From Methanobacteriota archaeon (GTDB lineage Archaea; Thermoplasmatota; Poseidoniia; Poseidoniales; Poseidoniaceae), in contig NZFU01000002.1 in assembly GCA_002689345.1 (NCBI GenBank), positions 8,438 through 72,437 of the forward strand: DNA of 64,000 nt. Direction: 5' to 3'. Positions within the stretch are counted from its first letter, which is position 1. Each line of letters opens with the position of its first letter. Under the pieces are notes generated by a model. That model did no database searches and was not told the DNA's origin. It saw nothing but the letters and a program-made list of their open reading frames with translations. Below are positions 1 through 64,000 of this stretch, in pieces. The position numbers and the translations under genes are program-made.

Positions 1-1399
1 CGTCATCATCTTCATCGGAATCGTCGTCTTCATCGGAATCGTCGTCATCGGAGTCATCGTCATCTTCATCGGAATCGTCATCTTCTTCATCATCAGATTT
101 ACCAGACTTCTTTTTCACTCTCTCTCGTAGAGATGGAGCATAACTTAGGTGTAAATATGCAATAATTGCAAGTCCAATTACGCCTAGTATAATCATAACA
201 ATTCCATCGTTATAGAAACCAGCCGGCATACTTGAAGCATCATTTTCTCCACTAAACGGAGTCAATGAATTAGAACAATCATTTGCATCTATTTTCGGGT
301 CACATGGATATGTTTCCTTCATAATCAGTTCGCCACTACATGGGTCAGGAATTGTCTCAATGTCTGCTTCACATAGACTCCAAGTACCCCATTCAACATC
401 ATTGCCAGCAGCATCGGTATGTCCTTCATAGATAATGTTTCCACCAGTTCCATCAACCAATAGTCCCATGCCATTTACAACCCATAATCCAATGAATGTC
501 ACCATTAGGAAATATGCTATTGGATAGAATACATCATTTGCTTTCTTACCCATCAGCATTTTTTGCATTGGTGAAGGGAATTGCTTAATTTTTGGAATCT
601 TTCCAGGTTTAATTCCTATGCGTAAATCATCTAGTGCTTTTACTAATTCATTAGCGTCAACACGCCTATCTTCATTAGTATCTAGATAATTCAATATTGC
701 AGTTACTTCAGATGGAGACAATTTGTCCCCACCTATCTTTTCAATGCCCTTCTGCAACTCAGGGGCGTCGATCATGTTATCATCGCTACTATCCATTTCT
801 GCAAAAGCCTCTCCAGCAGTCATTCCAGATTCAGCTATGGCTAGAGCAAGGCTCTCAAATGCCATTACTGTGGCTGAATGATCCTTTTCTTCAGATTCTT
901 CTTCCTCAGAGTCATCTTCATCCGATTCTTCTTCTGCAGAGTCGTCCTCTTCTTCTGCTTCTTCTTCCTCAGAGTCATCTTCATCTGATTCTTCTTCTGC
1001 AGAGTCATCCTCTTCTTCTGCTTCATCTTCTGCTGAATCATCCTCATCATCGGCTTCTTCTTCTGCAGAGCCATCATCTTCTTCGGCTCCCTCAGAGTCA
1101 TCCTCTTCTTCAGTAGAAACTTCAATGTCGTCTTCAATAGCCTCTTCAACTACAGGAGGAGTTTCAATTTCATCAACTGAATCAACTTCTTCACTTACGA
1201 ATGAAACGCCACATTTGGAACATGATACAGAGTCTGCAGGCTGCAGTTCTCCACATGCGCCACATTCACCTAATTCCTCTTCAGAAACACCGCCAAAGCG
1301 AATATTACAATTGGAACAGGACTCACTATCAAGTGGAATGATTGCACGGCAAGCACCACACTCTGCCATCGGGATATCTTGGTTTTCTTCTTCAGACAT
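1..1399 (-). CDS. Partial CDS: the 3' end lies beyond the window start. It encodes a membrane protein with an N-terminal double zinc ribbon, a long polyacidic repeat linker, a canonical EF-hand pair, two TM helices flanking a Cys-containing loop, and a poly-Asp/Ser acidic tail. It was not in the ORF track because it has no stop in the window.
   Basis: Translating the minus strand from ATG (complement of 1397-1399) gives an open frame down to base 1 with no stop. The protein begins MSEEENQDIPMAECGACRAIIPLDSESCSNCNIRF and then ECGACGELQPADSVSCSKCGVSF, which gives two CxxC..CxxC ribbons. Next comes a run of DDSAEEESDEDDSEEEE repeats. Two 12-residue loops fit the EF-hand consensus (D at positions 1, 3 and 5, and E at position 12): DSSDDNMIDAPE and DTNEDRRVDANE. 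Hydrophobic helices are VFYPIAYFLMVTFIGLWVV and GIVMIILGVIGLAIIAYLHL. A second in-frame ATG sits at 229. The three ORF-track entries 697-1116(+), 865-1149(-) and 1125-1454(+) are wrong-frame readings of this repeat. Confidence 0.6.
   Translation of the reverse strand, partial: MSEEENQDIPMAECGACRAIIPLDSESCSNCNIRFGGVSEEELGECGACGELQPADSVSCSKCGVSFVSEEVDSVDEIETPPVVEEAIEDDIEVSTEEEDDSEGAEEDDGSAEEEADDEDDSAEDEAEEEDDSAEEESDEDDSEEEEAEEEDDSAEEESDEDDSEEEESEEKDHSATVMAFESLALAIAESGMTAGEAFAEMDSSDDNMIDAPELQKGIEKIGGDKLSPSEVTAILNYLDTNEDRRVDANELVKALDDLRIGIKPGKIPKIKQFPSPMQKMLMGKKANDVFYPIAYFLMVTFIGLWVVNGMGLLVDGTGGNIIYEGHTDAAGNDVEWGTWSLCEADIETIPDPCSGELIMKETYPCDPKIDANDCSNSLTPFSGENDASSMPAGFYNDGIVMIILGVIGLAIIAYLHLSYAPSLRERVKKKSGKSDDEEDDDSDEDDDDSDDDDSDEDDDSDEDDD
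880..1040. repeat. Tandem, roughly 66-bp in-frame duplication encoding the acidic EEAEEEDDSAEEESDEDDSEEE module
   Basis: The sequence from about 897-962 is nearly identical to 963-1028. Both copies translate to the same acidic peptide on the minus strand. Confidence 0.6.
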
Positions 1400-1495
1400 T
1401 ACTGCCACTCATGTTTCCGACCCCATTACACGATATAATGGTTCATGGACTTGAAGCGCTAGGGTCCCGTTAGACGGGGCTAAGGAGGTGTGTCG

Positions 1496-2368
1496 ATGGG
1501 AGCAATGGAATTAGGACGAATTTATACATTGAATCTGGTATCACAGGATGAAATGCTTGGATATGTTGATACCGTGTCAATGAAGGACCAAGAACATGTT
1601 TTGCTATTGTCAAGACTACCTCAGCGTAGATTATTAGAGCATGTAGATCTTGACAAAGTTGAGGCGTATTGGGTAACAACTCAAGATGTTACAGGTTCAA
1701 TACAGCCCTCATTGGAGCAAATTCACGATTTGGTAGTTTCTAGAGTGGAAAATCACACAGGAATTGCTATTATCGAGGGAATCGAATGGCTAATTTCCAT
1801 ACACGGTTTTTCCGAGGTGTTACGTATGGTGATGAAAATGAAGGATTCTTTACACAGGAAACCTTGGTCAATTCTCCTAGTGGTTGCAGAAGATATCTTT
1901 GATGAGGTTCAAATCACTAAATGGCAACGCGAAGCCCCATCTTGGAATATTCCAAAGAATGTTGAATTTGTGGAATTTGATGAGGTCGCAGAAGATACTG
2001 AAGAATTAGAACTCGAGTTAAACGAAAAGCCCCTAAACGATGATGGTTCTACCCCATTATCATTCCTCGTTAGAATTCCTAGAGAAGGATATTCAAAAGA
2101 TATTGCACGCCGTCGAATTCTACAATGGAGGCGGATGGGATTAGATGTTTCTTCTGCCGAGCCTGCACTGTTTCAAGACTCAGACGACAAGGGATTTGAA
2201 ATCTATAAATCAGTTGAGAGAAAGGTCAGAAGGGCTATCGAACTAGATAATCGTCTCGACATTCTATTAGAAAGAGGACACCGTTCTGAAGTGACAAAGA
2301 TGCGCTTCAGAGTTAGACAACTAACTGGATTTGATGATGTGGAATCACGAATTGACAAACTTATCTAG
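1496..2368 (+). CDS. Hypothetical protein with a possible DUF835-like (degenerate RecA/KaiC-like) domain
   Basis: The ORF runs 1490-2368. The first ATG is at 1496 and is preceded by AAGGAGGTG at 1483-1491. The central region (AYWVTT...GIAIIEGIEWLISIHGFSEVLRMVMKMKD...ILLVVAEDIFDE) resembles the archaeal DUF835 pattern as I recall it. This is not verifiable here. Confidence 0.4.
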   Translation: MGAMELGRIYTLNLVSQDEMLGYVDTVSMKDQEHVLLLSRLPQRRLLEHVDLDKVEAYWVTTQDVTGSIQPSLEQIHDLVVSRVENHTGIAIIEGIEWLISIHGFSEVLRMVMKMKDSLHRKPWSILLVVAEDIFDEVQITKWQREAPSWNIPKNVEFVEFDEVAEDTEELELELNEKPLNDDGSTPLSFLVRIPREGYSKDIARRRILQWRRMGLDVSSAEPALFQDSDDKGFEIYKSVERKVRRAIELDNRLDILLERGHRSEVTKMRFRVRQLTGFDDVESRIDKLI

Positions 2369-3902
2369 GTAGTCTGCCACATTCGGCCTCTATCCTAGCT
2401 AGCCAACCACCATTAGACAGTTCTGTAGCAATACTTTCGATCTCATCTGATGTCGATCTATCTCCTGATAATGGAGCAGATATCTTACGCACTAAAGTGT
2501 ATAGTGATTTGACATGGTTGGCGGGCTCTGCATTTCGATATTCGAGTGCTTCACATGCAATGATTAGTTCACATGCTAAAACCTGAGATAAGTGATTGCA
2601 AGATTGAATTAGATTCCAACAAGCAGTTGCTCCCATTGACACATGGTCTTCTTGCCCTCCGGATGTAGGTGTTGAAAACGCAGAACGTGGCATTGTTCGG
2701 CCATGCATTTCAGCCAGTGCCGCAGCAGCAACATAATGGACAATCATCATACCAGACTCAAGTCCCGAGTTGGTTGCCAAAAATGCAGGCAAATTGCTAC
2801 GAGATGGATCTACGATTTGATCAATTCTTCTTTCACTAATGTGCGCTAATTCGAAAATGGCATGCGACATTCCGTCAGCTGCAAGCGCTAAGACTTCACC
2901 ATGGAAATTGCCTTGACTTATCACTTCATCAACACCAGGATTAGACGGGTTCGGGAAAATTAATGGATTGTCTGTGGCACTGTTTATTTCAATGTCCAGC
3001 GTTGCTGACATATTCCTAAACCGCTCTAGTACTGCGCCATGTACCTGGGGGATACATCTGAATGAATATGCATCTTGTACTCTATCACAATCAGCATGCG
3101 ATGCAAGGATAGGTGATTTATCCATTATTTTTGTAATCCTTTCAGCTACTAGTGACTGACCATGATGTGGCCTAGCTTGTTGTACGCGGGGGTCCATCGG
3201 TTTGATTGAACACTCTCTGGCCTCTATCGAAACACAAGCGATCAAGTCAGCTAATGGTAATAGATTGGAAAGCATATTTTCAGCACGGGTCAAAAATGAA
3301 CACATTTGACTTGTCCCATTAATTAGAGAGAGGCCATCTTTAGCGGATAAATCAACACCGATTAATCCCTTTTCGGTTAGCATTGATGTAGTTGGTATTG
3401 GTCCATCTTCGCCCCATACTTCACCTTCTCCAATCAGTGCTAGTGCCATATGTGACAAAGGTGCTAAATCACCAGATGCTCCTAAAGAACCAATGCGAGG
3501 GACTACTGGAATAATGTCGAGATTTAGATAGGCAATGATTTGCTCAATAACAGTTCTTTGAATTCCTGAATGCCCCTTGACTAGAGAGTTGGCCCTTACG
3601 CACATCATTGCCCTTGTATCAGATATGGACATTCTTTCACCAATGGCACAGGCATGAGACCGAATTAGATTGACCTGCAATGCAGCGAGGTCCTCTGGCG
3701 AGATTGATTCACTAACAAGTGCACCAAACCCTGTGTTGATTCCATATACTGTCTTACCACTTTGGAGAATCTCGTCTACAACTTTACGAGAAGCCTCGAC
3801 CTTTAGCCATGCATCTGATGCGACTTCTACCTTTTCACCCATTGAAACCAATGAGATTTCTGTAGATGAAAGTGTATTCCCGTCTAGTTTGATACTTCCC
3901 AT
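2361..3902 (-). CDS. hutH: Histidine ammonia-lyase
   Basis: 513-aa protein. It has the MIO-forming Ala-Ser-Gly motif (GSLGASGDLAPLSH). An N-terminal GINTGFG motif is present. The length is typical for HAL. Its start ATG overlaps the hutU stop by 1 nt. Confidence 0.9.
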   Translation of the reverse strand: MGSIKLDGNTLSSTEISLVSMGEKVEVASDAWLKVEASRKVVDEILQSGKTVYGINTGFGALVSESISPEDLAALQVNLIRSHACAIGERMSISDTRAMMCVRANSLVKGHSGIQRTVIEQIIAYLNLDIIPVVPRIGSLGASGDLAPLSHMALALIGEGEVWGEDGPIPTTSMLTEKGLIGVDLSAKDGLSLINGTSQMCSFLTRAENMLSNLLPLADLIACVSIEARECSIKPMDPRVQQARPHHGQSLVAERITKIMDKSPILASHADCDRVQDAYSFRCIPQVHGAVLERFRNMSATLDIEINSATDNPLIFPNPSNPGVDEVISQGNFHGEVLALAADGMSHAIFELAHISERRIDQIVDPSRSNLPAFLATNSGLESGMMIVHYVAAAALAEMHGRTMPRSAFSTPTSGGQEDHVSMGATACWNLIQSCNHLSQVLACELIIACEALEYRNAEPANHVKSLYTLVRKISAPLSGDRSTSDEIESIATELSNGGWLARIEAECGRLPR

Positions 3903-5932
3903 TATGATTCACCACCATACACTGAGTCAATGAGGTTGTCCGTTGTGAAGTTGGGTAATGTGACCTTCAATTTCTTATTGGACTCCATGGCGCGTTTAAT
4001 TGCAAAAACCGCACCATCATTTCGAGCCCATGCTCTTCGAGAAATTCCATTATTAACGTCCCAATCCAGCATCGAAAGAAGTTTTCTTTCACTATCTTCA
4101 CTGCCGTCTATCAATAATCCAAAGCCACCGTTAATGACTTCACCCCAACCTACTCCTCCACCGTTATGTAGGCTTATCCAGGTGGCGCCTCTGAATGAAT
4201 CTCCAACGAAGTTTTGCACCGCCATATCAGCCGTAAACATTGAACCATCAGTGATATTTGCAGTTTCACGATATGGGGAATCAGTACCTGATACATCATG
4301 ATGGTCTCGACCTAATACGATGGGAGCGCTAATTATACCACTAGCAATAGCATCATTGAAGGCTTTAGCGATATTTTTTCTGCCTTCGGTATCAGCATAC
4401 AAGATTCGTGCTTGACTTCCAACAACCATTTGATTCTCTGCAGCTTGTTCAATCCATCTGATGTTATCGAGCATTTGCTGCTTAATCTCATCTGGAGAAT
4501 TGCTAGCCATCTCCTTTAGGACTTTAGCGGCAATAGCATCACTCTTGGCTAGATCAGATGGATCACAGGAAGTACATACCCACCTGAATGGTCCAAAGCC
4601 GTAATCAAAGCACATAGGCCCCATTATATCCTCAACATAACTAGGATATCTGAATCCGTCACCTTTGGCATTCATCACATCAGCTCCAGCTCTAGATGCT
4701 TCTAGTAAGAATGCATTACCATAGTCCCAGAAATAAGTCCCGTTCGAAACTAGGGAATTAACAGCAGCAGCATGTCTGCGAAGGGTTTTCTGTACTTCTA
4801 AGCGAAATTGTTCAGGATCGGATGCCATCATTTCCTTGCCTTCTTCGAATGACAAAGTAACTGGATAATATCCACCTTGCCATGGATTATGTAAACTTGT
4901 TTGGTCGGATAGTAAGTCGATTCTGACATTTCTTTCAACCATTCTTTCCAACAATTCGACAATATTTCCTATGTGGCCAATCGATATTGCTTCTCCACTA
5001 TTTTTGGCATTCAACATTCTGTCAATAGCATCATCGGTTGAATTTGCTATTACCGATAACCAACCTTGTTCATGTCTCTTAGTAGCTGCATGAGGGTTAA
5101 TTTCGCTAACAATACACGATGCCCCTGCGATTACAGCAGCCTTTGCTTGTGCACCACTCATTCCACCCAATCCAGATGTGATGAATGTAATTCCAGCAAG
5201 GTCATCCTTTGCTCCGCAAAACTTCCTAGCTGCATTTAACACTGTAATCGTCGTTCCATGGACAATGCCTTGAGGTCCGATGTACATGTAAGAGCCTGCC
5301 GTCATTTGACCATATTGACTGACGCCTAATGCATTCATTCTGTCATAATCATCTTGTGATGAATAGTTTGGAATAACCATTCCATTTGTTATTACAACCC
5401 TAGGTGCGTCTTTAGAGGAAGGAAATAACCCCAGTGGATGACCTGAATACATTACAAGAGTTTGGTCATCTTCCATTTCACATAGATATTTCATCACAAG
5501 TCTATATTGAGCCCAATTCTGGAATACTGCTCCATTACCACCGTATGTGATTAATTCATGAGGGAATTGGGCAACTTCTTTGTCTAAATTATTGTGAATC
5601 ATCAACATTATTGCAGCAGCCTGCTTAGATTTTGCTGGGTAGGAATCAATTGGATATGCCTTCATAGCATATTCTGTAGGACGATATCTCATCATCCATA
5701 TACGACCATGGGTTTCAAGTTCATCTGCAAATTCTTTTGCCAAGGATTGGTGCAAACTAGAATCAAAATATCTTAACGCATTACGTAAAGCCAATTTTTT
5801 TTCTTCGAGAGATAGAATTTGACGTCTTTTTGGTGCATGATCAACATCCTGAGAAATCCCAGGATGTTCAGGTAGAGATTTGGGTATTCCAGTGCCGACA
5901 TGTGCGCGCATAGCATCAATATCGGTTGGCAT
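3902..5932 (-). CDS. hutU: Urocanate hydratase
   Basis: 676-aa protein. Urocanase-typical blocks are present (GSYMYIGPQGIVHGT, NAD-binding GGMSGAQ). It lies directly upstream of hutH and is co-oriented with it. Confidence 0.9.
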   Translation of the reverse strand: MPTDIDAMRAHVGTGIPKSLPEHPGISQDVDHAPKRRQILSLEEKKLALRNALRYFDSSLHQSLAKEFADELETHGRIWMMRYRPTEYAMKAYPIDSYPAKSKQAAAIMLMIHNNLDKEVAQFPHELITYGGNGAVFQNWAQYRLVMKYLCEMEDDQTLVMYSGHPLGLFPSSKDAPRVVITNGMVIPNYSSQDDYDRMNALGVSQYGQMTAGSYMYIGPQGIVHGTTITVLNAARKFCGAKDDLAGITFITSGLGGMSGAQAKAAVIAGASCIVSEINPHAATKRHEQGWLSVIANSTDDAIDRMLNAKNSGEAISIGHIGNIVELLERMVERNVRIDLLSDQTSLHNPWQGGYYPVTLSFEEGKEMMASDPEQFRLEVQKTLRRHAAAVNSLVSNGTYFWDYGNAFLLEASRAGADVMNAKGDGFRYPSYVEDIMGPMCFDYGFGPFRWVCTSCDPSDLAKSDAIAAKVLKEMASNSPDEIKQQMLDNIRWIEQAAENQMVVGSQARILYADTEGRKNIAKAFNDAIASGIISAPIVLGRDHHDVSGTDSPYRETANITDGSMFTADMAVQNFVGDSFRGATWISLHNGGGVGWGEVINGGFGLLIDGSEDSERKLLSMLDWDVNNGISRRAWARNDGAVFAIKRAMESNKKLKVTLPNFTTDNLIDSVYGGES

Positions 5933-6012
5933 GTTATTGCCGAGTAGTAACCGCCTTATTGATTTTGTAATGAATCGTCATACCTATGAGAGAGCACTTG
6001 TACGCATAAAAC

Positions 6013-7881
6013 ATGGAGGAGGATGTGTATGAAGCTGAATTGGCGAGTGCTGACGATGGTAAATCAATCCTCAATGAATTAATGGGAGCAACAATCGCAG
6101 TATCGATAGCCTTCCTGATGGTAGCGATTGTATTTGGTGATGCTATTGATTCCGAATTAACAAATAATGAAGAAGAATCTGGTGTGAGAGTTCCAGTTTG
6201 GGATCGAGGTAAACTGGATTATGTCACAGACTTGGACAATGGTTTTGTAATGGAGTTTGGAGAATATGAGGTACTTGAAACTGATAATGAATGGAATTCA
6301 ACACATGTTTTCGTTGAATATGAATTACCACTGGATGAAGGCGGAGCAGCCCCTAATGGTAAGATTTCGTTAGCATATTGGCGACCTAATGTCCCAGACG
6401 GAGTCACAGTTCCAGTAATTGCAGAATTCGGACCTTACTTCCAAGAGCCTAGTGTTCAAACCCCTACTATCGAAGTGCCTGGTAGTTGGTTGGGCCAGAT
6501 GGTTATCGACCAAATATTACCTCATGGATATGCCTTTGCTCAAGTTTCAGTAACTGGTACTGGGCGCTCAAATCATTGTATGGACTTGATGGGTACTGCT
6601 GAACAATTGGGCAATGATGCTGCAGTTTCATGGCTAGGCAGCCAAGAATGGTCTAATGGAAATGTAGCTATGATTGGAAAATCATATGATGGATCAACTC
6701 CATGGCAAGCAGCAATGTTTGGCAATGAGCACCTCAAAACTATAGTTCCTATCTCTGGATTAATTGGCGTTAAGGAATTAATGTGGAAGAATGGTTCTTC
6801 TGAAGCTAGAGCTCCAATAATGCATAATGGGGTCTATGGGTCATATGGATTCGATGGTGATGAAGAGGACTACGGTAATCTATGTCCTGATTACATCATT
6901 GGACCAGGAACTGGAGTTTCAGCATGGATGTTTGGCTCTGAAGTTGCAGGCGATTACTGGGAGGAAAGATACTTCCTAGATAGAGTCATAGAAAATTATG
7001 GCGGATCTGTCTATCTCGTTCAAGGTATGCATGATTGGAATGTCGACCCCCATATGGCAGTACCCACAATCAACCGTTTGAAGGATAATGGAATAGAGGC
7101 CAAGGGACTATTCGGTCAATGGGACCATGATTATCCAGATAGGCCTATTCAACTTGATGACCGCTCGGAATTGGGCGGTAGAGGCGGTGAGGCCTTTCCA
7201 GAAATGATACGTTTTGATTGGATGCAGGATTTACTAGAATGGTTTGACTGGTATCTCAAAGGTGAAGGCAGAGCTCCTGGATTACATGTGGAAATTCAAT
7301 CAAATCAAGGTTCATGGAGAATCGAAGACCGTTATCCTGCAAGTGATACAACAGAAGTAATAATGTCTCTAGGAACTGACTTAAGCCGTATATCTGGAGG
7401 TGCTAATGTACTCCCCGATGCTTCCACTGGACCTGTCTATGAGAGTGCTCCTCTCGAATCCGACATGTACATACAGGGACTTCCTAGATTGCATGTAGAA
7501 GTATCTACTACGACTATCGGTGGGCAACTTTACGCATTGTTAGAGGATTGTGATGGTAGTAATTGTATCCATATTGGACATGCAATTATGGATTTAAGAT
7601 ACCATTCTGGTGGTGAAGAATTATCTTCTACATGGACTCCAATTGTTGGAACTATAACTGCTAAGATGGAATTCTTTGCATTAGATGCTGAGATAGCAGC
7701 AGGACATACCATCAGGGTGTCATTATTATCCACGGGTGAAGATTACCTACCTGCATCAACATCTTCGATTGTGACAATTCAAGAAGGTGAAGGTAGTACA
7801 TTGCAATTGGATACCTTTGAACCGGACGAAAAATTGTATTGGATGCCGCCAGTTTGCACTCATGCTGTTTGTACTGCCTGA
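6013..7881 (+). CDS. S15-family (CocE/NonD, X-Pro dipeptidyl-peptidase-like) serine hydrolase with an N-terminal membrane anchor
   Basis: GKSYDGSTPWQAA matches the GxSYxG nucleophile elbow of the S15 family. The N-terminal hydrophobic helix is ATIAVSIAFLMVAIVFG. The protein is 622 aa. Confidence 0.7.
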   Translation: MEEDVYEAELASADDGKSILNELMGATIAVSIAFLMVAIVFGDAIDSELTNNEEESGVRVPVWDRGKLDYVTDLDNGFVMEFGEYEVLETDNEWNSTHVFVEYELPLDEGGAAPNGKISLAYWRPNVPDGVTVPVIAEFGPYFQEPSVQTPTIEVPGSWLGQMVIDQILPHGYAFAQVSVTGTGRSNHCMDLMGTAEQLGNDAAVSWLGSQEWSNGNVAMIGKSYDGSTPWQAAMFGNEHLKTIVPISGLIGVKELMWKNGSSEARAPIMHNGVYGSYGFDGDEEDYGNLCPDYIIGPGTGVSAWMFGSEVAGDYWEERYFLDRVIENYGGSVYLVQGMHDWNVDPHMAVPTINRLKDNGIEAKGLFGQWDHDYPDRPIQLDDRSELGGRGGEAFPEMIRFDWMQDLLEWFDWYLKGEGRAPGLHVEIQSNQGSWRIEDRYPASDTTEVIMSLGTDLSRISGGANVLPDASTGPVYESAPLESDMYIQGLPRLHVEVSTTTIGGQLYALLEDCDGSNCIHIGHAIMDLRYHSGGEELSSTWTPIVGTITAKMEFFALDAEIAAGHTIRVSLLSTGEDYLPASTSSIVTIQEGEGSTLQLDTFEPDEKLYWMPPVCTHAVCTA

Positions 7882-9116
7882 TTATCCGGCCTCCACATTG
7901 TGAAAATGATTCCAAAGAATATCATTGCACATGCAAACCAAATCATTCCTAACTTTAGAGATAGGTCGGTATTGTCTAGTAGCCATCCTGCAGTGAATGT
8001 ACTAAGGCTGAACGATATTGACATGAGCAACATATCAATACTGAAAACTCTGCCACGAACTTCATCCTCTACCCATTGCTGAGTCAAAATTGTGGAAAGA
8101 ACCCAATTTGCACCACTAGCTGAGTGTGCTATAATTACTAAACCAATTGTTAGGTATAAGTTCTCAAATATTGTAATCCCAATCAACAGATAAAAGAATC
8201 CTGAAACCGATACTAGTATTCCGACTAATGCTGGCCATTTATTCTTGTCAACCAAGTATTTCCTTGCTATGATGGGACCAATGCCGGTACCAATTCCCCT
8301 GGCCATGAAAAACAGACCAATGCCTGCAGCCATCTCCCCAGGAGACATTCTTGAACCTGCAAGAACAAGAAATACAGCTGCTAATCCTCCACCCGCTAGA
8401 TTCCATGTCGTCTTAGCGAAAACAATTCTCTTCAACCTTGGTTCACTGATCAACCTTGAGAATCCTGCCTTAATATTAGCAAATGCAGTACTCAAGATCG
8501 GACCTTTCATATCATTGCTAACATTTTGTGGTACTCTTAATGGCAAGAGAATTAATGCTCCAAGTAAAAAGGTAAGTGAATCAATAATGAATGCAACATT
8601 CACGCCGTACTCCGAAACCACTAATCCACCTAGGAATGCGCCTGTTGCTAAAGCAGTGGACCATGTGGCAGCATCCAGTGCATTTGCGGTAGCCAATTCC
8701 TCTTTGGAAACAATATTTGGTAATGCTGCCCTTTCTGCCGTCATATATGCGCCGTGAAGAACCATCATGACTCCGGAGAGTCCGATTAGCCACCACATAT
8801 CTTCAGGGCCATCAACGAGCAGGAAACACAATGCTAAGCCGACCTGTAGTAAATTTGAAACTACCATTATCCATTTTCGAGACCATCTGTCAGAAAGAAG
8901 TCCAGTTATAGGTTGTAATACTGCGAATCCTAACATTCTGATTGTAAATAAGAATCCAAGCATGGCTTCTGAACCTGAATATTTCAAAATTAATGTGAAC
9001 AGAGCTATCGTATTGAACCATTCACCCATCATTGAGATTACAGCTGCAAACCAAAAAGTTCGAAACTTTTTATTGGTTTTGAGTAACTCATAATATCCTA
9101 CTTCTGACAAAATCAC
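7860..9116 (-). CDS. MFS transporter
   Basis: The protein has about 12 predicted TM helices and MFS-like loop motifs. The start was moved to GTG at 9114-9116 so that it overlaps the upstream TGA stop as GTGA. The annotated 9167 start would overlap the upstream gene by 55 nt. Confidence 0.65.
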   Translation of the reverse strand: MILSEVGYYELLKTNKKFRTFWFAAVISMMGEWFNTIALFTLILKYSGSEAMLGFLFTIRMLGFAVLQPITGLLSDRWSRKWIMVVSNLLQVGLALCFLLVDGPEDMWWLIGLSGVMMVLHGAYMTAERAALPNIVSKEELATANALDAATWSTALATGAFLGGLVVSEYGVNVAFIIDSLTFLLGALILLPLRVPQNVSNDMKGPILSTAFANIKAGFSRLISEPRLKRIVFAKTTWNLAGGGLAAVFLVLAGSRMSPGEMAAGIGLFFMARGIGTGIGPIIARKYLVDKNKWPALVGILVSVSGFFYLLIGITIFENLYLTIGLVIIAHSASGANWVLSTILTQQWVEDEVRGRVFSIDMLLMSISFSLSTFTAGWLLDNTDLSLKLGMIWFACAMIFFGIIFTMWRPDNQAVQTA

Positions 9117-11407
9117 TCCTCCTCTGAATCCGCTTGCCCGGGTTCGAGGAGGCTGCATATAATCCATTTCGAAGTAGGAGTATTCGATTTTGTAGCAGTG
9201 GATTCTAATGGGACGAGAACATTTGCTTCAGGGAAATATGTGGCGATATTTCCTCTTGGAATATCGTATGCAACAAGTTGCCATCCATCACTTCTTCGTG
9301 TTTTACCCTCATGATGAGATACAATATCTACGATATGCCTTGACTTCCATCCACGCTCAATCATATCTGTGGCATTCATCAATACTACTCTTCGATTGCC
9401 GTGAATGCCGCGATATCTATCATGTAAATCATAAATTGTAGTATTGTATTGGTCATGTGACCTTATTGTCATCATTACAAATTTATCATCATCCAAAGAT
9501 ACATCAGGTAATTCGTGTGATATGAAATGAGCCATTTTATCTGGAGTGTTGAATGATCGACTATCTCTAGGAGGATTAGGTAATGCAAAACCGTTTTCAC
9601 TTCGTACTCGCTCATTATAATCTTCAAATCCAGCTAATGCTAAACTCATTAATTCACGTATGTTATCATAGTTTTCAGCGAATGACATCCAATCTCTGTC
9701 ATCATTTAAGACTGCAGTGGCTAATGATGCTACAATCCACGGCTCACTGCGTAACTGTTCACTAGCAGGCCTCAGTCCTCCTTTTGATGTGTGAACAATA
9801 CCCATGGAATTCTCAACAGATACAAATTGTAAACCTGAACTTTGATGATCGATTTCAGTTCTTCCAAGACAAGGTAGTATTAGCGCGGTAGATCCAGTGA
9901 CAAGATGCGACCTATTCAATTTGGTAGAGACTTGGACAGTCAGTTTGACATTGGTTAGCCCTTCTGCTGTTGCAAGAGTATCTGGTGTGGCTGATAGGAA
10001 ATTTCCCCCCATGCAGAAGAATAGGTCTGCATTACCCTCACGCATCTGTGTTATGGCCTCGACAACATCGACTCCATGCTCCCTTGGGCTAACAATTCCA
10101 CATGCTGAATCAAGCCTTTCAAGGAATGCTTCGCTAGGTCTTTCCCATATACCGACTGTTCTATCTCCCTGAACATTTGAATGGCCACGAACAGGGCATA
10201 ATCCGGCCCCTTTCTTCCCAATATGGCCACCCATCAACATCAGATTGCTAACTTCCTGTATTACAGCAACACCATTCCTGTGTTGAGTAAGACCCATAGC
10301 CCAACATGCTATTGTTGCATCTGATTTGGCTAGCATACGTCCAGCGGATTCAATTTGGAAGCGTGTAAGTCCTGAGTCATTCTCTATTTGTTCCCAAGAT
10401 GTATTGTTCACATTTTGACGCATTGATTCAATACCTTTTGTTGAATTTTTTATGAAATCATTATCCAATGCATCCAATTCAAACTGGACTTTCATTAAAC
10501 CATGCATTAAAGCCGCATCGCCACCAATTTTCACCTGTAAATGAATATCAGCTAGAGGCTCACTTCCGAATGACATTTTCATGTAATCCTGTGGATGTTT
10601 GAATCTAACTAAACCAGTCTCCGGTAGTGGATTCACATGAATGATTTTCGCACCATTTCTTTTTGCATCTCTTAATGCAGTCAGCATACGAGGATGATTG
10701 GTTCCAGGATTCTGTCCAATAACCAATATCACATCTGAATGATTAAAATCATCTAATGAAACTGTACCCTTGCCAATTCCTATGGTTTCACCCAAACCTC
10801 TTCCACTAGATTCATGACACATGTTGGAACAATCTGGCATATTATTTGTACCTAAAGTCCTGGCAAATAATTGGTACATAAAGGCCGCCTCGTTAGAGGT
10901 GCGACCCGATGTATAGAATATCGAGCGGTTAGGGTCTCCACTTTCATCAATTACTTTAGCAATTAAATCAAAGGCATCTTTCCATGAAATTTTCTCGTAG
11001 TATTTGCTATCAGGAGCAAGTACTACTGGATGTGTGATTCTACCTTGTTTATTCAACCAGTAATCACTTTTCAAAGACAAATCTTCAACACTATTACGTG
11101 CAAAGAAACTAGGATTAACTAGGCCCTTCATCGCTTCATCAGCTACCGCCTTTGCACCATTCTCACAAAACTCGAACATTGTCGAATGTTCAGGGTCAGG
11201 CCAAGCACAACCCGGGCAATCGAAACCAGATGGCTGGTTGACCGTTGTAAGCGTCTTAATTGTCTTATTAAGGCCCATTTTTTTGATACCATGTATCATC
11301 GAAGAAGTTGCAGCAGGAATACCTGCAGCTATCGATTTTGGTTTCTTAATTTTCAATGTATTACGGTCAGGCGGAGTTGTTGCGACGACATCTCTTCTAC
11401 CTGACAT
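9113..11407 (-). CDS. Molybdopterin oxidoreductase alpha subunit, formate-dehydrogenase-like (YdeP/FdhF-like family)
   Basis: It has the N-terminal FDCPGCAWPDP...FEFCENGAKA Fe-S motif that is typical of YdeP-like FDH-alpha homologues. The protein is about 765 aa with a MopB fold, and FdhD lies next to it. The first ATG is at 11407. The ORF-track start at 11437 is TTG. Confidence 0.8.
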   Translation of the reverse strand: MSGRRDVVATTPPDRNTLKIKKPKSIAAGIPAATSSMIHGIKKMGLNKTIKTLTTVNQPSGFDCPGCAWPDPEHSTMFEFCENGAKAVADEAMKGLVNPSFFARNSVEDLSLKSDYWLNKQGRITHPVVLAPDSKYYEKISWKDAFDLIAKVIDESGDPNRSIFYTSGRTSNEAAFMYQLFARTLGTNNMPDCSNMCHESSGRGLGETIGIGKGTVSLDDFNHSDVILVIGQNPGTNHPRMLTALRDAKRNGAKIIHVNPLPETGLVRFKHPQDYMKMSFGSEPLADIHLQVKIGGDAALMHGLMKVQFELDALDNDFIKNSTKGIESMRQNVNNTSWEQIENDSGLTRFQIESAGRMLAKSDATIACWAMGLTQHRNGVAVIQEVSNLMLMGGHIGKKGAGLCPVRGHSNVQGDRTVGIWERPSEAFLERLDSACGIVSPREHGVDVVEAITQMREGNADLFFCMGGNFLSATPDTLATAEGLTNVKLTVQVSTKLNRSHLVTGSTALILPCLGRTEIDHQSSGLQFVSVENSMGIVHTSKGGLRPASEQLRSEPWIVASLATAVLNDDRDWMSFAENYDNIRELMSLALAGFEDYNERVRSENGFALPNPPRDSRSFNTPDKMAHFISHELPDVSLDDDKFVMMTIRSHDQYNTTIYDLHDRYRGIHGNRRVVLMNATDMIERGWKSRHIVDIVSHHEGKTRRSDGWQLVAYDIPRGNIATYFPEANVLVPLESTATKSNTPTSKWIICSLLEPGQADSEEE

Positions 11408-12155
11408 TATTGTCCGGGTTTGGCGAAGGCTTGTCAATGATGCGGCTCAAATCACCTATAACTGCAGGAGTTTTGCTACTTGCAAAGCCAATCAAAGTCA
11501 TTCCACTTGCTCGCGCTAGTGATTCTGCAGCGGAACTTATTGCGCCCACAGCAATGATCAATTCAATACCTGAACGAACAGATTTGGCTACCAACTCCCA
11601 CCCGATTCTACCAGATAATCCTAAAATTTGGACAGGGATATCGTTGCGTATAGCCCCTCCGACCACTTTGTCCACTGCATTATGCCTACCAATATCTTCA
11701 CGAATAATCAGCAATTTCCCATTCTGATCAAATAATGCAGCAGCATGCATACCACCTGTTGCCTCAAACCATGGTTGATTTAATTTCATTTCATTCATCA
11801 TTGAATCCAATTGACCTGTGAGAAAAACAGTCCGGTCAACGAACTCTGATGGCATTGGGACATCTCCAGTTGTGCATGCTCCACAGGCCGCAGTAAGTAA
11901 GTCATCACTAGGCCGACTGCGTACTTGACCCGATACAAAGACCTCAGTTCCTTTGACCTCGATAGAATCCACCCGACCTCTGCCTTCACAAAAAATGTGC
12001 CCAAATGCCAAATCTCCTAAATCGAATGGCGAAGCTAATATTCTGACAACAGTATTGCCATCACATTGTATTGTTATTATGGATTCTTCAGCCAATTCAT
12101 CGATTTCGGGATTAGGATATTCACCACCTAATCGATGCACAGGACGCTTTACCAT
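11397..12155 (-). CDS. fdhD: Formate dehydrogenase accessory sulfurtransferase FdhD
   Basis: The GRHNAVDKVVG motif and the 252-aa length fit FdhD. It sits upstream of the FDH-like gene. AGGAGA lies 7 nt before the ATG. Confidence 0.8.
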   Translation of the reverse strand: MVKRPVHRLGGEYPNPEIDELAEESIITIQCDGNTVVRILASPFDLGDLAFGHIFCEGRGRVDSIEVKGTEVFVSGQVRSRPSDDLLTAACGACTTGDVPMPSEFVDRTVFLTGQLDSMMNEMKLNQPWFEATGGMHAAALFDQNGKLLIIREDIGRHNAVDKVVGGAIRNDIPVQILGLSGRIGWELVAKSVRSGIELIIAVGAISSAAESLARASGMTLIGFASSKTPAVIGDLSRIIDKPSPNPDNNVR

Positions 12156-12198
12156 AACTATCTCCTACAGACTATACTCAATAGCAATTGTCATTGAA

Positions 12199-12744
12199 TT
12201 ATTCGGGCCTTTCTATGTCGAAGAATTCAAATTGTAAATCCACTAATTCAGAAGATGATTTCGCTTCACAATATGCGTCTAAAGGTTCCTTGTTCAAGAT
12301 GAAAAATTGTTCACCCCAACGGAATGCACCTAGCAATTTTCTAGCTTGTTTTTCTCTACCTATCAAGTATAGTGATGCTGCTAGGGCTTCAGCGGTAGTC
12401 ATCTTCCCAGGTTTACCCCAATTCACTGGATTTGCTGCAAGTAAAAGAGGTAGCATTCTAGGTTTCAGTTTGGTTCTCCTCATTACTTGGGCAACTGAAT
12501 CTTCAATCTGTGCCCATGAACAATCAAGTCCTACTAAAGAACCTCCTTCTTCCAGTAAAAGAGAATGGTCTTCTGGGCCCAATACCTTACCACAGAGGGG
12601 CTCAAGAATGATTCCTCTTCTAGGTAATTGATTGAATCGTTCATGTAATTTCAAGTCGTTTCTACGTGATAGTCTAACAGCAGTATTCTTTTTCGGATCG
12701 TCCTGGGCAAGCCAAATAGCATGTACAGGGATGTCTTTGTGCAT
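12199..12744 (-). CDS. tsr3: Tsr3/DUF367 family 16S rRNA aminocarboxypropyltransferase
   Basis: 181-aa protein. It carries the DCSW motif and LPLLLAANPVNWGKP, and the overall pattern fits DUF367. Confidence 0.65.
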   Translation of the reverse strand: MHKDIPVHAIWLAQDDPKKNTAVRLSRRNDLKLHERFNQLPRRGIILEPLCGKVLGPEDHSLLLEEGGSLVGLDCSWAQIEDSVAQVMRRTKLKPRMLPLLLAANPVNWGKPGKMTTAEALAASLYLIGREKQARKLLGAFRWGEQFFILNKEPLDAYCEAKSSSELVDLQFEFFDIERPE

Positions 12745-12747
12745 TGT

Positions 12748-13257
12748 TCATTCCTTTCCGCCAAGCAAGAAATCACCGAGTGTCAACCCTCTAGGGTTTC
12801 CACTATTCACGTGTCTATTTTCGTCAGGACTAGACTCTACCATCAATGTGATATCAAGTGCTCTCTCTAATTTTCTAATAACTGCATCAGTTGGTCTTTT
12901 ACCAGATTCAACATTATTGATGACATTTATTTTTTCAGCCATCTTACGTGCTAATTCTCTCTTATCCCACCCACGCTTAGTTCGTGCGGTTGCCACTCTT
13001 TTGGAGAAATCCGAGGCTAATTCCTTTTCACCCCTCAGCATGATGTCTTTGCCCTTGCGGCCAATTCCACCATAACCTCCTGAAGTTGAAGTAGGAGTGG
13101 TTCTGGCTTTTGCTAAGCCAGGAGCTACTTTTTTCTCATCCAAACCCATCTTGTCAGTGCAACGTTTGCATGCTTGAACTTCGGCTCTGCCCATCATGAC
13201 AGACCTTGTACCAACCTTCATTGCCCCACATAGTTCACAGTCCGCCACAATAGCCAC
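12748..13257 (-). CDS. Archaeal multiprotein-bridging factor 1 (aMBF1), a zinc ribbon plus an HTH-XRE domain
   Basis: The N-terminus has CELCGA...CKRC. The C-terminus has an XRE-type HTH (GKRPTDAVIRKLERALDITL). The 169-aa length is typical. The start is GTG, which is needed to include the first Cys pair. Confidence 0.7.
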   Translation of the reverse strand: MAIVADCELCGAMKVGTRSVMMGRAEVQACKRCTDKMGLDEKKVAPGLAKARTTPTSTSGGYGGIGRKGKDIMLRGEKELASDFSKRVATARTKRGWDKRELARKMAEKINVINNVESGKRPTDAVIRKLERALDITLMVESSPDENRHVNSGNPRGLTLGDFLLGGKE

Positions 13258-13360
13258 CTAATGCGTTGTTGTGGCCGCGCTTCATCAAGGCTTCGTAAAG
13301 ACTGGCAAATGAAGCATTATACACGGATATTTGAAGAAGGACGGCCACCGGACTCACTAT

Positions 13361-14581
13361 ATGGGCACAGAGGTCGACCAAGGCTCGAGCGAACCGCTCA
13401 ATATTGATGATAATGATTTGAAATCATTAGAACTCGATTACAAGCAACTTCAAGATGAAGCACAGAGGCTATTATCCGAACGTGTTCATTTAGAAAATGA
13501 TCTTGCCAATGTCAAAAAACGTGCAAGTCGTTTAGATGAAGAAGTACGTATATTGAAGAGCCCACCACTAATTGTTGGCCATCTACAAGATGTACTCGAT
13601 GAGGAAAGGGCAATTGTTCGTTCATCCAATGGTACTGTGTTTCAAGTTTCTATAAATCAAAGGCTTGACCCTGAGAAATTACGCCCAGGTACTAGAATCG
13701 CCCTTAATCAAGATACTCTTTCGATTATTGAAATACTACATGATGCATGGGATCCAATGGTCTCTGGTGCTGAGATGATTGAGAAACCGAATATTGATTA
13801 CGAGAATGTTGGGGGGCTAGATGAACAAATTTTGCAGGTACGTGAAGCAATTGAACTGCCTCTAGAGAAACCAGAATTGTTCCGAAAAGTGGGTATCGAG
13901 CCACCTAAAGGAATTCTACTAGTTGGCCCACCTGGCTGTGGTAAGACTATGCTTGCTAAGGCTGTCGCTAGTCAAACAAAGGCATCTTTTATTCGCATGG
14001 TGGGGTCAGAACTAGCACAGAAGTATATTGGTGAAGGGGGAAGAATGGTGAGAGAATTATTTTCTTTGGCCAAAGATAAATCACCAGCAATTATTTTCCT
14101 AGATGAAATCGATGCTATTGGTGCAAAGAGGCTTGATTCAGCAACCAGTGGCGATAGAGAAGTTCAGAGAACATTGATGCAACTATTAGCCGAATTGGAT
14201 GGTTTTGATTCATTGGAAGATGTCAAGATAATAGCAGCCACCAATAGACCGGATATTCTAGATGATGCTTTACTAAGGCCTGGTAGGTTCGATAGGGTTA
14301 TCGAAATCCCTCTGCCGGATGAAAGCGGCAGGAAAACAATATTGTCAATTCATTTGGAAAGAATGTCTACCTCTAGAGTTAATATTGCCAAAATTGTTGA
14401 GATGACCGAGGGATTCAGCGGGGCTGAATTGAAGGCCACTACTGTTGAGTCGGGAATGATTGCAATTAGAGATGGTCGTTCTAAAGTTAAGCAAAATGAC
14501 GTGATATTAGCAGTCGAGAGAATCAAAAAGAAGCGCGAGTCGAACGGTATTTCAACTTCACCTGACGCTCTTTATGGCTGA
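13361..14581 (+). CDS. pan: Proteasome-activating nucleotidase
   Basis: It has an N-terminal coiled coil, then an OB domain, then an AAA+ domain with Walker A (GPPGCGKT) and Walker B (IIFLDEID). The first ATG is at 13361. The ORF-track start at 13331 is TTG. Confidence 0.9.
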   Translation: MGTEVDQGSSEPLNIDDNDLKSLELDYKQLQDEAQRLLSERVHLENDLANVKKRASRLDEEVRILKSPPLIVGHLQDVLDEERAIVRSSNGTVFQVSINQRLDPEKLRPGTRIALNQDTLSIIEILHDAWDPMVSGAEMIEKPNIDYENVGGLDEQILQVREAIELPLEKPELFRKVGIEPPKGILLVGPPGCGKTMLAKAVASQTKASFIRMVGSELAQKYIGEGGRMVRELFSLAKDKSPAIIFLDEIDAIGAKRLDSATSGDREVQRTLMQLLAELDGFDSLEDVKIIAATNRPDILDDALLRPGRFDRVIEIPLPDESGRKTILSIHLERMSTSRVNIAKIVEMTEGFSGAELKATTVESGMIAIRDGRSKVKQNDVILAVERIKKKRESNGISTSPDALYG

Positions 14582-14625
14582 TTGTTTCGGCAATGTTCAT
14601 CAGTTGTCGGTTTTGACAACAGCAT

Positions 14626-15657
14626 ATGTCCAAGAGAATTGTTGAGTGCGTACCCAATTTCTCAGAGGGTAGAGATCAATCAATTATCAAAGCGATTAGT
14701 GATGCTGGGCGTGGTATTGAAGGAGCGCGGGTGCTAGGTATAGAGCCCGATGGAGACTACAATCGAACCGTATTGACGATTGCTGGTGAACCCGCTGCGG
14801 TTAGTGAAGCTGCATTTAGAGTAATCAAAGCAGCATTTGAGAATATCGACATGAGTTCTCATGAAGGAGAACATCCTCGTATAGGCGCTGTCGATGTTTG
14901 TCCATTTGTGCCCTTAGAAGGTGTAACGATGGATGAATGTGCAATTCTTTCACGCGAATTAGCAATACGAGTGTCTAATGATTTAGAATTGCCAACTTTC
15001 CTTTATGGCGCCGCAGCAACTTCACCAGATAGAGAATTACTTTCAGATTTACGAAGAGGACAATACGAAGGTCTGAAGGAAAGATTGGACAATAATGGCC
15101 CGAATATGCCAGATTTCGGGCCAATGGAATGGAATGAATCTGTTGCCAGATTCGGCGCAGTTGTAATTGGTGCTAGGCAAATATTGGTGGCTTACAATGT
15201 CAACGTCGATGAAACCGATGCGATGGCTGCTAAGAAAGCAGGGTCTTTGGTCAGGTCTACAGGAAGGTTACTGAAAAGGGAAGATGGTAGAAGGACACGC
15301 ATTCCCGGGATGTTGCCTATGGTTCAGGGCATGGGGCTGCCTTTAGATGCCCATGGAATTTCACAAGTATCAATGAATCTCAGGGATGTTTCAGTTACAC
15401 CAATGCATATTGCTTTCGAGGCTGTTAAATCAATTGTAAATGATCACGGAGTCGATACTTGTGGCTCTGAACTTGTTGGTTTAGTTCCATTATCGGCAAT
15501 GTTGGAATCTGGTAAATGGTACGCTCCAGAAGGTTGCAGTGATAATAACGAACTTGTTTCTGCTGCAATAAAGGGGCTTGGATTAGACTCTCTAGGCCCA
15601 TTCAATCCTGATGAAAGGATAATTGAGTGGGCTTTAGAAAAGGGGGTAGAAGCATGA
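14626..15657 (+). CDS. Glutamate formimidoyltransferase (FTCD N-terminal-type)
   Basis: It has the RIVECVPNFSEGRD N-terminus that is characteristic of the formiminotransferase domain. The protein is 343 aa. Confidence 0.8.
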   Translation: MSKRIVECVPNFSEGRDQSIIKAISDAGRGIEGARVLGIEPDGDYNRTVLTIAGEPAAVSEAAFRVIKAAFENIDMSSHEGEHPRIGAVDVCPFVPLEGVTMDECAILSRELAIRVSNDLELPTFLYGAAATSPDRELLSDLRRGQYEGLKERLDNNGPNMPDFGPMEWNESVARFGAVVIGARQILVAYNVNVDETDAMAAKKAGSLVRSTGRLLKREDGRRTRIPGMLPMVQGMGLPLDAHGISQVSMNLRDVSVTPMHIAFEAVKSIVNDHGVDTCGSELVGLVPLSAMLESGKWYAPEGCSDNNELVSAAIKGLGLDSLGPFNPDERIIEWALEKGVEA

Positions 15658-16283
15658 AAACACCATGGATGGAAATGACAGTTAGAGATTTTCAAGCGGC
15701 CTTAGCATCATCATCACCTACTCCTGGTGGTGGAACTGCTGCTGCCATTTCATTAGGCCAAGCATCAGCATTGACCATAATGGTCAGTGATTTGACAATA
15801 GGTAAAGAAAAATGGCAGGAGGGATGGGATATTGCCAACCATGCTATGTTAGCAGCAGTGAAAATAATGAGTAGAGCTGGTGTATTAGCCGATGAAGATA
15901 GCAATGCGTTTGATGATGTAATGGCATCATTCAAGTTACCCAAGGATGATGATGAGCAAAAGGATGCACGTAGGAAAGCCATACGTTCTGCTACACTTCA
16001 GGCTACGCAGATACCATATGAGACTGCCAAATTATCATTGCAACTATTGGAGATGTTACCCGATTTGGCTCGTAAGGGCAATGCCAATGCAGTAAGTGAT
16101 GTTGGTGTTGCTGGACTACTTGCAAGTGCTGCTTGCAAGGGTGCTTTGTTCAATGTCGATATCAATTTGTCAAGTCTACCATCTGAAATGGCGGCTGAAA
16201 TAAGACAAGGGGCACCAGAAATTCTAGAAAAATCTCGTGTTTTATCACGCGAAATTATGGATGCGGTTAGAGATAGGCTGTAA
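15654..16283 (+). CDS. Formimidoyltetrahydrofolate cyclodeaminase
   Basis: It has the TPGGGTAAAISLGQASAL motif of the cyclodeaminase domain. The ATG at 15654 overlaps the upstream TGA as ATGA, and GGGGGT lies upstream. This indicates translational coupling. Confidence 0.8.
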   Translation: MKTPWMEMTVRDFQAALASSSPTPGGGTAAAISLGQASALTIMVSDLTIGKEKWQEGWDIANHAMLAAVKIMSRAGVLADEDSNAFDDVMASFKLPKDDDEQKDARRKAIRSATLQATQIPYETAKLSLQLLEMLPDLARKGNANAVSDVGVAGLLASAACKGALFNVDINLSSLPSEMAAEIRQGAPEILEKSRVLSREIMDAVRDRL

Positions 16284-18521
16284 TCAGCGAACCTGTGAGC
16301 CAGGAGAGATGTCTCCATCAATGGTGACTAGTTTTACACCACCATTGCCATCATCGGCAGCTAACATCATTCCTTCACTCATCACTCCACGTAGTTTACG
16401 AGGTTTGAGATTAGCAACAAATACCACTGATTTACCAACCATTTCTTCGGCTGTGTAATACTCTTTAAGGCCAGCACAAATAGTTCGGCCATTCTCACTT
16501 CCATCATCAATAGTTACTACGAATAACTTGTCTGCATTCTCATGATCGCTTACATCAGTAATCATTCCCACTCGTAATTCAACTTCCATAAACGTCTCAA
16601 AATCGAGATGTGTGGTTCCTTCTGGCATTTTTCTTCCTTCCTTTTTCTTCTTCTTTCCGCCCTTGACAGCATGTGTTGGGTCGGCACTAGTTTGTGAATC
16701 ATTACTTGCTAACGATTTCTCTTGTTCGAGAATTTCATCTAAATCTAATCTTTGGAATAGTGGCTTTGCTTCCTGGTCACTCCATTTTGGCTCGACAGTC
16801 CAATTGATAGCAGATTGCCACATTGTTAGAGAAACGTCTCCTTGTTCACCCAATGCTTGCCACAATCTCTGGGCGCTGAATGGTAGGAATGGCTGAGTTG
16901 TAATCGCTAAAAATCGTGATACTCTCCAGCCAAATGCCAATTTGGCCATGGATTCTTTAGCACCATCGCCATCTAAATCTTTCAAAAATTTCCAAGGTGT
17001 TGCTGACTGTAACATCTGATTACCCATTTGGGCAGCGGTCATTATACCACGTAGTGCTTCTTTGTAGCGATGTCTTTCAAGGCTAGTTGTGACCTGAGCA
17101 TGGATTTCTTCAAGGCGGTTCATTTCATTAGAACATAGATTTAGGTCTTCAAATGTAGACAATGATCTATCGGATGGTAGCCTTGCGCCTAAGGTAAGTA
17201 CACGATGGACGAAGTTACCATATGCGGCAATCAATTCTGAATTGATTTTCTCAACAAAGTCAGGCCAATTGAAATCTGTATCATGATTCTCCGGCATATT
17301 GATTGAGAGATAATAGCGGAGGGTATCTGGGTCAAATCTCTCTAAGAAAGAGGGTAGCCAAACTGCATGTTTTCTCGATTTAGAGAACTGTCCACCTGAT
17401 AACATTAGATATTCCATTGCGGGGACGTTATCCTCGAGGTGTAATTCTCCAGGCCCAGGAAGACTAGGATTTGTGGAGGAATCCAAACCCTTTGCTGCAT
17501 GGTTAAGACCCATAATTAGAGCTGGCCAAATAACTGTATGGAACGGAATATTATCCTTTCCAAGGAAGTACAGATGCCTAGGTGTTTCTCCATTTTCAGA
17601 TATTTTCCACCACTTTTCCCAATCGTCATGTCCAGCATGACGTTGAGACCATAGTTTAGCACAGGAGTAGTACCCTTGAACCGCTTCAAACCAGACATAG
17701 ATACACTTTCCTTCCCATTCATCTCCTTCTAATGGTAGAGGTATTCCCCAGTCGAGATCACGAGTTACTGCACGAGGCCTCAGGCCCATGTCGAGCCATT
17801 GTTTGGTCATGGCTCTGACATTGGATTTCCAGACATCTTGCCTTTGACTAGCATGGGTCTCGAGCGCTTCTTGAAACAAATCTAGGCGATAGAATAGGTG
17901 CTCTGTGTCACGGATTTCTATAGTAGCTTCAGGATTCATTTTGGATTTTGGATTTTTCAATTCATGGGCTTCGTATGTAACTCCACATTCGTCACACTGG
18001 TCCCCCCTTGCTCCACTCGCTCCACAACTAGGACAATCTCCCTCAACATATCTGTCTGGTAAGAATCTCCCCCCGTTTTCACGGATTTCATAATATTGCT
18101 GCATAACCTTACGCTCGAAAAGTCCAGCATCCATCAGTGATTGGAAATTTTCTGAAACTATTTTGTGGTGCTCGGGGTCACTTGTTCTATTGAATAGTGA
18201 ACCGCCATATTCAACACCTCTAGGGTCAATATTAGGCTCCCAGCTACAACCAAGGTCAAGTAGTGCTTTTGTGTTTAGAGCATGATATTTATCAACAATA
18301 TCCTGAGGTTTAACTCCTTGAGTTTCCGCTGCAACAGTGATTGGAGTTCCATGCTCATCAGAACCGGAAACCATCAGTACGCGATTTCCTTTAGCGCGCT
18401 CAAACCTAGATTGAATATCGGGCGGCAAATAACAACCAGCAACGTGTCCCAGATGCAGAGGGCCGTTAGCGTACGGCCATGCAACACAAACAAGAACATG
18501 CTCGCCACTCACCTGTGTCAC
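16284..18521 (-). CDS. metG: Methionyl-tRNA synthetase with a C-terminal tRNA-binding (EMAP-like) domain
   Basis: It has the HLGH (HIGH) motif and the KMSKS-region SGGQFSKSRKH. Cys clusters of the CP-domain zinc knuckle are present. A K-rich linker precedes the C-terminal OB domain. The start codon is GTG. Confidence 0.9.
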   Translation of the reverse strand: MTQVSGEHVLVCVAWPYANGPLHLGHVAGCYLPPDIQSRFERAKGNRVLMVSGSDEHGTPITVAAETQGVKPQDIVDKYHALNTKALLDLGCSWEPNIDPRGVEYGGSLFNRTSDPEHHKIVSENFQSLMDAGLFERKVMQQYYEIRENGGRFLPDRYVEGDCPSCGASGARGDQCDECGVTYEAHELKNPKSKMNPEATIEIRDTEHLFYRLDLFQEALETHASQRQDVWKSNVRAMTKQWLDMGLRPRAVTRDLDWGIPLPLEGDEWEGKCIYVWFEAVQGYYSCAKLWSQRHAGHDDWEKWWKISENGETPRHLYFLGKDNIPFHTVIWPALIMGLNHAAKGLDSSTNPSLPGPGELHLEDNVPAMEYLMLSGGQFSKSRKHAVWLPSFLERFDPDTLRYYLSINMPENHDTDFNWPDFVEKINSELIAAYGNFVHRVLTLGARLPSDRSLSTFEDLNLCSNEMNRLEEIHAQVTTSLERHRYKEALRGIMTAAQMGNQMLQSATPWKFLKDLDGDGAKESMAKLAFGWRVSRFLAITTQPFLPFSAQRLWQALGEQGDVSLTMWQSAINWTVEPKWSDQEAKPLFQRLDLDEILEQEKSLASNDSQTSADPTHAVKGGKKKKKEGRKMPEGTTHLDFETFMEVELRVGMITDVSDHENADKLFVVTIDDGSENGRTICAGLKEYYTAEEMVGKSVVFVANLKPRKLRGVMSEGMMLAADDGNGGVKLVTIDGDISPGSQVR

Positions 18522-18640
18522 CTAACCTGTCGGATGCAATGAACTACATGAGTCCTGTGCATGTCAGGCTTGCGAAGGCTCAAGAACTGAAGGCTCCACA
18601 GACACATTGGGCCGATTGGCCGAGGAGTTCATTGAACCCC

Positions 18641-19675
18641 ATGGCAGACTACACATTACTGATTATTTATGCATCCCTTGCGTTGGGTGTTTCATTCATC
18701 TGTTCCCTGCTAGAAGCAGTACTGCTATCTATGTCAGTATCTCACGTTAGTGTCATTAACAAGTCTGGTGATAAAAATGGATCTAGGTGGGCGCGTCTAA
18801 AAGAAGATGATTCAGTCAAACCACTAACTGCCATATTGACTTTGAATACAATTGCGCACACTATGGGTGCTGCGGGTGTGGGTTCTGAAGTATCTCGTAT
18901 CTGGGGCGATGACAAGCTCACAATAGCATCGATATTTTTGACATTGGCAGTATTATTCCTATCGGAGATTATACCCAAAACTCTTGGTTCCGCCTACTGG
19001 AAAGTATTTTCGAGACCATCTGGAATAGTATTGTCAGGGATGACTAAAATCCTATCACCATTCTTTGTACCACTATTGTGGTTTAAGCGCTTGTTACCAA
19101 AGGCAGAGACCTCTTCAGTAACTCGTGATGAACTCCATGCTTTAGCCGATATCGGCGAAGAAGAAGGTGAGTTGGAAGAAGATGAAGAGACAGTCATCCA
19201 CAATCTATTGGCTCTAAGAGAAATCCCAGTAAAGGATGTAATGACTCCAAGAACTGTAACATTATCCTTTGATCATGATTGGACAATCCGTCAAGTTTTA
19301 GACGATACCAAGATTTTACGATTTGGCAGAATGCCAGTATATGAAGAAACTATTGATTCTCTATCTGGATTCGTTTTGCGCTCAGATATATTGATGGCTG
19401 CATCTATGGATCAATGGGATACAACTCTATTGGACCTGAAAAAGCCATTATTGACTATCGGTATTGACGATAGTGTTGACCTGGCGCTTGATAGATTCCT
19501 TGAATCAAAGGTCCAGATACTAGCTGCATTAGACGAATTTGGCGGCACTGCAGGTATTATCACCATGGAAGACGTAATTGAAACTCTTCTTGGTGAAGAA
19601 ATAGTAGATGAATTAGACGAACACGAAGATATGCGTGAGTTAGCACGTGAGCAAGCTGCTAGTGAAGAAGAGTGA
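18641..19675 (+). CDS. DUF21 (CNNM) plus CBS-pair membrane protein, a putative Mg/Co efflux or hemolysin family member
   Basis: It has four N-terminal TM helices and then CBS-like segments. The start was trimmed to the ATG at 18641 (MADYTLL...) to avoid a 42-nt divergent overlap with the metG start. Confidence 0.65.
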   Translation: MADYTLLIIYASLALGVSFICSLLEAVLLSMSVSHVSVINKSGDKNGSRWARLKEDDSVKPLTAILTLNTIAHTMGAAGVGSEVSRIWGDDKLTIASIFLTLAVLFLSEIIPKTLGSAYWKVFSRPSGIVLSGMTKILSPFFVPLLWFKRLLPKAETSSVTRDELHALADIGEEEGELEEDEETVIHNLLALREIPVKDVMTPRTVTLSFDHDWTIRQVLDDTKILRFGRMPVYEETIDSLSGFVLRSDILMAASMDQWDTTLLDLKKPLLTIGIDDSVDLALDRFLESKVQILAALDEFGGTAGIITMEDVIETLLGEEIVDELDEHEDMRELAREQAASEEE

Positions 19676-20611
19676 TTACAATATTTTGTTATCAATCCAC
19701 TCTAATATCAGTGCATCTCTTTCCTCATTAACTCTGTTTTTTGAGTGAGTGAGAGATGTTAGTAAATGTGGATATACTTCTACATCTTGGTCTAATAGTA
19801 AATCATAGTGGTACCTTCCAAGCCTAGAATCATTCTCTGCTTGTAGTAGAAGTATGGGGGCCTTTGGTACACCCCATGAAGGAATGTCAATATCTCTCCA
19901 TTCAATATTACCTATTTCAGGATGTATTTTGTTGAAACCTTTCATCGCCCATCGTTTGAATAGGGGGAACATGAATGGTATATTGGATGTTAATTCTTTC
20001 ATTATTGGCGAATATGCAACCATTGGCGACTCTAGCATTAGTGTGCCATAACTGTCCTTCCACCACCCTTGGTGGCGTGTGTTGTGCATGCCTATACAGA
20101 TGAATGCCCCTAGGCTATGTCCAAAAAAGTGAACCTTGTTAATTTTAGATTGATCTACAGACTCTAGTAATATCTTGAGGTCTTGGATTACTTTACCTGC
20201 AGTCCATTCTGGTGTGTCAGGAGCCATTCCGTGCCCTCTCATATCATGGGCTAGTGTATGTAGCCCTTTATTGCGAAATAATTGAATTCTTTCTGTGAAT
20301 TTTTCACTTGAAGATTGCCATCCATGTACGAAAACTACCATGTCTGATTTATTCGGTTGATAGTTAACATATCCATAGACATCGACTCCATTGTTATCTA
20401 AATTTATGATATCCCAATCTTTATTGGAAAAAGGAAGACTTCTCTTAGTTGGTCCGCGGAATATTAGTCGCAATAATATTTGATGAACCAATATTAGAAT
20501 AGTAATGCTGACTAGAGCTATTGAATAAGGTGTCAGTATTGACAAAACAGCACATGTGGCAATTAATGTTAGTATGGCATAGCCATCCCAGGTCGCCTTA
20601 CGGCGGTCCAT
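19676..20611 (-). CDS. Alpha/beta hydrolase with an N-terminal TM anchor
   Basis: The GHSLG nucleophile elbow is present, with HGW upstream. The N-terminal hydrophobic helix is YAILTLIATCAVLSIL. Confidence 0.6.
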   Translation of the reverse strand: MDRRKATWDGYAILTLIATCAVLSILTPYSIALVSITILILVHQILLRLIFRGPTKRSLPFSNKDWDIINLDNNGVDVYGYVNYQPNKSDMVVFVHGWQSSSEKFTERIQLFRNKGLHTLAHDMRGHGMAPDTPEWTAGKVIQDLKILLESVDQSKINKVHFFGHSLGAFICIGMHNTRHQGWWKDSYGTLMLESPMVAYSPIMKELTSNIPFMFPLFKRWAMKGFNKIHPEIGNIEWRDIDIPSWGVPKAPILLLQAENDSRLGRYHYDLLLDQDVEVYPHLLTSLTHSKNRVNEERDALILEWIDNKIL

Positions 20612-20613
20612 AT

Positions 20614-21480
20614 TCAGTCCTCAGTTTCTTCTACTGATTCGCCTTCAACAGATTCCTCTTCGGCCTTAGCAGCTCTCGCCTCTGCCTTTTTCTGAGCTTT
20701 TTCTTGGCGCTCAACTTGCTTTTCTTGCCACTTGTCACCAAAGTCACCAAGAGATTCAAATCTAGCTATCCAACCAGTTTCATTTCCAGTAGCTACGTGC
20801 TTAACCAGGTATGCGCTAAATGCTAAATCGAAAATTCCTTGAGAAAAATCTGAATTCTTCTTGAAGAAGAAATTTAATATCCAAATGACAATCATTACTG
20901 CACCAATAGCTACGTTTGTCACACCGCCACTTTGTCCAAGGTTCTGGAAATTCATTCCAATTAGAATGAATCCAATTAGGAATAAGAATCCTAGGCTGTT
21001 ATTCAAAACCGCATGTATGAATATTGGTTTGGACCCAGAGGAATTGATGTATTTGGTACGAGAAACGAATTCTCCGATATTCCTACCAGCCCATATAGGG
21101 ATGACAAGCCAGTTGACAAGTATCATTAGGAATGCTCCTATGAAAGGTATTGTCAAATCTGGATCTCCGAATGCGAATATTGCAAGTGTTCCAATAAGGA
21201 CTCCGAAGTTCCATGCGAAATTAATCAACCAACCGATATAACGAGGCATTTTACCTGATAGTTCGTATCCTTCTGGAAGACCACTAGGGCGTAGTTTTTC
21301 CGTTTTAGCTGCTTTTGGAGCTGCTCTCTTTGCAACTGCTTTCTTCGCTGCTGCTTTCTTTGGCGCCGCCTTCTTTGGCGCTGCTTTCTTTGGCGCTGCT
21401 TTCTTAGGAGCTGCTTTCTTTGCAACAGCTTTTGCTGGCTTATCTTCATCAAGATTTTCGACTTTGTCAAGTAATCCCAT
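20614..21480 (-). CDS. RDD-family-like membrane protein with an N-terminal KKAAP-repeat (histone H1-like) tail and an acidic coiled-coil C-terminus
   Basis: The sequence (KKAAP)x5 is followed by IGWLINFAWNFGVLIG..AGRNIGEFVSRTKYINSSGSKP, which is RDD-like. The C-terminus is KQVERQEKAQKKAEARAAKAEEESVEGE. The first ATG is at 21480. Confidence 0.5.
   Translation of the reverse strand: MGLLDKVENLDEDKPAKAVAKKAAPKKAAPKKAAPKKAAPKKAAAKKAVAKRAAPKAAKTEKLRPSGLPEGYELSGKMPRYIGWLINFAWNFGVLIGTLAIFAFGDPDLTIPFIGAFLMILVNWLVIPIWAGRNIGEFVSRTKYINSSGSKPIFIHAVLNNSLGFLFLIGFILIGMNFQNLGQSGGVTNVAIGAVMIVIWILNFFFKKNSDFSQGIFDLAFSAYLVKHVATGNETGWIARFESLGDFGDKWQEKQVERQEKAQKKAEARAAKAEEESVEGESVEETED
21322..21425. repeat. 15-bp tandem repeat (gctgctttctttggc)n encoding the KKAAP repeats
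   Basis: About 6 near-perfect 15-bp copies are read directly in the sequence. Confidence 0.7.
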
Positions 21481-21490
21481 TTTTGTCACC

Positions 21491-22645
21491 TCAACTATAC
21501 ATTGCACCGATTGCACGGTATGTTTCGAATTCTTCTGAATCTACGAATTCAGCTATAGCATCTTCAGGCATTCCGCCCAATAATGTGTCGACGACCGAGA
21601 AGAACTCAGAACGGTCATCTTCAGTGGAGTTTTCTGGAGATGAGCCTACGCTACGGTAAACTTCAAACCCATCGGATTTAGTAAATTCCTCAATTTTATC
21701 TTCGGGAAGATTAGAACCTAATAGTGCATCAACAATTGATACAAACTCTAAGAATAAATCGTCAGATTCGTCAGCGGGTTCAGCAACATAAGATTCTTCT
21801 TCTTCATCAACCTCAGCCTCATATTCCTCTTCGTCATCCGATTCAATCAATTCATCTATATCGGCCTCACCAGCAATTACAGCCTTGACTAATTTACGCT
21901 CAGACATTAATGATTCAAGCATTGGTCTTAATTCACGAAGTAATTCGCGGTCACCTTCATCTTTAGCAGATTGGTACTCCGGTTTGAGTCTACGTAATTC
22001 ATCTTCGATGGTTGTTAGTTGAGTATTCAACTCCACTAATGTATTTCCATCAAGGTGGCTTTGCTCTTCCTCTTCTTGATTTAGTAGTTGGACGGTTGGA
22101 GAATCTCTCACTTCAGCAACTTTGTCATCGCGCTCTTCTTTACGCATTACTATGATGTCACGGTCTAGTTCATGCCCAAATCTATCTGAATATCGATCGA
22201 GTAAACTGCCGATTTCGCCCTGGCTAATTCGGTCAATGTGCCCATAAACCTGTTGAAGCGGTTTACCACTCTTTTTGGCATACAGGCCGGAATATGAATC
22301 CTCTTCAACAACTTCTGGTTCCGGAGCTGGTGCTGGACTAGGTGGTAATGCCTCAATAGCGGGTTTTGGAGGAGGCATGACGGGCGCTTCAGCAGTTGCT
22401 GGCGTAGGTACTGGTGGTGGCCCTGCTGGAGAACTAGGAGCAGGTGGTGGAGCAGGGGCCGGAGGCGCAGGTAATGGTGCAGGAGGAGGAAGGGGTGCTG
22501 CAGGTAATGGAGCCGGTGGTGGAGGCAATGGCATACCCGGTGCAGGTGGCATTGGCATGCCTGGAGGTGGTGGCATTGGCATAGGCGGTAGGCCTGGCGG
22601 AGGGGGTAAATCGTTGCCTTTATTCTTCTTCTTACCCAGCCCCAT
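21491..22645 (-). CDS. Polyproline-rich, acidic, intrinsically disordered protein with two tandem roughly 40-aa acidic EF..VD.LLG..PED.I.EF..S..FE.YR..G modules
   Basis: Residues 10-110 are PPPPGLPPMPMPPPPGMP...APLPAPP. The C-terminus shows a clear internal duplication (DLFLEFVSIVDALLGSNLPEDKIEEFTKSDGFEVYRSVG versus SEFFSVVDTLLGGMPEDAIAEFVDSEEFETYRAIG), which supports this frame. The start was set to the ATG at 22645 to avoid overlapping priS. Confidence 0.5.
   Translation of the reverse strand: MGLGKKKNKGNDLPPPPGLPPMPMPPPPGMPMPPAPGMPLPPPPAPLPAAPLPPPAPLPAPPAPAPPPAPSSPAGPPPVPTPATAEAPVMPPPKPAIEALPPSPAPAPEPEVVEEDSYSGLYAKKSGKPLQQVYGHIDRISQGEIGSLLDRYSDRFGHELDRDIIVMRKEERDDKVAEVRDSPTVQLLNQEEEEQSHLDGNTLVELNTQLTTIEDELRRLKPEYQSAKDEGDRELLRELRPMLESLMSERKLVKAVIAGEADIDELIESDDEEEYEAEVDEEEESYVAEPADESDDLFLEFVSIVDALLGSNLPEDKIEEFTKSDGFEVYRSVGSSPENSTEDDRSEFFSVVDTLLGGMPEDAIAEFVDSEEFETYRAIGAMYS
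22290..22620. repeat. GC-rich low-complexity stretch (Pro/Ala codon repeats) that is open in three frames
   Basis: The spurious ORFs 22165-22659(-) and 22275-22766(+) arise here. Confidence 0.6.
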
Positions 22646-22728
22646 GGTGTGCACCTCATACCTCGTGGGCAGTAATCTGCCCTTGAACGTTGCCATTGGT
22701 CGAACCATACGTAGTATGGTATTGCGAC

Positions 22729-23967
22729 CTAAGATACAAGACGAGCCCATCCTTTCAAAATCATGAAAGTCGCCCCTGCCTCATGTATCTCAATTACATC
22801 ACCAGTAGACCCATCAATGATGCGATCATCGAATCTTGCAATCGCATCATCAACAGTGATTTCTATTCGTACTAATTCGTCTCGTGAAAGAGCTATTCCT
22901 TCACTAAGACAGTCAAATGAATTTGACCCATCTGGGTCGAGGCGATGGAGTGGGAATTCAGTGACCCTCATTCCACTCTTACCATGTAGCGAACCAGGCC
23001 ATCGGATTTGGCGTCTAGTATCGATAGTCACTACTTCATCTGTTTCTCCAGCACTACCCAACACAACACTTGAATCGGCCCTGATTAAATTCTGAAATAG
23101 TAATGCGTGATTATTCAAAGCAGTCAATCTTCCATTCAACACTCGTTGTCTGCGACTATCGGATTGCATTAACTCGGATAATTTCTCAACACTAGCTTTG
23201 CCTCGAAGTCCCTTTATTCCCTCTCTATCCATCATTTCCTGTAAAGATGCAGTCATTACCTTCAACATCTTGGTATCTCCTTCGTAAATAGAATCCAATT
23301 TACCAACAACCGATTCTATTCCTACTCCAACACGTTTGGCCCATCCTGTTGCGCCAGATTGACGCGACCTCTCTAAAAGGTCGCTTACCTCTACGCCTTC
23401 TCCGCGTATATGGCTAACTAATTCTCTTCTTGCTTCAGAACCAAGATGGAAGAATTTGGGATCTCGGTAATGCAGATGGAATCCTCGGTGCCCTGAAAAT
23501 GTAACCTGTAAATACTCTTCTTTGAATCCAAAATCTGGCTGCAAAAAATCATTCCATAGGGACCATGCTTGTTCTTGAATAACATCTATCATTCCGGGGA
23601 AGTCTTTGTCGGTCACACCTGGCAAATGGTCACCATCTAGATCGAAAATCAAGTCAGCACCCAACCAATCTTTGTCTGCCATCTTCAATTCATGGGGTTT
23701 TTTCCAGTATGCAGTTGAATAGAAACACGAATGTTGCGGCCTTTCACATATGAATCTCCGCACACTTTCCATATCAGAAAATGCCTTGTGCCGTAGGGGC
23801 ATTCCTCCTCCGAATGGAATAAACATCCATTCTCTAGTTCTTAGTCGAGGCGGGGTCCACAATTGTGCAGTACGATAGTACTGTGTAAATCGATGCGCGA
23901 ACCTAGCCCAGCCTGAAATTGTACCACCTCTGAGGTAGGTAGTTGGCGGAGACCTTTGAATCTTCAC
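22729..23967 (-). CDS. priS: DNA primase small (catalytic) subunit PriS
   Basis: It has the DLIFDLDGDH catalytic aspartate motif and REWMFIPFGG..RH. The protein is about 410 aa. The start is GTG, overlapping the upstream TGA as GTGA. Confidence 0.8.
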   Translation of the reverse strand: MKIQRSPPTTYLRGGTISGWARFAHRFTQYYRTAQLWTPPRLRTREWMFIPFGGGMPLRHKAFSDMESVRRFICERPQHSCFYSTAYWKKPHELKMADKDWLGADLIFDLDGDHLPGVTDKDFPGMIDVIQEQAWSLWNDFLQPDFGFKEEYLQVTFSGHRGFHLHYRDPKFFHLGSEARRELVSHIRGEGVEVSDLLERSRQSGATGWAKRVGVGIESVVGKLDSIYEGDTKMLKVMTASLQEMMDREGIKGLRGKASVEKLSELMQSDSRRQRVLNGRLTALNNHALLFQNLIRADSSVVLGSAGETDEVVTIDTRRQIRWPGSLHGKSGMRVTEFPLHRLDPDGSNSFDCLSEGIALSRDELVRIEITVDDAIARFDDRIIDGSTGDVIEIHEAGATFMILKGWARLVS

Positions 23968-24167
23968 TCTTTCCAGAAGCGAGTTTCTCTTTGAATTTCA
24001 ACAGTTGCAGTATCGGCACCAGTTAGTTCAACATAGTGTTCCCAGCAAAAATAGTTCTTGTCAACTACCATTGCTTCGCCGAAAGTCATACGTGTGCCGC
24101 AAGATTTGCACCGAGGGCCAAGTTCGCCATTTGGAGTCTGAGCAAGTTGGATATGTTCGTGTGGCAT
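23964..24167 (-). CDS. Small (67 aa) zinc-ribbon-like protein translationally coupled to priS
   Basis: It has CKSCG...(17)...CWEH. Its stop overlaps the priS GTG start. Confidence 0.4.
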   Translation of the reverse strand: MPHEHIQLAQTPNGELGPRCKSCGTRMTFGEAMVVDKNYFCWEHYVELTGADTATVEIQRETRFWKE

Positions 24168-24217
24168 GGGTCTTCCTCATTATGGCGTGACAGGATGAAG
24201 TCTTTGAATGTGGCGTA

Positions 24218-24700
24218 TCACCAGTCGATTTCCGTGCTTTCATCGCACAAGGCGAGTAAATCCAAAGCAACTTCGCACGATTCTGAAATTTCAGGTATTT
24301 TATCACTCAAAAATTTGAGCAATACTGGTTTAGCACTGCGATCACCTATGGCGCCAAGTGCCTCAGCGGCTTCATGGCGCACCATGACATGCTCTTGTTC
24401 ATCGCTCAGGACCTCGATTAATTTAGGAACTGCTAGTGGATCTTGCATTTGTCCAAGGACATATGCTAACTCGTGGCGCAACAATGCACTATGAGAATCA
24501 AATCCATCGCATAAAGCCATCACTGCATTACTCGTTCTATCATTCCTTAGCGAGAAAACTGCTCTCATTCTGAGGAACATTTTGATGTCCTCGTCAAGAA
24601 GAGTGTTGCGAAGTGAAGATACATTCGATTCCTTAGATGGTGGAGCAGGATCTACAGAACCATATTCTGAAACACCAGGGATTCGGTCTGCAATACTCAT
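24218..24700 (-). CDS. Half-size deoxyhypusine hydroxylase (DOHH)-like HEAT-repeat protein with two His-Glu motifs
   Basis: It contains SVDPAPP, SALLRHELAYVLGQMQDP, MVRHEAAEALGAIGD and SCEVALDL. These match blocks I recall from each half of eukaryotic DOHH (HE metal-binding dyads, AEALGAIG, SCEVALD). The protein is 160 aa, about one DOHH lobe. Confidence 0.55.
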   Translation of the reverse strand: MSIADRIPGVSEYGSVDPAPPSKESNVSSLRNTLLDEDIKMFLRMRAVFSLRNDRTSNAVMALCDGFDSHSALLRHELAYVLGQMQDPLAVPKLIEVLSDEQEHVMVRHEAAEALGAIGDRSAKPVLLKFLSDKIPEISESCEVALDLLALCDESTEIDW

Positions 24701-24703
24701 GAA

Positions 24704-25588
24704 TTATTCACCAGAACCGATAAAACTCATACCATCAACGTCGAAATTGGGGTCTATGAGGCCTATTCGTTGCCCCTCTTTCAAAAACATCCTAATCGAC
24801 TCTCGCCCTTCAGACTTGTAATCAATGGTTCTTTCGTTAACATACATAGATACGAATTCCTTATTGGTTTCGTCATCTATACCTCTACCCCATTTTTTAG
24901 CGAATTCTAGTGCCGTATCAGGGTTTGCGATAGAATGTTCGATACTCATTTTCGTATACATTGTCACATCCTCCATAGTTTGGTTACCCAAATCTTTGCG
25001 AACCACATTTCCTCCAAGAGGCATAGGTAATCCTCCAGTCTTTTCATTCCACCAGACTCCCAAATCAACTAAGACGTCTAAGTCGTGATCAACATAAGTC
25101 AATTGTCCTTCGTGAATAATTAGTCCTGACAAGTAACTTCCATCTAGGATTTTAGGAATGATTTCATCGAATGGTACTACTTCGTAAACCAAGTCGCCCC
25201 AGCATAGCCGAATCCCAAGATATGCACTTGTTTTGAATCCAGGGACAGCAATAGCACTATTCTTTGCATCTTCAATGGTTACTCCCTTCTTACAGACGAC
25301 CATTGGCCCATATCCCTCACCCATAGATGCCCCGCAGTTCATCAATGCATAATCATCTGAAATCTCAGGGAATGCATGGATACTGACAGCAGAAACTTCT
25401 AACTCCTTGTTCATAGCTCTGTGATTTAATGTTTCAATGTCTTGCAATTCATGTACAAAATCATAACCGGGAGTAGGAAATGCATTCGTAGTCATAGCAT
25501 GAAACATGAAAGCATCATCAGGGTCTGGTGAGTGACCGATTCTTACAATCTTGTCTCCGGTATTATTCGTGGGTAATTTAGTATTCAT
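24704..25588 (-). CDS. mqnD: 1,4-dihydroxy-6-naphthoate synthase (futalosine pathway) MqnD
   Basis: It has the IGHSPDPDDAFMFHAM and DIETLNHRAM motifs that are characteristic of MqnA/MqnD-fold proteins. Its longer length and these motifs fit MqnD. An alternative start lies at 25627. Confidence 0.65.
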   Translation of the reverse strand: MNTKLPTNNTGDKIVRIGHSPDPDDAFMFHAMTTNAFPTPGYDFVHELQDIETLNHRAMNKELEVSAVSIHAFPEISDDYALMNCGASMGEGYGPMVVCKKGVTIEDAKNSAIAVPGFKTSAYLGIRLCWGDLVYEVVPFDEIIPKILDGSYLSGLIIHEGQLTYVDHDLDVLVDLGVWWNEKTGGLPMPLGGNVVRKDLGNQTMEDVTMYTKMSIEHSIANPDTALEFAKKWGRGIDDETNKEFVSMYVNERTIDYKSEGRESIRMFLKEGQRIGLIDPNFDVDGMSFIGSGE

Positions 25589-25607
25589 TTTATCACCTAT
25601 TGTAGTA

Positions 25608-26099
25608 TCAATGACATGCTTTGCCAAATTTCTTCAATCGCCAGTAATTATACGGCCATGGAGTTATGAATCCTGCGAATAACATGATTGGAATAACCCA
25701 CCATGTAAGTATAGCGCCACCAGTCATCAATAGATCAACTAAATTCATTGCCGCCTCCATGGAAATCATGGATATTAGGGACATGCCAATAGCTACTTTG
25801 AATGCCTCTTTCAATATCATTTGCTTAGCTAATATTAAGGTTTCAAGAGCAATAGATGTTAGTAATCCATTAATCATTGCTAAAGCCATTATACTCATGG
25901 CGGACCAGCCAGAATCTGTATAGATGAATTGGAAGGCAGCAATAGTCCCAAAATCACCAATAGAACATCCAATGAGGCACCATTTCGTATTATTAGCAGA
26001 AGTTTTCCAGACCTCTTTATCTTTCCAAGAGAATACAGAAACTGTCGATGATTCATCATCGGTATCACAGCAGGAGCCGTCGCCCATCTCTGCGTCCAT
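25608..26099 (-). CDS. Small polytopic membrane protein with an acidic Cys-containing N-terminus
   Basis: It is 163 aa with 3-4 predicted TM helices. No family was recognised. Confidence 0.35.
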   Translation of the reverse strand: MDAEMGDGSCCDTDDESSTVSVFSWKDKEVWKTSANNTKWCLIGCSIGDFGTIAAFQFIYTDSGWSAMSIMALAMINGLLTSIALETLILAKQMILKEAFKVAIGMSLISMISMEAAMNLVDLLMTGGAILTWWVIPIMLFAGFITPWPYNYWRLKKFGKACH

Positions 26100-26228
26100 G
26101 GACTAGCGAATAGTGTAGGGTTTTTGAATAGTGGTATGTTGCTGGGAGGTGAAAATATAGTAACAAATACTAATATTTCGTCCAAATCCTCCGTTAGACT
26201 TTCAAGTTTGATGTGTCCTAAGTGTATT

Positions 26229-28586
26229 ATGGAGGGTAGTTTGAGATCTAGGCTCATTCTATCTATTACCGTTATTATTTTGGGAATAACACCCATTATT
26301 TCAGCAAATCCAAGCGGGTTGACATACTTAGACTCAACATGGTCTACCTACGATGCTGAAGATGGAGAATTAGTCGATATAAACTCAAACCATACTATTG
26401 TGGCATCTGTTCATGACGATAAGGTAATTTTGTTCAATTCTTCATCATTGGAAAAAATTGCAACCTTTCCATTTGACAGGATATCTACAATCAAGTTTTC
26501 TCCAAGTGGGGACTTATTGGCTGTGAATAAAGTTACTAGTACTCAAAATAAAGATTCGTTAAAACTCATTGACGTCGCTTCACTTACAGTTTTGGAACAG
26601 AGCGGAATATCTGATGGTAAAGCAAAAGATATCGATTGGAGTAATGATGGACAAATAATAGCAGCACCTGGCCCTGATGGTGATGTAGAACTATACAAGC
26701 GCTCAGATTTATCTGTCAAAGATACGCTACATAGCGTCCATAATGTTGATGTGAACTGTATTGATTACAGATTTGATGATGCATATGTGATAACTGGAGA
26801 TGAATCTGGACGATATGCTGTTTGGAATACTACTAGTGAGGGTGCCAGCCATAGAGAGGGTGATTATCGCGAATATGATGAAAACCTCTTAGATTGTAAA
26901 TTCACTCCGAATGGAGAAGATATAGTATTACTTGGGGAAAGTGGGGAAATAACCTCCAGAGGATTTCCTGATTGGGGAGTAATTCACCAAAATACAATAG
27001 AAGGTGCGAAAGAAATACTCTTTTCCAAATCTGGCACTAGAATGCATGTATTGGTGGAATCTGATGATTTCAGAGGTTTGCTAACATACGATTATGATAC
27101 GTTTAGCGAGATTAAGCGAACCACATTTTTCCACAATGTCGAAGATATCGCCTTCATCGAGGATGAATATAGTCGCCTTCAAGCATTATATGTTGCAGGA
27201 GGGACTGGCCAAATCTCTGTATATCTGAGGGATTATACTCCTGATGGTTTCAACGAACCTGGTGCAGATTTAGATGGTGACCTGGTGCCAGATAACTTGG
27301 ACCCGGATGATGATGGCGACGGATTGATTGATGATTGGGATAACGACATCGGCTGTGATGCACCAGATGGTACTCCTTGCTCCCAATATGCAGATTTAAC
27401 TAAAATTCGAAGCATCGAGATAGATGTTGGTGAGGAATTCACTATACGCGATAGAATAACACTTCCAACAGAAGATTCCAGCAATATTAGAAACTTGAGT
27501 CGCAATGCAATAGCGGTTGATCAGAAAATAAGCTCACATGAGGCGCAACTCTTTGCCGATGCAATGTGCTCGAATATGGATCATGGAGACATTATCGAAC
27601 AGTGGAGAGAATCCATTGGATTATCGAATGGTAAATTGGGAGAGGCGGTAGTGCATTGCATACTCGATGATGGAATGACTTTTGTTAAAATTGGAGACTC
27701 ATCGACTCAAATTACACTTTCTGTGATTACAACATTCACTTATCAAAGTAATATCACGCTCCCCCTTAACATTACACTAAACCGGCAACCACTACCTACT
27801 GATGGCTCGATAGGTTGGCTAGCCCCCTCTCATCCAATCGCTTTGTCGTTCAGTGGCAAAGGGATTATTGGAGAAGAGATTCCAATGTGGCAAAATAAGG
27901 ATGGCGATGTTGTAAAAGTAGAATTAGAACCAATGATTGAACAGGAGCCCACTATATTGGAAACAGCCCTAGATTGGGCTCTACATCCAATTGCATTTGT
28001 ATTTTATTTAGCTGGAATAATAGCCTTGGGAACTCTATGGATTAGAAGGGAAAATCAAATTGATATCGATTTGGATGATGACATGGATGATGACATGGAT
28101 GAGAATTCAGATGATGATGATGATGAAGATGATGATTTAGATGAAGAATTTGAAAATCAATCTGATGATGATTCGAACGATATTGTAAATGATGAAGAGC
28201 CTAAAGAGAGGCCAAAACGTACCCCTCCTAGCAAAGAACGTACTATGTACACAACATCGCCACAACAATCACTGGCGAAAAAGAAGAAAGTAAATCCGAC
28301 CACCTTGAATAAAGATGGACCAATAATGAAAACTAAGCGTAAACGATTGATTGCTCCTGAAGATGAGCCTATTGTTGCTAAGAAGAAAGTTATAGTTGCG
28401 CCAGTTGAGCCTAAGATTAAGAAAAGAAAGGTGAAGGTTGTTCAAGAAACAGTTCCAGAAGAGCCTAAGAAGAAAAAACGTAAATCGGTTCGTAGGAAGG
28501 GCAAAACTAAATCTAAATCATCTAAAAAAATCGATGAGAAGAATCTCCAAGACAATCTTGTAAACGATTTCCTGTCTGAAGATTGA
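26229..28586 (+). CDS. Membrane-anchored WD40/beta-propeller protein with a signal peptide, a C-terminal TM helix, and then a cytoplasmic polyacidic plus polybasic tail
   Basis: The signal peptide is MEGSLRSRLILSITVIILGITPIISANP. WD-like blades follow. The TM helix is IAFVFYLAGIIALGTLWI, followed by DDDMDDDMDENSDDDDDEDDD and then KKKK/KRKR-rich C-terminal 150 aa. The ORF-track start at 26124 is TTG. The ATG at 26229 gives a clean signal peptide. Confidence 0.55.
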   Translation: MEGSLRSRLILSITVIILGITPIISANPSGLTYLDSTWSTYDAEDGELVDINSNHTIVASVHDDKVILFNSSSLEKIATFPFDRISTIKFSPSGDLLAVNKVTSTQNKDSLKLIDVASLTVLEQSGISDGKAKDIDWSNDGQIIAAPGPDGDVELYKRSDLSVKDTLHSVHNVDVNCIDYRFDDAYVITGDESGRYAVWNTTSEGASHREGDYREYDENLLDCKFTPNGEDIVLLGESGEITSRGFPDWGVIHQNTIEGAKEILFSKSGTRMHVLVESDDFRGLLTYDYDTFSEIKRTTFFHNVEDIAFIEDEYSRLQALYVAGGTGQISVYLRDYTPDGFNEPGADLDGDLVPDNLDPDDDGDGLIDDWDNDIGCDAPDGTPCSQYADLTKIRSIEIDVGEEFTIRDRITLPTEDSSNIRNLSRNAIAVDQKISSHEAQLFADAMCSNMDHGDIIEQWRESIGLSNGKLGEAVVHCILDDGMTFVKIGDSSTQITLSVITTFTYQSNITLPLNITLNRQPLPTDGSIGWLAPSHPIALSFSGKGIIGEEIPMWQNKDGDVVKVELEPMIEQEPTILETALDWALHPIAFVFYLAGIIALGTLWIRRENQIDIDLDDDMDDDMDENSDDDDDEDDDLDEEFENQSDDDSNDIVNDEEPKERPKRTPPSKERTMYTTSPQQSLAKKKKVNPTTLNKDGPIMKTKRKRLIAPEDEPIVAKKKVIVAPVEPKIKKRKVKVVQETVPEEPKKKKRKSVRRKGKTKSKSSKKIDEKNLQDNLVNDFLSED

Positions 28587-29375
28587 TCACCAGGCCATAA
28601 CCGGATCTTCTTCCATGTTACATGCTAGTTTGAGGAACTGCTGCAACCCTTCCATGTCCTCTGTGTCCATTCGATTTATCACTTCACCAAAATAACGTTG
28701 TAATCTCTCTATGGTTTGCGAGGATTTCCTACTACTGATATTGATTACATCATTTCTGACATTACTACTATTTTCAAAATCAACCAATCTTTTCAGCAAG
28801 GCTGCATGAGCTGTTTTGACAGACTCGATGTCTGAATCCTTCCTAGCAGCAAATACTCCGAACACCATTGGATGACCGCTTACCATATTCCATTCTTCTC
28901 CTAAGTCCATACGAACTAATTCGGGAAAATCTCTAGATGCTTCTAAAGCACGGTCGCCGATTAACAAACACCCATCGCATGTGTTTAGCATTCCTTCTAA
29001 ATCAGGACCCATCTCGGTATAAGAGGGATTTAGATTTCTTTTTTCGATTAGAAACTTGAGTAAAGCAACAGATGTGGCGGAATCGGAGGGGAGTGCTATG
29101 GATTTCATATCTTTGATTCTAGATGAGCCGAATAAAAGTACACTTCCAACCTCGCCCTTGCTAGAGATAGATAAATCTGGGACTAAAACCAAGTCATGAC
29201 TATTTTTTGCATAATCGGCAGCCGGAATTGGGGCCAGAATACAATCCCTGCGTAACAAATGACCAGTTAGCCATGATGGCGGCGCAGGTAACACCTTCCA
29301 TGAATTATCAAGGCCATAGAACAGTGGTTCACAATTAATGAATGATACACGGCCAATTGTTCTATCCCAAGACAT
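28587..29375 (-). CDS. mqnA: Chorismate dehydratase (futalosine pathway) MqnA
   Basis: It has the TIGRVSFINCEPLFYGL N-terminus typical of MqnA. The protein is 262 aa. It is adjacent to a radical-SAM mqn gene. Confidence 0.65.
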   Translation of the reverse strand: MSWDRTIGRVSFINCEPLFYGLDNSWKVLPAPPSWLTGHLLRRDCILAPIPAADYAKNSHDLVLVPDLSISSKGEVGSVLLFGSSRIKDMKSIALPSDSATSVALLKFLIEKRNLNPSYTEMGPDLEGMLNTCDGCLLIGDRALEASRDFPELVRMDLGEEWNMVSGHPMVFGVFAARKDSDIESVKTAHAALLKRLVDFENSSNVRNDVINISSRKSSQTIERLQRYFGEVINRMDTEDMEGLQQFLKLACNMEEDPVMAW

Positions 29376-30578
29376 CTAATCACCTGTAGCCATACGTAAA
29401 CTCCGACGTTCGGGTACATTTGGTATTATGTATTTTTCAAAGGATGAATATGTGGTGTTTCTCTGTATGGGTACTGAACCTGAATTTTCTACGATTTTTG
29501 CTAACTTAGCACCATCGTGATTCAATGGCGCGGTTGAGCCCGCCAAGTGCATAATAGATTCCTTGTGTACGGTGCCATCAATATCGTCAGCACCATACTG
29601 TAATGCCAATTCTGTCATTTCGTCACCAATATTCATACGATATGCCTTGATATGTGGTATATTGTTTAACATTAGACGAGAAACGGCTATCACTCTAAGA
29701 ATCTCAGTCCCAGTAGCTAATTGGGCTTCAGGTAAGCGTGAATCATCGGGCAAGAACGGATATGGTACGAAGCATTGGAAACCAGAGGTTTCAGATTGTA
29801 ACTCCCTCAATTTCAATAAATGAGTGATTCTTTGATCATTTGTTTCCACCGTCCCAAATAGCATTGTACAATTGGTAGGAATATCGAGCGAATGGGCTGT
29901 TCGATGGATTTCAAGATATTCTTCAGAAGATTCCTTTCCTTTGCAAATAATTTCTCGCACACTGTCATCTAAAATTTCGGCTCCTCCTCCAGGAAGGGAT
30001 CCTAGGCCTGAATCCTTCAATTGCTGTAGTACCTGTTCGATCGAGCAATTTGAAAGGCCAGCAATATGCTTGATTTCGACAGCGGTCAATGCTTTGATGT
30101 GAATGTGAGGGAACTCTTCTTTTACTTGGCTAAATAGTTCACAATAATATTCAGCATCCCAGTCGGGATGAAGCCCTCCTACTGAGTGAACTTCATCAAC
30201 ATGAGATGAATAGGTACGCAAATCTTCGATATATTCGGATATCTCCATCTGGTAAGCATCTGCTGCTCTTCGCCCCCTTCTGAATGCACAAAACTTGCAA
30301 GCAAGAGTGCATATATTCGTTTGATTGATGTGTACGTTCATATTGAAAAACACATGATTACCAAACCTTGCTTGTTTAACCAAATTTGCGATTTGCCCAA
30401 TTACATCTAATTCCTTAGAAGTGAAAAGGAAATTACCATCATCTCTAGAAAGCGGAATATTTTTTGACAACTTTTCAATAATTTCGGCAAACGAATCAGG
30501 CCATGATTGACTAAGCAAAGAATGAGACAGGTTTTGCTGCCAATCGGCCAACTCACCTGCTGCCATGGTTTTGCGCAC
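29376..30578 (-). CDS. Radical SAM menaquinone biosynthesis enzyme (MqnC or MqnE family)
   Basis: It has the CTLACKFCAF (CxxxCxxC) motif. The protein is 400 aa. It is in an operon with mqnA. MqnC and MqnE cannot be distinguished by eye. Confidence 0.65.
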   Translation of the reverse strand: MRKTMAAGELADWQQNLSHSLLSQSWPDSFAEIIEKLSKNIPLSRDDGNFLFTSKELDVIGQIANLVKQARFGNHVFFNMNVHINQTNICTLACKFCAFRRGRRAADAYQMEISEYIEDLRTYSSHVDEVHSVGGLHPDWDAEYYCELFSQVKEEFPHIHIKALTAVEIKHIAGLSNCSIEQVLQQLKDSGLGSLPGGGAEILDDSVREIICKGKESSEEYLEIHRTAHSLDIPTNCTMLFGTVETNDQRITHLLKLRELQSETSGFQCFVPYPFLPDDSRLPEAQLATGTEILRVIAVSRLMLNNIPHIKAYRMNIGDEMTELALQYGADDIDGTVHKESIMHLAGSTAPLNHDGAKLAKIVENSGSVPIQRNTTYSSFEKYIIPNVPERRSLRMATGD

Positions 30579-30603
30579 GCACCCCAGTTATTGAATCCAA
30601 CCC

Positions 30604-33426
30604 TCAGGTGCGACGGTTAGTTCTAACACGGAATATACCAGTAGATTGCAATAACTTGCGGAATTCCTCAATCATAAACACAGTGCTGGCCACTAATATG
30701 ACAATGAACCAATCTGCTCTTTCCAAAGGAGTAGTCGATAATAATTCGCCGACTTCAAAATTCGTAAGCGGTATGGACCATTCAGCTCCTTGTACTGCGA
30801 TTAGTAACAGTGACATCGAGAAGAAGACTGCGAGATAAATTGCTCTGTTGGAGAATAGACCCAGTTTAAACACACTGTCTTCACTGCTACGGCAATTCAT
30901 TACATTGAATAATTGATAGACGATAAACACACTGAAACACATCGTCCTTGCATAAGCATCACCGTTACTTAGAGCCAAATAGTAAACGATTAGAGTTCCA
31001 GTAACCATGACTGCACCGAGGTAGAATATCAAAAGTAAGTCTTTGAGATTGGGGAGAGATTCGTCTACTGGGCGCGGAGGCCGGTCCATGACATTAGAGT
31101 GCTTTCTTTCAACACCTAATGCAACGGCAGGTGGCCCATCCATCAGAATATTGATCACAAGTATTTGGGTTGCCGTCAAGGGCAATGGCCATTGGAATAC
31201 GACGGATGCTAGCATTAGTAATGCTACGGCAGCGACATTTGTTGAGACTTGATATCGTACGAAATTTCGTATATTGGCGTATATTTTACGCCCTTCCTCT
31301 ACCGCATTGACGATATTAGCAAAATTGTCATCTTGCAATACCATATCAGATGCGTCTTTAGCAACGTCTGTTCCAGCAATACCCATTGAAATGCCGATAT
31401 TTGCGCGGGATAATGCAGGTGCGTCATTTACTCCATCGCCAGTCATGGCAACAACTTCTCCCTCGTCTTGTAGCGCTGTTACAATGCGCATTTTCTGTTC
31501 AGGAGTTACGCGACTAAAGATAGCAGCGCCCTTAACAATATCACGCATAGCCTCATCATCGAGAACCTCCAATCTATCTCCACCGATAGATTCGATATGT
31601 GGTTTTGTAATGTTTAGGTCTTCTCCAATAGACTGAGCGGTCATTTGCTGGTCCCCTGTTATCATCTTTACACGGATACCTGCCTTTTGGCACCTGGCTA
31701 TAGCATCATAAACCTCAGCACGAGGTGGGTCCATAATTCCAACCATTCCAAGGAAAATCAGATTGTCTTCCATTGTAGTCATATCAGTAGTATCTTCTCC
31801 AGGTTCAACCTTCCTAGCACACAATGCAATAACTCTCATAGCTTTACTAGCCATGTCACTATTAGCATTCGAAGCGTATTCAAAGTCCCCCTTCTCAATA
31901 GGAACAATTTCGCCATTGTTAACTTTCCACTTCACCAGTTGTTTGAAACCACCCGCACCACCTTTGGAAAACACCCATTGGTCGCCTTCATATTCATGAA
32001 TCACAGACATTCTTTTACGGTCCGTATTGAAGAAGAATTCATGCCTGCGCGGATGTCTTTGAGCAAACTTAGCTACTGAGCCATTAATCTTGTACCCCAA
32101 AACTGCACAAGCACTGTCAGTAGGATCTCCGATAGCTGACCATTGGCCATCGACTTCCGCTATTTGTGAATTATGGCATAAAGATAGACAGGTTGCAGCC
32201 AATCGGAATCCCAAATCGCTTTGTAATTCAGCCATTTCTTCATCGCTTAATTCTTCACCATCGTGCATTAGCTTGCCTTCAGGGCGGAAACCTTCGCCAC
32301 TAATTCCAAACGTCTTTGTTGGTAACATCAAACGTCTAACAGTCATCTGATTCTTAGTTAGTGTACCAGTCTTATCTGTACAAATAACGGTTGTTGACCC
32401 TAGTGTTTCAACAGCCTTCATTCTACGAATGATAGCCTTGTGCCTAGCCATATTCCTCATACCAATAGCCAAAGTGGTTACCAAAATTATCGGCAACCCT
32501 TCTGGTACAATAGCCACGAATATTGCAATAGCGATCAAGAGTTGTGCTTTGGCTTCTTTGACTAAATCGCCACCATCGACATATGCTAATATCAATTCGA
32601 TTGAAACGATTAATGTTGCAACTATTAGAGCGATGAAGCCTAGGAATTTTCCGAGTGATTCCAATTTATGCTCTAGCGGTGTTTTCGGAGTTTCAGCCTC
32701 GGCAATATCGCTGGCAATGCGGCCAAGTTCAGTACTCATGCCAGTGGAAGTAACAATTCCTACAGCCCTGCCTGTGGAGATTGTTGTACCCATGTAAAGC
32801 ATGTTTTTCCTATCGGCTAGTAACGTTTCAGGAGGTAGAGGGTCAGTAGTGACCTTTGCAGGCATCGATTCGCCAGTTAGGGCAGATTCGTGCACTTTAC
32901 ATTGCCATGACTCATTAACGCGTAAATCAGCAGGAACGTTGAGACCTTCCTCGATTTTAACTATATCACCAGGGACCAACTGAGTAGTGCTCAACTCAAT
33001 TTCCATTCCATCTCTACAGACGACACATCTCGAGATTGTCATCTGTTTTAGAGCACCCATCTCTTGTTCAGCCTTATTTTCCTGCCAAAAGCCGAAGAAG
33101 GCGTTAGCGGTCAAAACAATAGCGATGAATATGGCATCTCCTGGTTGATCGGGATGAGTGGCTAAAGCAAGTAGAGCCGCCCCTATTAGCAAATAATTCA
33201 AAGGATCATGATATTGAGAAATAAAACGAATGAAATTAGAAGTTTTCTCGGGTTCTTGTAATTTATTCTCACCGAATTCCTCCAATCGCTTTTCGGCCTC
33301 TGAAGAAGTTAATCCACCAAGAGGGGTGTCGAGGTCAAGCAGTACATCTTCACTACTCTTGGTATGCCATAAAATATCTGACATGATATCACCAAGGCTG
33401 GATGCCCTTATATTGCGGTATAACAC
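30604..33426 (-). CDS. P-type ATPase, Ca2+-transporting (P2 type)
   Basis: It has the phosphorylation motif ICTDKTGTLT and the TGES-like SALTGES motif. The hinge MTGDGVNDAPAL is present. The protein is 940 aa with 10 TM helices. Confidence 0.85.
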   Translation of the reverse strand: MLYRNIRASSLGDIMSDILWHTKSSEDVLLDLDTPLGGLTSSEAEKRLEEFGENKLQEPEKTSNFIRFISQYHDPLNYLLIGAALLALATHPDQPGDAIFIAIVLTANAFFGFWQENKAEQEMGALKQMTISRCVVCRDGMEIELSTTQLVPGDIVKIEEGLNVPADLRVNESWQCKVHESALTGESMPAKVTTDPLPPETLLADRKNMLYMGTTISTGRAVGIVTSTGMSTELGRIASDIAEAETPKTPLEHKLESLGKFLGFIALIVATLIVSIELILAYVDGGDLVKEAKAQLLIAIAIFVAIVPEGLPIILVTTLAIGMRNMARHKAIIRRMKAVETLGSTTVICTDKTGTLTKNQMTVRRLMLPTKTFGISGEGFRPEGKLMHDGEELSDEEMAELQSDLGFRLAATCLSLCHNSQIAEVDGQWSAIGDPTDSACAVLGYKINGSVAKFAQRHPRRHEFFFNTDRKRMSVIHEYEGDQWVFSKGGAGGFKQLVKWKVNNGEIVPIEKGDFEYASNANSDMASKAMRVIALCARKVEPGEDTTDMTTMEDNLIFLGMVGIMDPPRAEVYDAIARCQKAGIRVKMITGDQQMTAQSIGEDLNITKPHIESIGGDRLEVLDDEAMRDIVKGAAIFSRVTPEQKMRIVTALQDEGEVVAMTGDGVNDAPALSRANIGISMGIAGTDVAKDASDMVLQDDNFANIVNAVEEGRKIYANIRNFVRYQVSTNVAAVALLMLASVVFQWPLPLTATQILVINILMDGPPAVALGVERKHSNVMDRPPRPVDESLPNLKDLLLIFYLGAVMVTGTLIVYYLALSNGDAYARTMCFSVFIVYQLFNVMNCRSSEDSVFKLGLFSNRAIYLAVFFSMSLLLIAVQGAEWSIPLTNFEVGELLSTTPLERADWFIVILVASTVFMIEEFRKLLQSTGIFRVRTNRRT

Positions 33427-33504
33427 CGACTTATGATTATACGGGTGGGAATCCCATTCAATTATAGCCGATTATTTCACATGCCGGTTATTTGTGGGAC
33501 CTCT

Positions 33505-35652
33505 ATGAGCGGAGCAGGAGAGCCATGGATTCCCGCTGATAGAAATGTCAAGGAATTGACTACACGTGTCATCATCATTGGTATTTTGTTAGGCGGAATT
33601 ATGACTGCTGCAAACGCCTATCTTGGGCTATATGTTGGAATGACAGTCTCAGCTTCAATTCCAGCTGCTGTAATGAGTATGATTATTTTGAGGGGTTTGA
33701 AATTTAAGGATGTGACAATTCTTGAGAACAATTCCGTTCAAACTATGGCTAGTGCAGGAGAATCATTGGCTGCAGGTGTTATTTTCACAGTACCTGCTTT
33801 ACTGGTAATCGGAATATGGAATGATATTCAATGGCTAGAAACTTTCCTTATTGCCATTTTAGGTGGTCTGCTAGGTACTATGTTCACAATAGCATTGAGG
33901 AGACTATTCATTGTTGAAGAAGCATTGCCTTATCCAGAAGGAGTCGCATGCAGAGAAGTACTAGTGGCTGGTGAAAAAGGTGGTTCTGGATTGATTGCAA
34001 TTATCTATGCCCTATTGATTGGAGCAACTTATGGTTGGATGGTTAAAGCATTCAAAGCCACTCATGCACACGTAGAAGGTGTAGCAAGTACCTTGGGAAC
34101 TAGATTTTATGGTGGTGGTGAATTATCATTGGCTTTACTATCTGTAGGATACATTGTAGGATTAAGGATCGCATCCTTCATATTCCTTGGAGGAGTTGTA
34201 GGATTCGCGATATTAGTGCCCATTTATGGTCTGATGAATGGTTTTCCAAATGGCTCTGGAATGTTGGAGTCAATTGTAACAGCTGATTACTACGCGGTTT
34301 GGTCGGAACAAATTCGTTATGTTGGTGTCGGAGCAATGGTCGTAGGCGGTGTATACACGCTATGGTCGATGCGTAAAACAATTGCAGAAGGATTGCTCAA
34401 GGCGTTCAAAAAATCAGATGGCGACTCGGAACAATTGCGAACAGAAATGGATTTACCATTGGATAAAGTGATGATATTTTGTGGGATATTAGTCATCTTA
34501 ATTTTCCTATTCTATTGGTATGCAACAGGAAATGTGATGATGGCTTTAGCAGGCGCACTTTTCCTAGCAGTGGTTTCTTTCTTCTTTGCCGCAGTTGCAG
34601 GATATATTGCCGGAGTTGTAGGCTCTTCGAATTCGCCAGTATCTGGAATGACAATTGCAACCCTTCTATTCACAATCGGATTAGTTTGGGTAGTTGGCGG
34701 ATTAATCATGAAGATGGAAGAAACCGATATGATGGTTGCAACTATGTTTATTGCAGCAATAGTGGCAACTTCGGCCGCTATAGCGGGCGATGTAATGCAA
34801 GACCTGAAAACTGGTCATATGCTTGGTGCAACACCTTGGAGACAACAGATTGCTGAAATCATAGGCGTTACTGTTGGAGCACTAGTTATAGGTCCTGTAC
34901 TTTCAATACTTCATGATGCCTTTCAGATTTCTAAGACGGCCTGTGCAGCAACAAATTCTCGACTTACTGCAGATGGTGCAGAATCATGGGAATTGTATAA
35001 TTGTAGTGATGCACTATTCGCCCCACAAGCAGAACTGATAGGTGCTATTGTACAGGGTGCATTTGGTGGAGATCTTAATCTGCCAATGGTTTTACTAGGT
35101 GCTGCAATAGCAATAATTTTGATTAAATTAGCAATGCCAGTAATGAGTGTCGCTATTGGAATATATCTACCTCTGTCATTATCTGTTCCAATCATGGCAG
35201 GAGGAATAATTTCACATGTTCTTCTTTCGAGTGCTAGATTACGCATAGATGGTACATTGGATGGAAAGCCTTCAGAAAAAGCAATTTTGGCAACAAAGGA
35301 AGTACAGGACAAGGGCGTTCTTATTGGGGCAGGATTCATCGCAGGCGAGTCTCTGATGGGTGTACTATTGGCAGTATTCATTGTACTAGATAATAAATAT
35401 TCAAACTTAGGTATTCTACCTTCAGATTGGTTTGGAGGCATCGGCACATTAGGTAATCTTGCATCGCTGCTATTCTTTGGATGGTTCGTTGCAGTATTCA
35501 TCATGCTTTCAGCACGCGCTTTGCCAAAGAAAGGAAATCTTGGAGGCGACTTTGTATATGTTCTATCCGATGCTGCTAAGAGGTTGAAAGTAGCACTGAG
35601 TCCGCCGCCATTATCTGATTTTATTGTTAAAGAAAATTCCAAGGATGAATAA
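33505..35652 (+). CDS. OPT family oligopeptide transporter
   Basis: It is about 715 aa with about 16 TM helices and OPT-like motifs. The first convincing start is the ATG at 33505. Alternatives are 33481 and 33433. Confidence 0.75.
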   Translation: MSGAGEPWIPADRNVKELTTRVIIIGILLGGIMTAANAYLGLYVGMTVSASIPAAVMSMIILRGLKFKDVTILENNSVQTMASAGESLAAGVIFTVPALLVIGIWNDIQWLETFLIAILGGLLGTMFTIALRRLFIVEEALPYPEGVACREVLVAGEKGGSGLIAIIYALLIGATYGWMVKAFKATHAHVEGVASTLGTRFYGGGELSLALLSVGYIVGLRIASFIFLGGVVGFAILVPIYGLMNGFPNGSGMLESIVTADYYAVWSEQIRYVGVGAMVVGGVYTLWSMRKTIAEGLLKAFKKSDGDSEQLRTEMDLPLDKVMIFCGILVILIFLFYWYATGNVMMALAGALFLAVVSFFFAAVAGYIAGVVGSSNSPVSGMTIATLLFTIGLVWVVGGLIMKMEETDMMVATMFIAAIVATSAAIAGDVMQDLKTGHMLGATPWRQQIAEIIGVTVGALVIGPVLSILHDAFQISKTACAATNSRLTADGAESWELYNCSDALFAPQAELIGAIVQGAFGGDLNLPMVLLGAAIAIILIKLAMPVMSVAIGIYLPLSLSVPIMAGGIISHVLLSSARLRIDGTLDGKPSEKAILATKEVQDKGVLIGAGFIAGESLMGVLLAVFIVLDNKYSNLGILPSDWFGGIGTLGNLASLLFFGWFVAVFIMLSARALPKKGNLGGDFVYVLSDAAKRLKVALSPPPLSDFIVKENSKDE

Positions 35653-35687
35653 TTATCTTTGAACACAACCATCAAAGGCCATAGTCG

Positions 35688-36542
35688 ATGGGCATTTCTT
35701 CGGAAGGGTCTATTGTGGCTGGCATGAGTATCTCTGAATTAGAAGAAATGGCAAGAAAATGCCGGATTGAAATTTGTAAAATGACTCATCGTGCCCAAGC
35801 AGGTCACCCTGGTGGTTCACTTTCCGAAATTGACATTTTATGCGCTCTTTATGGACACAGGCTTCGTGCAAAACCTGACGACCCTGATTGGAATGATCGA
35901 GATCGATTCATCCTATCAAAAGGCCATGCATCTCCAGGAATGTATGCGGTTCTAGCTGAAATGGGGTTCATTACCCATGAGGATTTGAAAACTTACAGAG
36001 TAAAGGGCGGTGTATGCCAAGGCCACGTCGATATGAAGTGGTGCCCAGGTGTCGACTTTTCAGCAGGTAGTTTAGGAATGGGACTGTCTTTTGGCATGGG
36101 CTGTGCTGTAGCGGCAAATATTGACCAATCAGAAAGAAACGCATACGTAATGGTTGGAGATGGTGAAATTCAAGAAGGTAGTATATGGGAGGCTGCAATG
36201 GCGGCTGCTCATCATGAATTGGGTAATCTAAAACTATTTTTGGATTGTAATGGAATCCAAAATGATGATTTCTGTGAAGCGCAGATGCGTATGTTCGATA
36301 TTCCTGCAAAGTGGAATTCCTTTGGCTGGGCTGTCAAAGTCATCGATGGACACAATATGTCCGATATTGTTGATGCAATAGATTGGATGGATACAGTGAA
36401 GGACAAACCGGCAGTAGTGATTGCTCAGACTGTTAAAGGCAAAGGAGTATCGTTTATGGAAAACAATCCTGCCTTCCATGGTGCAGCGCCTTCTGACGAA
36501 CAATTGGCTCAAGCACTATCTGAATTGGGGGTGAGCGCATGA
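35688..36542 (+). CDS. Transketolase, N-terminal (TPP-binding) subunit
   Basis: It has the GHPGGSLS and GDGE..EGS motifs. It is a split archaeal-type transketolase. An alternative ATG lies at 35724. Confidence 0.85.
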   Translation: MGISSEGSIVAGMSISELEEMARKCRIEICKMTHRAQAGHPGGSLSEIDILCALYGHRLRAKPDDPDWNDRDRFILSKGHASPGMYAVLAEMGFITHEDLKTYRVKGGVCQGHVDMKWCPGVDFSAGSLGMGLSFGMGCAVAANIDQSERNAYVMVGDGEIQEGSIWEAAMAAAHHELGNLKLFLDCNGIQNDDFCEAQMRMFDIPAKWNSFGWAVKVIDGHNMSDIVDAIDWMDTVKDKPAVVIAQTVKGKGVSFMENNPAFHGAAPSDEQLAQALSELGVSA

Positions 36543-37477
36543 GTCGAATGGCTGCTACCAGAGATGGCTATGGTGCTGCATTGCTCGAACTTGCTGACAA
36601 TCCAAAAGTTGTGGTGTTAGAAGCAGATTTAGGTAAATCGACTAAATCTTTACACTTTAGAAAAGCGCATCCAGAAAGAACGGTATCTTGCGGAATAGGT
36701 GAGCAAAATATGCTTCTAGTTGGGGCTGGACTTGCATCGAGTGGATACATTCCTTTTGCTAGTACATTTGCTATATTCACCGAACGTGCATTTGAACAGA
36801 TGCGGAATGGTGTTGCCAGACCTAATCTTGCTGTCCACCTATGTGGATCTCATGGCGGGACACATACTGGAACTGATGGTTCTAGTGCTCAATCAATCGA
36901 GGACTTAGCAATATATCGAACTCTACCAAATGTAGTTGTTATGCATCCGTGTGATGATGTTTCTACCAAGGAATTGACTAAGCAATTACCTAGCCTAGGA
37001 CAACCGTCTTACACACGCACTGCTAGAAACAAAACACCTGTATTATACGATGGAAGAGAAAACGAAATTCGTATCGGTAAAGGAATCGTTCTATCGGAGG
37101 GCAGTGATGTAGCAATCGTAGCATGTGGTGTATTGGTCCACGAAGCGATGGATGCTGCAAAGGCCTTGAGTGATGAAGGAATCAGTGCAACGGTAGTGGA
37201 TATGCATACTATCAAACCACTGGATACTGATTTATTGGATGATTTGGCCAAGAAATGTGGCGCTGTAGTTACCGCTGAAGATCATTCCATTATTGGAGGA
37301 TTAGGTGGAGCTGTAGCTGAACATCTGATTTCCTCACACCCAGTTCCGATGGAGAGAATTGGAGTTCCAGATAGATTTGGAGAATCGGCTGGTTCAGAGG
37401 AAATGTTGGAAATGATGGGATTAAAATCACATCATATTTCTGACGCTGCCAAGAAGGCAATCGCGAGCAAGGTTTGA
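36539..37477 (+). CDS. Transketolase, C-terminal subunit
   Basis: It has the pyrimidine-binding and C-terminal domains. There is a 4-nt overlap with the N-terminal subunit gene. Confidence 0.85.
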   Translation: MSRMAATRDGYGAALLELADNPKVVVLEADLGKSTKSLHFRKAHPERTVSCGIGEQNMLLVGAGLASSGYIPFASTFAIFTERAFEQMRNGVARPNLAVHLCGSHGGTHTGTDGSSAQSIEDLAIYRTLPNVVVMHPCDDVSTKELTKQLPSLGQPSYTRTARNKTPVLYDGRENEIRIGKGIVLSEGSDVAIVACGVLVHEAMDAAKALSDEGISATVVDMHTIKPLDTDLLDDLAKKCGAVVTAEDHSIIGGLGGAVAEHLISSHPVPMERIGVPDRFGESAGSEEMLEMMGLKSHHISDAAKKAIASKV

Positions 37478-37503
37478 AGCACCGCCTATTACAGCGGGGT
37501 CAC

Positions 37504-38163
37504 ATGGAGTTCTTTCTAGACACCGCTGATGTTGATGAGATTCGAGAAATAGCCTCTTGGGGCATACTTGATGGCGTAACCACAAACCCTTCACTGATAA
37601 AGAAAAGTGGAAGAGATTTCAAAACAGTGGTTGCAGAGATTGCCGCTATATGTGATGGTCCTATTTCTGCAGAAGTAACCGCATTGGATACTGATGGAAT
37701 GGTAGAACAGGGAAGGGCCTTGAAGGCAGAATTACCTGAGAATGTAATCATAAAAATACCATGCACTCCAGAAGGTTTGGCAGCAACTAAGATATTGACT
37801 GCTGATGGAATTAGGACAAATGTTACGCTAATATTTTCAGCTTCGCAAGCATTGATGGCTGCAAAGGCAGGAGCGACTTATGTTTCTCCATTTATTGGAC
37901 GAATTGATGACACTGGTGCAGATGGGATGACCCTGATTGCCGAGATAATGGCAACATGGGAAAATTACAATGTCGAGACTAAGGTATTGGCCGCATCTAT
38001 TCGCCACCCAACTCACGTTTTAGCGTGTATGCAATTAGGCGCACATACGGTAACTATGCCGACAAAGATATTCCGCCAATTGATGAGCCACCCTCTAACA
38101 GATAAAGGGCTAGCAGGCTTCATGAAAGACTGGGCTGAGGTTGAAGCGGCAGGTAATGCTTGA
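37504..38163 (+). CDS. tal: Transaldolase (short Tal/fructose-6-phosphate aldolase type)
   Basis: It has the MEFFLDTADVDEI N-terminus and a Schiff-base Lys region. It is about 220 aa. The start was trimmed to the ATG at 37504. Confidence 0.85.
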   Translation: MEFFLDTADVDEIREIASWGILDGVTTNPSLIKKSGRDFKTVVAEIAAICDGPISAEVTALDTDGMVEQGRALKAELPENVIIKIPCTPEGLAATKILTADGIRTNVTLIFSASQALMAAKAGATYVSPFIGRIDDTGADGMTLIAEIMATWENYNVETKVLAASIRHPTHVLACMQLGAHTVTMPTKIFRQLMSHPLTDKGLAGFMKDWAEVEAAGNA

Positions 38164-38216
38164 AGCGAACGCTTGATAATGAGTACCTGCCCACATCTCA
38201 ATGGGAGGCGGTAACT

Positions 38217-38765
38217 ATGAGTGGTCATGATGACAAAGTCAAGCGTCTTCTCGATGGGGAAATCGATGAGGAAGAAATCGCCTCAGACCCTGTTTTATCG
38301 AGTTTGGCTGAGAGGATTTTCGGACTCAATATAGAGCCGATTACACCATCAAAACCAACTCAAGAATCAGGGCTACCAGAGGTTGAAGTTGTTACGGCTA
38401 AAACCAATCTAGACTCAATGATTGAAGTTGTCCCAGGTATTGATTTGCCTGCGCCATTACCTATGCCTGCTTTGCCAGATATCCCTGGAAAAGGTACTGC
38501 AAAGAAAGGCGGATTAATGAAAGTGTTTGGATTCCTAGCACTTGCAACATCGATTGCAAATATGTTTGGAGCATTTGGATTCCTAAATTCACAGTGTACT
38601 GTTGAAAAATGTACATCAGAGGCCACCAGAATCAATTGGATCGATATTCATAATATCGGTAATGAGCAAGGATGGTCACTACCGCTACCAGAATTAGGAA
38701 TACCTGATTATGTAGCAGTGGCATCTAGTTTGCTAGTTCTGATTCTGGCTCTGCGCCGTAAATAA
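38217..38765 (+). CDS. Hypothetical protein with a C-terminal TM helix
   Basis: The ATG at 38217 is preceded by GGGAGGCGG 6 nt upstream. The ORF-track start at 38160 is TTG. Confidence 0.4.
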   Translation: MSGHDDKVKRLLDGEIDEEEIASDPVLSSLAERIFGLNIEPITPSKPTQESGLPEVEVVTAKTNLDSMIEVVPGIDLPAPLPMPALPDIPGKGTAKKGGLMKVFGFLALATSIANMFGAFGFLNSQCTVEKCTSEATRINWIDIHNIGNEQGWSLPLPELGIPDYVAVASSLLVLILALRRK

Positions 38766-38804
38766 TGCGGCAATTTGATGAACAGTCATCCATGAGTGGT
38801 TAAT

Positions 38805-40298
38805 ATGGGCAGCGGTAAAGCCAAGCGCGGAATACCTTCCAAGGTTGATGATTTCAACTCATGGTATCCATTTATTGTCGAGGCCGCAGAACTTGTGGAC
38901 AAGCGTTATCCGATTAAGGGAATGGACGTGTGGAGGCCTTACGGATGGCGTACGATGAAATTAATCGATGCTTTGACTCATGAGGAAATGGAACGTACAG
39001 AGCACGAAGAAGTTAATTTCCCATTATTGATTCCTGAGAATTTACTAGAGAAGGAAAATGCACTGGTAGCCCGATTAAAGAGGGCACGAGAAGAAGGTGT
39101 TGATCCAGATGATTTACGTGATGAAGACGAAGAGGGCGGTTTCAAGAAAGAGGTATATTGGGTTAAACATGCAGGAGATAATGAACTCGACATCCCAATG
39201 TTCCTCAGACCAACAAGTGAGACTGCAATGTATACGATGTTCCCTCTATGGGTTCGCTCACACAAGGATTTACCCCTGAAAGTATACCAAATGGTCAATA
39301 CTTTCAGGTATGAAACAAAGCAAACTCGATCATTTATCCGTGTAAGAGAGATTCACTTTTTCGAAGCTCATACCGCACATGCAGACGAAGATTGTGCTAC
39401 TAGACAAATAGCACAAGATTTGGAAATTGTTGATAATTTAATGCATGATCTTTGCTTACCTGTCATCAAGGCCAAGCGTCCAGTATGGGATACATTCCCA
39501 GGAGCATGGTACACTATTGGAATTGATGCAATAATGCCAAATGGCCGCACTCTACAAGTTGCATCTTGCCATCATTATAGAGACCAATGGGCCAAAGCAT
39601 TCGATTTGACATATGAGAATTTAGATGCTCAGCAGCAGCATTGCCATCAGACTACATATGGAATGTCTGAAAGGCTATTAGGTGCAATAGTTGGCATGCA
39701 TGGTGACGATAATGGATTGATAATGCCTCCAGCAATCGCTCCATACCAAGTTGTCATTTGTCCAATGATTAGAAAGAATTCTGAAGTTGATACAGTTGCT
39801 AAAGCCAAAGAGGTTGCAACAATTCTCAAGGCTGCTGGACTACGTGTTAAAGTTGATTCTAGGGACATTCATGCGGGACAGAAATACTTTGATTGGGAAA
39901 TCAAAGGTGTTCCATTACGATTAGATATCGGGCCTAGAGATATTGAAAATGACTCTGCCTTTGCTGCTAGAAGAACTGGTGGAAAGGAACCTCTGCCTTT
40001 GGCCACTATTGCTGAAGATTGTAAACGTGTATTATCTGAAATTTCTGATGAGTTGAGAGCACGAGCGAAATCTCATACCGAGAATGTAGTAATACAATTA
40101 ACCGATTTAGAAAAGGTAGAGGATGGTAAAATCTACGAGCTTGCATTTGACGGAACCGATGCTCATGCAGAAACTATAGAGCGTACAACAGGCCTCTCAT
40201 TCTTAGGCGATGCTACCGACCCATATGATGAGGAAAGACCTTGTTTTATGTCAGGTAAAATGACTACACGGCGAGTTATTTTAGCAAAGACATACTGA
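38805..40298 (+). CDS. proS: Prolyl-tRNA synthetase (archaeal/eukaryotic type)
   Basis: It has class II aaRS motifs and an archaeal-type C-terminal zinc-binding extension. The first ATG is at 38805. Confidence 0.9.
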   Translation: MGSGKAKRGIPSKVDDFNSWYPFIVEAAELVDKRYPIKGMDVWRPYGWRTMKLIDALTHEEMERTEHEEVNFPLLIPENLLEKENALVARLKRAREEGVDPDDLRDEDEEGGFKKEVYWVKHAGDNELDIPMFLRPTSETAMYTMFPLWVRSHKDLPLKVYQMVNTFRYETKQTRSFIRVREIHFFEAHTAHADEDCATRQIAQDLEIVDNLMHDLCLPVIKAKRPVWDTFPGAWYTIGIDAIMPNGRTLQVASCHHYRDQWAKAFDLTYENLDAQQQHCHQTTYGMSERLLGAIVGMHGDDNGLIMPPAIAPYQVVICPMIRKNSEVDTVAKAKEVATILKAAGLRVKVDSRDIHAGQKYFDWEIKGVPLRLDIGPRDIENDSAFAARRTGGKEPLPLATIAEDCKRVLSEISDELRARAKSHTENVVIQLTDLEKVEDGKIYELAFDGTDAHAETIERTTGLSFLGDATDPYDEERPCFMSGKMTTRRVILAKTY

Positions 40299-41663
40299 TT
40301 ACATTTCGAGTCCATCGAAATCCATTTCAGTATCACGCATCATGCGCTTCATCTGTTTATTCATCTTACGATTACCGCTCATACCCTTCATCATCTTACG
40401 TGAACGGTTCCATTGTCCGATGAGTTCTCTAACATCCTTTTCTTTGACACCAGAGCCTCTAGCAATACGGCGGATCCTATCTGCTTTGATTTTAGCAGGC
40501 TCATCCTTTTCATAATTGGTCATAGAATCCATTATAACGCGGTAGCGGTCAAGATTGGCTTGCATAGCCTCTTTCTGATTCTTACCCATAGCACCCATTC
40601 CTCCAAACATACCTGAAGGCAAGAATGAAAGTAACTTGTCGATGGTTCCTACTTTAGACATCATTTCCATTTGCGAATACATGTCATTAAGAGTGAAGCG
40701 GCCAGACATCATACGTTGAGTGATGCGCATAGCTTCCTCTTCATCCATATCTTCTGGTGCAAGATCGATTAATCCACGAATATCTCCCATACCTAGTAGG
40801 CGAGAAATGAATCGATCAGATTCGAATTTTTCTAAGTCTGAAACTTTCTCACCCGTACCGATATACATTACTGGTGCGCCAGTGGTGGCTACTGCAGATA
40901 ATGCACCTCCACCACGAGCAGTACCGTCTAGTTTAGTAATCACGATACCTGTTACACCAGCCAAATCATGGAAATTAGCAGCTACTGGACCTGCGGATTG
41001 ACCAACTTGAGCATCTATTACCAAGAATCGCTCGTTAGCATTAGCAACTTCAGATATTTGTTCTAATTCGACTACTAATTCCTCATCCAGTTTATGTCTA
41101 CCTGCTGTATCAATTATGACTAAATCTGCTGAGGAGTGAGCTTTCAAACCATTTTTTACAATATCTACAGCACTCTTGTTTTCAGGCTCGCCATAGACCT
41201 CAACAGTTGAATCTTCCAATAATTGTGATAGTTGATTGTATGCGCCTGGACGGTGTACGTCGGCCTCAATAACAGCGACACGGACCCCGTGCCTTCTGCG
41301 ATACCACTCAGCAAGTTTTGCAGTACTGGTAGTCTTACCATTACCATACAAACCCACCATGAGGATAGTTGATTGGTGAGGACGGACTTCTCGTGATGGT
41401 CCCAATAAGCGAACCAACTCAGTATAGAGTATATTCATTGCATGAGTTTGAAGAGTTACACCTGGACGAGGCTCCTCTTCACGCAATCTAATCTCAAGCT
41501 TTTCAGTGATTTCTTTGGTCTGGCGGACGTTGAAATCTGCTTCCTGTAGTGCTCTTCTTAGAGAGCGAAGCATCTCTTTTAATTCGTCCTCATCCAACTT
41601 CCTTCTACTCTTGAGCATCCCTAGTGCAGAGAAGATTCCCCTAGAGAGTGACTCGAGTGCCAT
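40299..41663 (-). CDS. srp54: Signal recognition particle protein SRP54
   Basis: It has an N domain, a G domain ([14 protein letters not shown]) and a Met-rich M domain. The ATG is at 41663. The ORF-track start at 41675 is TTG. Confidence 0.9.
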
Positions 41664-41705
41664 GCTGCTGTCCAAAAGCGCATTTGGTTTGAACCCAACG
41701 GAAGA

Positions 41706-42869
41706 TTATTCGGGAGGAAATGTCAATCTCAATACATCATCTTCGAGTTTAGCTTGGACTTGGCTAGCTTTAGCAGGTCTATCGAAAGGAACTGGATGTT
41801 CTCGTGAATTAATGCCAACAAGAACGGTGCCCGATTCACTGCGTAAAGACAAATCTTCACGATCTATACCGGGGAGGTGAAGATAGACATCATCGCCATC
41901 GGACCAAGTTCCTCGATGGACTTCTAATCCAAGTCCGATTTCGAAAGGACCTAAACCATCTGCAACCTTAATTTCACCATGCAATTCAGAACTAATATTA
42001 CGTAATGATTCGATTCCGTGGATATCTGAATCCTTTAACTCCACTTCATGAAGATGTAAATTAGGTAGTTGTAATTCTAATTGTTCTACATTATCCCGTT
42101 CGTTTTTCCTACGAGTTTGAATAAATTCGTGTTCTAGATTAGGAGTCATTCTGTTAACGACACAGCCAGTAACGGGTAATTCGAATTCAGTAAGAGACTT
42201 ATGGGCCCTCACGGTTTCATTTACGCCCATCTTTTCAGGAATTGTTACCAAAGTAAAACGAGTAACTTCTGGATTGCAAAGTATTCTACGTACATGCAGG
42301 ACTCGTCTGCGGAACTTTTCAAGTTCATTTCTCATCTTTTCGCCATCTTTGGCACCAAACATCATTGCTCTTATTCCGCCGGTCAGTCGATGCATTCTGA
42401 TTATCTTATCAGCCCATTTCTCTATGATCTCTGGAAGGGCTAAGAAACGAAGTGTGTGCCCAGTAGGTGCTGTATCAAATACAATAACATCCCAATCTGG
42501 ATTTTCTAAATGTTTTAGCAGTTCATCAAAAGCCATTGCCTCATCCAAACCTGGCAATACCATCTCGGATGCATTGAGGTCAGGGTTTTCACCACCCATA
42601 AGTGGGCCTAAACTTTCAGTCAACTTTGGGATATGGTCAGATATTCTTGCTTCAGGGTCTAGTTCCAAGCCCCAAAGGCCTTCAACACCTTCAACTTGGG
42701 TAGGTTCAGGGCCTAATTGAACACCGAGGCTATCCGATGTACTGTGAGCCGGGTCACTACTAACAAGTAGTACTTTCAAGCCAGAATCAGCCAATCCTAC
42801 CGCTGTTGAAGTTGACGTTGTAGTCTTACCAACTCCACCCTTCCCGCCGAATAGTAATAGCCGTGCCAT
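41706..42869 (-). CDS. ArsA/GET3-like ATPase fused to a C-terminal HSP20/alpha-crystallin-like domain
   Basis: It has the deviant Walker A GGKGGVGKTT. The C-terminal 90 aa (EIKVADGLGPFEIGLGLEVHRGTWSDGDDVYLHLPGIDREDLSLRSESGTVLVGI...) has the beta-sandwich pattern of small HSP/CS domains. Confidence 0.7.
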   Translation of the reverse strand: MARLLLFGGKGGVGKTTTSTSTAVGLADSGLKVLLVSSDPAHSTSDSLGVQLGPEPTQVEGVEGLWGLELDPEARISDHIPKLTESLGPLMGGENPDLNASEMVLPGLDEAMAFDELLKHLENPDWDVIVFDTAPTGHTLRFLALPEIIEKWADKIIRMHRLTGGIRAMMFGAKDGEKMRNELEKFRRRVLHVRRILCNPEVTRFTLVTIPEKMGVNETVRAHKSLTEFELPVTGCVVNRMTPNLEHEFIQTRRKNERDNVEQLELQLPNLHLHEVELKDSDIHGIESLRNISSELHGEIKVADGLGPFEIGLGLEVHRGTWSDGDDVYLHLPGIDREDLSLRSESGTVLVGINSREHPVPFDRPAKASQVQAKLEDDVLRLTFPPE

Positions 42870-42946
42870 GTCACAGGCTCGAGTTGGGCATATTCAAGCC
42901 TTAGGTTACACAACTCACTTGAATAGGGCATTACAGGACTAACATC

Positions 42947-43666
42947 ATGGCAAGCGACTTGGTGCTGTTTCAAGTTGCTTCTATCACTGCATTAGTCGGC
43001 ATGGGTTTGGGCTGGCGCGGAGTTATGACTCGCTATTCTGGATTCTATGATTTGCCGACTGCATGGAGTATGATGTTCTGGGGTATTTTACTCGGTGGAT
43101 TTTATGGTAGTATAGCTGACAGAGTACTGTTAATACCTTATATCGAGAGTCAAAATCTGCCATTTAGAAATGTTACGATTTCACTATTATTAGCAGTAAT
43201 TGTCCATTTGATACTGCGAATGAAAAAAGTACGACGAACTGGTTCTCAGCCAACAACAGGATGGGCTTTGGGCTTAGCAGTTGGTGGAATGGTAGCGATG
43301 TTTGTAATTTTCAGATTATTGCAACTAAATCCAATTAGTTTGGAACTGATCTCGACCATTGTTCTAGTAGCAATCATTTCACCTCGTTCACATGCTCTAA
43401 TATTCTGTGCACACGGATATGGAATGCTATCGGGTAAGCGTTGGAGTATTGTAATCAAAACATTTGTTTGGTCGGCTCTAATTATTACATCTCTGTATTC
43501 TGCAATCATTTATCCATTGGTTTGGATATTCCTTATCCCTCCAATATTATTGGCTGAAAAGAAGGCTCATGATTGGGTTTGGGCTGCCGTACCTAGGCCT
43601 GCTAGAAGACGGCTGCGAAGAATATGGTCAGATGCGTCGAGAACAAAGCATGCTGAAGAAGAGTAG
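42947..43666 (+). CDS. Polytopic membrane protein, hypothetical
   Basis: It has 6-7 hydrophobic helices and a basic C-terminus (RPARRRLRRIW). Confidence 0.4.
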   Translation: MASDLVLFQVASITALVGMGLGWRGVMTRYSGFYDLPTAWSMMFWGILLGGFYGSIADRVLLIPYIESQNLPFRNVTISLLLAVIVHLILRMKKVRRTGSQPTTGWALGLAVGGMVAMFVIFRLLQLNPISLELISTIVLVAIISPRSHALIFCAHGYGMLSGKRWSIVIKTFVWSALIITSLYSAIIYPLVWIFLIPPILLAEKKAHDWVWAAVPRPARRRLRRIWSDASRTKHAEEE

Positions 43667-43777
43667 GTATTTGCTTACAAAGAGTACTAGTATTGATTAT
43701 AGCATCGATTTTACCCCTAGATTCACTTTTATTATGGGGCAGAACCTTCATGGGGGTACCGTTCAGCCTAGAAATCA

Positions 43778-45337
43778 ATGGGAACTTGTCCCTTCTGTCG
43801 CGCCCAAACCTTACCGGGCGATTCTATCTGCTATAGTTGTGGTAGAGTAATCACAGGCGCATCAGGTATGGATTCTCGTGTTAAGGGAGAATTCATGCGA
43901 ACTCCGACTCGAAGAGCAAAGCGTGGAGTAGCCCCTAGGCAAGCCATGGCTAGTGGCAAAACAAAGCGTGGAGGGCGTAAGAAAAGGAGTAGAATAAATC
44001 AACTTGGTTTGATCGCTCTTATCGCATTCGTCTTCTTCACACCAGATGCTCGTCAATTTGTATTGGCCAAATGGGCTGAGGTTGAAGAATATATCATGGA
44101 TGGGCTAGCTCCTCACCAAGTATATCCTCTAGAAGCAGAATATACAGTTGTTCGAAGTATTGATTTATGGAATAATGGCACAGGTAATGGCCATTTGGAA
44201 GAATCAATTCCATTACCAGTAGATGTTTCGAGTAATGAAAGGGATTCTGTAGCTCTTGCATTTACCGATGGAACTGAAGTTCCAACATCACAAATTCAAA
44301 CTATTTTGTCTTTGGAATTACGTATAGATGGAGAGATAATTAGTATTCCAATGGATGGTAGTATTAGAAGTAAGGCAAATGCCATCAATACTTCTGATAA
44401 TAGTCAAGTTTGGTGGCCTAATCAAAATTACAATGATTCAGACATGTGTCCGCACGGGCCATGTGTTCGAGTCTCAATCGATGTACCAAGTGGGACTCAT
44501 GAAACTGTTGATTTTGCAGTAACTCTGCATTCAGCCACACATACATGGTGGCATTCAACCCGAATGGATAGCAAAATTGAAGGTAAATCTGAAGGTGTTA
44601 GCGTTGCTCGCTCTGGTACTTTTGATGACATTGCCCAAAGAGGTGAAGGTATTCAATCATCTACATTCGCATCAATGCCATGGTATGACAGAAATGATGG
44701 TAATAATCCATCTAATTGGGCTATTGATGGAAGACAATCTAATGCTCCAACAATATTCCAGACCGCCGCTAGTATTGAAGCATCTTTACCTGGTAATCTG
44801 AAGGATAATGCCTATGCATATGCTAGAGCAACTTTCGATTGGTTAAACGATAATGTTCCTTACGATACAAATGCACCTAATGTGGCTAGGAGTGGCGAGC
44901 AATGTCTCGATGCAGGAATGGGAGATTGTGATGAGCAATCTAACGCATTCATGAGTATTATGCGCATTAAAGGAATTCCAACATGGTATGTCTTTGGAGC
45001 ATTAGCTGATTCACAATTCGAGTCATGGCAAGGTCATGCATGGGCATACATTTTACTTCCAATGTCTGATGAATGGTGTGAAGAAAATGGAGTCGTATTA
45101 AAAACATGCTTTGTTGAAGGTTCAGTAGACGTAGTAAACCACAAATGGCTAGTACATACACCTACTGCATATATCGATTGGATTGAAAAATCACCATGGA
45201 CCAATGTAGATGGTTACTATTCGGGTGGCACAATGAGTGGAAACGATTTCAACCGAGTTAGATCATTTTACACAGAGGGATACGAAGTAATTGGTGGAAC
45301 TTGGAATAATAAATGGATAGGAGAGGATCTATCATGA
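43778..45337 (+). CDS. Zinc-ribbon, TM, and extracellular transglutaminase-like cysteine protease domain protein
   Basis: The N-terminus is CPFCRAQ...CYSCG, followed by a polybasic stretch and then a TM helix (LGLIALIAFVFF). The C-terminal core is CLDAGMGDCDEQSNAFMSIMR...GHAWAYI...D, which fits the Cys-His-Asp transglutaminase-like core. Confidence 0.6.
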   Translation: MGTCPFCRAQTLPGDSICYSCGRVITGASGMDSRVKGEFMRTPTRRAKRGVAPRQAMASGKTKRGGRKKRSRINQLGLIALIAFVFFTPDARQFVLAKWAEVEEYIMDGLAPHQVYPLEAEYTVVRSIDLWNNGTGNGHLEESIPLPVDVSSNERDSVALAFTDGTEVPTSQIQTILSLELRIDGEIISIPMDGSIRSKANAINTSDNSQVWWPNQNYNDSDMCPHGPCVRVSIDVPSGTHETVDFAVTLHSATHTWWHSTRMDSKIEGKSEGVSVARSGTFDDIAQRGEGIQSSTFASMPWYDRNDGNNPSNWAIDGRQSNAPTIFQTAASIEASLPGNLKDNAYAYARATFDWLNDNVPYDTNAPNVARSGEQCLDAGMGDCDEQSNAFMSIMRIKGIPTWYVFGALADSQFESWQGHAWAYILLPMSDEWCEENGVVLKTCFVEGSVDVVNHKWLVHTPTAYIDWIEKSPWTNVDGYYSGGTMSGNDFNRVRSFYTEGYEVIGGTWNNKWIGEDLS

Positions 45338-46749
45338 GGATAATTATTGGCGGTGGTGGACGAGTAGGTACTGGTTTAGCCAAAGCATTACGCAGTGAAG
45401 ATAAGGATGTTGTATTGGTTGATAACAATGCCAGAGCTGTCAAGAATTCTCAGGGGATGGATATTCTAGTACTCCATGGAGACATTACTCACCGACAAAA
45501 ATTTGTGGAGGCGGGAATTGAAACCGCTCAGGTATATATCGCAGCAACAAATTCTGATGAAAGAAACATTCTTTCTTGCGCTTTAGCAAAACATGTTCAC
45601 AAAGAACAGACCAAAGGTAAGAGTGAATTAATGACAATTTGTCGAGTTCGAGACCAGATATTTGTTAATGAATTTAAATCAGGTAAGTTGTCGAAGTGGG
45701 CAGGTGTAGACCATGTTGTAAGCCCTATTGATGGCGCTATTGAACGCCTGATGTCTGGATTGCGCTCATCATCCTTAACCGAAGTAATTCCTTTCGATGC
45801 TGATGCATATATTGTTGAATTGGATGTAAAATCTGAAGCAGGTGGTGTCGTTCATAGAACTCTAAGAGAATCGGGAGCAAAGGTTGAGGGAGGTATGCCT
45901 TTGGTTGTTGGATTGAAGCGGGATGGAACACCCGGTAAGGTTCCTAGTGCCGATGATCAAATACTTCCTAATGATAGAGTTGCTATAGCAACTGCTGGTG
46001 AAGCTTCATTCAATCGAATTCTACGAATATTTGGCCATGCTCCAATCGATTTCCCTGACAAGCCTCAGGTTGCTATTTTTGGAGCAGGGCGTGTTGGTGT
46101 ACGCTTAGCAAAAGCTTGGTTAAATGCTGGTGCAAAGGTTACTGTTGTTGAAAGAGAATTAGAAAAAGCGAATAATTTGGCTGGTTCTGACATTGGAAAT
46201 ATGAAAGGTATAGAAATTATACATGGTGATCATCTAGACAAAAATTTACTTTCTGAAATTGAAATAGGTTCACACGACATAGCCATTTCAGCATTGAATG
46301 ATGACCACGCTTCAATCGCTGCAGTACTCTTAGCAATCGATATGGGGGTTGAGAGAACTGGACTAATTTTGTATGATGCAGATTTAGTGAATGTTGTTAG
46401 AAGAATGGGAATTACATTTTCGGTTGATAGGAAGCGAGTTGCAATCGATTCGATTCTAGCACGCATACATTCTGAACTACCAGGTCCTTATGCAGTGCTA
46501 TCTAGTGTCCCCGATGTAATTGGAATATGTCTACCTGTCAATGCAGATGTGAAGTTTGCAGGCAAGACTATTTTGGATGCAGGATTGCCAGAATGGTGTA
46601 AAGTTGCCTTCATTCAGCGCAAAAATATACACGATGAATGGGAGACTATGCGACCTTCCTCTTCAAAAACACTGCTTGAAGGAGATCGCCTAACAATATT
46701 CTTACCACCTGACCGTGTTGATGATTTGGAGAAGAAATTCAAGGTGTGA
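45334..46749 (+). CDS. trkA: Potassium uptake protein TrkA (2x RCK_N plus RCK_C)
   Basis: Two GxGxxG Rossmann motifs are present (IIIGGGGRVG and IFGAGRVG). The ATG at 45334 overlaps the upstream TGA as ATGA, and GGAGAGG lies upstream. Confidence 0.8.
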   Translation: MRIIIGGGGRVGTGLAKALRSEDKDVVLVDNNARAVKNSQGMDILVLHGDITHRQKFVEAGIETAQVYIAATNSDERNILSCALAKHVHKEQTKGKSELMTICRVRDQIFVNEFKSGKLSKWAGVDHVVSPIDGAIERLMSGLRSSSLTEVIPFDADAYIVELDVKSEAGGVVHRTLRESGAKVEGGMPLVVGLKRDGTPGKVPSADDQILPNDRVAIATAGEASFNRILRIFGHAPIDFPDKPQVAIFGAGRVGVRLAKAWLNAGAKVTVVERELEKANNLAGSDIGNMKGIEIIHGDHLDKNLLSEIEIGSHDIAISALNDDHASIAAVLLAIDMGVERTGLILYDADLVNVVRRMGITFSVDRKRVAIDSILARIHSELPGPYAVLSSVPDVIGICLPVNADVKFAGKTILDAGLPEWCKVAFIQRKNIHDEWETMRPSSSKTLLEGDRLTIFLPPDRVDDLEKKFKV

Positions 46750-46752
46750 ACA

Positions 46753-48393
46753 ATGCGCCGTGACGTACTATCACTAATCGTCGGATGGACGATGATGGCA
46801 ATGTTGGTTCCATTGTCATTCAGTTTCTTGGTTACTTGGTGGCTAGATGGTTTTTCAACCGCCATGGTATCATTTATGCTGCCATTAGTGTTTTCAGGAA
46901 TAATTGGTTTAGCGTTACTAAGTTTAGGAGTACGGTCTGATACTACCGAGAGGCTTAGGGATAGAGAAGCATTTGCCGCAGTTGCCTTAGCGTGGCCAGT
47001 TGCAGTATTTATTGGGAGTTTTCCATTTTGGCTAGGTGGAGTTTTTCATGGACCATTCACAGATGGTTCGGAAATGGCTGACATCGGTCGAGGATTTGTC
47101 AATTCATGGTTTGAGTCGATGTCTGGATTCACAACAACTGGTGCAACAGTTATCGAACATTCGATGAGCCCGAATTGTATTCCAGGAACAACGCCAGATT
47201 GTATTAACGCTCAACCAAAGGGGATTTTGATTTGGCGTTCACTTACACAATGGTTAGGTGGCATGGGAATAATCATGCTTGGATTGATGCTACTGTCAAG
47301 AGTTTTAGGCGGAGGGATGGCGCTTGCAAGGGCCGAATTGACTGGTCCTTCACTATCCAAATTACGTCCTAAATTACAACAGACTGCTTTGGCTCTTTGG
47401 ACGATTTATATCGTATTAACCGCTCTTGAAATCCTGCTATTATGGGGGATTGGAGATCTTACATTTTTTGATGCATTTAACCATGGACTAACCACAATGC
47501 CTTCAGGCGGTTTCTCAACACATGATGCATCTATTGGATACTACGATAGTTTTGTTGTCGAATCGATAATCATATGTTTCATGTTCCTTGCTGGAGTGAA
47601 TTTCACATTGATATGGCTTGCATGGGAAAAGCAGTGGGACAAGGTACTTTCAGACCAAGAAGGTCGGAGTTATGTGATTGTTATACTTGCAACAACAGCA
47701 TTTGTATTCATTGCTCTGCTATCACAAGGTAGTAGTTTCAGTGAAGGATTCTTCGAGTCATTATTCACTGTTGTTTCAATTGGAACTTCGACGGGATATA
47801 CCACTACTGATTACATGCTTTGGCCAGTGGTAACGCACATACTTCTATTCTTATTGATGATTGTAGGTGCTTGTGCCGGTTCCACAAGTGGGGGACTGAA
47901 AATAATGAGGGTAAAATTAGCCCTTAAAATAGCTTGGAGAGAAATCGGAAGAATCGCTCAACCAAAGCGTGTTTTTAGAATAAGAATGAATGATGAAGTT
48001 GTCGAAGGAGAGCGCCTAGGTTTAATCGTTGGAATGTTATTTGTTTGGACCGGATTATTTGCCATTTCATGCATCGTATTAGCAGTTACAATGCCTAATT
48101 CTGATTTTGAATCAGTAGTGGCAGTTGTTGCATCTTCATTAGGAAATACCGGACCAACCTTAGGAGATTATGGTCCATCCAATACATGGGCATCGCTAGG
48201 AACGCCTTCATTGGTCATTACATCGATATTGATGTGGTTTGGAAGGCTGGAATTGATGACAGCATTACTATTGCTTCATCCAAGAACTTGGGCAAGAGAA
48301 GAAAGAGAAGCTCCAGATAGGGCTTCTGTGAAGTTAATTCGAGAATTATTCGATAAGATGGAAGACCGTGCAAATGATAAGGAAAAGGATTAG
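46753..48393 (+). CDS. trkH: TrkH/KtrB-type potassium transporter membrane subunit
   Basis: It is 546 aa with multiple M-P-M repeats bearing selectivity-filter Gly motifs. It lies immediately downstream of trkA. Confidence 0.85.
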   Translation: MRRDVLSLIVGWTMMAMLVPLSFSFLVTWWLDGFSTAMVSFMLPLVFSGIIGLALLSLGVRSDTTERLRDREAFAAVALAWPVAVFIGSFPFWLGGVFHGPFTDGSEMADIGRGFVNSWFESMSGFTTTGATVIEHSMSPNCIPGTTPDCINAQPKGILIWRSLTQWLGGMGIIMLGLMLLSRVLGGGMALARAELTGPSLSKLRPKLQQTALALWTIYIVLTALEILLLWGIGDLTFFDAFNHGLTTMPSGGFSTHDASIGYYDSFVVESIIICFMFLAGVNFTLIWLAWEKQWDKVLSDQEGRSYVIVILATTAFVFIALLSQGSSFSEGFFESLFTVVSIGTSTGYTTTDYMLWPVVTHILLFLLMIVGACAGSTSGGLKIMRVKLALKIAWREIGRIAQPKRVFRIRMNDEVVEGERLGLIVGMLFVWTGLFAISCIVLAVTMPNSDFESVVAVVASSLGNTGPTLGDYGPSNTWASLGTPSLVITSILMWFGRLELMTALLLLHPRTWAREEREAPDRASVKLIRELFDKMEDRANDKEKD

Positions 48394-49895
48394 AATAGAG
48401 TTTTTTGGCCTGCATCTACTTCTGCTTCTTCTTCAACAATCTCTTCGGGAACGGTTTTCTCACTAACAATTACCTCTTTGATAATTGGTAGGATTTGCTT
48501 TTCCAATTCCTTTGAATATCGCTCCATCAATTGCTTTGTTGTTCTATGAGACATCTTCAGTCCACATATCGCAGCATGCTCCTCAGGCGATAACCCAAGA
48601 GCCAAAGAGATGGAAAAGTCTTCACTATTTTCTGATTGGACAGCGACAAGTGAAGGGAGTAATTCTTCTCTAACTGCTTTTTTAGAGCAACCACAAGTAT
48701 CGGCCAATCTATCGACAACTGATCGTTTAATCCATGCAGAATCCCTACGTAAGAAACCAGGGTATGAGCAAAATATTCTCCCTTCGATGGGTTTTGAAGT
48801 AGTTACACTTGAAGATAAACCTGCCAAATTCGAAGACCAATACCATGAGCGGTGAGCGGTGTTTCTAAATCTTGTAGTGAGTAAATTATCAGCGACTGAG
48901 AGGGCGGTTGAGCCTCTGCGAACCGCATTTTTATCGGTGAAAACAACACCATTATTCCAAGATACCCAAGCCACTAAATCGTCTGGACTTTTATCTAGAG
49001 AGCGTGTTGCTTTCATGGCATCAAAGGCGGTACGTGACCTGTATAACAGATCGAGCCCAGGGAATATTTCTACTGTTGTATCACGAACTCCAGTCTCGAT
49101 ATTTTCTTTGACCATTTCCTTTGTCAGATTTGAATCTATTAATGAGCACATGACTTGTAGATCTCTTACTAAAGCCCGCAAGTCTCCCGGATTGTTGTTA
49201 ACTAATTCATCAATCGCTCCAGGATCAGCGGTGAAACCTTCTTCCTTGATTACCCGTAAAGCAATTCGTCTTAGAGCTTCATTAGATGCCCTGTCAAAAC
49301 GAATAGTGATTACATGTCGACTAAACCGGTCTCGTGCGGTACGCCAAGTAGATGATGAGCGACCCCATAATCCCATTTCATCATTACATGCCAATATTAC
49401 TGGTTGACGAGTCTGCGAAAGTAAGTTTAGTAATTCGGCCTTACCACCACTATCTCCTTTGAGAACTCTTGAACTATCCTTATCTTCTCCTGAAACTGAC
49501 GAAGATATTCTTTCATCAGAAACTGCTCTTAATCCACCAGATAAATGGTCCACTTCATCTAGCAAAATTAGAGTCCTATCTGGTTTTGAGCCAGGAGTCA
49601 TGAACAAAGAACCATGAGTCGAAGCATGTGTTGCTGCTTTTCTTATCGCTCCTGCATTCCTAGCATCACTGGCATTCAATTCGATTACTTGCCAGCCCAT
49701 ATCGGCAGCTACAGCTCGTGCAATCGTTGTTTTACCTACACCTGGAGGGCCGATCAGTAAGAGGCCAGGTTTGTCGGGTTTGCCTTGCTGCCATTGGTCA
49801 AGCCAAACGCGTATCTTTTTCCTTTGAGCCTCATTTCCTTCCAATTGTCTTTCGCTCAAAGGGCGGTGACGCTCAGTCCAATCACTCGCCACCAT
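48390..49895 (-). CDS. rfcL: Replication factor C large subunit
   Basis: It has the WTERHRP...LLIGPPGVGKTT Walker A motif and the DEVD Walker B motif. The C-terminal acidic tail is typical of archaeal RfcL. Confidence 0.8.
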   Translation of the reverse strand: MVASDWTERHRPLSERQLEGNEAQRKKIRVWLDQWQQGKPDKPGLLLIGPPGVGKTTIARAVAADMGWQVIELNASDARNAGAIRKAATHASTHGSLFMTPGSKPDRTLILLDEVDHLSGGLRAVSDERISSSVSGEDKDSSRVLKGDSGGKAELLNLLSQTRQPVILACNDEMGLWGRSSSTWRTARDRFSRHVITIRFDRASNEALRRIALRVIKEEGFTADPGAIDELVNNNPGDLRALVRDLQVMCSLIDSNLTKEMVKENIETGVRDTTVEIFPGLDLLYRSRTAFDAMKATRSLDKSPDDLVAWVSWNNGVVFTDKNAVRRGSTALSVADNLLTTRFRNTAHRSWYWSSNLAGLSSSVTTSKPIEGRIFCSYPGFLRRDSAWIKRSVVDRLADTCGCSKKAVREELLPSLVAVQSENSEDFSISLALGLSPEEHAAICGLKMSHRTTKQLMERYSKELEKQILPIIKEVIVSEKTVPEEIVEEEAEVDAGQKTLF

Positions 49896-49936
49896 GAACC
49901 TTGATTTGCAAGGCCCCCTTTGAACATTGACATCGA

Positions 49937-51607
49937 TTAGAATGGCAAATCATCGATTGAAACTCTAACTTGTTCACCAGAATCTCTAGAACGAAGTGTA
50001 ACTGAATTATCGGTTAATGAATCATGATCGATTGTTATACACCAAGGAACTCCAATTTCATCAGCCCTAGCATATCTACGGCCGATTGAGCCACTGGCAT
50101 CATATACCGAAAATACATCTTTTCTACCACATAAATCACGATGAATTGTCTGGGCTAATTCACCCATTCCATCCTTCTCATACAATGGTAATACAGTCAC
50201 ATCAACCGGAGCAATAGCCTCTGGTAGTGTCAAAAGAGTGTAATCTTCGCCAGATTTTTCAGTCTCTGTGTAACTATGGTCTAATAGATGCCAGATTATT
50301 CGATCAATACCAAATGCTGGTTCGACAACATGTGGAATGAACCATTCGCCATTTACATTTTCAGTTCTCTGAACTCGCTTGACATGTTCGGCGAGAATCT
50401 CAACATCTATTCCATCGATTGCTATAGTTTTGGGGAATGATGTATCTGATGACATTTCTTCAACAGCAGATTTGACCTGCCCGGCTAATGCTCTAAATGC
50501 AGGTCCTGCCTTAGCGCCATCTATGGTCCAGCCATCAATCTCAACGACTTTAGGTTCATCAAAGGTTCTCCATGCTCGCAACCTTTGACCAGTAGCGTCC
50601 TCATGCGCTGCTAAATCATAGCAGCCACGATGAGCAATACCTACACATTCAACCCATCCATATGAGCCAAATATTTCTGCATCCCAGCAATCTTCAGCAT
50701 AGTGAGCCATTTCATCAGATTCATGTTGTCTAAACCTCAAGTGATTTGGGTTAATACCTACATTAGTCAAGAAATCCATAGTCCATCCCATGAAGAAACC
50801 AACTGTAGGGTGGCGGATTATTCCTTGCTGTACTGCATTTCCAATAGTCATACTAATTTCACCAGACCCATCAGCAAGCAAAGTTACTTCATTATTCCAA
50901 AGTGAAAAGTCATGATTAGGTTGAACTTCAGGATCAATAAAATATTCCAATTCAGCCATGTTGAATTCTCTTAGTCGAATCATTCCCTGACGAGGACTTA
51001 TTTCGTTACGGTAACCTTTGCCAGTCTGAACTGCACCGAATGGAAGACGTTCTCTAAAATGACGATATATCGAAGTGAAGGATGTGAACATACCCTGTGC
51101 GGTCTCAGGTCTCAAGAAACCCTGCCTACCTGAAGTACCTGCACCTATTTTTGTATTGAACATCAAATTTTGGGCTTCGATTTGTCCCCAAGAACAGTCA
51201 CCACAATTAGGACATTCTGGGTTATGCTTAGCGATTAATTTGCTAAGTTCATCTTTACTAAGGGCATCAGCATTAGGATATTCATCTTCGATTAGGTGGT
51301 CTGCACGGCTTGCTTCGCCACATTTTTGACATTCGGTCAAATAATCACTGAATTCACCAACATGGCCACTAGCTTCCAATACAGCATATGGAGTTACAGT
51401 TGGACAAGAAATCTCTACGATATTACCTAGACTTTGCCAATGATTAATCCAATTCTGATTAACACGGTTGCGTAATCTCCCTCCAACTGGGCCAAAATCA
51501 TACAAGCCAGCTGCGCCTCCATGAATTTCAAATGCAGGTAGTATTACTCCACGACGCTTTAGCATACCTGTAAGTCTGCCAAGACGCTCGTTAGAGAACT
51601 CCTCCAT
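49937..51607 (-). CDS. glyS: Glycyl-tRNA synthetase (archaeal/eukaryotic alpha2 type)
   Basis: It has class II motifs (FEIHGG..GLYDFGPVG and the GYRNE motif 2) and a C-terminal anticodon-binding domain. Confidence 0.9.
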   Translation of the reverse strand: MEEFSNERLGRLTGMLKRRGVILPAFEIHGGAAGLYDFGPVGGRLRNRVNQNWINHWQSLGNIVEISCPTVTPYAVLEASGHVGEFSDYLTECQKCGEASRADHLIEDEYPNADALSKDELSKLIAKHNPECPNCGDCSWGQIEAQNLMFNTKIGAGTSGRQGFLRPETAQGMFTSFTSIYRHFRERLPFGAVQTGKGYRNEISPRQGMIRLREFNMAELEYFIDPEVQPNHDFSLWNNEVTLLADGSGEISMTIGNAVQQGIIRHPTVGFFMGWTMDFLTNVGINPNHLRFRQHESDEMAHYAEDCWDAEIFGSYGWVECVGIAHRGCYDLAAHEDATGQRLRAWRTFDEPKVVEIDGWTIDGAKAGPAFRALAGQVKSAVEEMSSDTSFPKTIAIDGIDVEILAEHVKRVQRTENVNGEWFIPHVVEPAFGIDRIIWHLLDHSYTETEKSGEDYTLLTLPEAIAPVDVTVLPLYEKDGMGELAQTIHRDLCGRKDVFSVYDASGSIGRRYARADEIGVPWCITIDHDSLTDNSVTLRSRDSGEQVRVSIDDLPF

Positions 51608-51831
51608 GCACCTGCGTGACTAAAGGGGTACATGAGCCCACCTCCCAGAAAAGGTAAGATTTGGTGATTAGCACTGTTTGTAGTGGATTCGGAATACCAA
51701 TATTCTAATTCTTAGCAAAATGGCACTCTATCGCATGGTTTTACCATATTATAATCACATCAATTGAATATTGAAATATACAAAACATTCATCATCTCCG
51801 TACGCACGCTGTGCAAACACGCAAAGCGTAA

Positions 51832-54800
51832 GTGAGAAAAATGGCAAATATCTCTTACTTAGAAAATCCTCTCGAATCAGAGGTTTTGTATGAGACATTA
51901 TGTCAACCAGTAAGGAATTGGTTTAAAGATAAATTCCCTGATTTTACCAAACCTCAGAAATTAGCAATTCCTTCGATTATGGATGGAGACCATCTATTAC
52001 TTTGTTCACCAACCGGTTCTGGAAAGACACTAACGGCATTCCTAACTATTATCGATAAATTGGTCAGACATGCCTTAGATGGAACTTTAGAACAACGTGT
52101 CTACTGTCTTTACATATCTCCAATAAAAGCTCTAGCAAATGATATTCAAAAGAACTTGATTGGACCGCTTGGGGAAATAGAGGAGAAATATCTACCAGAT
52201 AGGGCTCAAGGGAAAATTCGAGTAGGTCTTAGGACTGGTGATACCCCTCAATCTGAAAGGCAAAAGATGCTGCGTAAGCCACCTCATATTCTGATTACAA
52301 CACCAGAGAGTATGGCTATTGCTATCTCATCACCTCGATTCCAACCTATTGTATCCAATGTTGAATGGATAATTATTGATGAGATGCACTCATTGGTTCC
52401 AACAAAGCGAGGAGTACATTTAGCACTTACAATTTCACTTCTAGATACGATTCTAGAGAGACCAGTTCAACGAATTGGTATATCTGCTACGATGGAACCA
52501 TTGGAAACTGTAGCAGAATATCTAGTAGCAAGTGATGACCGCGAAAGTCGTAATGCAAGTCAGGATGTAAAGATTGCAAAGATTAGTGGAGCTAGAGAAT
52601 TAGATTTAGACATCCTATTGTGCTCTCCAAAATTCAGTGACCTTTCGGTGATGAAAGTTCTAGAGATGAATGTAGAAATGATCGCTGATCTAATCAGTGC
52701 ACATAACACAACTCTAGTATTCGCAAATACAAGAAAAATGACTGAAACTTTGGTACAAAAGTTACGTCCTTACTTAGGCGAATTAATCGCAGGTCACCAC
52801 GGTTCTATGGACAAGAGAATCCGTCTTGATGTCGAGAGGAAATTAAAACTGGGCCATTTGAGGGCAGTTGTCACTTCATCTTCCTTGGAAATGGGTATTG
52901 ATATCGGTTCTGTCGACATGGTAATCCAAATCGGCTCGCCAGGAGACATTGCTACAGCATTGCAAAGAATAGGTAGAGCAGGACACCACGTAGGCGGAAT
53001 TCCTCGTGCTAGGTTCTTGCCAACGAGTGTAGATGATCTAATCGAATTAGCTGCATTACAAGCAGCAATTCAAACTGGTGAAATGGATAAATTAGATTTT
53101 CCACAAAATAGTTTAGATGTTTTAGCACAGTTCTTGATAGGTCTCGTAATTATCAATGAACGAGATATTGATGAAGCCTATGAAGTAGTTACTAGCACTT
53201 GGTCATATCGAAATTTGAGATATGATGATTTTATTGAAGTTCTAGATATGCTTGAAGAAGAACGTCGTGTTTGGATTGATTGGGAAGAAAACCTCTATGG
53301 AAAGCGCGGATATTCAAGAATGATTTACTACACAAATATTGGTACTATCGCTCCTGATAATTCATACCTAGTATTCAATGCCGAAGGAAGTATCTTGGGG
53401 CAATTATCATCTTCATTCGTTGCAAACCTAAGAGGCGGAGATGTCATTCTTCTTGGAGGCTCCACTTACAGAGTAACCAATATTCAAGGAACAAGAGTAA
53501 ATGTTGCCTCAGTTACAGGATACAGGCCAACAGTCCCTTCATGGAGTGGTGAAGCTAGAAGCCGTTCAAGGGAGTTATCTGGGGCGTTGTTAGACCTCAT
53601 AGGACATTGTGTTAACACTCTAAGACGTCAAAACGACCCTCGTGTAATTCTAAGAGATGCTTATGGATTGAGCGAAGGTGTATCTAATACAATAGCTAGG
53701 CATTTAGAAGAGCATACTCTCGATTCATTCCAGGTACCCGATCCAAATCGACTAATTGTTGAACAAATCGTTTCTGGTGGAATGCCAACATACCTGATAA
53801 CATCTTGTCGAGGAAGAGGATTCAATACTGCATTAGGATACTTTATGGCAGGATTGGCAGAAAAAGATGGTATCGCTGTGCTAGAGTTGTCATTTGATGA
53901 AAATGGATTACTTATCAAAACTAGTCAAGAAGTAGACCCAGGAAAAATGTATGAGTCATTCCAATCCAATGACCATCTAGAGGTCATTGAAAGATATATT
54001 GTAAATACACAAATATTTGCTAAGAGATTCAGAGAAGTTGCAGGCCGCTCACTAATTATTCCTAAGAGAATCGGGGCTGAAGAAGTGAGCCCTCAGCAAT
54101 TCCAGCAACGCGCAGATTCATTGTTGCAGAGACATCGTTCGATTGAAGATTCATTATTGATTAAAGAAGCGAAGGCTGAAATTATGTTCGGTGATATCGA
54201 CATAAAATCACTAAATGACTTCTTAGAATCCAGTAAAGACTCTGAAGCAAGAATCGTTCACACAAAGGTTCCTGTTCCTTCAAGGCTCGGAATGAGCCTT
54301 TACATGAGTACTTTCGAAGATCTACTGTCAATGAAGACAAGAGCGTTCCTTGTCAAAGACATAGACCCTGAAATTTTACGCCGATTGTTGGGTAATAGGA
54401 GTCTTGCAACTGAATTAACCGATGAGCAATTAGCAGATTACTATTCCAATAAGGTCCCTAATCCAACCAATGCTTCACAACTTCTGCACCTAATGAGTAA
54501 AGGTGGAGGTTTAGATCGTAATTGGGAAAACCCTCTGTATGCTGCTAAACTAGCAGGTATCGAACACAGCCTTATCGAAAAATGGGTTGCTGATTTAGCA
54601 CAACAAGGTGAAATTACAAAATTGCGTTCAACTGGAATGAAAGAACTTGATGACAAATGGTTTACTTCATACATGGCTGAAATCCATGGCTCTCTAGGAT
54701 GTATTGCTGAAGCTGGTGGCAAGGACATGGAAGATATTCGTGACCTTTACACCAAGGGCATTACATATGAGGTAGCAACTGATTTTAATGGATTAAAGCC

Positions 54801-57126
54801 TACTAAATGGGTTGAAAAAACCATTTCAGATCCCCATGAAGCATTACGTGTGAAAATTATCGAAATGCTGGGCAGTGAAGGTCCTGCTAAGGGCGACCAA
54901 ATTTCTGGAAGACTGCCTTTCCCACAGGGACAAATCGATTCAATTTTGCATGAATTAGAGATGCGAAATGTAATTTCAGTCGGATTCTTTACTCAAACAG
55001 AAGATGCCGAATACATCCTCAAAGTCGATGAGCATAGAATTACTGGCGGAGAGGAAGATGTTGTCGAATATCGATGGGTTCAGAACCTAGTTATGAGTAA
55101 ATCATTCGAGACATACCCCGATGGATTTACTGCATTCGATCAACATATTCTATTCCAAAAACAGCAAGAAATGCTGTATAGAGTAGATGGATTCAGATAT
55201 GCTGATTGGAAAGATGTTCAACTTGACTCAGATGTTGTCATGGGTAGGCTATTGCATAACAGAATAGGTTATACCACTCGTAAAAATATTCCAATGCTAC
55301 TGGGTTTGAAGCCAGAACCTTGGCTGGGCGAAATGGAAAAATTGATTCTTGAAAAGGTACCGAAGGGTGAAAATCTAACTCGTCAAGAAATTTTGGCTGA
55401 TTTCCCTAAGGGCGAGGAACACAAATCTCTTCAAAGGGATTTGAAGAATGCAATTAGCAATCTAGAAAGACAGTTATGTTTGGTCAAACAATTCGAGGAT
55501 GTTGTTGGACGCAGACGAAGACTGTCGCTATTCCACCGTGTTCATGATGTCTATGAATCAATGGATTTCGAAGATGCATTGGTTGAAGTAATCAAGCGAA
55601 TGGGGCCTGTTAAGGCGTTCACTCTACGTTATTATGTATCCAGAAGTGTTGAGGAATTGGCATTAGCACTACGAAATTTAGAGAACGATGGACGAATTGC
55701 TAGAGTTATGGCATTAGTGCCAGAACCTGAAGCATTTTACGTACTTCCAGATGAAGTATCTAGTCTTAGTTCACCTAATAGAGAAGATAGAACGTTACGT
55801 ATTCTTACTCAATCCGACCCATATGTTTCGAGATTCATTTGGGAAGTTCGCTCAGTGCTTGATAGAGGATGGTATCTACCGGTATTCAAAGGGGTTGACC
55901 CTATTGGAAAGGTGTTGATGTTCAAGATTAATGATTATCTTGAGATTAAGGACATGCATATTCCTTATGCCTATCTTGATGAATTCTGTACAGCTTTTGA
56001 GAAATTACTAGACAATCATTCTGACCAGTTGGTAGATGTTGCTGTACTATCCCAATTCAATGGAATACCTGTTACTGAATTAGAAGATGACTTTAGAAAT
56101 GCTCTGGAAGGAATAGGATTCAAGTTAGCGGGGGAGAGAATGATTCGTGGAGGAATCGTCGATCCGCAACCAAGAGAAATTGCTGAAAGAGCATTATTCC
56201 ACCGACATCATTTACATCAAAACTCGCGATTAGAAAACGAAATTGAAGCACTGGAAAGTGTTCAAGAAGTTAGAGATGATTTCGGGCTACGTGGACGTGC
56301 TGAAGTCTATCGGGTTAGCCTGAAAAACATGGCTAGTGCCCATCAGTTGCACCAAGGAATCAATTTACGAGGACACCAAGTATGGGCATCGTATGACCAC
56401 TTTTCGACTTTACTTGCTATACGAGGACAAGAACCTGTTGAAGAATTACTAGATGTGCTTGAATTCTTCGAAACTCATAGTGACCCTAATCTATTCATGG
56501 AAAGACATGCAATGAAGCGTGCTGCTTTCAGAAAATTGATTCAGCCATTATTGCGAAGTGGCCATATGGTTCAGGATTACCGTGGAGGTTTCCGTTCTGT
56601 AGCACCTCGGCAAGGATTAGACCCGGTTATTTTGCGAAGAGAATATCTGAGAAGGTTAGTTTCAGATTACCCTGTAATAACTCTCAAACAATTCACTCGT
56701 CTAGCAGGAACACCATTTAAGCCTGAAGAATTGAAGGCGATATTAACTGAATTTGAAGAAGATTCAACACTGATTAAGGGATTCTTGATTCAGGATTTGC
56801 ATGAGGTTTGTTGGGGTAGAAAAGATCTGCTCAATGAAGCCAAAGATGTGCCACCAATCCGTGATTTCGTAATTCCGCCATCTGACCCGATTGCGCCATA
56901 CTTTGCTGATGTGTTGAAACAAAAGTTCGGATTTGGTAGTGCTTACCTAGTATTCAGGAATGCAGAACCTGTAGCCGCTTTCAAAGCTAATACTCGAGAT
57001 AAGGTGATAGATGTCACTGATTATGAAGGTTCGGAAAAGGGTTGGAGAATCGTTAAAGAATTCGCATGGGAACATCAAATGCCACTCAAGACCGAATTGA
57101 GAATTGGTGGCAAGAGAAGAAAGTGA
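51832..57126 (+). CDS. lhr: Lhr-like superfamily-2 DNA helicase, long form (1764 aa) with a roughly 850-aa C-terminal extension
   Basis: Motif I is CSPTGSGKT and motif II is IIDEMH. ISPIKALANDI is typical of the Lhr core. Motif VI is QRIGRAGH. The C-terminal half contains repeated winged-helix-like segments. Confidence 0.7.
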   Translation: MRKMANISYLENPLESEVLYETLCQPVRNWFKDKFPDFTKPQKLAIPSIMDGDHLLLCSPTGSGKTLTAFLTIIDKLVRHALDGTLEQRVYCLYISPIKALANDIQKNLIGPLGEIEEKYLPDRAQGKIRVGLRTGDTPQSERQKMLRKPPHILITTPESMAIAISSPRFQPIVSNVEWIIIDEMHSLVPTKRGVHLALTISLLDTILERPVQRIGISATMEPLETVAEYLVASDDRESRNASQDVKIAKISGARELDLDILLCSPKFSDLSVMKVLEMNVEMIADLISAHNTTLVFANTRKMTETLVQKLRPYLGELIAGHHGSMDKRIRLDVERKLKLGHLRAVVTSSSLEMGIDIGSVDMVIQIGSPGDIATALQRIGRAGHHVGGIPRARFLPTSVDDLIELAALQAAIQTGEMDKLDFPQNSLDVLAQFLIGLVIINERDIDEAYEVVTSTWSYRNLRYDDFIEVLDMLEEERRVWIDWEENLYGKRGYSRMIYYTNIGTIAPDNSYLVFNAEGSILGQLSSSFVANLRGGDVILLGGSTYRVTNIQGTRVNVASVTGYRPTVPSWSGEARSRSRELSGALLDLIGHCVNTLRRQNDPRVILRDAYGLSEGVSNTIARHLEEHTLDSFQVPDPNRLIVEQIVSGGMPTYLITSCRGRGFNTALGYFMAGLAEKDGIAVLELSFDENGLLIKTSQEVDPGKMYESFQSNDHLEVIERYIVNTQIFAKRFREVAGRSLIIPKRIGAEEVSPQQFQQRADSLLQRHRSIEDSLLIKEAKAEIMFGDIDIKSLNDFLESSKDSEARIVHTKVPVPSRLGMSLYMSTFEDLLSMKTRAFLVKDIDPEILRRLLGNRSLATELTDEQLADYYSNKVPNPTNASQLLHLMSKGGGLDRNWENPLYAAKLAGIEHSLIEKWVADLAQQGEITKLRSTGMKELDDKWFTSYMAEIHGSLGCIAEAGGKDMEDIRDLYTKGITYEVATDFNGLKPTKWVEKTISDPHEALRVKIIEMLGSEGPAKGDQISGRLPFPQGQIDSILHELEMRNVISVGFFTQTEDAEYILKVDEHRITGGEEDVVEYRWVQNLVMSKSFETYPDGFTAFDQHILFQKQQEMLYRVDGFRYADWKDVQLDSDVVMGRLLHNRIGYTTRKNIPMLLGLKPEPWLGEMEKLILEKVPKGENLTRQEILADFPKGEEHKSLQRDLKNAISNLERQLCLVKQFEDVVGRRRRLSLFHRVHDVYESMDFEDALVEVIKRMGPVKAFTLRYYVSRSVEELALALRNLENDGRIARVMALVPEPEAFYVLPDEVSSLSSPNREDRTLRILTQSDPYVSRFIWEVRSVLDRGWYLPVFKGVDPIGKVLMFKINDYLEIKDMHIPYAYLDEFCTAFEKLLDNHSDQLVDVAVLSQFNGIPVTELEDDFRNALEGIGFKLAGERMIRGGIVDPQPREIAERALFHRHHLHQNSRLENEIEALESVQEVRDDFGLRGRAEVYRVSLKNMASAHQLHQGINLRGHQVWASYDHFSTLLAIRGQEPVEELLDVLEFFETHSDPNLFMERHAMKRAAFRKLIQPLLRSGHMVQDYRGGFRSVAPRQGLDPVILRREYLRRLVSDYPVITLKQFTRLAGTPFKPEELKAILTEFEEDSTLIKGFLIQDLHEVCWGRKDLLNEAKDVPPIRDFVIPPSDPIAPYFADVLKQKFGFGSAYLVFRNAEPVAAFKANTRDKVIDVTDYEGSEKGWRIVKEFAWEHQMPLKTELRIGGKRRK

Positions 57127-57175
57127 CAAACTTTCTTACCAATATCATCTAATCACAATTTTCAGTCCAATAATC

Positions 57176-60100
57176 ATGGACATGAGAAGTGTTAGATTAA
57201 ATAACAAGGAAATGGGACGGACAATTGTGAACCGTAAGGCGTTTATCCTAATTGCTCTGATGATTTTAGTTTCAGCAAGTCCACTATTATCTTCAACATC
57301 TGCTAACGAAGTCGAAGATATTGTGATTCTTGATACTGCAGTCAATCCTGCCAATAACCACACCTACCATTTGTTATCAGCATCATCTTGGAGTGATGCT
57401 GCAACCGTTGCTCGTAGTCTTGATGGATTCTTGGTAACCATAGATGATGCTGAAGAAGACGAGTGGATTTTCGATACATTTGCCAGTGGAAATGACACCA
57501 CACGTCACCTATGGATCGGTCTTTCAGATTCACAAGAAGAGGGAGATTATCGCTGGCATGATGGAACTCCATTCATGTATCGAAATTGGGGTGAAGGGCA
57601 GCCTGGAAGTGGGGATGACGAAGATTATGTCCACATTACAGGAACCAATATGGGATCTATCGAGCCAGCGGATTGGAACGATTTAGAAGATGACCCACAA
57701 TACTTCCCTGTCTATGGGGTAGTTGAGATTGGTGAAGGTGCTGATTATGCCCTCAGGTTTGATGGCGATGACGACCACATAATCATCGATGAAGAAATGC
57801 CAGATTGGGATGGCCATATTGAGATTGAAGCATGGGTCAATGTTCCAGATACAGATGGAATACAATTTATCACAATGTTCGGAGATTATGGATGGGGTCT
57901 TTATCTGAATAATGGAGACTTAGCCTATTCAAATCAATATTCAATGTCACAGAATCCAGTTTCAAACCAATCCATTCAAGAAAATGTATGGACTCATGTT
58001 AAGGTAGTCGTAAATACCACAAACGGTGGTGAATTTTTCATTGACAACCAATCAGCAGGTTTGATTGATGTAAATGATTCACAAATTCCAAGTGGTGACT
58101 TCGGTTCAAATGACTGCTTCCAATCAGGAGATGATTGTGATGAGTTGTTTATTGGAAAGATGGGAGCAGGTTGTGACTGTAACTACTTCCGTGGAATGCT
58201 TGATGATGTTATTATTAGTAATTCGATGAATGAAAGTATGTGGATGTTCACTGAAGGTGAAGGTGCATCAACCGTTGATTCACAAAATCGTGAGGGGGAA
58301 ATAATTGGCGCATCATGGGTTATGCCCGATGGAACAATTATTGCCCAGGCTGTTGAAATAGAAAATGGTGAATTCTATGATGGAATCGATGCAAATGCTG
58401 GAGACACCTTGCTATTTTTCATGGAGATTCCTGAAAACACCCAATATCTGAGTCTCAGTATGTACACATGGGAATTTGATTTCGAAGCGGAAGAAACATC
58501 TGAAGAAATAGAAATTGAAATATATATTTCGAAAGATGAAATTCCTTCGGCTTGGGACCATGACTATGAAGTGATCACATATGATTGGGGATTGTATGTC
58601 TATGAATACTTTGAATGGCCTGATGAAGGGACATATTGGATGACAGTTTCTTCCAATTATGAAATTTCAAACCTAGAGATAAATGCATACTGGGAACTTG
58701 CACCTGAGCCGCCGGAACTCGATGATATGACTGAACTTAATGATGGCATTGCAGTTACTGGTCAAACCATCACAAGAAATAGTGACAAACCCCTCTACTA
58801 CTATGTAGATTTACAAGATGAGTTGGCAGAATTACGTGTCAACACATGGGGCGGACCTGGTGATTGTGAACTGCACATAGCCCTAGGAGCCCTACCGATG
58901 ACCGATGATTGGGGATGGGATGATTTTGAGTCACAAAGTTCGAGTTCAGACACTAGCGGTCGACAAATCGGTGGTGGGCAAGAAACCTCAGACCATTCAT
59001 ACAATCCGGGTAATGATGAAACTGTGCAAATTTTCGATGCCCAACCGGGTATTTACTACATCATGATGACATCTTATAGTGGATGCAGACAAGTATCAAT
59101 ACAAGCTGATTTCACATATAGTCCAGACAATGTTGACCCTGAATCTGCTATCGAATTAACCGCTGGAATTTCCTATGGTCCACTTAGTGGATTCGAGGGA
59201 TTAGACCAATATTTCTACATCGATGTACCAGTGGGAACTGAGCGCTTAGAAGTTGATTTGAATAATGGTGATGGAGAGGCTAAATTGATGATGAGGCTCG
59301 ACCAATATCCAACATGGACAACCTATGACAAGCACTCTAATGCACCAGGTGCTGGTGATAAAATTGGATTTAATGATCCAACTCCTGGACGATGGTACAT
59401 ATTATTGGGCAGTGAAGAATATTACAGTCGTATCGATATTACAGCATCCTTTGAAGACCGCTATGTATGGACATATGATGGTGAACCTATTCAGTTATTC
59501 AATGATGAAGAGATTGGAGGAATTAGTGCTCCAGAAGGAGAAGAATTGTACTTCTTCATAGATTTAGGTGATGATGTTGCTTCAGATTTATTCATTGAAA
59601 CATGGGGTGGCGAAGGCGACCTAGCACTATTTGCCGAAGTTGAGGAAATCGACTGGGAAGACATGAACGGTGGCGGGCCAGGAGGTCGACAATGGGGCGA
59701 AAATGGAGAATATGAATCCGATAATGGTGAGGCTAATGAAGAAATAAGTATATTCTTTGCAACAGGTCAAATAGACATCACAATGTATGCAAATACTGAC
59801 ATTGAGGATATATCGATTATCGCAGTATGGGAAATATTTGATGCACCGGGACCTGGGCCAGACCCAGACCCAGACCCAGAACCAAACCCAGACCTAGAAA
59901 TTATTCCGTGTGATGAATATGCTTTGGAATTGTTTGAAGAGATGGATAGAAACTCTGATGGCGATTTAGGTCCAGAAGAAATGGATGAAGATGAATTAGA
60001 AGAATTTGACACCAACAGGGATGGTGTTATTGACATCAATGAATTAACAATGAGTGCTTGTACATGTGAAAATGAAATATGGATGACATTCATGCAAGTA

Positions 60101-60631
60101 GATTCTGATGAGTTGAGCATTGAATTCATGTCAAGTGTGGCTTGGAAGAATGAACATGATTTCTTTGCAATCGATAGAAATAATGACAATTATATTGACT
60201 CGATAGAAGTTGATGATTATGCTGAAACCTGTGTAACAACTTATGATCCTAATGACCGTGATGGAGATGGAACTCCAGACGATAAGGATGCATTCCCAGA
60301 TGACCCAGACGAAGACACTGACACTGACGGGGATGGAGTTGGTGATAATTCCGATATTATTGCCTCTGTAGACAATGACATTATTTGGGTATCATCTAGC
60401 ATATTAGGATTGATTTTAGTTACTGTGTTAGGTTATGTATTCATGCGTTCAAAGAGTGAACCTGAATATGCTTGGGAATATCACAAAGATAAGATGTCTG
60501 AATCTATGCTGGATAATTTACAACCAGTAAATGATGATTTAGCACCCGAAGAGGTCCCCCCAGCTTTAGACTTAGGACCACCAACAAAGGATGTTCCTGA
60601 CGATATGAAAGTTGCAGATCTCTACGATTGA
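57176..60631 (+). CDS. Large cell-surface protein with a signal peptide, a C-type-lectin-like domain, a LamG/ConA-like domain, about 4 PPC (pre-peptidase C-terminal) domains, a PD-repeat linker, EF-hand/dockerin-like Ca loops, TSP3-like poly-Asp repeats, a TM anchor, and a 70-aa cytoplasmic tail
   Basis: The CTLD-like block is WSDAATVARSLDGFLVTIDDAEEDEWIFDTF...HLWIGLSDSQEEGDYRWHDGTPFMYRNWGEGQPG...WNDLEDD, which includes WIGL and WND. LamG-like beta strands follow. PPC-like blocks are YYYVDL...GDCELHIALG..GIYYIMM, QYFYIDVPVG...GRWYILL and LYFFIDLG...GDLALFA. EF loops are DRNSDGDLGPEE, DTNRDGVIDINE and DRNNDNYIDSIE. The TSP3-like run is DPNDRDGDGTPDDKDAFPDDPDEDTDTDGDGVGDNSD. The TM helix is ILGLILVTVLGYVFM. 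The start was set to the ATG at 57176. Alternatives are 57212, or TTG at 57104. Confidence 0.65.
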   Translation: MDMRSVRLNNKEMGRTIVNRKAFILIALMILVSASPLLSSTSANEVEDIVILDTAVNPANNHTYHLLSASSWSDAATVARSLDGFLVTIDDAEEDEWIFDTFASGNDTTRHLWIGLSDSQEEGDYRWHDGTPFMYRNWGEGQPGSGDDEDYVHITGTNMGSIEPADWNDLEDDPQYFPVYGVVEIGEGADYALRFDGDDDHIIIDEEMPDWDGHIEIEAWVNVPDTDGIQFITMFGDYGWGLYLNNGDLAYSNQYSMSQNPVSNQSIQENVWTHVKVVVNTTNGGEFFIDNQSAGLIDVNDSQIPSGDFGSNDCFQSGDDCDELFIGKMGAGCDCNYFRGMLDDVIISNSMNESMWMFTEGEGASTVDSQNREGEIIGASWVMPDGTIIAQAVEIENGEFYDGIDANAGDTLLFFMEIPENTQYLSLSMYTWEFDFEAEETSEEIEIEIYISKDEIPSAWDHDYEVITYDWGLYVYEYFEWPDEGTYWMTVSSNYEISNLEINAYWELAPEPPELDDMTELNDGIAVTGQTITRNSDKPLYYYVDLQDELAELRVNTWGGPGDCELHIALGALPMTDDWGWDDFESQSSSSDTSGRQIGGGQETSDHSYNPGNDETVQIFDAQPGIYYIMMTSYSGCRQVSIQADFTYSPDNVDPESAIELTAGISYGPLSGFEGLDQYFYIDVPVGTERLEVDLNNGDGEAKLMMRLDQYPTWTTYDKHSNAPGAGDKIGFNDPTPGRWYILLGSEEYYSRIDITASFEDRYVWTYDGEPIQLFNDEEIGGISAPEGEELYFFIDLGDDVASDLFIETWGGEGDLALFAEVEEIDWEDMNGGGPGGRQWGENGEYESDNGEANEEISIFFATGQIDITMYANTDIEDISIIAVWEIFDAPGPGPDPDPDPEPNPDLEIIPCDEYALELFEEMDRNSDGDLGPEEMDEDELEEFDTNRDGVIDINELTMSACTCENEIWMTFMQVDSDELSIEFMSSVAWKNEHDFFAIDRNNDNYIDSIEVDDYAETCVTTYDPNDRDGDGTPDDKDAFPDDPDEDTDTDGDGVGDNSDIIASVDNDIIWVSSSILGLILVTVLGYVFMRSKSEPEYAWEYHKDKMSESMLDNLQPVNDDLAPEEVPPALDLGPPTKDVPDDMKVADLYD

Positions 60632-61581
60632 GATTTCTTTCTACCCGGAGCAAGACCTAATGGTCGCAATAACGCAAGTACGTGCCTATGCATTTGAGGC
60701 AGCATTTCAAACAAGACTAATGCTAGCAAAAACATAGCACCTAGAGATACAAACCTAGATGCATATGCATGGCCAAATTCGAATATGCTTAGATTCATCC
60801 ACTGCCATTCAGGATATCCCATCTGTAACCAAATAAGTCCTGCATTTCTAAACAAATTCAGGATATGAATCAGAGATAATGCAATGAATAGAGCTCTAAC
60901 ACGCTTTCTCCAGTCAATGTCGAGAACTGATATCGCTCCAACAAATATTATCATCGATTGAATAGCAGTACATGCTAGAACGAAATTAATGTATAGTGGC
61001 TCACCATTTACTAGTAACTCGGTATGAAATGAAAACTCAGACATTTCATCTGTTAAGAACCATTTATTTCCATCCCAATCATTCCAGAGAACTTGTTCTG
61101 AATTAGCAGGGTTGGCATATGTATCACCTAAAGTAACATCAGCACCTCCACCAAATGAAAGTAGAGCCGCTGATTGCCATGCGACGAACCAAATTGCTAG
61201 TATATTCAGCATTGGAACATGAGCGATTAGTAGGTATGGAAGTCCTGCTACTGCAACCGTACCTCTAAACCATTTCAATGCTTTAGCATATTTTTCCTCT
61301 GAAACATTTCTCTCCCAAAGTGCAATAGCAACTGCTCCCGGTAATGTAAGGGCACTCATTATTGTCAGCACTGGATCATCATGAGTGATGTAAAAACCAA
61401 CATCATTAAAGAAATAAAAACCAGTGAAAATCCAACCTAGTGGAGCTATTGATTCAAAGCGACCTTTGCGGCTTTTCCAGGTGATAAAAAGAATCAACAT
61501 GCCAATCACACCGAGAACGGTTGCGATTGACCTATCGACCAGATAGTCGCCTGCCATGCTACGCCAAGAATGGTGTTTCAT
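60622..61581 (-). CDS. Polytopic membrane protein, a candidate exosortase/archaeosortase-family transpeptidase
   Basis: It is 319 aa with about 8 TM helices. An extracytoplasmic loop precedes a TM helix containing VLACTAIQS (compare the exosortase ACSG Cys motif). NLFRNAGLIWL follows (compare the conserved N..R motif), and then FEFGHAYASR. It is flanked on both sides by secreted-protein genes. This call is from memory of the motifs and is tentative. Confidence 0.35.
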   Translation of the reverse strand: MKHHSWRSMAGDYLVDRSIATVLGVIGMLILFITWKSRKGRFESIAPLGWIFTGFYFFNDVGFYITHDDPVLTIMSALTLPGAVAIALWERNVSEEKYAKALKWFRGTVAVAGLPYLLIAHVPMLNILAIWFVAWQSAALLSFGGGADVTLGDTYANPANSEQVLWNDWDGNKWFLTDEMSEFSFHTELLVNGEPLYINFVLACTAIQSMIIFVGAISVLDIDWRKRVRALFIALSLIHILNLFRNAGLIWLQMGYPEWQWMNLSIFEFGHAYASRFVSLGAMFLLALVLFEMLPQMHRHVLALLRPLGLAPGRKKSQS

Positions 61582-61819
61582 CTAATGGCTTCGCCTTAAT
61601 GGGCATAGGAGGTTCCTTTCGAAGAACATGGTAAAAGAGCCATTGGGAGAGTCAAAATTCAATATTGACTTGTATTGACGGCTGAATTCAATTCTTGTAT
61701 ATTACTAGGCTCCATATTCTAACTTTAAAATGTGATTCTGAATTTTAGATCATAAATTTGATTTGAATTATTTTTTACATCCCTCACTAAATTTACACGT
61801 AAGGTTATTTTTTCTAACA

Positions 61820-61832
61820 AACGATAAATAGA
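61820..61832 (+). promoter_or_regulatory. TATA-box-like element (cgATAAATAgag) about 26 nt upstream of ATG 61853, consistent with a leaderless archaeal promoter
   Basis: It lies in an AT-rich 270-bp divergent intergenic region. Its spacing to the start codon matches the archaeal TATA position of -26/-27. A second TTTAAAA element lies at about 61724. Confidence 0.3.
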
Positions 61833-61852
61833 GAAGAGTATGTCACCAATTG

Positions 61853-64000
61853 ATGCTCGCCAATCCGACCGCTAGGACTTCCATAATACTCGTGTTCCTT
61901 CTAATCTCTTCTTTGGCTTCAGGGATGTTTTCTGATTTGACTGAATTGCAAGATGAAAATACACAGGAAGAAGTTACTGGACGCTCTTTGAGTCAATTAG
62001 GATGGGAATGGGCCATAAAAGATCAAAACGCGGGCAATACGATTTCCAAAGCCCTTCATGTAGATGCAACTGATGGGGATATTTTCGTTGCAGGAGTATT
62101 TTCAGGGGGTACTATAGTCCTTGGAAATGATGTATTACTAAACCGAGGTGGTTTCGATATTTTCTTAGGAAAACTCGATTATCAAGGCAATTGGATTTGG
62201 GGAACTTCAATCGGGGGGCCTGGTGACGACCAAATTCAGGATATGGTTGTCGATTCTAATGAGGTAATAACTCTAGTGGGTGCATTCAATTCTAGTGTTT
62301 TCACTGCAGGTAATCATTCTGTAAATAATGGCGGAGGATATGATGGATTCATAGTAAACCATCTGAATTCAAGCGGTGGATGGATGAATCTAGATTCGAT
62401 TACTGGAAGTGGTAATGAAAACATTACAGGAGTTGATGTAAACTCATCAGGAGGGTTGATTGTTTCTGGTTGGTTTGATGGTTCAAGTGCTCAACTAGGC
62501 CAAGTCAATCTTACATCGAATGGTGGAGCGGACATGTTTTTCGCAACTGTTTCAAATACTGGATATTGGGGCTGGGTTAGGCAATATGGAAGTGCAGGTG
62601 ATGAGAAGGCTAACGATATAGTTTGGAGCCCCTCGAATAAATTCGTTGCAGTAGGGGAGTTCAATAGTTCATCTTTACAATTCAATTCATCTACTGTATC
62701 TCACGGTGGTGGACAAGGACTGGATAGTTTTGTTATCAGGTCAAATATGAATGCTGTTGAATGGGTTAGGAAGCCAATTTACATCCAAGGTGACCGTGCA
62801 ACGCACGTTACTATTGATGGAATTGGAAACACGTTTGTTGGAGGCCAATATGAGATTGGCAATACAATGACTTGGGGTGCTGTTCAAGCTAGTTGCTATA
62901 ATGGATTGAAGGGCTTTTATGTAACAAAAATTTCAAGCGCAGGTTCAGTTGGGTGGGCTCAAAACTACTGCGCTAGATATAGTTCAAACTATTATCAGTC
63001 ATCATTGACAAGCCTAAATTCAACCGGTTCTGTTTTGATTGTGGGTTCTGAAACAAATACGGGTATCAAGACTGAAGGCTCTACATCTTGGAGCAATTGT
63101 GGAGGCCATAATTATCGAAATACAGCCTTATTCAAATTAGCTGCTAGTTCAGGACAAGTTGACACCTGTACTTCGATTATGGATACAACTGTTGGAGGGG
63201 CTGTTTGGCAATCGGCACCAATCAACAAAATGATATTAGCAATGGAGAGACATGGGGATTATGATAACACCAACGGAATACAGGCTGACATCGATACTGA
63301 TACATCAGCTGTTCTAATTTCAAATATGTCATCTAATGGTAATTCATTACAATGGCAAAAAAGTGTTGGAGCAACCGATCATGATTCCATATTTGCGATA
63401 GATTATTCCAATTCTTCTGGAATAATTACAGTAGCAGGAATTATGCAAAGTAACTCTTTGAGATTGGGTTCACATGTACTTAGTATGGGAGATAATCCAA
63501 AGGGTGAAGGGGCGGCCTTCTTTATTGCTCAGATAGATTCTAACGGTAATTGGATTGGTGGAGAAGTAGCACCCTTTGGTATGAATGATTTGAGCGATAA
63601 CTATCCAAAATGGTATTTGGGCGGAGATATGGCTGTTGCCGCAAACGGCACAGTATATCTTCTAGGGCTATATGATCAATCGATTTATTTTAATGGGTCC
63701 AATTATTCACTTAATGAATATTATAACAATCAATACTTCTTAGCAAGTTGGAACGCTACTAATGGGTGGTTACATGCAGAAAACCTACCATTAAATGATA
63801 ATGAAGAAGCAAAAATTGCTTTGGATGGAAATGGAACATTGTACTTGGTTGGTAAATGCCAGTATAACACTTACATGAATCTCCAATCGTATTCAAGTGG
63901 TGGATGTATTGCAAAACGTAGTGTGGGTTGGGATTGGATACACCATGGCGGTGGTGGTTGCGAGATCGATGCTGTTGCAGCAACTACAAACGGTGCATAT
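61853..64000 (+). CDS. Partial CDS (5' end in the window, open to the window end; at least 716 aa): a secreted beta-propeller repeat (SBBP-like) protein with a signal peptide and many N-x-S/T sequons. It was not in the ORF track.
   Basis: I translated every codon manually from ATG 61853 to 64000 and found no stop. The N-terminus MLANPTARTSIILVFLLISSLASG is a signal peptide. Repeats such as GGPGDDQIQDMVVDSNEVITLVGAFNSSVFTAG, SAGDEKANDIVWSPSNKFVAVGEFNSSSLQF and GGGYDGFIVNHLNSSGGW recur about every 45-50 aa, which fits the SBBP pattern (G.D.a.gIavDssGn.yvtG.t.s.dF). Confidence 0.6.
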   Translation, partial: MLANPTARTSIILVFLLISSLASGMFSDLTELQDENTQEEVTGRSLSQLGWEWAIKDQNAGNTISKALHVDATDGDIFVAGVFSGGTIVLGNDVLLNRGGFDIFLGKLDYQGNWIWGTSIGGPGDDQIQDMVVDSNEVITLVGAFNSSVFTAGNHSVNNGGGYDGFIVNHLNSSGGWMNLDSITGSGNENITGVDVNSSGGLIVSGWFDGSSAQLGQVNLTSNGGADMFFATVSNTGYWGWVRQYGSAGDEKANDIVWSPSNKFVAVGEFNSSSLQFNSSTVSHGGGQGLDSFVIRSNMNAVEWVRKPIYIQGDRATHVTIDGIGNTFVGGQYEIGNTMTWGAVQASCYNGLKGFYVTKISSAGSVGWAQNYCARYSSNYYQSSLTSLNSTGSVLIVGSETNTGIKTEGSTSWSNCGGHNYRNTALFKLAASSGQVDTCTSIMDTTVGGAVWQSAPINKMILAMERHGDYDNTNGIQADIDTDTSAVLISNMSSNGNSLQWQKSVGATDHDSIFAIDYSNSSGIITVAGIMQSNSLRLGSHVLSMGDNPKGEGAAFFIAQIDSNGNWIGGEVAPFGMNDLSDNYPKWYLGGDMAVAANGTVYLLGLYDQSIYFNGSNYSLNEYYNNQYFLASWNATNGWLHAENLPLNDNEEAKIALDGNGTLYLVGKCQYNTYMNLQSYSSGGCIAKRSVGWDWIHHGGGGCEIDAVAATTNGAY

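Follow-up and report, generated by a model that had tools for sequence, protein, structure and literature searches.

The left edge of the window, by which we mean the whole 64,000-nt stretch of Poseidoniaceae DNA analysed here, holds the 5' part of a minus-strand gene that lies back to back with a gene for a DUF835 protein. Translation of 2-1399 (-) gives a stop-free frame of 466 codons that begins with an ATG at 1399, is preceded by an in-frame TGA 12 nt upstream and leaves the window at its left end. The features of the locus, with residue numbers (aa) of the focal protein, are as follows:

1-1399 (-): focal gene, N-terminal 466 codons (open frame, full gene in contig L001, in-frame TGA upstream)
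1202-1366 (-): predicted double C4 zinc ribbon, aa 12-66, CxxC-x10-CxxC twice (CxxC at aa 14, 28, 46 and 60)
884-1198 (-): acidic disordered linker rich in E/D/S/A, aa 68-172 (composition, net charge -66)
635-814 (-): EF-hand pair, aa 196-255 (EF-hand_7, two PS00018 matches, Foldseek)
758-793 (-): EF-hand loop 1, putative Ca-binding, aa 203-214, DSSDDNMIDAPE (PS00018 match)
647-682 (-): EF-hand loop 2, putative Ca-binding, aa 240-251, DTNEDRRVDANE (PS00018 match)
533-613 (-): Lys-rich juxtamembrane segment, aa 263-289, motif FP..Q..M.K..ND (net charge +6)
470-547 (-): TM helix 1, aa 285-310, with the invariant N309-G310 at its end (hydropathy peak, AlphaFold helix)
218-469 (-): predicted outside loop, aa 311-394, 84 aa (alignments A1 and A3, model)
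107-217 (-): TM helix 2, aa 395-431, followed by the basic stop-transfer stretch LRERVKKKSGK (hydropathy peak, AlphaFold helix)
2-106 (-): first residues, aa 432-466, of the polyacidic (D/S/E) tract on the C-terminal side (translation; about 80 aa more past the window)
1400-1489: divergent intergenic region of 90 bp between the focal gene and the DUF835 gene (coordinates)
1490-2368 (+): DUF835 ('iKaiC', presumed inactivated KaiC-like) gene, its product extended by helices at the C-terminus (DUF835 profile 56.4 bits, cutoff 33.1)

The complete gene is found in a near-identical public contig covering the same locus (L001:12504-14246, 580 aa), which differs from the window over the focal gene by one mismatch and two in-frame indels. 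Past the window edge this contig adds 114 further residues before the stop, made up of about 80 more acidic residues and a conserved beta-rich domain of about 45 aa; by our reckoning the full protein of the window allele would be about 557 aa long. This contig supplies the 3' end that the initial annotation wished to see recovered, including a C-terminal domain invisible in the window, and the polyacidic tail does run on past the edge as had been supposed. The description of the gene as unannotated holds for the window's ORF track, from which the frame is absent only because ORFs that leave the window end are not listed; it does not hold elsewhere, as the ORF is called in full in the ENA contig and relatives carry the label "EF-hand domain-containing protein". 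The three listed ORFs in this region had likewise been taken as alternate frames of the acidic repeat. This is correct for 697-1116 (+) and 865-1149 (-), whereas 1125-1454 (+) is antisense to the zinc-ribbon/N-terminal part and the intergenic region, not to the repeat.

Indeed, 2-1399 (-) is part of a genuine gene, as its initial placement on the minus strand at the window's left edge had anticipated: an uninterrupted ORF of 509-748 aa is present at 60 of 80 species-level loci. The gene is specific to the Poseidoniales lineage. That the frame is open by chance across low-complexity sequence, that it is a pseudogene, or that the acidic repeat fuses two separate genes could each be argued from public gene calls, many of which have internal starts or splits (e.g., four pieces in L007), and from the N-gaps that lie inside the repeat in several assemblies. 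Against any such origin, one unbroken frame runs from the zinc ribbon to the C-terminal domain in those 60 independent loci, family identity at the protein level is 29-75%, and alleles clustering at 90% identity or more differ almost solely by indels within the two acidic tracts, all of them in frame. We regard these alternatives as effectively refuted and give them next to no credence.

The protein opens with two zinc ribbons that are clear as motifs, though their profile scores are sub-threshold. The four CxxC motifs are kept in all 60 complete orthologs (two of which have a fifth), and some relatives have precomputed PF12773 or PF10571 matches. The window protein itself does not reach the Pfam gathering threshold for DZR (PF12773), which stands at 27.3 bits: the entire sequence scores 17.5 bits, and the N-terminal part taken by itself 22.4. 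UPF0547 likewise stays below threshold, at 22 bits over the region; the zinc-ribbon profile check proposed at the outset gave sub-threshold scores here. Two consecutive CxxC-x10-CxxC units at the extreme N-terminus are nonetheless the arrangement of the DZR (PF12773/UPF0547) N-terminal modules of prokaryotic membrane and signalling proteins, for which, to our knowledge, no function is known. The linker that follows is 64% D+E, has a pLDDT below 50 in the AlphaFold model and varies in length, in frame, among alleles. Its DNA is a tandem repeat (881-1088; Tandem Repeats Finder) with a period of 63 nt and 3.3 copies in the window, against 4.3 copies in L001. The second acidic tract, a D/S/E tail, begins near aa 435 and reaches the window edge.

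Between the first linker and the membrane lies a predicted calmodulin-type lobe. The initial call of an EF-hand pair is upheld by Pfam, in which EF-hand_7 (PF13499) scores 39.7 bits against a cutoff of 30 over aa 196-255 and EF-hand_6 scores 27.4 bits against 25 in the window protein (in the full-length L001 protein EF-hand_6 alone is reported, at 27.1 bits), and by PROSITE PS00018 matches at aa 203-215 and 240-252. Both 12-residue loops, DSSDDNMIDAPE and DTNEDRRVDANE, carry Ca ligands at positions 1, 3, 5, 9 and 12; the first and last of these positions, filled by D203 and E214 in one loop and by D240 and E251 in the other, hardly vary among 38 relatives, and the complete orthologs have 2-7 EF-hand loops each. 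The AlphaFold model is confident here (pLDDT 81-88 over aa 181-260), and Foldseek matches its paired helix-loop-helix fold to calmodulin, CaBP1 and parvalbumin with a probability of 1.0, superposing it on calmodulin and CaBP1 lobes at an rmsd of about 1 Å over 60 aa with about 30% identity. The focal protein thus shares one canonical pair with standard loops with calmodulin/CaBP-type proteins (EF-hand_7, PF13499); unlike them, the window allele has a single lobe within an integral membrane protein of 557-580 aa, flanked by zinc ribbons, polyacidic tracts and a two-TM module. Judged from these residues, the focal EF-hands probably bind Ca2+, and they could be structural or buffering instead of sensing.

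Just past the EF-hand pair, F274, P275, Q279, M283, K285, N288 and D289 of the Lys-rich motif are nearly invariant in the alignment, and from there the chain is predicted to enter the membrane as a hairpin. The two-TM core was modelled as two helices and a small sheet (pLDDT 84.7, pTM 0.68), with TM1 above pLDDT 90. Both TM flanks are K/R-rich and the loop has a net charge of -14, a positive-inside pattern; furthermore, an EF-hand pair also occurs after TM2 in one relative (P0088) and, by reading of the sequence, in another (P0005). The topology is accordingly likely to be one with both ends in the cytoplasm, in agreement with the orientation first assigned. The order of parts first described (zinc ribbons, acidic linker, EF-hand pair, TM helix, Cys-containing loop, TM helix, polyacidic tail) likewise stood up, with the Pfam and PROSITE matches and the structural match to a calmodulin lobe behind it.

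The outside loop, which combines a small beta sheet with Cys343, Cys354, Cys366 and Cys375 (C366 and C375 being invariant), contains the family's most conserved motifs: V-D-G-x-G-G, Y-P-C...C-x-N-S-L-T-P and S-S-M-P-x-G-F-Y-x-D. The invariant residues N309, G317, G320, Y364, C366, C375, N377, S390, M391 and D398 are found within the loop or where the two helices adjoin it. With conservation so concentrated on the outside, the protein may act mainly there, in a way that has nothing to do with cytoplasmic Ca2+. Within the loop, the best-conserved segment, NSLTP...SSMPAGFY, is modelled at a pLDDT of only about 60, and this moderate confidence hints at an oligomer or partner absent from the model.

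Judged by sequence and model comparisons, the two-TM module is of no known family: the core matched nothing in Pfam or NCBIfam (Pfam gave no match in any of 33 members), its model matched nothing in PDB or BFVD with E below 0.3 in Foldseek, and a PDB-sequence profile search with core alignment A3 returned nothing significant. Matches to NCBIfam "elastin-binding protein EbpS" (20 bits against 300) and to Pfam SLC52, Glycophorin and Ctr fall on TM2 plus the acidic tail and were rejected as composition artefacts. The C-terminal domain beyond the tail is conserved in the family (alignment A5), and the likenesses seen there are sub-threshold: of 12 members, seven gave a hit to the RimP C-terminal SH3 domain (E 0.0076 at best) and four to Myosin_N. 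Profile searching of PDB sequences with A5 gave nothing significant, and the Pfam and PDB-sequence searches found no characterised relative; a resemblance to PRC-barrel domains was considered and set aside, no profile match supporting it.

The gene is flanked by a conserved pair of neighbours. Upstream and on the other strand, the DUF835 gene is present at 71 of 80 genome loci, as well as in contigs L001, L007, L008, L009 and L010; a small zinc-ribbon gene follows downstream at 75 of the 80. Where one or other feature is missing, a contig end or an assembly gap mostly interrupts the locus. The stop-to-start gap within this three-gene cassette is 4 nt in L001. Even the most divergent member, L010, retains the cassette, although its downstream flank differs. 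The hutU-hutH genes next door were weighed as possible functional partners; since the part of the L010 flank that can be seen, on the downstream side, lacks them, we treat them as simple neighbours. The wider conserved neighbourhood is of a housekeeping kind (Kae1/TsaD, FKBP, methylmalonyl-CoA mutase).

DUF835 has been described as a possibly inactivated KaiC-superfamily ATPase domain that serves as an output of archaeal response regulators (Galperin et al. 2018, PMC5847659). The neighbour at 1490-2368 shares this domain and has no Walker A motif, which was absent from all four DUF835 copies checked; sequence searches gave no solved relative. It differs from the described outputs in standing alone, with no receiver domain, and in pairing with an EF-hand membrane protein, not a histidine kinase, a functional link suggested by gene order only. 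The small zinc-ribbon partner has an invariant W-x-G-G-x-T-D-F motif, and searching with it collected 478 clusters at 90% identity (E up to 0.001), which offered no functional lead: their few source names are hypothetical proteins and one JGI label, "UPF0148 family".

Poseidoniales, or marine Group II archaea, are among the most abundant archaea of the surface ocean and are uncultured, and their lineage-specific core genes are in consequence largely uncharted. Among 1.84 billion representatives, only 51 clusters are genuine members of the family described here, and 149 genome loci carry it; practically all of these come from Poseidoniales, which bears on the call to chart its orthologs. Four further hits of the exhaustive profile search (P0090, P0118, P0121 and P0122) are repetitive sequences with many matches over a short part of the profile and were set aside as spurious. 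Among the listed loci there is one copy per genome, except in NAT11, which has a divergent second locus. In the literature we found the DUF835/iKaiC description and, beyond it, only a statement in general terms that calcium-binding domains occur in gene modules specific to Poseidoniales (PMC9258230).

We propose, with moderate confidence, that the gene encodes a Ca2+-responsive membrane signalling or tethering protein of Poseidoniales, here of Poseidoniaceae. On the cytoplasmic side, an N-terminal double zinc ribbon would be followed by a disordered polyacidic linker of variable length and by a calmodulin-lobe-like EF-hand pair placed just ahead of the Lys-rich juxtamembrane motif that the family conserves; back in the cytoplasm beyond TM2, another polyacidic tract would lead to a small, possibly SH3-like, beta domain. 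Outside, a disulfide-type loop of about 84 aa would present the family's most conserved residues, clustered at the outer membrane boundary. Binding of Ca2+ to the membrane-proximal EF lobe may then alter how the hairpin and the tethered terminal domains engage their partners, of which the adjacently encoded DUF835 and small zinc-ribbon proteins are likely candidates. Both the partner interactions and the direction of signalling are suggested by this arrangement, adjacency of genes being no proof of interaction.

The acidity of the protein admits another account, already raised for the polyacidic tracts in the initial annotation, in which it would be a membrane-tethered Ca2+/Mg2+ buffer: the tracts would soak up cations just inside the membrane with low affinity and high capacity, much as calsequestrin does, and the EF-hands would add high-affinity sites. 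The full protein is 38% D+E, with a net charge of about -195; the 42 other ORFs of the window have a median D+E share of 13.5% and reach 22% at most. In the family, D+E stays at 26-36% in all 60 complete orthologs while the sequence and length of the tracts drift. This free variation in length suits a spacer at least equally well, however, and a buffer would not call for zinc ribbons, for an outside loop so strongly conserved, for the conserved domain at the C-terminus or for two partner genes in fixed positions. The extreme D/E content and large net negative charge are shared with calsequestrin-like and other polyacidic Ca2+ buffers, but the focal protein has neither thioredoxin-fold domains nor a sequence relationship to calsequestrin (no calsequestrin or thioredoxin-fold match in Pfam at E up to 10), and its acidic parts are predicted disordered linkers of variable length between conserved domains of a membrane protein. 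We therefore think buffering an unlikely main function. It is also possible to read the protein as a structural tether or spacer with no Ca2+ regulation, its hairpin anchored in the membrane or through the loop to a surface-layer component and its linkers spacing the zinc-ribbon and beta-barrel ends so as to dock a cytoplasmic structure. Conserved terminal domains joined by linkers of free length are what such a tether would show, and its single copy per genome (NAT11 apart) and conserved housekeeping neighbourhood fit as well. The EF-hands would in that case be constitutively loaded or purely structural, which seems to us a slim prospect: their Ca ligands are kept across the family and the hands themselves are expanded up to 7 in subclades, from which we argue that Ca2+ binding itself is under selection. 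Tethering of this unregulated kind has, in our view, a small chance of being the whole explanation.

Distinctly improbable, by comparison with the Ca2+-responsive signalling or tethering protein that we favour, is a new kind of two-TM ion channel or transporter, assembled from several subunits and gated through the EF-hands that each of them carries in the cytoplasm, with the pre-TM2 loop lining the outer mouth and the polyacidic tails concentrating cations at the inner mouth. MthK and KcsA are two-TM pore-loop channels, among them an archaeal Ca2+-gated example, and the focal protein is comparable to them in its two TM helices, its conserved segment before TM2 and its cytoplasmic, predicted Ca2+-binding domain. 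The S-S-M-P-x-G-F-Y-x-D segment stands directly before TM2 and is of low confidence in the monomer model, conserved N, D and G-rich residues lie at the outer helix ends, and the EF-hand pair sits about 30 residues before TM1. On the other side, no channel family was matched in Pfam, PDB sequences or Foldseek (neither Ion_trans_2 nor RCK, and no structural match), the model has no re-entrant pore helix, the sequence has no selectivity-filter signature, and the TM helices are hydrophobic and, except at their outer ends, poorly conserved in distant members.

A bolder extension of the favoured signalling reading, which we advance only tentatively and with a fair measure of doubt, is that the three-gene cassette forms an undescribed archaeal Ca2+ signalling system in which the membrane module couples an outer cation or ligand pocket to the EF-hands, as a receptor or a Ca2+-gated pore, and passes the signal to an iKaiC output. 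Were this so, marine Group II archaea would own a lineage-specific Ca2+ sensing pathway. The family is in any case a concrete, testable candidate bearing on whether archaea use Ca2+ as a signal; it brings together canonical EF-hands and a membrane module of no known family in one integral membrane protein, found order-wide and beside a signalling-type iKaiC gene.

The initial annotation had further placed the gene within a calcium-handling theme spread along the window. The genes it named are without linkage to this one, lying 29 kb (a P-type ATPase) and 56 kb (a surface protein) away; the former is a type II pump below the cutoffs of the Ca-pump equivalogs, and the latter has EF-hand matches that are sub-threshold only. 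The theme goes unsupported; the conserved neighbours are instead the DUF835/iKaiC and small zinc-ribbon genes. Separately, members of the family are often fragmented or truncated in public gene catalogues, which we attribute to the assembly gaps, frameshifts and internal-start miscalls brought about by the acidic repeats.

The minus-strand gene at the left edge of the window translates as 466 stop-free codons (window 2-1399, reverse strand) from an ATG at 1399, and an in-frame TGA 12 nt upstream of this ATG makes the N-terminus of the protein well defined. Because the window's left edge cuts the frame, the gene is absent from the mechanical ORF list, where only short ORFs in other frames are shown:

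697-1116, plus strand: other frame of the acidic repeat
865-1149, minus strand: other frame of the acidic repeat
1125-1454, plus strand: overlaps the zinc-ribbon coding sequence, in antisense, and the intergenic region

The initial annotation had read all three as alternate frames of the acidic repeat, which holds for the first two but not for the third. Its proposal of a real gene crossing the window edge is borne out by these open codons together with a full 580-aa call in L001, a 64.8-kb marine-metagenome contig from ENA on which this locus is also present and which was reached via the neighbouring hutH protein. Across the gene, L001 and the window differ by one mismatch, one additional 63-nt repeat unit and one 6-nt indel, and through L001 the 3' end was recovered: the acidic tail extends past the window and is followed by a conserved C-terminal domain. 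In one 90%-identity cluster, the alleles (580, 563, 559 and 554 aa) have almost identical folded parts; nearly all their differences are in-frame indels within the two acidic tracts. This rules out a chance ORF and shows that the tracts behave as length-variable spacers, selected to keep frame and charge. We are nearly certain that the gene and its architecture are real, and the chance of an artefact with no real gene behind it is negligible.

The 63-nt unit of the first acidic tract (window 881-1088) is present in 3.3 versus 4.3 copies between near-identical alleles, and the tail (window 6-94) varies by 6-nt and larger in-frame indels; these repeat-number differences could be population variation or assembly collapse. 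Acidic repeats also disrupt assemblies and gene calls at other loci (L008:400-2577, L009:5264-7239, L007:5384-7402, L022, L042, L063), with N runs inside orthologues and, in a pilon-polished long-read contig, one orthologue split into four ORFs. Many public protein entries lack the zinc ribbon owing to internal start calls.

CxxC motifs at aa 14, 28, 46 and 60 form two C4 zinc ribbons; the double zinc ribbon originally proposed thus stands by motif but not by Pfam threshold, the DZR profile giving 17.5-22.4 bits where 27.3 are needed. There follow an acidic linker (aa 68-172, D+E 64%), predicted to be disordered and containing the 63-nt tandem repeat, and an EF-hand pair (aa 196-255) whose canonical character is upheld: it scores 39.7 bits against a Pfam threshold of 30, both loops match PROSITE PS00018, and its model aligns to lobes of calmodulin and CaBP1 (probability 1.0, rmsd ~1 Å). 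All of the sequence and structure tests applied place the protein in the EF-hand family. Ahead of TM1 lies a conserved Lys-rich juxtamembrane stretch (FP..Q..M.K..ND), and the membrane hairpin consists of TM1 (aa 285-310) and TM2 (aa 395-431), joined by an 84-aa loop with Cys343, 354, 366 and 375. A D/S/E tail starts after LRERVKKKSGK, and past the window edge L001 adds ~80 further acidic residues, a beta-rich, conserved domain of ~45 aa (IDVGDWVGLDIDGDEFFGEIIEFDDDEGTVTIETEDGEEITGDQDDMFVE) and a short acidic terminus. By profile search, this C-terminal domain gave weak but recurrent matches to SH3-like small barrels and no match in the PDB.

The two-TM module (TM1, loop and TM2) had no Pfam match in 33 diverse members and no PDB relative by profile search, and an AlphaFold model of its core (pLDDT 84.7, pTM 0.68) had no Foldseek match in PDB or BFVD. 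Its invariant residues (N309, G317, G320, Y364, C366, C375, N377, S390, M391, D398) are confined to the loop and the adjoining helix ends. The most constrained site of the family would thus be extracellular or at the outer leaflet, and Gly and oxygen-bearing residues (N, D, S) abound there. Of the core model, the stretch immediately preceding TM2 has the lowest confidence, which may reflect a missing partner or oligomer. Since the relatives P0103 and P0110 carry two module copies and nothing else of the focal architecture, the two-TM module is an independent one. These paralogues (L011:1541-3460, L012:930-2849, encoding P0103, and P0110) are 609-639 aa long, with two tandem modules and a long basic C-terminus but no zinc ribbon, EF-hand or acidic tract, and are followed by a 211-aa basic, Pro-rich, Cys-containing protein. 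The MAG NAT11 has two core-matching loci, L033 and L034; L033 has neither zinc ribbon nor C-terminal domain nor either partner gene, and so may be, and probably is, of the two-module type.

Both TM helices have K/R-rich flanks, and the loop carries a net charge of -14 with paired cysteines within it. An additional EF-hand pair follows TM2 in the relative P0088 (and in P0005, by reading its sequence), so that the N- and C-terminal sides should share a compartment. Zinc ribbons and EF-hands are normally expected in the cytoplasm. From the charge pattern, these relatives and the usual location of the domains, we infer that both sides are cytoplasmic and the loop outside, in keeping with the N-in/C-in topology first suggested.

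A word-indexed search with the EF-hand-to-TM2 segment returned 72 relatives, the only informative names being those of a 98% identical entry and a JGI "Ca2+-binding EF-hand superfamily protein". When 1.84 billion cluster representatives were searched exhaustively with HMMER, the two-TM core profile had only 55 matches, and four of them were discarded as repeat artefacts. Scanning one genome per GTDB species gave 149 loci. For the best 80 of them the label is Poseidoniales, Poseidoniaceae or Poseidonia, or the source is an unlabelled euryarchaeal MAG, with one exception: L085, a complete archaeal three-gene cassette on a contig binned in a MAG of 'Salipiger bermudensis', an alphaproteobacterium, and most likely a binning contaminant. 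An uninterrupted ORF of 509-748 aa could be reconstructed in 60 of these 80 loci, contig ends or N-gaps cutting most of the others; all 60 have four N-terminal CxxC motifs (a fifth in two) and the C-terminal motif, and their D+E content is 26-36%.

At every locus with enough flanking sequence, the gene occurs together with two partners, counted here among the best 80 of the 149 loci:

1490-2368, opposite strand, directly upstream of the focal gene: DUF835 gene (71/80 loci)
a few bases downstream of the focal gene: small zinc-ribbon gene (75/80 loci)

The trio is retained even in the most divergent member, L010 (core identity 29%), where the downstream flank differs. Galperin et al. (PMC5847659) describe DUF835 as a divergent KaiC-superfamily ATPase domain, possibly inactivated ("iKaiC"), which archaeal response regulators use as an output domain; no Walker A motif was seen in the four cassette copies checked. 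The small zinc-ribbon proteins (103-134 aa) have one zinc ribbon and invariant D-P-x-x-Y-S and W-x-G-G-x-T-D-F motifs, and form 478 clusters at 90% identity (E <= 0.001), the few named ones being hypothetical proteins from Poseidoniaceae or Euryarchaeota archaea. The copy at L001:14251-14604, just past the window's left edge, encodes 117 aa with one zinc ribbon (CPxCG...RCxxC). Directly beyond DUF835 lie hutH (aromatic amino acid lyase, 513 aa) and hutU (urocanase, 676 aa; together window 2361-5932, minus strand), an order repeated in L001, L007 and L009.

Judged from its sequence, the protein is an EF-hand Ca2+-binding protein, a known kind, whose membrane module, C-terminal domain and gene cassette are undescribed. 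We found no paper on this architecture, the nearest literature being a mention of calcium-binding domains in Poseidoniales-specific gene modules (PMC9258230). We give about an even chance to Ca2+-dependent signalling or tethering with the two cassette partners. The EF-hand lobe lies ~30 residues from TM1, adjoining the conserved basic juxtamembrane motif; Ca2+ binding there would alter the membrane hairpin or report its state, and the zinc ribbons and putative C-terminal barrel, on long, charged, extended linkers, would serve as docking sites, candidate partners being the invariably adjacent iKaiC protein and the small zinc-ribbon protein.

The full protein has 38% D+E and a net charge of -195, against a median D+E of 13.5% and a maximum of 22% among the window's 42 other long ORFs; that it acts as a cation buffer is nevertheless unlikely, and membership tests separate it from calsequestrin. 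They likewise separate it from pore-loop channels, and a new EF-hand-gated two-TM channel is a long shot. The 60 reconstructed ORFs have two to seven PROSITE EF-hand loops ahead of the membrane module (most commonly four; two in the window's subclade), and a structural tether independent of Ca2+ seems improbable. With signalling or tethering through Ca2+ as the preferred reading, the family may be regarded as a testable and well-founded candidate for sensing Ca2+ in an order of abundant, uncultured archaea.

The wider calcium-handling theme suggested for the window is not supported, as the ATPase and surface protein invoked for it are distant from the gene and outside its conserved neighbourhood. 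The P-type ATPase (30604-33426, minus strand) is type II, its best NCBIfam models being PMR1- and SERCA-type Ca2+ pumps; scoring below their equivalog cutoffs (676 vs 798 and 605 vs 703), it is at most a candidate Ca2+ pump. The 1175-aa surface protein (57104-60631, plus strand; D+E 22%) contains C-type lectin, Laminin_G_3 and PPC domains; its designation as an EF-hand protein is not borne out by the profiles, all EF-hand matches being sub-threshold (EF-hand_5, 17.1 vs 25.9 bits). At 51832-57126 (plus strand) lies a 1764-aa Lhr-type helicase (DEAD, Helicase_C, WH_Lhr, DEAD_assoc) with an AlkZ-like DNA glycosylase domain at ~aa 1163-1332.

What the first reader, a model, noticed from the sequence alone, without database searches (positions are those of the whole stretch)
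21491..22645. Polyproline protein with a duplicated acidic EF..VD.LLG..PED.I.EF..S..FE.YR..G module, encoded next to priS
About 100 residues of PPPPG/MPxPP polyproline (FH1-like, a potential profilin/SH3-type ligand) are followed by a highly acidic segment and then two clearly homologous roughly 40-aa modules. The repeat supports the reading frame. The GC-rich stretch is open in three frames. The duplicated module does not match any family I can name. Disordered polyproline plus acidic amphipathic modules suggests a scaffolding or cytoskeleton-interacting role. The gene is co-oriented with the RDD/KKAAP membrane protein downstream of it and with priS upstream.
Basis: seen in the sequence. Interest (0 to 1): 0.55.

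Follow-up and report, generated by a model that had tools for sequence, protein, structure and literature searches.

The report
Polyproline adaptor paired with RDD protein
This is a real gene, conserved across marine group II archaea, for a proline-rich coiled-coil protein; its duplicated C-terminal module belongs to a barely described domain family that almost always sits just before a gene whose product starts with MGLLxK, which suggests an undescribed protein-docking pair.

Summary
Window 21491-22645 (-) encodes a 384-aa protein with 45% Pro in its first 115 residues and two C-terminal ~40-aa modules that are 48% identical. The frame is conserved across Poseidoniales (marine group II archaea).

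The module is not family-less. It matches the recent, uncharacterised Pfam entry PF27359 (TP_0179).

The new result concerns gene order. In 77 of 80 Poseidoniales loci, the next gene, 8-14 nt downstream where measured (46 loci), encodes a protein starting with the invariant peptide MGLLDK. The same holds in about 29 of 31 distinct module genes from other lineages, mostly archaeal or DPANN-like, with the looser form MGL[LR]x[KR].

In Poseidoniales that partner is a divergent RDD membrane protein with a histone-H1-like Lys/Ala/Pro tail. Elsewhere the partner is a type IV pilus ATPase, a KaiC-like ATPase, a DUF2226 protein or a small membrane protein.

The best reading is that the protein is a cytoplasmic adaptor, docked by its tandem module onto the partner's N-terminal peptide. 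Docking is inferred from gene order, not shown. The formin/profilin reading has no support. The cellular role is unknown.

The parts
21491..22645 (-). Gene A: 384-aa polyproline / coiled-coil / tandem-module protein (stop codon at 21491-21493)
   Evidence: ORF and translation. 950 homologues at E <= 1e-3, the best 120 being 67-99% identical. 365 matching stretches in GTDB species genomes, the best 80 all Poseidoniales.
22613..22645 (-). Basic N-terminal tip MGLGKKKNKGN (aa 1-11)
   Evidence: Conserved as MG[LF][GR]KKK in orthologues. A GAGGTG Shine-Dalgarno-like element lies 6 nt upstream of the ATG.
22313..22612 (-). Proline-rich arm (aa 12-111), made of repeated LPPPP / PPxPG[LM]P units
   Evidence: 52 Pro in the first 115 aa. 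The first units are invariant in 16 orthologues (L13 P14-16 G18 P20 P23 P25 G29 P33 P34), and the rest varies in length. LPPPP units recur in distant orthologues.
22130..22300 (-). Family-specific core motif YSGLYAKKSGKPLQQVYGHIDRISQGEIGSLLDRYSDRFGHELDRDIIVMRKEER (aa ~116-172)
   Evidence: Nearly invariant in alignments A1 and A4. Homologous to the KKSYQRL..IDRM..ERFQRKFGE motif of outgroup proteins (hhalign 94% probability, E = 1e-7). AF2 confidence is low in the monomer (pLDDT 49-59).
21872..22048 (-). Antiparallel helical hairpin / coiled coil (aa ~200-258)
   Evidence: AF2 helices at 89-119 and 122-147 of the model (aa 200-230 and 233-258), pLDDT 96-98.
21761..21862 (-). Acidic linker (aa ~262-295), partly disordered
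   Evidence: Composition. pLDDT below 50 for model residues 166-179.
21638..21760 (-). Module 1 (aa 296-336), a three-helix unit of the PF27359 type
   Evidence: Internal repeat. AF2 pLDDT 88-96, and 93.5 for the module pair modelled alone. hhalign against PF27359-labelled single-module proteins gives 97.7% probability, E = 1.8e-12.
21494..21613 (-). Module 2 (aa 345-384), the second three-helix unit, at the extreme C-terminus
   Evidence: Same evidence as module 1. In 80 of 101 module-bearing cluster representatives the module occurs as a pair; in the sequences inspected it lies at the C-terminus.
21481..21492 (-). 10-nt A-B intergenic spacer (21481-21490) plus the last two bases of A's stop codon, carrying a GAGGTGA Shine-Dalgarno-like element; suggests translational coupling of A and B
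   Evidence: Sequence. The A-stop to B-ATG gap is 8-14 nt in 46 of 46 measured Poseidoniales loci, and 34 of those have an SD-like element.
20614..21480 (-). Gene B: 288-aa partner. Invariant N-terminal MGLLDK, a Lys/Ala/Pro-rich tail, a divergent RDD transmembrane domain, and a charged C-terminal tail
   Evidence: MGLLDK starts the downstream protein in 77 of 80 Poseidoniales loci. The peptide is encoded by 26 synonymous nucleotide versions. hhalign to RDD proteins: 97% probability, E = 7e-11. An orthologue hits PF06271 RDD at E = 2e-4. The N-terminal tail has median length 68 aa and median net charge +14. Weak H1/HC2-like hits.
21463..21480 (-). Codons for the MGLLDK peptide, the proposed ligand of the tandem module
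   Evidence: This is the only MG[LIVMF][LIVMF][DE][KR] ORF start in the six-frame translation of the window. For the cross-lineage association.
22729..23967 (-). priS (primase small subunit), the upstream co-oriented neighbour; probably in the same transcription unit
   Evidence: PF01896 at 6e-18 and NF001639 at 9e-59. Syntenic in 74 of 80 loci. Not linked in the outgroups.
19676..20611 (-). alpha/beta-hydrolase gene whose start lies 2 nt downstream of gene B's stop (first downstream gene in the co-oriented block)
   Evidence: PF12146 at 1e-15. Syntenic in 67 of 80 loci.

Best explanation
Gene A encodes a cytoplasmic adaptor. It forms the first half of a translationally coupled two-gene cassette with gene B, a divergent RDD-family membrane protein. 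I propose that A's C-terminal tandem three-helix module (Pfam PF27359 type) docks onto the invariant N-terminal peptide MGLLDK of B. [quoted passage not shown] The proline-rich arm is either a stiff spacer or a multivalent LPPPP / PPxPG[LM]P ligand for an unidentified partner.

Shown: the gene is real and conserved across the order. The A-B pairing is conserved beyond the local synteny block. Module-bearing genes are followed by MGL[LR]x[KR]-initiated genes in many lineages and in many architectures.

Inferred: physical binding of the module to the peptide; that both proteins face the cytoplasm (A has no signal peptide, and B's tail fits the positive-inside rule); and any downstream role. One possible role is membrane-nucleoid tethering through B's basic tails and the Rho_N/SAP motif found in some orthologues.
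For: (1) Conservation: 950 homologues; 365 matching stretches in GTDB species genomes, the best 80 all Poseidoniales; the frame, the start and the domain order are all conserved.

(2) A-B pairing: B follows A in 77 of 80 loci, with an 8-14 nt gap where measured (46 loci) and an SD-like element in 34 of those.

(3) Pairing outside the syntenic block: divergent relatives of A have a homologous core motif (hhalign 94% probability, E = 1e-7). Two of them (L082-84, L086) sit after a VWA gene and directly before a bona fide RDD protein (PF06271, 1e-15 and 1.9e-14) that starts with MGLLDKA, with no priS nearby. A third (L085) sits after a VWA-like fragment and before a 214-aa MGLLDKA protein with no RDD or other Pfam hit.

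(4) Window gene B is homologous to those RDD proteins (hhalign 97% probability, E = 7e-11), and its orthologue in L035 hits RDD at E = 2e-4.

(5) The module-motif rule holds across unrelated architectures. An Altiarchaeales DnaA-type ATPase with the module is followed by an MGLLDKAKK DUF2226 protein. A coiled-coil protein with the module is followed by an MGLRDK protein resembling that DUF2226 protein by eye (no Pfam hit), then a T2SSE ATPase. Membrane proteins with the module are followed by a small MGLLN[KR] protein with a winged-helix-like segment (by eye) and a C-terminal hydrophobic helix, then T2SSE and, in L096, T2SSF. In 19 metagenomic loci the partners are PilB3-like T2SSE ATPases carrying 1-4 GLLxK[AV] copies in their N-terminal extension, a KaiC-like ATPase, or proteins that start with the motif and end with their own module.

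(6) Control: in 193.6 kb of non-Poseidoniales loci, all 33 ORFs that start with MG[LF][LR].[KRI] lie at a module gene. Thirty-one lie within -10 to +60 nt of its stop, one overlaps it by 23 nt, and one is a second copy inside a partner. Twenty-five of 31 distinct module genes fit the strict pattern, and four of the six exceptions are variants (TTG start, MSLLEK, MGLFER, overlapping start).

(7) MGLLDK is encoded by 26 synonymous nucleotide versions, so selection acts on the peptide.

(8) AF2 predicts the module pair as a compact six-helix domain (pLDDT 93.5, pTM 0.83).
Against: No direct evidence of binding exists.

The rule is not absolute. P0216 in L087 and P0241 in L093 have no such partner.

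The motif could be an N-terminal amphipathic membrane-targeting or regulatory helix recognised by something else. The module could equally be an oligomerisation domain, with adjacency reflecting only shared operons.

The roles of the core motif and the proline arm are unexplained. AF2 confidence for the core is low.

Window gene B itself does not reach any Pfam RDD threshold.

Inside Poseidoniales the synteny is uninformative, because about 10 kb is collinear in all loci.
Confidence: 0.55

Rival explanations
1. One reading: the polyproline tract works like a formin FH1 domain. It would recruit a profilin-like, SH3-like or other proline-binding cytoskeletal factor, and the acidic modules would act as cytoskeleton-binding amphipathic elements.
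For: The tract resembles FH1, EVH1 or GYF ligands by eye (LPPPP, PPPPG[LM]P). Its first units are invariant among orthologues, which argues for more than a compositional constraint. LPPPP units recur in distant orthologues.
Against: There is no FH2 or any other cytoskeletal domain. The models have no structural neighbours. To my knowledge profilin is known only in Asgard archaea among prokaryotes. The modules are PF27359 units whose genomic partners are MGLLxK proteins, not cytoskeletal genes. Most of the tract varies freely in length and sequence.
Confidence: 0.1
2. The operon is shared but there is no docking. On this view the tandem module is a self-association domain, as proposed for other short C-terminal domains. 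The MGLLxK peptide would be an independent amphipathic N-terminal helix for membrane targeting or regulation. The two co-occur only because both belong to the same kind of membrane-machine operon.
For: N-terminal MGLL... amphipathic helices occur in unrelated membrane-associated proteins such as Arf/Arl GTPases (hit, plus my own knowledge). The module is duplicated, which fits pseudo-dimer packing. No binding data exist.
Against: The arrangement is very specific: the module sits at the extreme C-terminus of the upstream product and the motif at the extreme N-terminus of the very next product, across at least six unrelated partner families. Some partners already have transmembrane segments, so they do not need a targeting helix. 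Some ATPases carry 2-4 internal copies of the motif, which is typical of a peptide ligand.
Confidence: 0.2
3. The Pro-rich tract is mainly a translational device. Long PPP/PPG runs stall ribosomes unless aIF5A is active, so the tract would tune the amount of A, and of the translationally coupled B, to aIF5A or hypusination status. CadC in E. coli is tuned by EF-P in this way.
For: The tract is rich in PPP and PPG stalling motifs. A and B are tightly coupled. A homologue of deoxyhypusine hydroxylase lies three genes upstream and is syntenic in 56 of 80 loci.
Against: Most of the tract is not kept as strict PPP runs. In MGIIb orthologues it drifts to PxP and AP-rich sequence. The proximity to the DOHH homologue may only reflect order-wide collinearity. 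A regulatory role would not exclude a structural one.
Confidence: 0.08
4. The pair is an accessory or derived part of a type IV filament (pilus or archaellum) assembly system. A would recruit a secretion ATPase or another machine component to the RDD protein.
For: In other lineages module genes sit directly upstream of T2SSE/PilB3-like, KaiC-like and T2SSF genes.
Against: No T2SSE, T2SSF or pilin gene lies near the pair in the window, and none appears among the called genes of the one flanking locus inspected in full (L001); the 80 Poseidoniales loci were screened only for the window's own neighbours. The relatives that carry the core motif pair with an upstream VWA gene and, in two of three loci, an RDD protein.
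Confidence: 0.07

Closest known systems
Pfam PF27359 (TP_0179 family; named after Treponema pallidum TP_0179, function unknown)
   Same: The ~40-aa unit (F..hVD.LL..LPED.I..F..S..F..Y..h) is the element this label covers. The 69-aa and 79-aa proteins that consist of a linker plus one unit carry PF27359. The near-identical orthologue P0001 and many other homologues carry it too. hhalign of the unit against the labelled proteins gives 97.7% probability.
   Different: Here the unit is a tandem pair at the C-terminus of a polyproline / coiled-coil protein. The precomputed hit is only 'faint' for the one Poseidoniales orthologue checked (P0015). No function, partner rule or structure is attached to the family in anything I could read.
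RDD family membrane proteins (PF06271), for partner B
   Same: The transmembrane core of B aligns with RDD proteins, including the G..hG..h.+h+hh...G..P segment. Outgroup partners pass the Pfam threshold.
   Different: The Poseidoniales branch is too divergent to pass the threshold. It carries an invariant MGLLDK tip and H1-like tails. The function of RDD is itself unknown. One paper proposes a Na+(Li+,K+)/H+ antiporter (PMC5996927, abstract, plus my recollection of the paper) and another describes an intramembrane binding site facing the cytoplasm (PMC12419801).
Docking domains of modular PKS/NRPS assembly lines (my own knowledge)
   Same: It works in the same way: a small helical domain at the C-terminus of one protein is matched to a short N-terminal element of the protein encoded next. 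This includes chains in which one protein carries both ends (L105-L107).
   Different: There is no sequence or fold relationship. The context here is membrane machines and ATPases, not biosynthesis. The interaction is inferred, not shown.
Formin FH1 domains and ActA/zyxin-type (F/L)PPPP or GYF-type PPG-hydrophobic ligands (my own knowledge)
   Same: All have multivalent proline-run units separated by Gly, Leu or Met.
   Different: There is no FH2 domain, no known archaeal reader domain in this lineage, and no cytoskeletal gene association.
TonB-type proline-rich spacer proteins (my own knowledge)
   Same: A long proline-rich segment links a terminal anchor region to a small C-terminal interaction domain that contacts a membrane protein.
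   Different: There is no N-terminal transmembrane helix, no TonB_C domain and no ExbB/ExbD neighbours.

Membership tests
Pfam PF27359 (TP_0179) module | Match to the family HMM | tested here: inconclusive
   The family is absent from the local Pfam copy, so the scan returned nothing. The precomputed label is present on the 99%-identical P0001 and on many orthologues, but is marked 'faint' for P0015. It is unmarked (E <= 1e-5) for P0239 and P0241.
Pfam PF27359 (TP_0179) module | Profile-level homology of the ~40-aa unit to proteins that consist of little more than one labelled unit | tested here: met
   hhalign of 58 unit sequences against P0276-P0279 and P0241 units gives 97.7% probability, E = 1.8e-12, over 42 columns.
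RDD family (PF06271), partner B | Match to the RDD HMM above the gathering score | tested here: not met
   Window gene B has no RDD hit at E <= 0.1. Orthologue L035 scores 22.0 bits against a cut-off of 24.1.
RDD family (PF06271), partner B | Profile-profile homology of the transmembrane core to bona fide RDD proteins | tested here: met
   hhalign of 23 Poseidoniales B proteins against the RDD proteins of L082 and L086 (which pass Pfam at 1e-15 and 1.9e-14) gives 97.1% probability, E = 7e-11, over 105 columns.
Formin (FH1-FH2) | An FH2 domain C-terminal to the proline-rich FH1 | tested here: not met
   No Pfam or NCBIfam hit for the 384-aa protein. Foldseek finds no neighbour at E below about 1.
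Formin (FH1-FH2) | A profilin or other proline-run reader encoded in the genome | not testable with these tools
   Only a 64-kb window and ~12-kb loci are available, and no whole-genome annotation.
TonB | N-terminal transmembrane anchor and a TonB_C domain | tested here: not met
   The N-terminus is MGLGKKKNKGN followed directly by the Pro-rich tract, with no hydrophobic helix. There is no TonB_C hit.
SHOCT or other named short C-terminal domains | Pfam match | tested here: not met
   No hit for this protein or for 10 other module-bearing proteins.
Ribosomal L7/L12 N-terminal domain (core motif) | Significant sequence match | tested here: inconclusive
   A profile search of the PDB gives 1dd4_C at E = 0.011 over 36 residues. 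It is a two-helix pattern only, and I treat it as chance.

The most novel reading that the evidence does not exclude
The PF27359 tandem module and the N-terminal GLLxK[AV] peptide form a general, previously unrecognised head-to-tail docking code in archaea, and possibly in some bacteria. The code would wire adaptors to the protein encoded next. It would recruit type IV filament ATPases (some with 2-4 ligand copies), KaiC-like ATPases and RDD membrane proteins, and it would allow daisy chains of proteins that carry both ends. In marine group II archaea, the docked pair would be a polyproline adaptor plus an RDD protein with H1-like and sometimes SAP/Rho_N tails. Encoded next to primase, this pair would tether the nucleoid or the replication machinery to the membrane.
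Probability: 0.3. Interest if true: 0.75.

Novelty: new variant of a known kind. Interest (0 to 1): 0.6.

Why it matters
Marine group II archaea are among the most abundant archaea in the surface ocean, and they are uncultured. A conserved, order-wide two-gene membrane cassette of unknown function is therefore a real gap in what is known about their cell biology.

The gene-order rule found here has wider reach. It turns an anonymous Pfam entry (PF27359) into a testable hypothesis: a portable docking domain whose ligand is a six-residue N-terminal peptide. If the hypothesis holds, partner proteins could be predicted from sequence alone in many poorly known archaea, including DPANN-like lineages and Altiarchaeales. 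It would also give a handle on how archaeal type IV filament ATPases are recruited, and it would supply a small orthogonal peptide/domain pair for engineering.

A separate observation also matters. The half-size deoxyhypusine hydroxylase homologue three genes away bears on the open question of how, or whether, archaea hydroxylate deoxyhypusine.

Tried and rejected
Family scans: Pfam, NCBIfam and PADLOC on the protein gave nothing usable. Rfam on the window gave no match.

Structure and sequence comparisons: a PDB sequence-profile search gave only a weak L7/L12 N-terminal-domain match to the core motif (E = 0.011) and coiled-coil noise. Foldseek of the 273-residue model and of the module model against the PDB, and of the module model against BFVD, gave nothing at E below about 0.4 and TM-scores below about 0.58. 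I therefore name no fold relative.

Searches that failed or returned little: a profile search of the 5.8-billion-protein set with non-MGII modules returned one protein, because the query is too short for that database size. A search with the P0241 modules returned four small proteins, useful only for pinning down what PF27359 covers. The search for related loci with the diverse module alignment A3 failed for lack of a conserved stretch. A viral-contig scan with A6 found nothing.

Ideas tested and dropped: tblastn for VWA, DUF2226 or T2SSE relatives in the window was negative. The bacterial-type promoter/terminator scan was not above the shuffled controls and is not suited to archaea. I first read PF27359 as polyproline noise and dropped that reading once Pro-free proteins were seen to carry the label. 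I considered the modules as EF-hands, ACP-like or MIT-like by eye and rejected all three, because neither the consensus nor any hit fits. Apparent module-plus-extension 'fusions' (P0158, P0217, P0243) are frameshifted gene calls.

Literature: searches for the motif strings and for DUF2226 found nothing relevant, and the papers mentioning TP0179 appear from their titles and abstracts to be T. pallidum genomics studies.
Full report
**Observation.** The minus-strand ORF at 21491-22750 is real. Homologues show that translation starts at the ATG at 22645 (MGLGKKKN...), which gives 384 aa.

The first 115 residues contain 52 prolines, arranged as LPPPPGLPP / MPMPPxPG units. The last ~90 residues are two ~40-aa modules that are 48% identical over 44 positions. 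The Pro-rich segment explains the local GC peak (0.56-0.61 against about 0.42) and the two extra open frames.

That interval holds a ~60-aa motif, YSGLYAKKSGKPLQQVYGHIDRISQGEIGSLLDRYSDRFGHELDRDIIVMRKEER, which is almost invariant in 16 orthologues. It also holds a helical hairpin.

**Reality and distribution of the gene.** A search with the non-proline part found 950 proteins at E <= 1e-3, and the best 120 are 67-99% identical. An exhaustive HMMER search of 1.84 billion cluster representatives found only 139 clusters, so the family is narrow.

A scan of one genome per GTDB species found 365 matching stretches. The best 80 are all Poseidoniales (marine group II archaea, MGIIa and MGIIb), apart from one contig filed under a 'Verrucomicrobiales' MAG that carries the same gene order and is probably mis-binned. 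The window therefore comes from a Poseidoniaceae-like archaeon.

Orthologues keep one ORF from the basic tip through the Pro-rich tract into the core, despite many in-frame length changes.

**Anatomy.** AlphaFold2 with a 46-sequence alignment gave pLDDT 96-98 for an antiparallel helical hairpin (aa ~200-258) and 88-96 for the C-terminal modules. It gave low confidence (49-59) for the core motif and for the acidic linker.

The module pair modelled alone is a compact six-helix domain (pLDDT 93.5, pTM 0.83).

Foldseek found no convincing neighbour in the PDB or in BFVD. Sequence-profile searches of the PDB, Pfam, NCBIfam and PADLOC found nothing beyond a weak two-helix resemblance of the core motif to the L7/L12 N-terminal domain.

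**What the module is.** An HMM built from the two window modules finds the unit in 101 of the 139 cluster representatives. In 80 of them it occurs as a pair; in the sequences inspected the pair lies at the extreme C-terminus.

The unit is attached to unrelated N-terminal parts. These include multi-pass membrane proteins, a coiled-coil protein, a SWIM-like protein, and a bacterial-type DnaA ATPase domain in Altiarchaeales that lacks the DNA-binding domain IV.

The precomputed Pfam label PF27359 (TP_0179) first looked like polyproline noise. It is in fact carried by Pro-free proteins, including 69-aa and 79-aa proteins that are only a linker plus one unit. hhalign of the unit against those proteins gives 97.7% probability. 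The module therefore belongs to a recent Pfam family that is missing from the local copy, and I found no function for it.

**The neighbour.** The downstream gene (20614-21480) starts 10 nt after the stop of gene A, behind a GAGGTGA element. In 46 of 46 measured Poseidoniales loci this gap is 8-14 nt.

Its product has an N-terminal tail rich in Lys, Ala and Pro. Across orthologues the tail has a median length of 68 aa and a median net charge of +14, and it gives weak histone H1/HC2-like hits. A membrane domain and a charged C-terminal tail follow.

The window protein does not reach the Pfam RDD threshold. However, a profile of 23 orthologues aligns with bona fide RDD proteins at 97% probability, E = 7e-11, and one orthologue scores 22 bits against RDD.

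Two MGIIb orthologues end in a Rho_N/SAP motif (E = 1.5e-7).

**Is the pairing meaningful?** Within Poseidoniales the whole ~10-kb block is collinear: MqnA, HEAT protein, a 67-aa Zn-ribbon-like ORF, priS, A, B, hydrolase, and CNNM on the opposite strand. Synteny inside the order therefore proves little.

The informative cases are divergent relatives of A that lie outside this block. They have a homologous core motif (hhalign 94% probability, E = 1e-7) and the tandem module. None has priS nearby, and all three follow a VWA gene (a below-threshold fragment in L085). In two of the three loci (L082-84 and L086) the next gene encodes an RDD protein that passes Pfam; in L085 it encodes a 214-aa protein with no Pfam hit.

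**The unexpected rule.** All of these downstream proteins start with MGLLDK, as do the B proteins of 77 of 80 Poseidoniales loci. The hexapeptide is encoded by 26 different synonymous nucleotide strings, so it is selected at the peptide level. It is the only such ORF start in the six-frame translation of the window.

I followed module-bearing proteins of other architectures, and the next gene again begins with the motif:
- Altiarchaeales DnaA-type ATPase with the module is followed by an MGLLDKAKK DUF2226 protein.
- A coiled-coil protein with the module is followed by an MGLRDK protein that resembles the Altiarchaeales DUF2226 protein by eye but has no Pfam hit, then a T2SSE ATPase.
- Membrane proteins with the module are followed by a small MGLLN[KR] protein with a winged-helix-like segment (by eye) and a C-terminal hydrophobic helix, then T2SSE and, in L096, T2SSF.

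A metagenome scan with a module alignment returned 19 further loci. In 18 of them the strict pattern holds, and the remaining one has the variant MSLLEK.

In those loci the partners fall into four groups:
- PilB3-like T2SSE ATPases whose Lys-rich N-terminal extensions carry one to four GLL[EQKN]K[AV] copies.
- A KaiC-like ATPase.
- A 79-aa protein whose sequence resembles the winged-helix-like segment of the small partners (no Pfam hit).
- Proteins that start with the motif and end with their own module, followed by yet another motif-initiated gene.

As a control I scanned 193.6 kb of non-Poseidoniales loci. All 33 ORFs starting with MG[LF][LR].[KRI] lie at a module gene. Twenty-five of 31 distinct module genes obey the strict pattern. 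Four of the six exceptions are variants: a TTG start, MSLLEK, MGLFER and an overlapping start. That leaves two true exceptions.

**Interpretation.** The simplest reading is that the tandem PF27359 module is a receptor for the GLLxK[AV] peptide at the N-terminus of the protein encoded next. This is a head-to-tail docking arrangement, functionally like the docking domains of PKS/NRPS assembly lines (my own knowledge).

For the protein in hand, this makes it a cytoplasmic adaptor held at the membrane by the RDD-like partner. Its acidic linker would lie next to the partner's basic tail. Its hairpin, core motif and ~100-residue proline arm would be available for other contacts.

None of this binding is shown. 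It is inferred from gene order and conservation. What the complex does is open:
- The H1-like tails, the SAP/Rho_N variant and the primase neighbour hint at nucleic-acid or nucleoid contact.
- The type IV filament context elsewhere hints at assembly of membrane machines.
- The RDD domain itself has no settled function.

**The proline arm.** Its first units are invariant among close orthologues, and LPPPP units recur in distant ones. It may therefore be a multivalent ligand rather than only a spacer.

No reader domain is known in this lineage, and no cytoskeletal association was found. The FH1/profilin idea therefore remains an untested resemblance. A translational role, through aIF5A-dependent pausing on PPP/PPG runs, is a minor alternative.

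**Novelty.** The held literature contains nothing on the motif, nothing relevant on DUF2226, and no evident function for TP_0179. The survey of archaeal type IV pilus loci contains none of the terms I searched for (DUF2226, RDD, winged helix, proline-rich), and its listed cytoplasmic components include no obvious match.

I rate the finding as a new variant of a known kind: an adaptor with a peptide-docking domain. The underlying family is already in Pfam, but the partner rule and this architecture appear to be undescribed.

**Side observation.** The 160-aa HEAT protein at 24218-24700 is a half-size homologue of human deoxyhypusine hydroxylase. phmmer gives E = 5e-65, it aligns to both halves of 4D4Z, and the His-Glu motifs are conserved. 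A 2016 paper states that no DOHH orthologue had been identified in any archaeon (PMC5178350).

Noticed in passing
window 24218-24700 (-): A 160-aa HEAT-repeat protein is a half-size homologue of human deoxyhypusine hydroxylase (PDB 4D4Z, E = 5.2e-65). It aligns to both halves of the 294-aa enzyme and keeps the His-Glu motifs (RHELAYVLGQ, VRHEAAEALGAIGD). It is syntenic in 56 of 80 Poseidoniales loci. PMC5178350 (2016) says no archaeal DOHH orthologue had been identified. It lies three genes upstream of a gene whose Pro-rich tract should need aIF5A for translation.
   Followed up: partly
window 23964-24167 (-): A 67-aa Cys-containing ORF, Zn-ribbon-like, with only weak LIM and PP0621 hits. Its stop overlaps the priS start. 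It is conserved in 69 of 80 Poseidoniales loci. It might be a small primase-associated protein.
   Followed up: partly
L032 6790-7710 and L034 6790-7737: In two MGIIb orthologues, the RDD-like partner ends in a Rho_N/SAP (helix-extension-helix) motif (PF07498, E = 1.5e-7). In many other MGIIb orthologues the C-terminus is a second Lys/Ala/Pro-rich tail. Both features suggest nucleic-acid binding at the membrane.
   Followed up: partly
L099, L102, L103, L105, L108, L112 (for example L103 1824-3977): PilB3-like T2SSE secretion ATPases of AT-rich, DPANN-like metagenomic contigs carry N-terminal Lys-rich extensions with one to four copies of GLL[EQKN]K[AV][KQ]. Each lies directly after a gene that ends in the tandem module.
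   Followed up: partly
L105 961-5001; also L106 and L107: Some proteins start with MGLLQKAQE and end with their own tandem module, and are followed by another MGLLNK-initiated gene. This implies possible head-to-tail chains.
   Followed up: no
L090 6001-8732 (Candidatus Altiarchaeales, GCA_001742785.1): A protein annotated as DnaA has the bacterial DnaA ATPase domain (PF00308, 1e-68), but the DNA-binding domain IV is replaced by a low-complexity linker plus the tandem module. The next gene, whose start overlaps the stop, encodes an MGLLDKAKK DUF2226 protein that by eye ends in a winged-helix-like segment.
   Followed up: partly
P0134, P0138, P0139 (497-583 aa) and P0161: Longer family members carry an inserted segment with EF-hand-like loops, seen by eye only: FDANKNLYLTKSEL, DADQNQYLKKSEI and DIDNSGTLDFDEF. 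This hints at Ca2+ regulation in some lineages.
   Followed up: no
L063 (NZEQ01000006.1, filed under 'Verrucomicrobiales bacterium' MAG): This contig carries the complete Poseidoniales gene order (MqnA, HEAT protein, Zn-ribbon ORF, priS, A, B, hydrolase, CNNM). It is almost certainly an archaeal contig mis-binned into a bacterial MAG.
   Followed up: no
window 51832-57126 (+) and 57104-60631 (+): A 1764-aa Lhr-type helicase (DEAD, WH_Lhr and DEAD_assoc domains) carries a C-terminal AlkZ-like DNA glycosylase region. Next to it is a 1175-aa protein with C-type lectin, LamG-like and PPC domains, presumably a surface protein.
   Followed up: no
L082-L086: In the outgroup cassettes a VWA-domain gene lies immediately upstream of the A-like gene, giving the order VWA, A', then an MGLLDK-initiated protein (an RDD protein in L082-84 and L086, a 214-aa protein without Pfam hits in L085). 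In L085 the VWA hit is a below-threshold fragment. No VWA relative was found in the window by tblastn.
   Followed up: partly

What the first reader, a model, noticed from the sequence alone, without database searches (positions are those of the whole stretch)
24218..24700. Stand-alone half-size deoxyhypusine hydroxylase (DOHH)-like protein in an archaeon
The 160-aa HEAT-repeat protein carries two His-Glu dyads in the contexts LLRHELAYVLGQMQD and MVRHEAAEALGAIGD. It also has SVDPAPP and SCEVALDL blocks. As far as I can recall the human and yeast sequences, these blocks occur almost verbatim in each symmetric half of eukaryotic DOHH. Eukaryotic DOHH is a pseudo-dimer of two four-HEAT lobes, and each lobe gives two HE motifs to the di-iron centre. 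A single-lobe protein like this one could form the same site as a homodimer. The archaeal enzyme that hydroxylates deoxyhypusine on aIF5A is generally regarded as unidentified. A half-DOHH would be a direct candidate, and would also illustrate the ancestral pre-duplication form.
Basis: partly seen in the sequence, partly recalled or inferred. Interest (0 to 1): 0.72.

Follow-up and report, generated by a model that had tools for sequence, protein, structure and literature searches.

The report
Half-size deoxyhypusine hydroxylase in marine archaea
A 160-residue protein conserved across the abundant ocean archaea of Marine Group II is a single-lobe version of the eukaryotic two-lobe iron enzyme that completes the hypusine modification of translation factor 5A, an enzyme the literature says archaea do not have.

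Summary
It is a specific homolog of deoxyhypusine hydroxylase (DOHH), not a generic HEAT protein. It hits human DOHH at E=5e-65 and aligns gap-free to each lobe. Its two His-Glu dyads fall on the four human HE dyads that hold the iron ligands. An AF2 model superposes on one DOHH lobe at 1.3 A.

The gene is genuinely stand-alone. 83 Poseidoniales (Marine Group II) loci keep the same ~160-aa gene in the same gene string, with no second lobe nearby and strong purifying selection. A tandem of two copies models as full-length human DOHH (TM 0.92), so a homodimer could rebuild the di-iron site.

One detail is wrong: SVDPAPP and SCEVALD occur only in the linker/C-lobe of eukaryotic DOHH, not in both halves. 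The core, however, is undifferentiated between N- and C-lobe types. That fits a pre-differentiation origin but does not prove it.

Papers from 2012 to 2021 state that archaea lack DOHH, and no held paper mentions this family, although IMG auto-labels it 'deoxyhypusine monooxygenase'. Activity, dimerisation and the partner genes dhs and aIF5A in this genome remain untested. Because I saw it only in Poseidoniales, it would not explain hypusine in Sulfolobus or Thermoplasma.

The parts
24218..24700 (-). CDS of the single-lobe DOHH homolog (160 aa; four HEAT hairpins plus an N-terminal arm)
   Evidence: ORF. Human DOHH E=5e-65. AF2 pLDDT 89.6 with 8 helices. Foldseek 4d4z TM 0.88, rmsd 1.3 A.
24638..24658 (-). 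SVDPAPP, the core of the invariant N-terminal arm (G14-P21). It corresponds to the inter-lobe linker motif of two-lobe DOHH.
   Evidence: Invariant in 33 archaeal homologs. Aligns to human 'SVDPAPP' before the C-lobe with identical 12-residue spacing to LLDE. Found in the linker of 79/112 two-lobe DOHHs and never before the N-lobe. Low pLDDT in the monomer (52-65), rising to 70-93 when it follows another lobe.
24470..24475 (-). His76-Glu77, first HE dyad (aligned with human H56-E57 and H207-E208)
   Evidence: Invariant in the family and in both lobes of eukaryotic DOHH.
24371..24376 (-). His109-Glu110, second HE dyad (aligned with human H89-E90 and H240-E241, all four of which are iron ligands)
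24257..24280 (-). SCEVALDL block in the last HEAT helix. The S and V states are C-lobe type.
   Evidence: Signature columns: S is 100% in archaeal and C-lobes against T 97% in N-lobes, and V is 92% in C-lobes against L in N-lobes.
24704..25627 (-). Upstream neighbour, a MqnA/MqnD-type menaquinone (futalosine pathway) protein. Its stop codon is 3 nt before the DOHH-half start. This is context, not a functional part.
   Evidence: Pfam VitK2_biosynth 7e-63. Adjacent in 82/83 loci. 3-nt gap.
23964..24167 (-). Downstream conserved 67-aa Cys-rich ORF (context)
   Evidence: No Pfam hit. Present between the DOHH-half and priS in 81/83 loci.
22729..23967 (-). DNA primase small subunit PriS (context; anchors the conserved gene string)
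   Evidence: Pfam DNA_primase_S 6e-18. Downstream in 82/83 loci.

Best explanation
The gene encodes a single-lobe member of the deoxyhypusine hydroxylase lineage. Each 160-aa chain is one four-HEAT lobe that carries one iron-binding set (His76, His109, Glu110), the neighbouring Glu77, and an invariant N-terminal arm (GSVDPAPP). Two chains most likely associate head-to-head as a homodimer that reproduces the V-shaped, pseudo-two-fold arrangement of the N- and C-lobes of eukaryotic DOHH, so that the two iron sites face each other and form the O2-activating di-iron centre. In the aerobic, surface-ocean Marine Group II archaea this dimer would hydroxylate deoxyhypusine on aIF5A to give hypusine. 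What is shown: specific homology, conservation of the ligand residues, the lobe fold, stand-alone status, vertical conservation under purifying selection, and geometric compatibility of two copies with the DOHH architecture. What is inferred: iron binding, homodimerisation, substrate and activity.
For: Specific DOHH homology: human DOHH E=5e-65, both lobes gap-free, against 1e-7 for CpcE and 2e-3 for YibA. NCBIfam lyase models score 10-fold below their cut-offs. 106 of 112 two-lobe DOHH representatives match twice, at 43-54% identity. Both HE dyads align with all four human HE dyads, whose H56/H89/E90/H207/H240/E241 are the iron ligands. In generic alphaRep HEAT repeats the same positions are R-R/R-A (alignments). 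H76, E77, G83, H109 and E110 are invariant across archaeal halves and eukaryotic N- and C-lobes. Fold: AF2 pLDDT 89.6. Best PDB match is 4d4z at TM 0.88, rmsd 1.3 A, 47% identity, five orders of magnitude in E-value ahead of any other HEAT protein. A real, functional gene: 63/160 invariant positions, pN 0.14-0.30 with saturated pS 0.75-0.99, the same gene string in 82/83 loci and native-like GC/GC3. Stand-alone: exactly two HE dyads and one arm per locus and no second lobe within +-6 kb in 83 loci. The only MAG with two copies is a mixed bin. Dimer compatibility: a head-to-tail tandem of the window protein folds with pTM 0.85 and matches full-length human DOHH at TM 0.92, rmsd 2.4-2.5 A over 288-290 residues, while continuous HEAT solenoids give TMq <=0.37. 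One lobe supplies ligands for only one iron, so di-iron chemistry needs two lobes (inference from the ligand list). IMG's pipeline independently names family members 'deoxyhypusine monooxygenase'.
Against: There is no biochemical evidence of any kind. dhs and aIF5A were not seen: they are not in the window and not within +-6 kb in 83 loci. Their presence rests on the literature statement that all archaea have them. The neighbours (menaquinone synthesis, primase) give no functional link. The tandem model is only a compatibility test, because its alignment contained real two-lobe DOHHs and the solved human structure may have been in AF2's training data. Other archaea make hypusine without any recognisable DOHH, so an unrelated archaeal route exists and MGII might use that too. 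A divergent second lobe elsewhere in the genome is not excluded, because the genome scan used strict motif patterns.
Confidence: 0.6

Rival explanations
1. Same fold and same di-iron site, but a different substrate. The dimer would be an O2-dependent hydroxylase acting on something other than aIF5A-deoxyhypusine, such as another protein-bound or free polyamine-like amine.
For: No genomic linkage to dhs or aIF5A. The gene sits in a string with menaquinone and replication genes. Other archaea make hypusine without DOHH, so this protein is not required for that step in archaea generally.
Against: About 50% identity to eukaryotic DOHH lobes, as high as eukaryotic C-lobes share with each other (p-distance 0.52 against 0.516). 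Invariance extends well beyond the metal ligands to E77, G83 and the whole concave-face motifs shared with DOHH. From my own recollection of the DOHH mutagenesis literature, not checked here, these are the positions implicated in substrate binding. DOHH has only one reported substrate (text).
Confidence: 0.15
2. Heterodimer. The half-size protein pairs with a second, more divergent HEAT lobe encoded elsewhere in the genome, not with itself.
For: Eukaryotic DOHH uses two non-identical lobes. The genome scan used strict patterns ([MI]VRHEA[AG]EA, HE[LIV][AC]Y[VC][LM]GQ) that a divergent partner would escape.
Against: No second lobe within +-6 kb in 83 loci. Among the 80 listed genome hits only one MAG has two, and those are two copies of the whole syntenic block, i.e. 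a mixed bin. The core scores equally well as an N-lobe and as a C-lobe (+2.1 +- 4.8 bits), which is what a subunit that must play both roles would look like. The tandem of two identical lobes models confidently.
Confidence: 0.08
3. Non-catalytic remnant: a captured piece of a eukaryotic DOHH (linker plus C-lobe) kept as a HEAT-repeat binding or scaffold protein with no hydroxylase activity.
For: The arm SVDPAPP and the ESCEVALD block are linker/C-lobe features. All visible prokaryotic hits are from one archaeal order living among eukaryotic plankton. Codon-usage fit is the lowest of 42 window genes, at z about -1.8.
Against: All metal-ligand residues are invariant across orthologs whose synonymous sites are saturated, which is hard to explain without a metal site. 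The core is not C-lobe-like (+2 bits against +31 for real C-lobes). GC and GC3 are within 1.3 SD of the neighbours. No viral copies.
Confidence: 0.07

Closest known systems
Eukaryotic deoxyhypusine hydroxylase (human DOHH, PDB 4D4Z/4D50; yeast Lia1), EC 1.14.99.29
   Same: HEAT-hairpin lobe fold (TM 0.88, rmsd 1.3 A). 43-54% identity to each lobe. HE dyads at the positions of the iron ligands. MVRHE and HE.AY.LGQ motifs invariant. The linker motif SVDPAPP has identical spacing to the first helix. Two copies reproduce the whole enzyme architecture (TM 0.92).
   Different: One lobe per chain (160 aa, 4 HEAT hairpins, 2 HE dyads) instead of two (about 300 aa, 8 hairpins, 4 dyads). It must oligomerise to form a di-iron site. 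The lobe is undifferentiated, scoring equally as N- or C-type. It is archaeal, sits in a prokaryotic gene string, and has a conserved C-terminal Cys...Trp tail. Activity is untested.
PBS-lyase-type HEAT proteins (CpcE/CpcF, NblB, E. coli YibA, MTH187) and the designed alphaRep proteins derived from them
   Same: The same Pfam repeat families (HEAT_PBS 1.6e-15, HEAT_2 6.8e-14), and the repeat consensus VR..AA.ALG.IGD.
   Different: No HE dyads: the equivalent positions are R-R or R-A in the alignments. Much weaker similarity (CpcE E=1e-7, YibA 2e-3, MTH187 1e-3, against 5e-65). NCBIfam CpcE, NblB and CpeY scores of 18-29 bits against cut-offs of 300-600. They are continuous solenoids, not a V-shaped two-lobe assembly (TMq <=0.37 to the tandem model).

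Membership tests
Deoxyhypusine hydroxylase (DOHH/Lia1) family | Significant full-lobe sequence similarity to characterised DOHH, stronger than to any other HEAT family | tested here: met
   Human DOHH E=5.2e-65 with both lobes gap-free. The next natural non-DOHH protein is CpcE at 1.3e-7. 632 representatives at E<=1e-30, and those of about 300 aa are two-lobe DOHH-like proteins.
Deoxyhypusine hydroxylase (DOHH/Lia1) family | His-Glu dyads at the iron-ligand positions (human H56/E57, H89/E90, H207/E208, H240/E241) | tested here: met
   H76-E77 and H109-E110 align with both pairs of human dyads. The ligand list comes from PMC3306375. The residues are invariant in 33 archaeal homologs and in 12 N- and C-lobes.
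Deoxyhypusine hydroxylase (DOHH/Lia1) family | Eight HEAT repeats in one chain forming a symmetrical dyad with four HE dyads | tested here: not met
   The chain is 160 aa with 8 helices (4 hairpins) and 2 HE dyads. There is no second lobe in the window or within +-6 kb in 83 loci. The architecture can only be met at the level of a dimer.
Deoxyhypusine hydroxylase (DOHH/Lia1) family | Lobe fold and two-lobe V-shaped geometry as in PDB 4D4Z | tested here: met
   Monomer model against 4d4z: TM 0.88, rmsd 1.3 A. Tandem model against full-length 4d4z: TM 0.92, rmsd 2.4-2.5 A. The tandem test is biased by its alignment and possibly by AF2 training, so it shows compatibility only.
Deoxyhypusine hydroxylase (DOHH/Lia1) family | Curated family model (HAMAP MF_03101 / InterPro IPR027517 / KEGG K06072) | not testable with these tools
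   Pfam and NCBIfam hold no DOHH-specific model. Indirectly, IMG names several family members 'deoxyhypusine monooxygenase'.
Deoxyhypusine hydroxylase (DOHH/Lia1) family | Binds two Fe per active site and hydroxylates deoxyhypusine on (e/a)IF5A | not testable with these tools
   This needs biochemistry.
Deoxyhypusine hydroxylase (DOHH/Lia1) family | Co-occurrence with deoxyhypusine synthase and IF5A in the same genome | tested here: inconclusive
   No aIF5A hypusine-loop or DHS motif in the 64-kb window or in 879 kb of related loci. The rest of the genome is not available. The literature states that all archaeal genomes have both.
Phycobilisome-lyase HEAT proteins (CpcE/CpcF/NblB/CpeY) | Reaches the curated NCBIfam equivalog cut-off | tested here: not met
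   CpcE 29.1 bits against 330, NblB 26 against 300, CpeY 17.9 against 600.
Pfam HEAT_PBS / HEAT_2 repeat class (generic) | Passes the Pfam gathering score | tested here: met
   HEAT_PBS 56.2 bits (cut-off 20.9) and HEAT_2 52.4 bits (cut-off 27.7). This is a repeat class, not a functional family.

The most novel reading that the evidence does not exclude
The Marine Group II protein is a living single-lobe, pre-differentiation-grade DOHH. It would be an obligate homodimer whose lineage separated from the eukaryotic enzyme before the N- and C-lobes diverged (before LECA), and it makes hypusine on aIF5A. On this reading DOHH is not a eukaryote-only invention, and the eukaryotic enzyme arose by tandem duplication and fusion of such a gene, with the N-terminal arm becoming the inter-lobe linker.
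Probability: 0.35. Interest if true: 0.88.

Novelty: new variant of a known kind. Interest (0 to 1): 0.72.

Why it matters
Papers on hypusine from 2012 to 2021 state that no DOHH orthologue exists in archaea, and how archaea hydroxylate deoxyhypusine is an open question. This family shows that at least one very abundant archaeal order encodes a close DOHH relative, which makes part of that question directly testable with a small, easily expressed protein.

It is also a natural experiment on how a pseudo-symmetric two-lobe di-iron enzyme can be built from one lobe. The archaeal lobe matches the N-lobe and C-lobe models equally well. That gives a concrete candidate, or at least a functional analogue, for the pre-duplication state.

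Two things limit the impact. The family was seen only in Poseidoniales, so it does not explain hypusine in Sulfolobus, Halobacterium or Thermoplasma. And the organisms are uncultured, so in vivo proof must come from heterologous work or metaproteomics.

Tried and rejected
1. A distance tree (NJ, Kimura distances, 200 bootstraps) of 54 archaeal halves, 71 N-lobes and 71 C-lobes. The archaeal clade is supported (186/200), but the N and C clades are not recovered (11-12/200), and the archaeal clade nests in C in 53 and in N in 77 replicates. It is uninformative, so I replaced it with signature-column and cross-validated HMM tests.
2. Truncated gene or assembly artefact: rejected by conserved length and synteny in 83 loci.
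3. Two paralogs, suggested by the double hit in MAG ARS60: rejected, because both contigs carry the whole syntenic block, so it is a mixed bin.
4. Bacterial occurrence, suggested by a MAG labelled 'Rhodobiaceae': rejected, because that contig has the archaeal synteny and is misbinned.
5. Recent horizontal transfer: GC and GC3 are within 1.3 SD of the neighbours, codon fit is lowest of 42 genes but only z about -1.8 for a short gene, and synonymous sites are saturated between orthologs. There is no sign of recent arrival.
6. Viral carriage (magroviruses): none found.
7. Motif searches for aIF5A (GKHG.[AS]K) and DHS in the window and in all loci: nothing.
8. Looking for MGIIa/MGIIb assignments or KO tables in the Rinke et al. 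supplement, and for 'K06072' anywhere in the library: nothing.
10. Foldseek against AFDB50, which would have given organism labels for structural neighbours, was unavailable.
11. The primary DOHH papers (Park 2006, Kim 2006) are not held, so the ligand list was taken from PMC3306375 instead.

Full report
**Observation.** All four quoted blocks are present. No other HE..LG motif exists in any frame of the 64-kb window. The start codon lies 3 nt after the stop of the upstream gene and is preceded by GGTGA at -13 to -9.

**What it is.** Pfam sees only generic repeats (HEAT_PBS, HEAT_2), and NCBIfam gives phycobilisome-lyase models at 18-29 bits against cut-offs of 300-600. Against all PDB sequences, however, the best hit is human deoxyhypusine hydroxylase (4d4z) at E=5.2e-65. 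There are two gap-free stretches: query 24-149 on the N-lobe (103 bits) and query 8-148 on the C-lobe (116 bits). The best natural non-DOHH HEAT proteins are CpcE (1e-7), MTH187 (1e-3) and YibA (2e-3).

In that alignment His76-Glu77 and His109-Glu110 fall on the four HE dyads of human DOHH. Chain positions 61/94 and 212/245 correspond to residues 56/89 and 207/240 once a constant 5-residue offset of the crystallised construct is allowed for. PMC3306375 lists H56, H89, E90, H207, H240 and E241 as the iron ligands. In generic alphaRep repeats the same positions are Arg-Arg or Arg-Ala, so the dyads are DOHH-specific and not a property of the repeat.

An exhaustive search of 1.84 billion representatives finds 632 proteins at E<=1e-30. 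Those of about 300 aa match the query twice at 43-54% identity. The ones that carry names are eukaryotic DOHHs from Phytophthora, Plasmodiophora, a bee and an amphipod.

**Structure.** AF2 with 33 archaeal homologs gives pLDDT 89.6 and pTM 0.83. The model has eight helices (four HEAT hairpins) and low-confidence termini. Foldseek against the PDB puts 4d4z first (TM 0.88, rmsd 1.3 A over 144-147 columns, 47-48% identity, E=1e-10). The next hits are designed alphaRep proteins at E=2e-5.

**A genuine stand-alone gene of Marine Group II archaea.** The top ~80 database relatives are 127-179 aa and come from marine metagenomes and MAGs named Euryarchaeota or Ca. Poseidoniaceae. NCBI calls them 'hypothetical' or 'HEAT repeat domain-containing', and IMG calls several 'deoxyhypusine monooxygenase'.

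A scan of one genome per GTDB species found 399 genomes encoding a relative. The 80 best are all Poseidoniales, including the 2012 MG-II assembly CM001443.1. One record labelled Rhodobiaceae has the archaeal synteny and is misbinned. I could not see the remaining 319 hits, so the status of MGIIb, MGIII and other archaea is unknown.

In 82 of 83 loci the gene sits in the same co-directional string: mqnA-like, half-DOHH, 67-aa ORF, priS, Pro-rich protein. Every locus has exactly two HE dyads and one SVDPAPP, and none has a second lobe within +-6 kb. The single MAG with two copies has two copies of the whole block, which indicates a mixed bin.

Sixty-three of 160 positions are invariant. Between orthologs pS is saturated (0.75-0.99) while pN is 0.14-0.30. 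GC and GC3 are within 1.3 SD of the window's genes. No copy occurs on IMG/VR viral contigs.

**How it most likely works.** One lobe provides two His and one Glu, the ligand set for one iron, so DOHH-type di-iron chemistry needs two lobes. That is an inference from the ligand list. With no second lobe gene in sight, a homodimer is the simplest solution.

As a compatibility test I folded a head-to-tail tandem of the window protein, aligned to eleven real two-lobe DOHHs. It gave pLDDT 87.3 and pTM 0.85. It matches full-length human DOHH at TM 0.92 and rmsd 2.4-2.5 A over all 288-290 residues, whereas continuous HEAT solenoids reach TMq <=0.37. In the tandem, the second copy of the arm gains confidence: about 70-93 against 43-79 for the first copy. 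That fits an arm that packs against a partner lobe.

This shows that identical lobes can occupy both positions. It does not show that they do, because the alignment, and possibly AF2's training, contain the answer.

The proposed substrate, deoxyhypusinated aIF5A, is inferred from two things. Identity to DOHH lobes is about 50%, as high as eukaryotic C-lobes share with each other (p-distance 0.52 against 0.516). Invariance also extends beyond the ligands to E77 and G83. By my recollection of the mutagenesis literature, unverified here, these are substrate-binding positions. An O2-dependent enzyme also fits aerobic surface-ocean archaea.

**Origin.** The query scores higher against the C-lobe than the N-lobe in 106 of 112 two-lobe proteins, by +29 bits on average. 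Most of that comes from the N-terminal arm, which only the linker plus C-lobe can match. In the 121-column core the archaeal consensus is an even mosaic: 34 columns favour C, 33 favour N, and the summed log-odds is -2 bits.

Cross-validated lobe-specific HMMs give:

| Sequences | C-HMM minus N-HMM score |
|---|---|
| Held-out C-lobes | +30.6 +- 7.2 bits |
| Held-out N-lobes | -27.5 +- 9.4 bits |
| Archaeal halves | +2.1 +- 4.8 bits |

Archaeal halves even fit the N-lobe model better (158.7 bits) than real N-lobes do (149.2). Mean distances put the archaeal family near the centre: A-C 0.52, A-N 0.56, N-C 0.62.

So this is not a recently captured, differentiated crown-eukaryote C-lobe. On the other side, the arm (79/112 in the linker, 0/112 before the N-lobe) and the ESCEVALD states are shared with the C-lobe side only.

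Two histories fit. In the first, the lineage split off before the lobes differentiated, the arm is ancestral, and it became the linker after duplication and fusion. In the second, arm plus C-lobe was captured early and then symmetrised under homodimer constraint. The bootstrapped distance tree cannot decide between them.

**Comparison with the known, and novelty.** It works like DOHH and belongs to the DOHH lineage by sequence, ligands and fold. It fails the architectural definition of eight HEAT repeats and four HE dyads in one chain, so I file it as a new variant and not a plain member.

Papers from 2012, 2016, 2018 and 2021 state that no DOHH orthologue is known in archaea. Searches combining DOHH, deoxyhypusine or hypusine with MGII, Poseidoniales, Thermoplasmatota or Asgard terms, and for K06072, found nothing. 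The only prior trace is IMG's automatic label.

Hypusine is reported in Sulfolobus, Halobacterium and Thermoplasma, lineages in which the literature reports no DOHH orthologue. The family therefore does not solve the general archaeal puzzle.

**Not done.** dhs and aIF5A of this genome were not seen. The full phyletic distribution, a proper ML phylogeny, a true multimer prediction and all biochemistry remain open.

Noticed in passing
window 21491-22750 (-): A 419-aa protein whose N-terminal half is an extreme poly-proline tract (PPPPGLPPMPMPPPPGMPMPPAPGMPLPPPPAP...), followed by an acidic repeat region. It has no Pfam hit. It is conserved in the same gene string, two genes downstream of the half-DOHH, in about 80 Poseidoniales loci at 44-68% identity. 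Poly-Pro tracts are the classic IF5A-dependent sequences, and whether the proximity means anything is untested.
   Followed up: partly
window 23964-24167 (-): A 67-aa Cys-rich ORF (CKSCG...CWEHY, zinc-ribbon-like) with no Pfam hit. It lies between the half-DOHH and priS, overlaps the priS start by 4 nt, and is conserved in 81/83 loci.
   Followed up: partly
window 19676-26099 (-): Eight co-directional genes with gaps of -26 to +50 nt form an operon-like string: DUF4396, mqnA-like, half-DOHH, orf67, priS, Pro-rich protein, DUF973-like, alpha/beta hydrolase. They mix unrelated functions.
   Followed up: no
window 24704-25627, 28587-29375, 29376-30578 (all -): Futalosine-type menaquinone biosynthesis genes: two VitK2_biosynth (MqnA/MqnD-like) proteins and a radical-SAM/CofH_C (MqnC/E-like) protein. 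They are split by a divergently oriented 820-aa WD40 beta-propeller protein with a long acidic/Lys-rich tail at 26124-28586 (+).
   Followed up: no
L048 (CALDQY010000261.1); L047 and L063 (NYZH01000044.1, NYZH01000071.1): A GTDB representative MAG labelled 'uncultured Rhodobiaceae bacterium' contains a 25-kb contig with the full archaeal MGII gene string, so that contig is misbinned. MAG ARS60 carries the whole block twice on two contigs at 62% and 67% identity to the window protein, which indicates a mixed bin of two MGII populations.
   Followed up: yes
window 51832-57126 (+) and 57104-60631 (+): A 1764-aa Lhr-type helicase (DEAD, Helicase_C, WH_Lhr, DEAD_assoc) fused to an AlkZ-like DNA glycosylase region. 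It is followed by an overlapping 1175-aa protein with C-type lectin, Laminin_G_3 and PPC domains, which looks like a secreted or surface protein.
   Followed up: no
archaeal family alignment A2, residues 149-160 of the window protein: The half-size family has its own conserved C-terminal tail (L149, Cys152, terminal Trp160; a subgroup has W..EF/WEE..W). It has no counterpart in the aligned part of human DOHH and is low-confidence in the AF2 models. Its role, for example in dimer contacts, is unknown.
   Followed up: no
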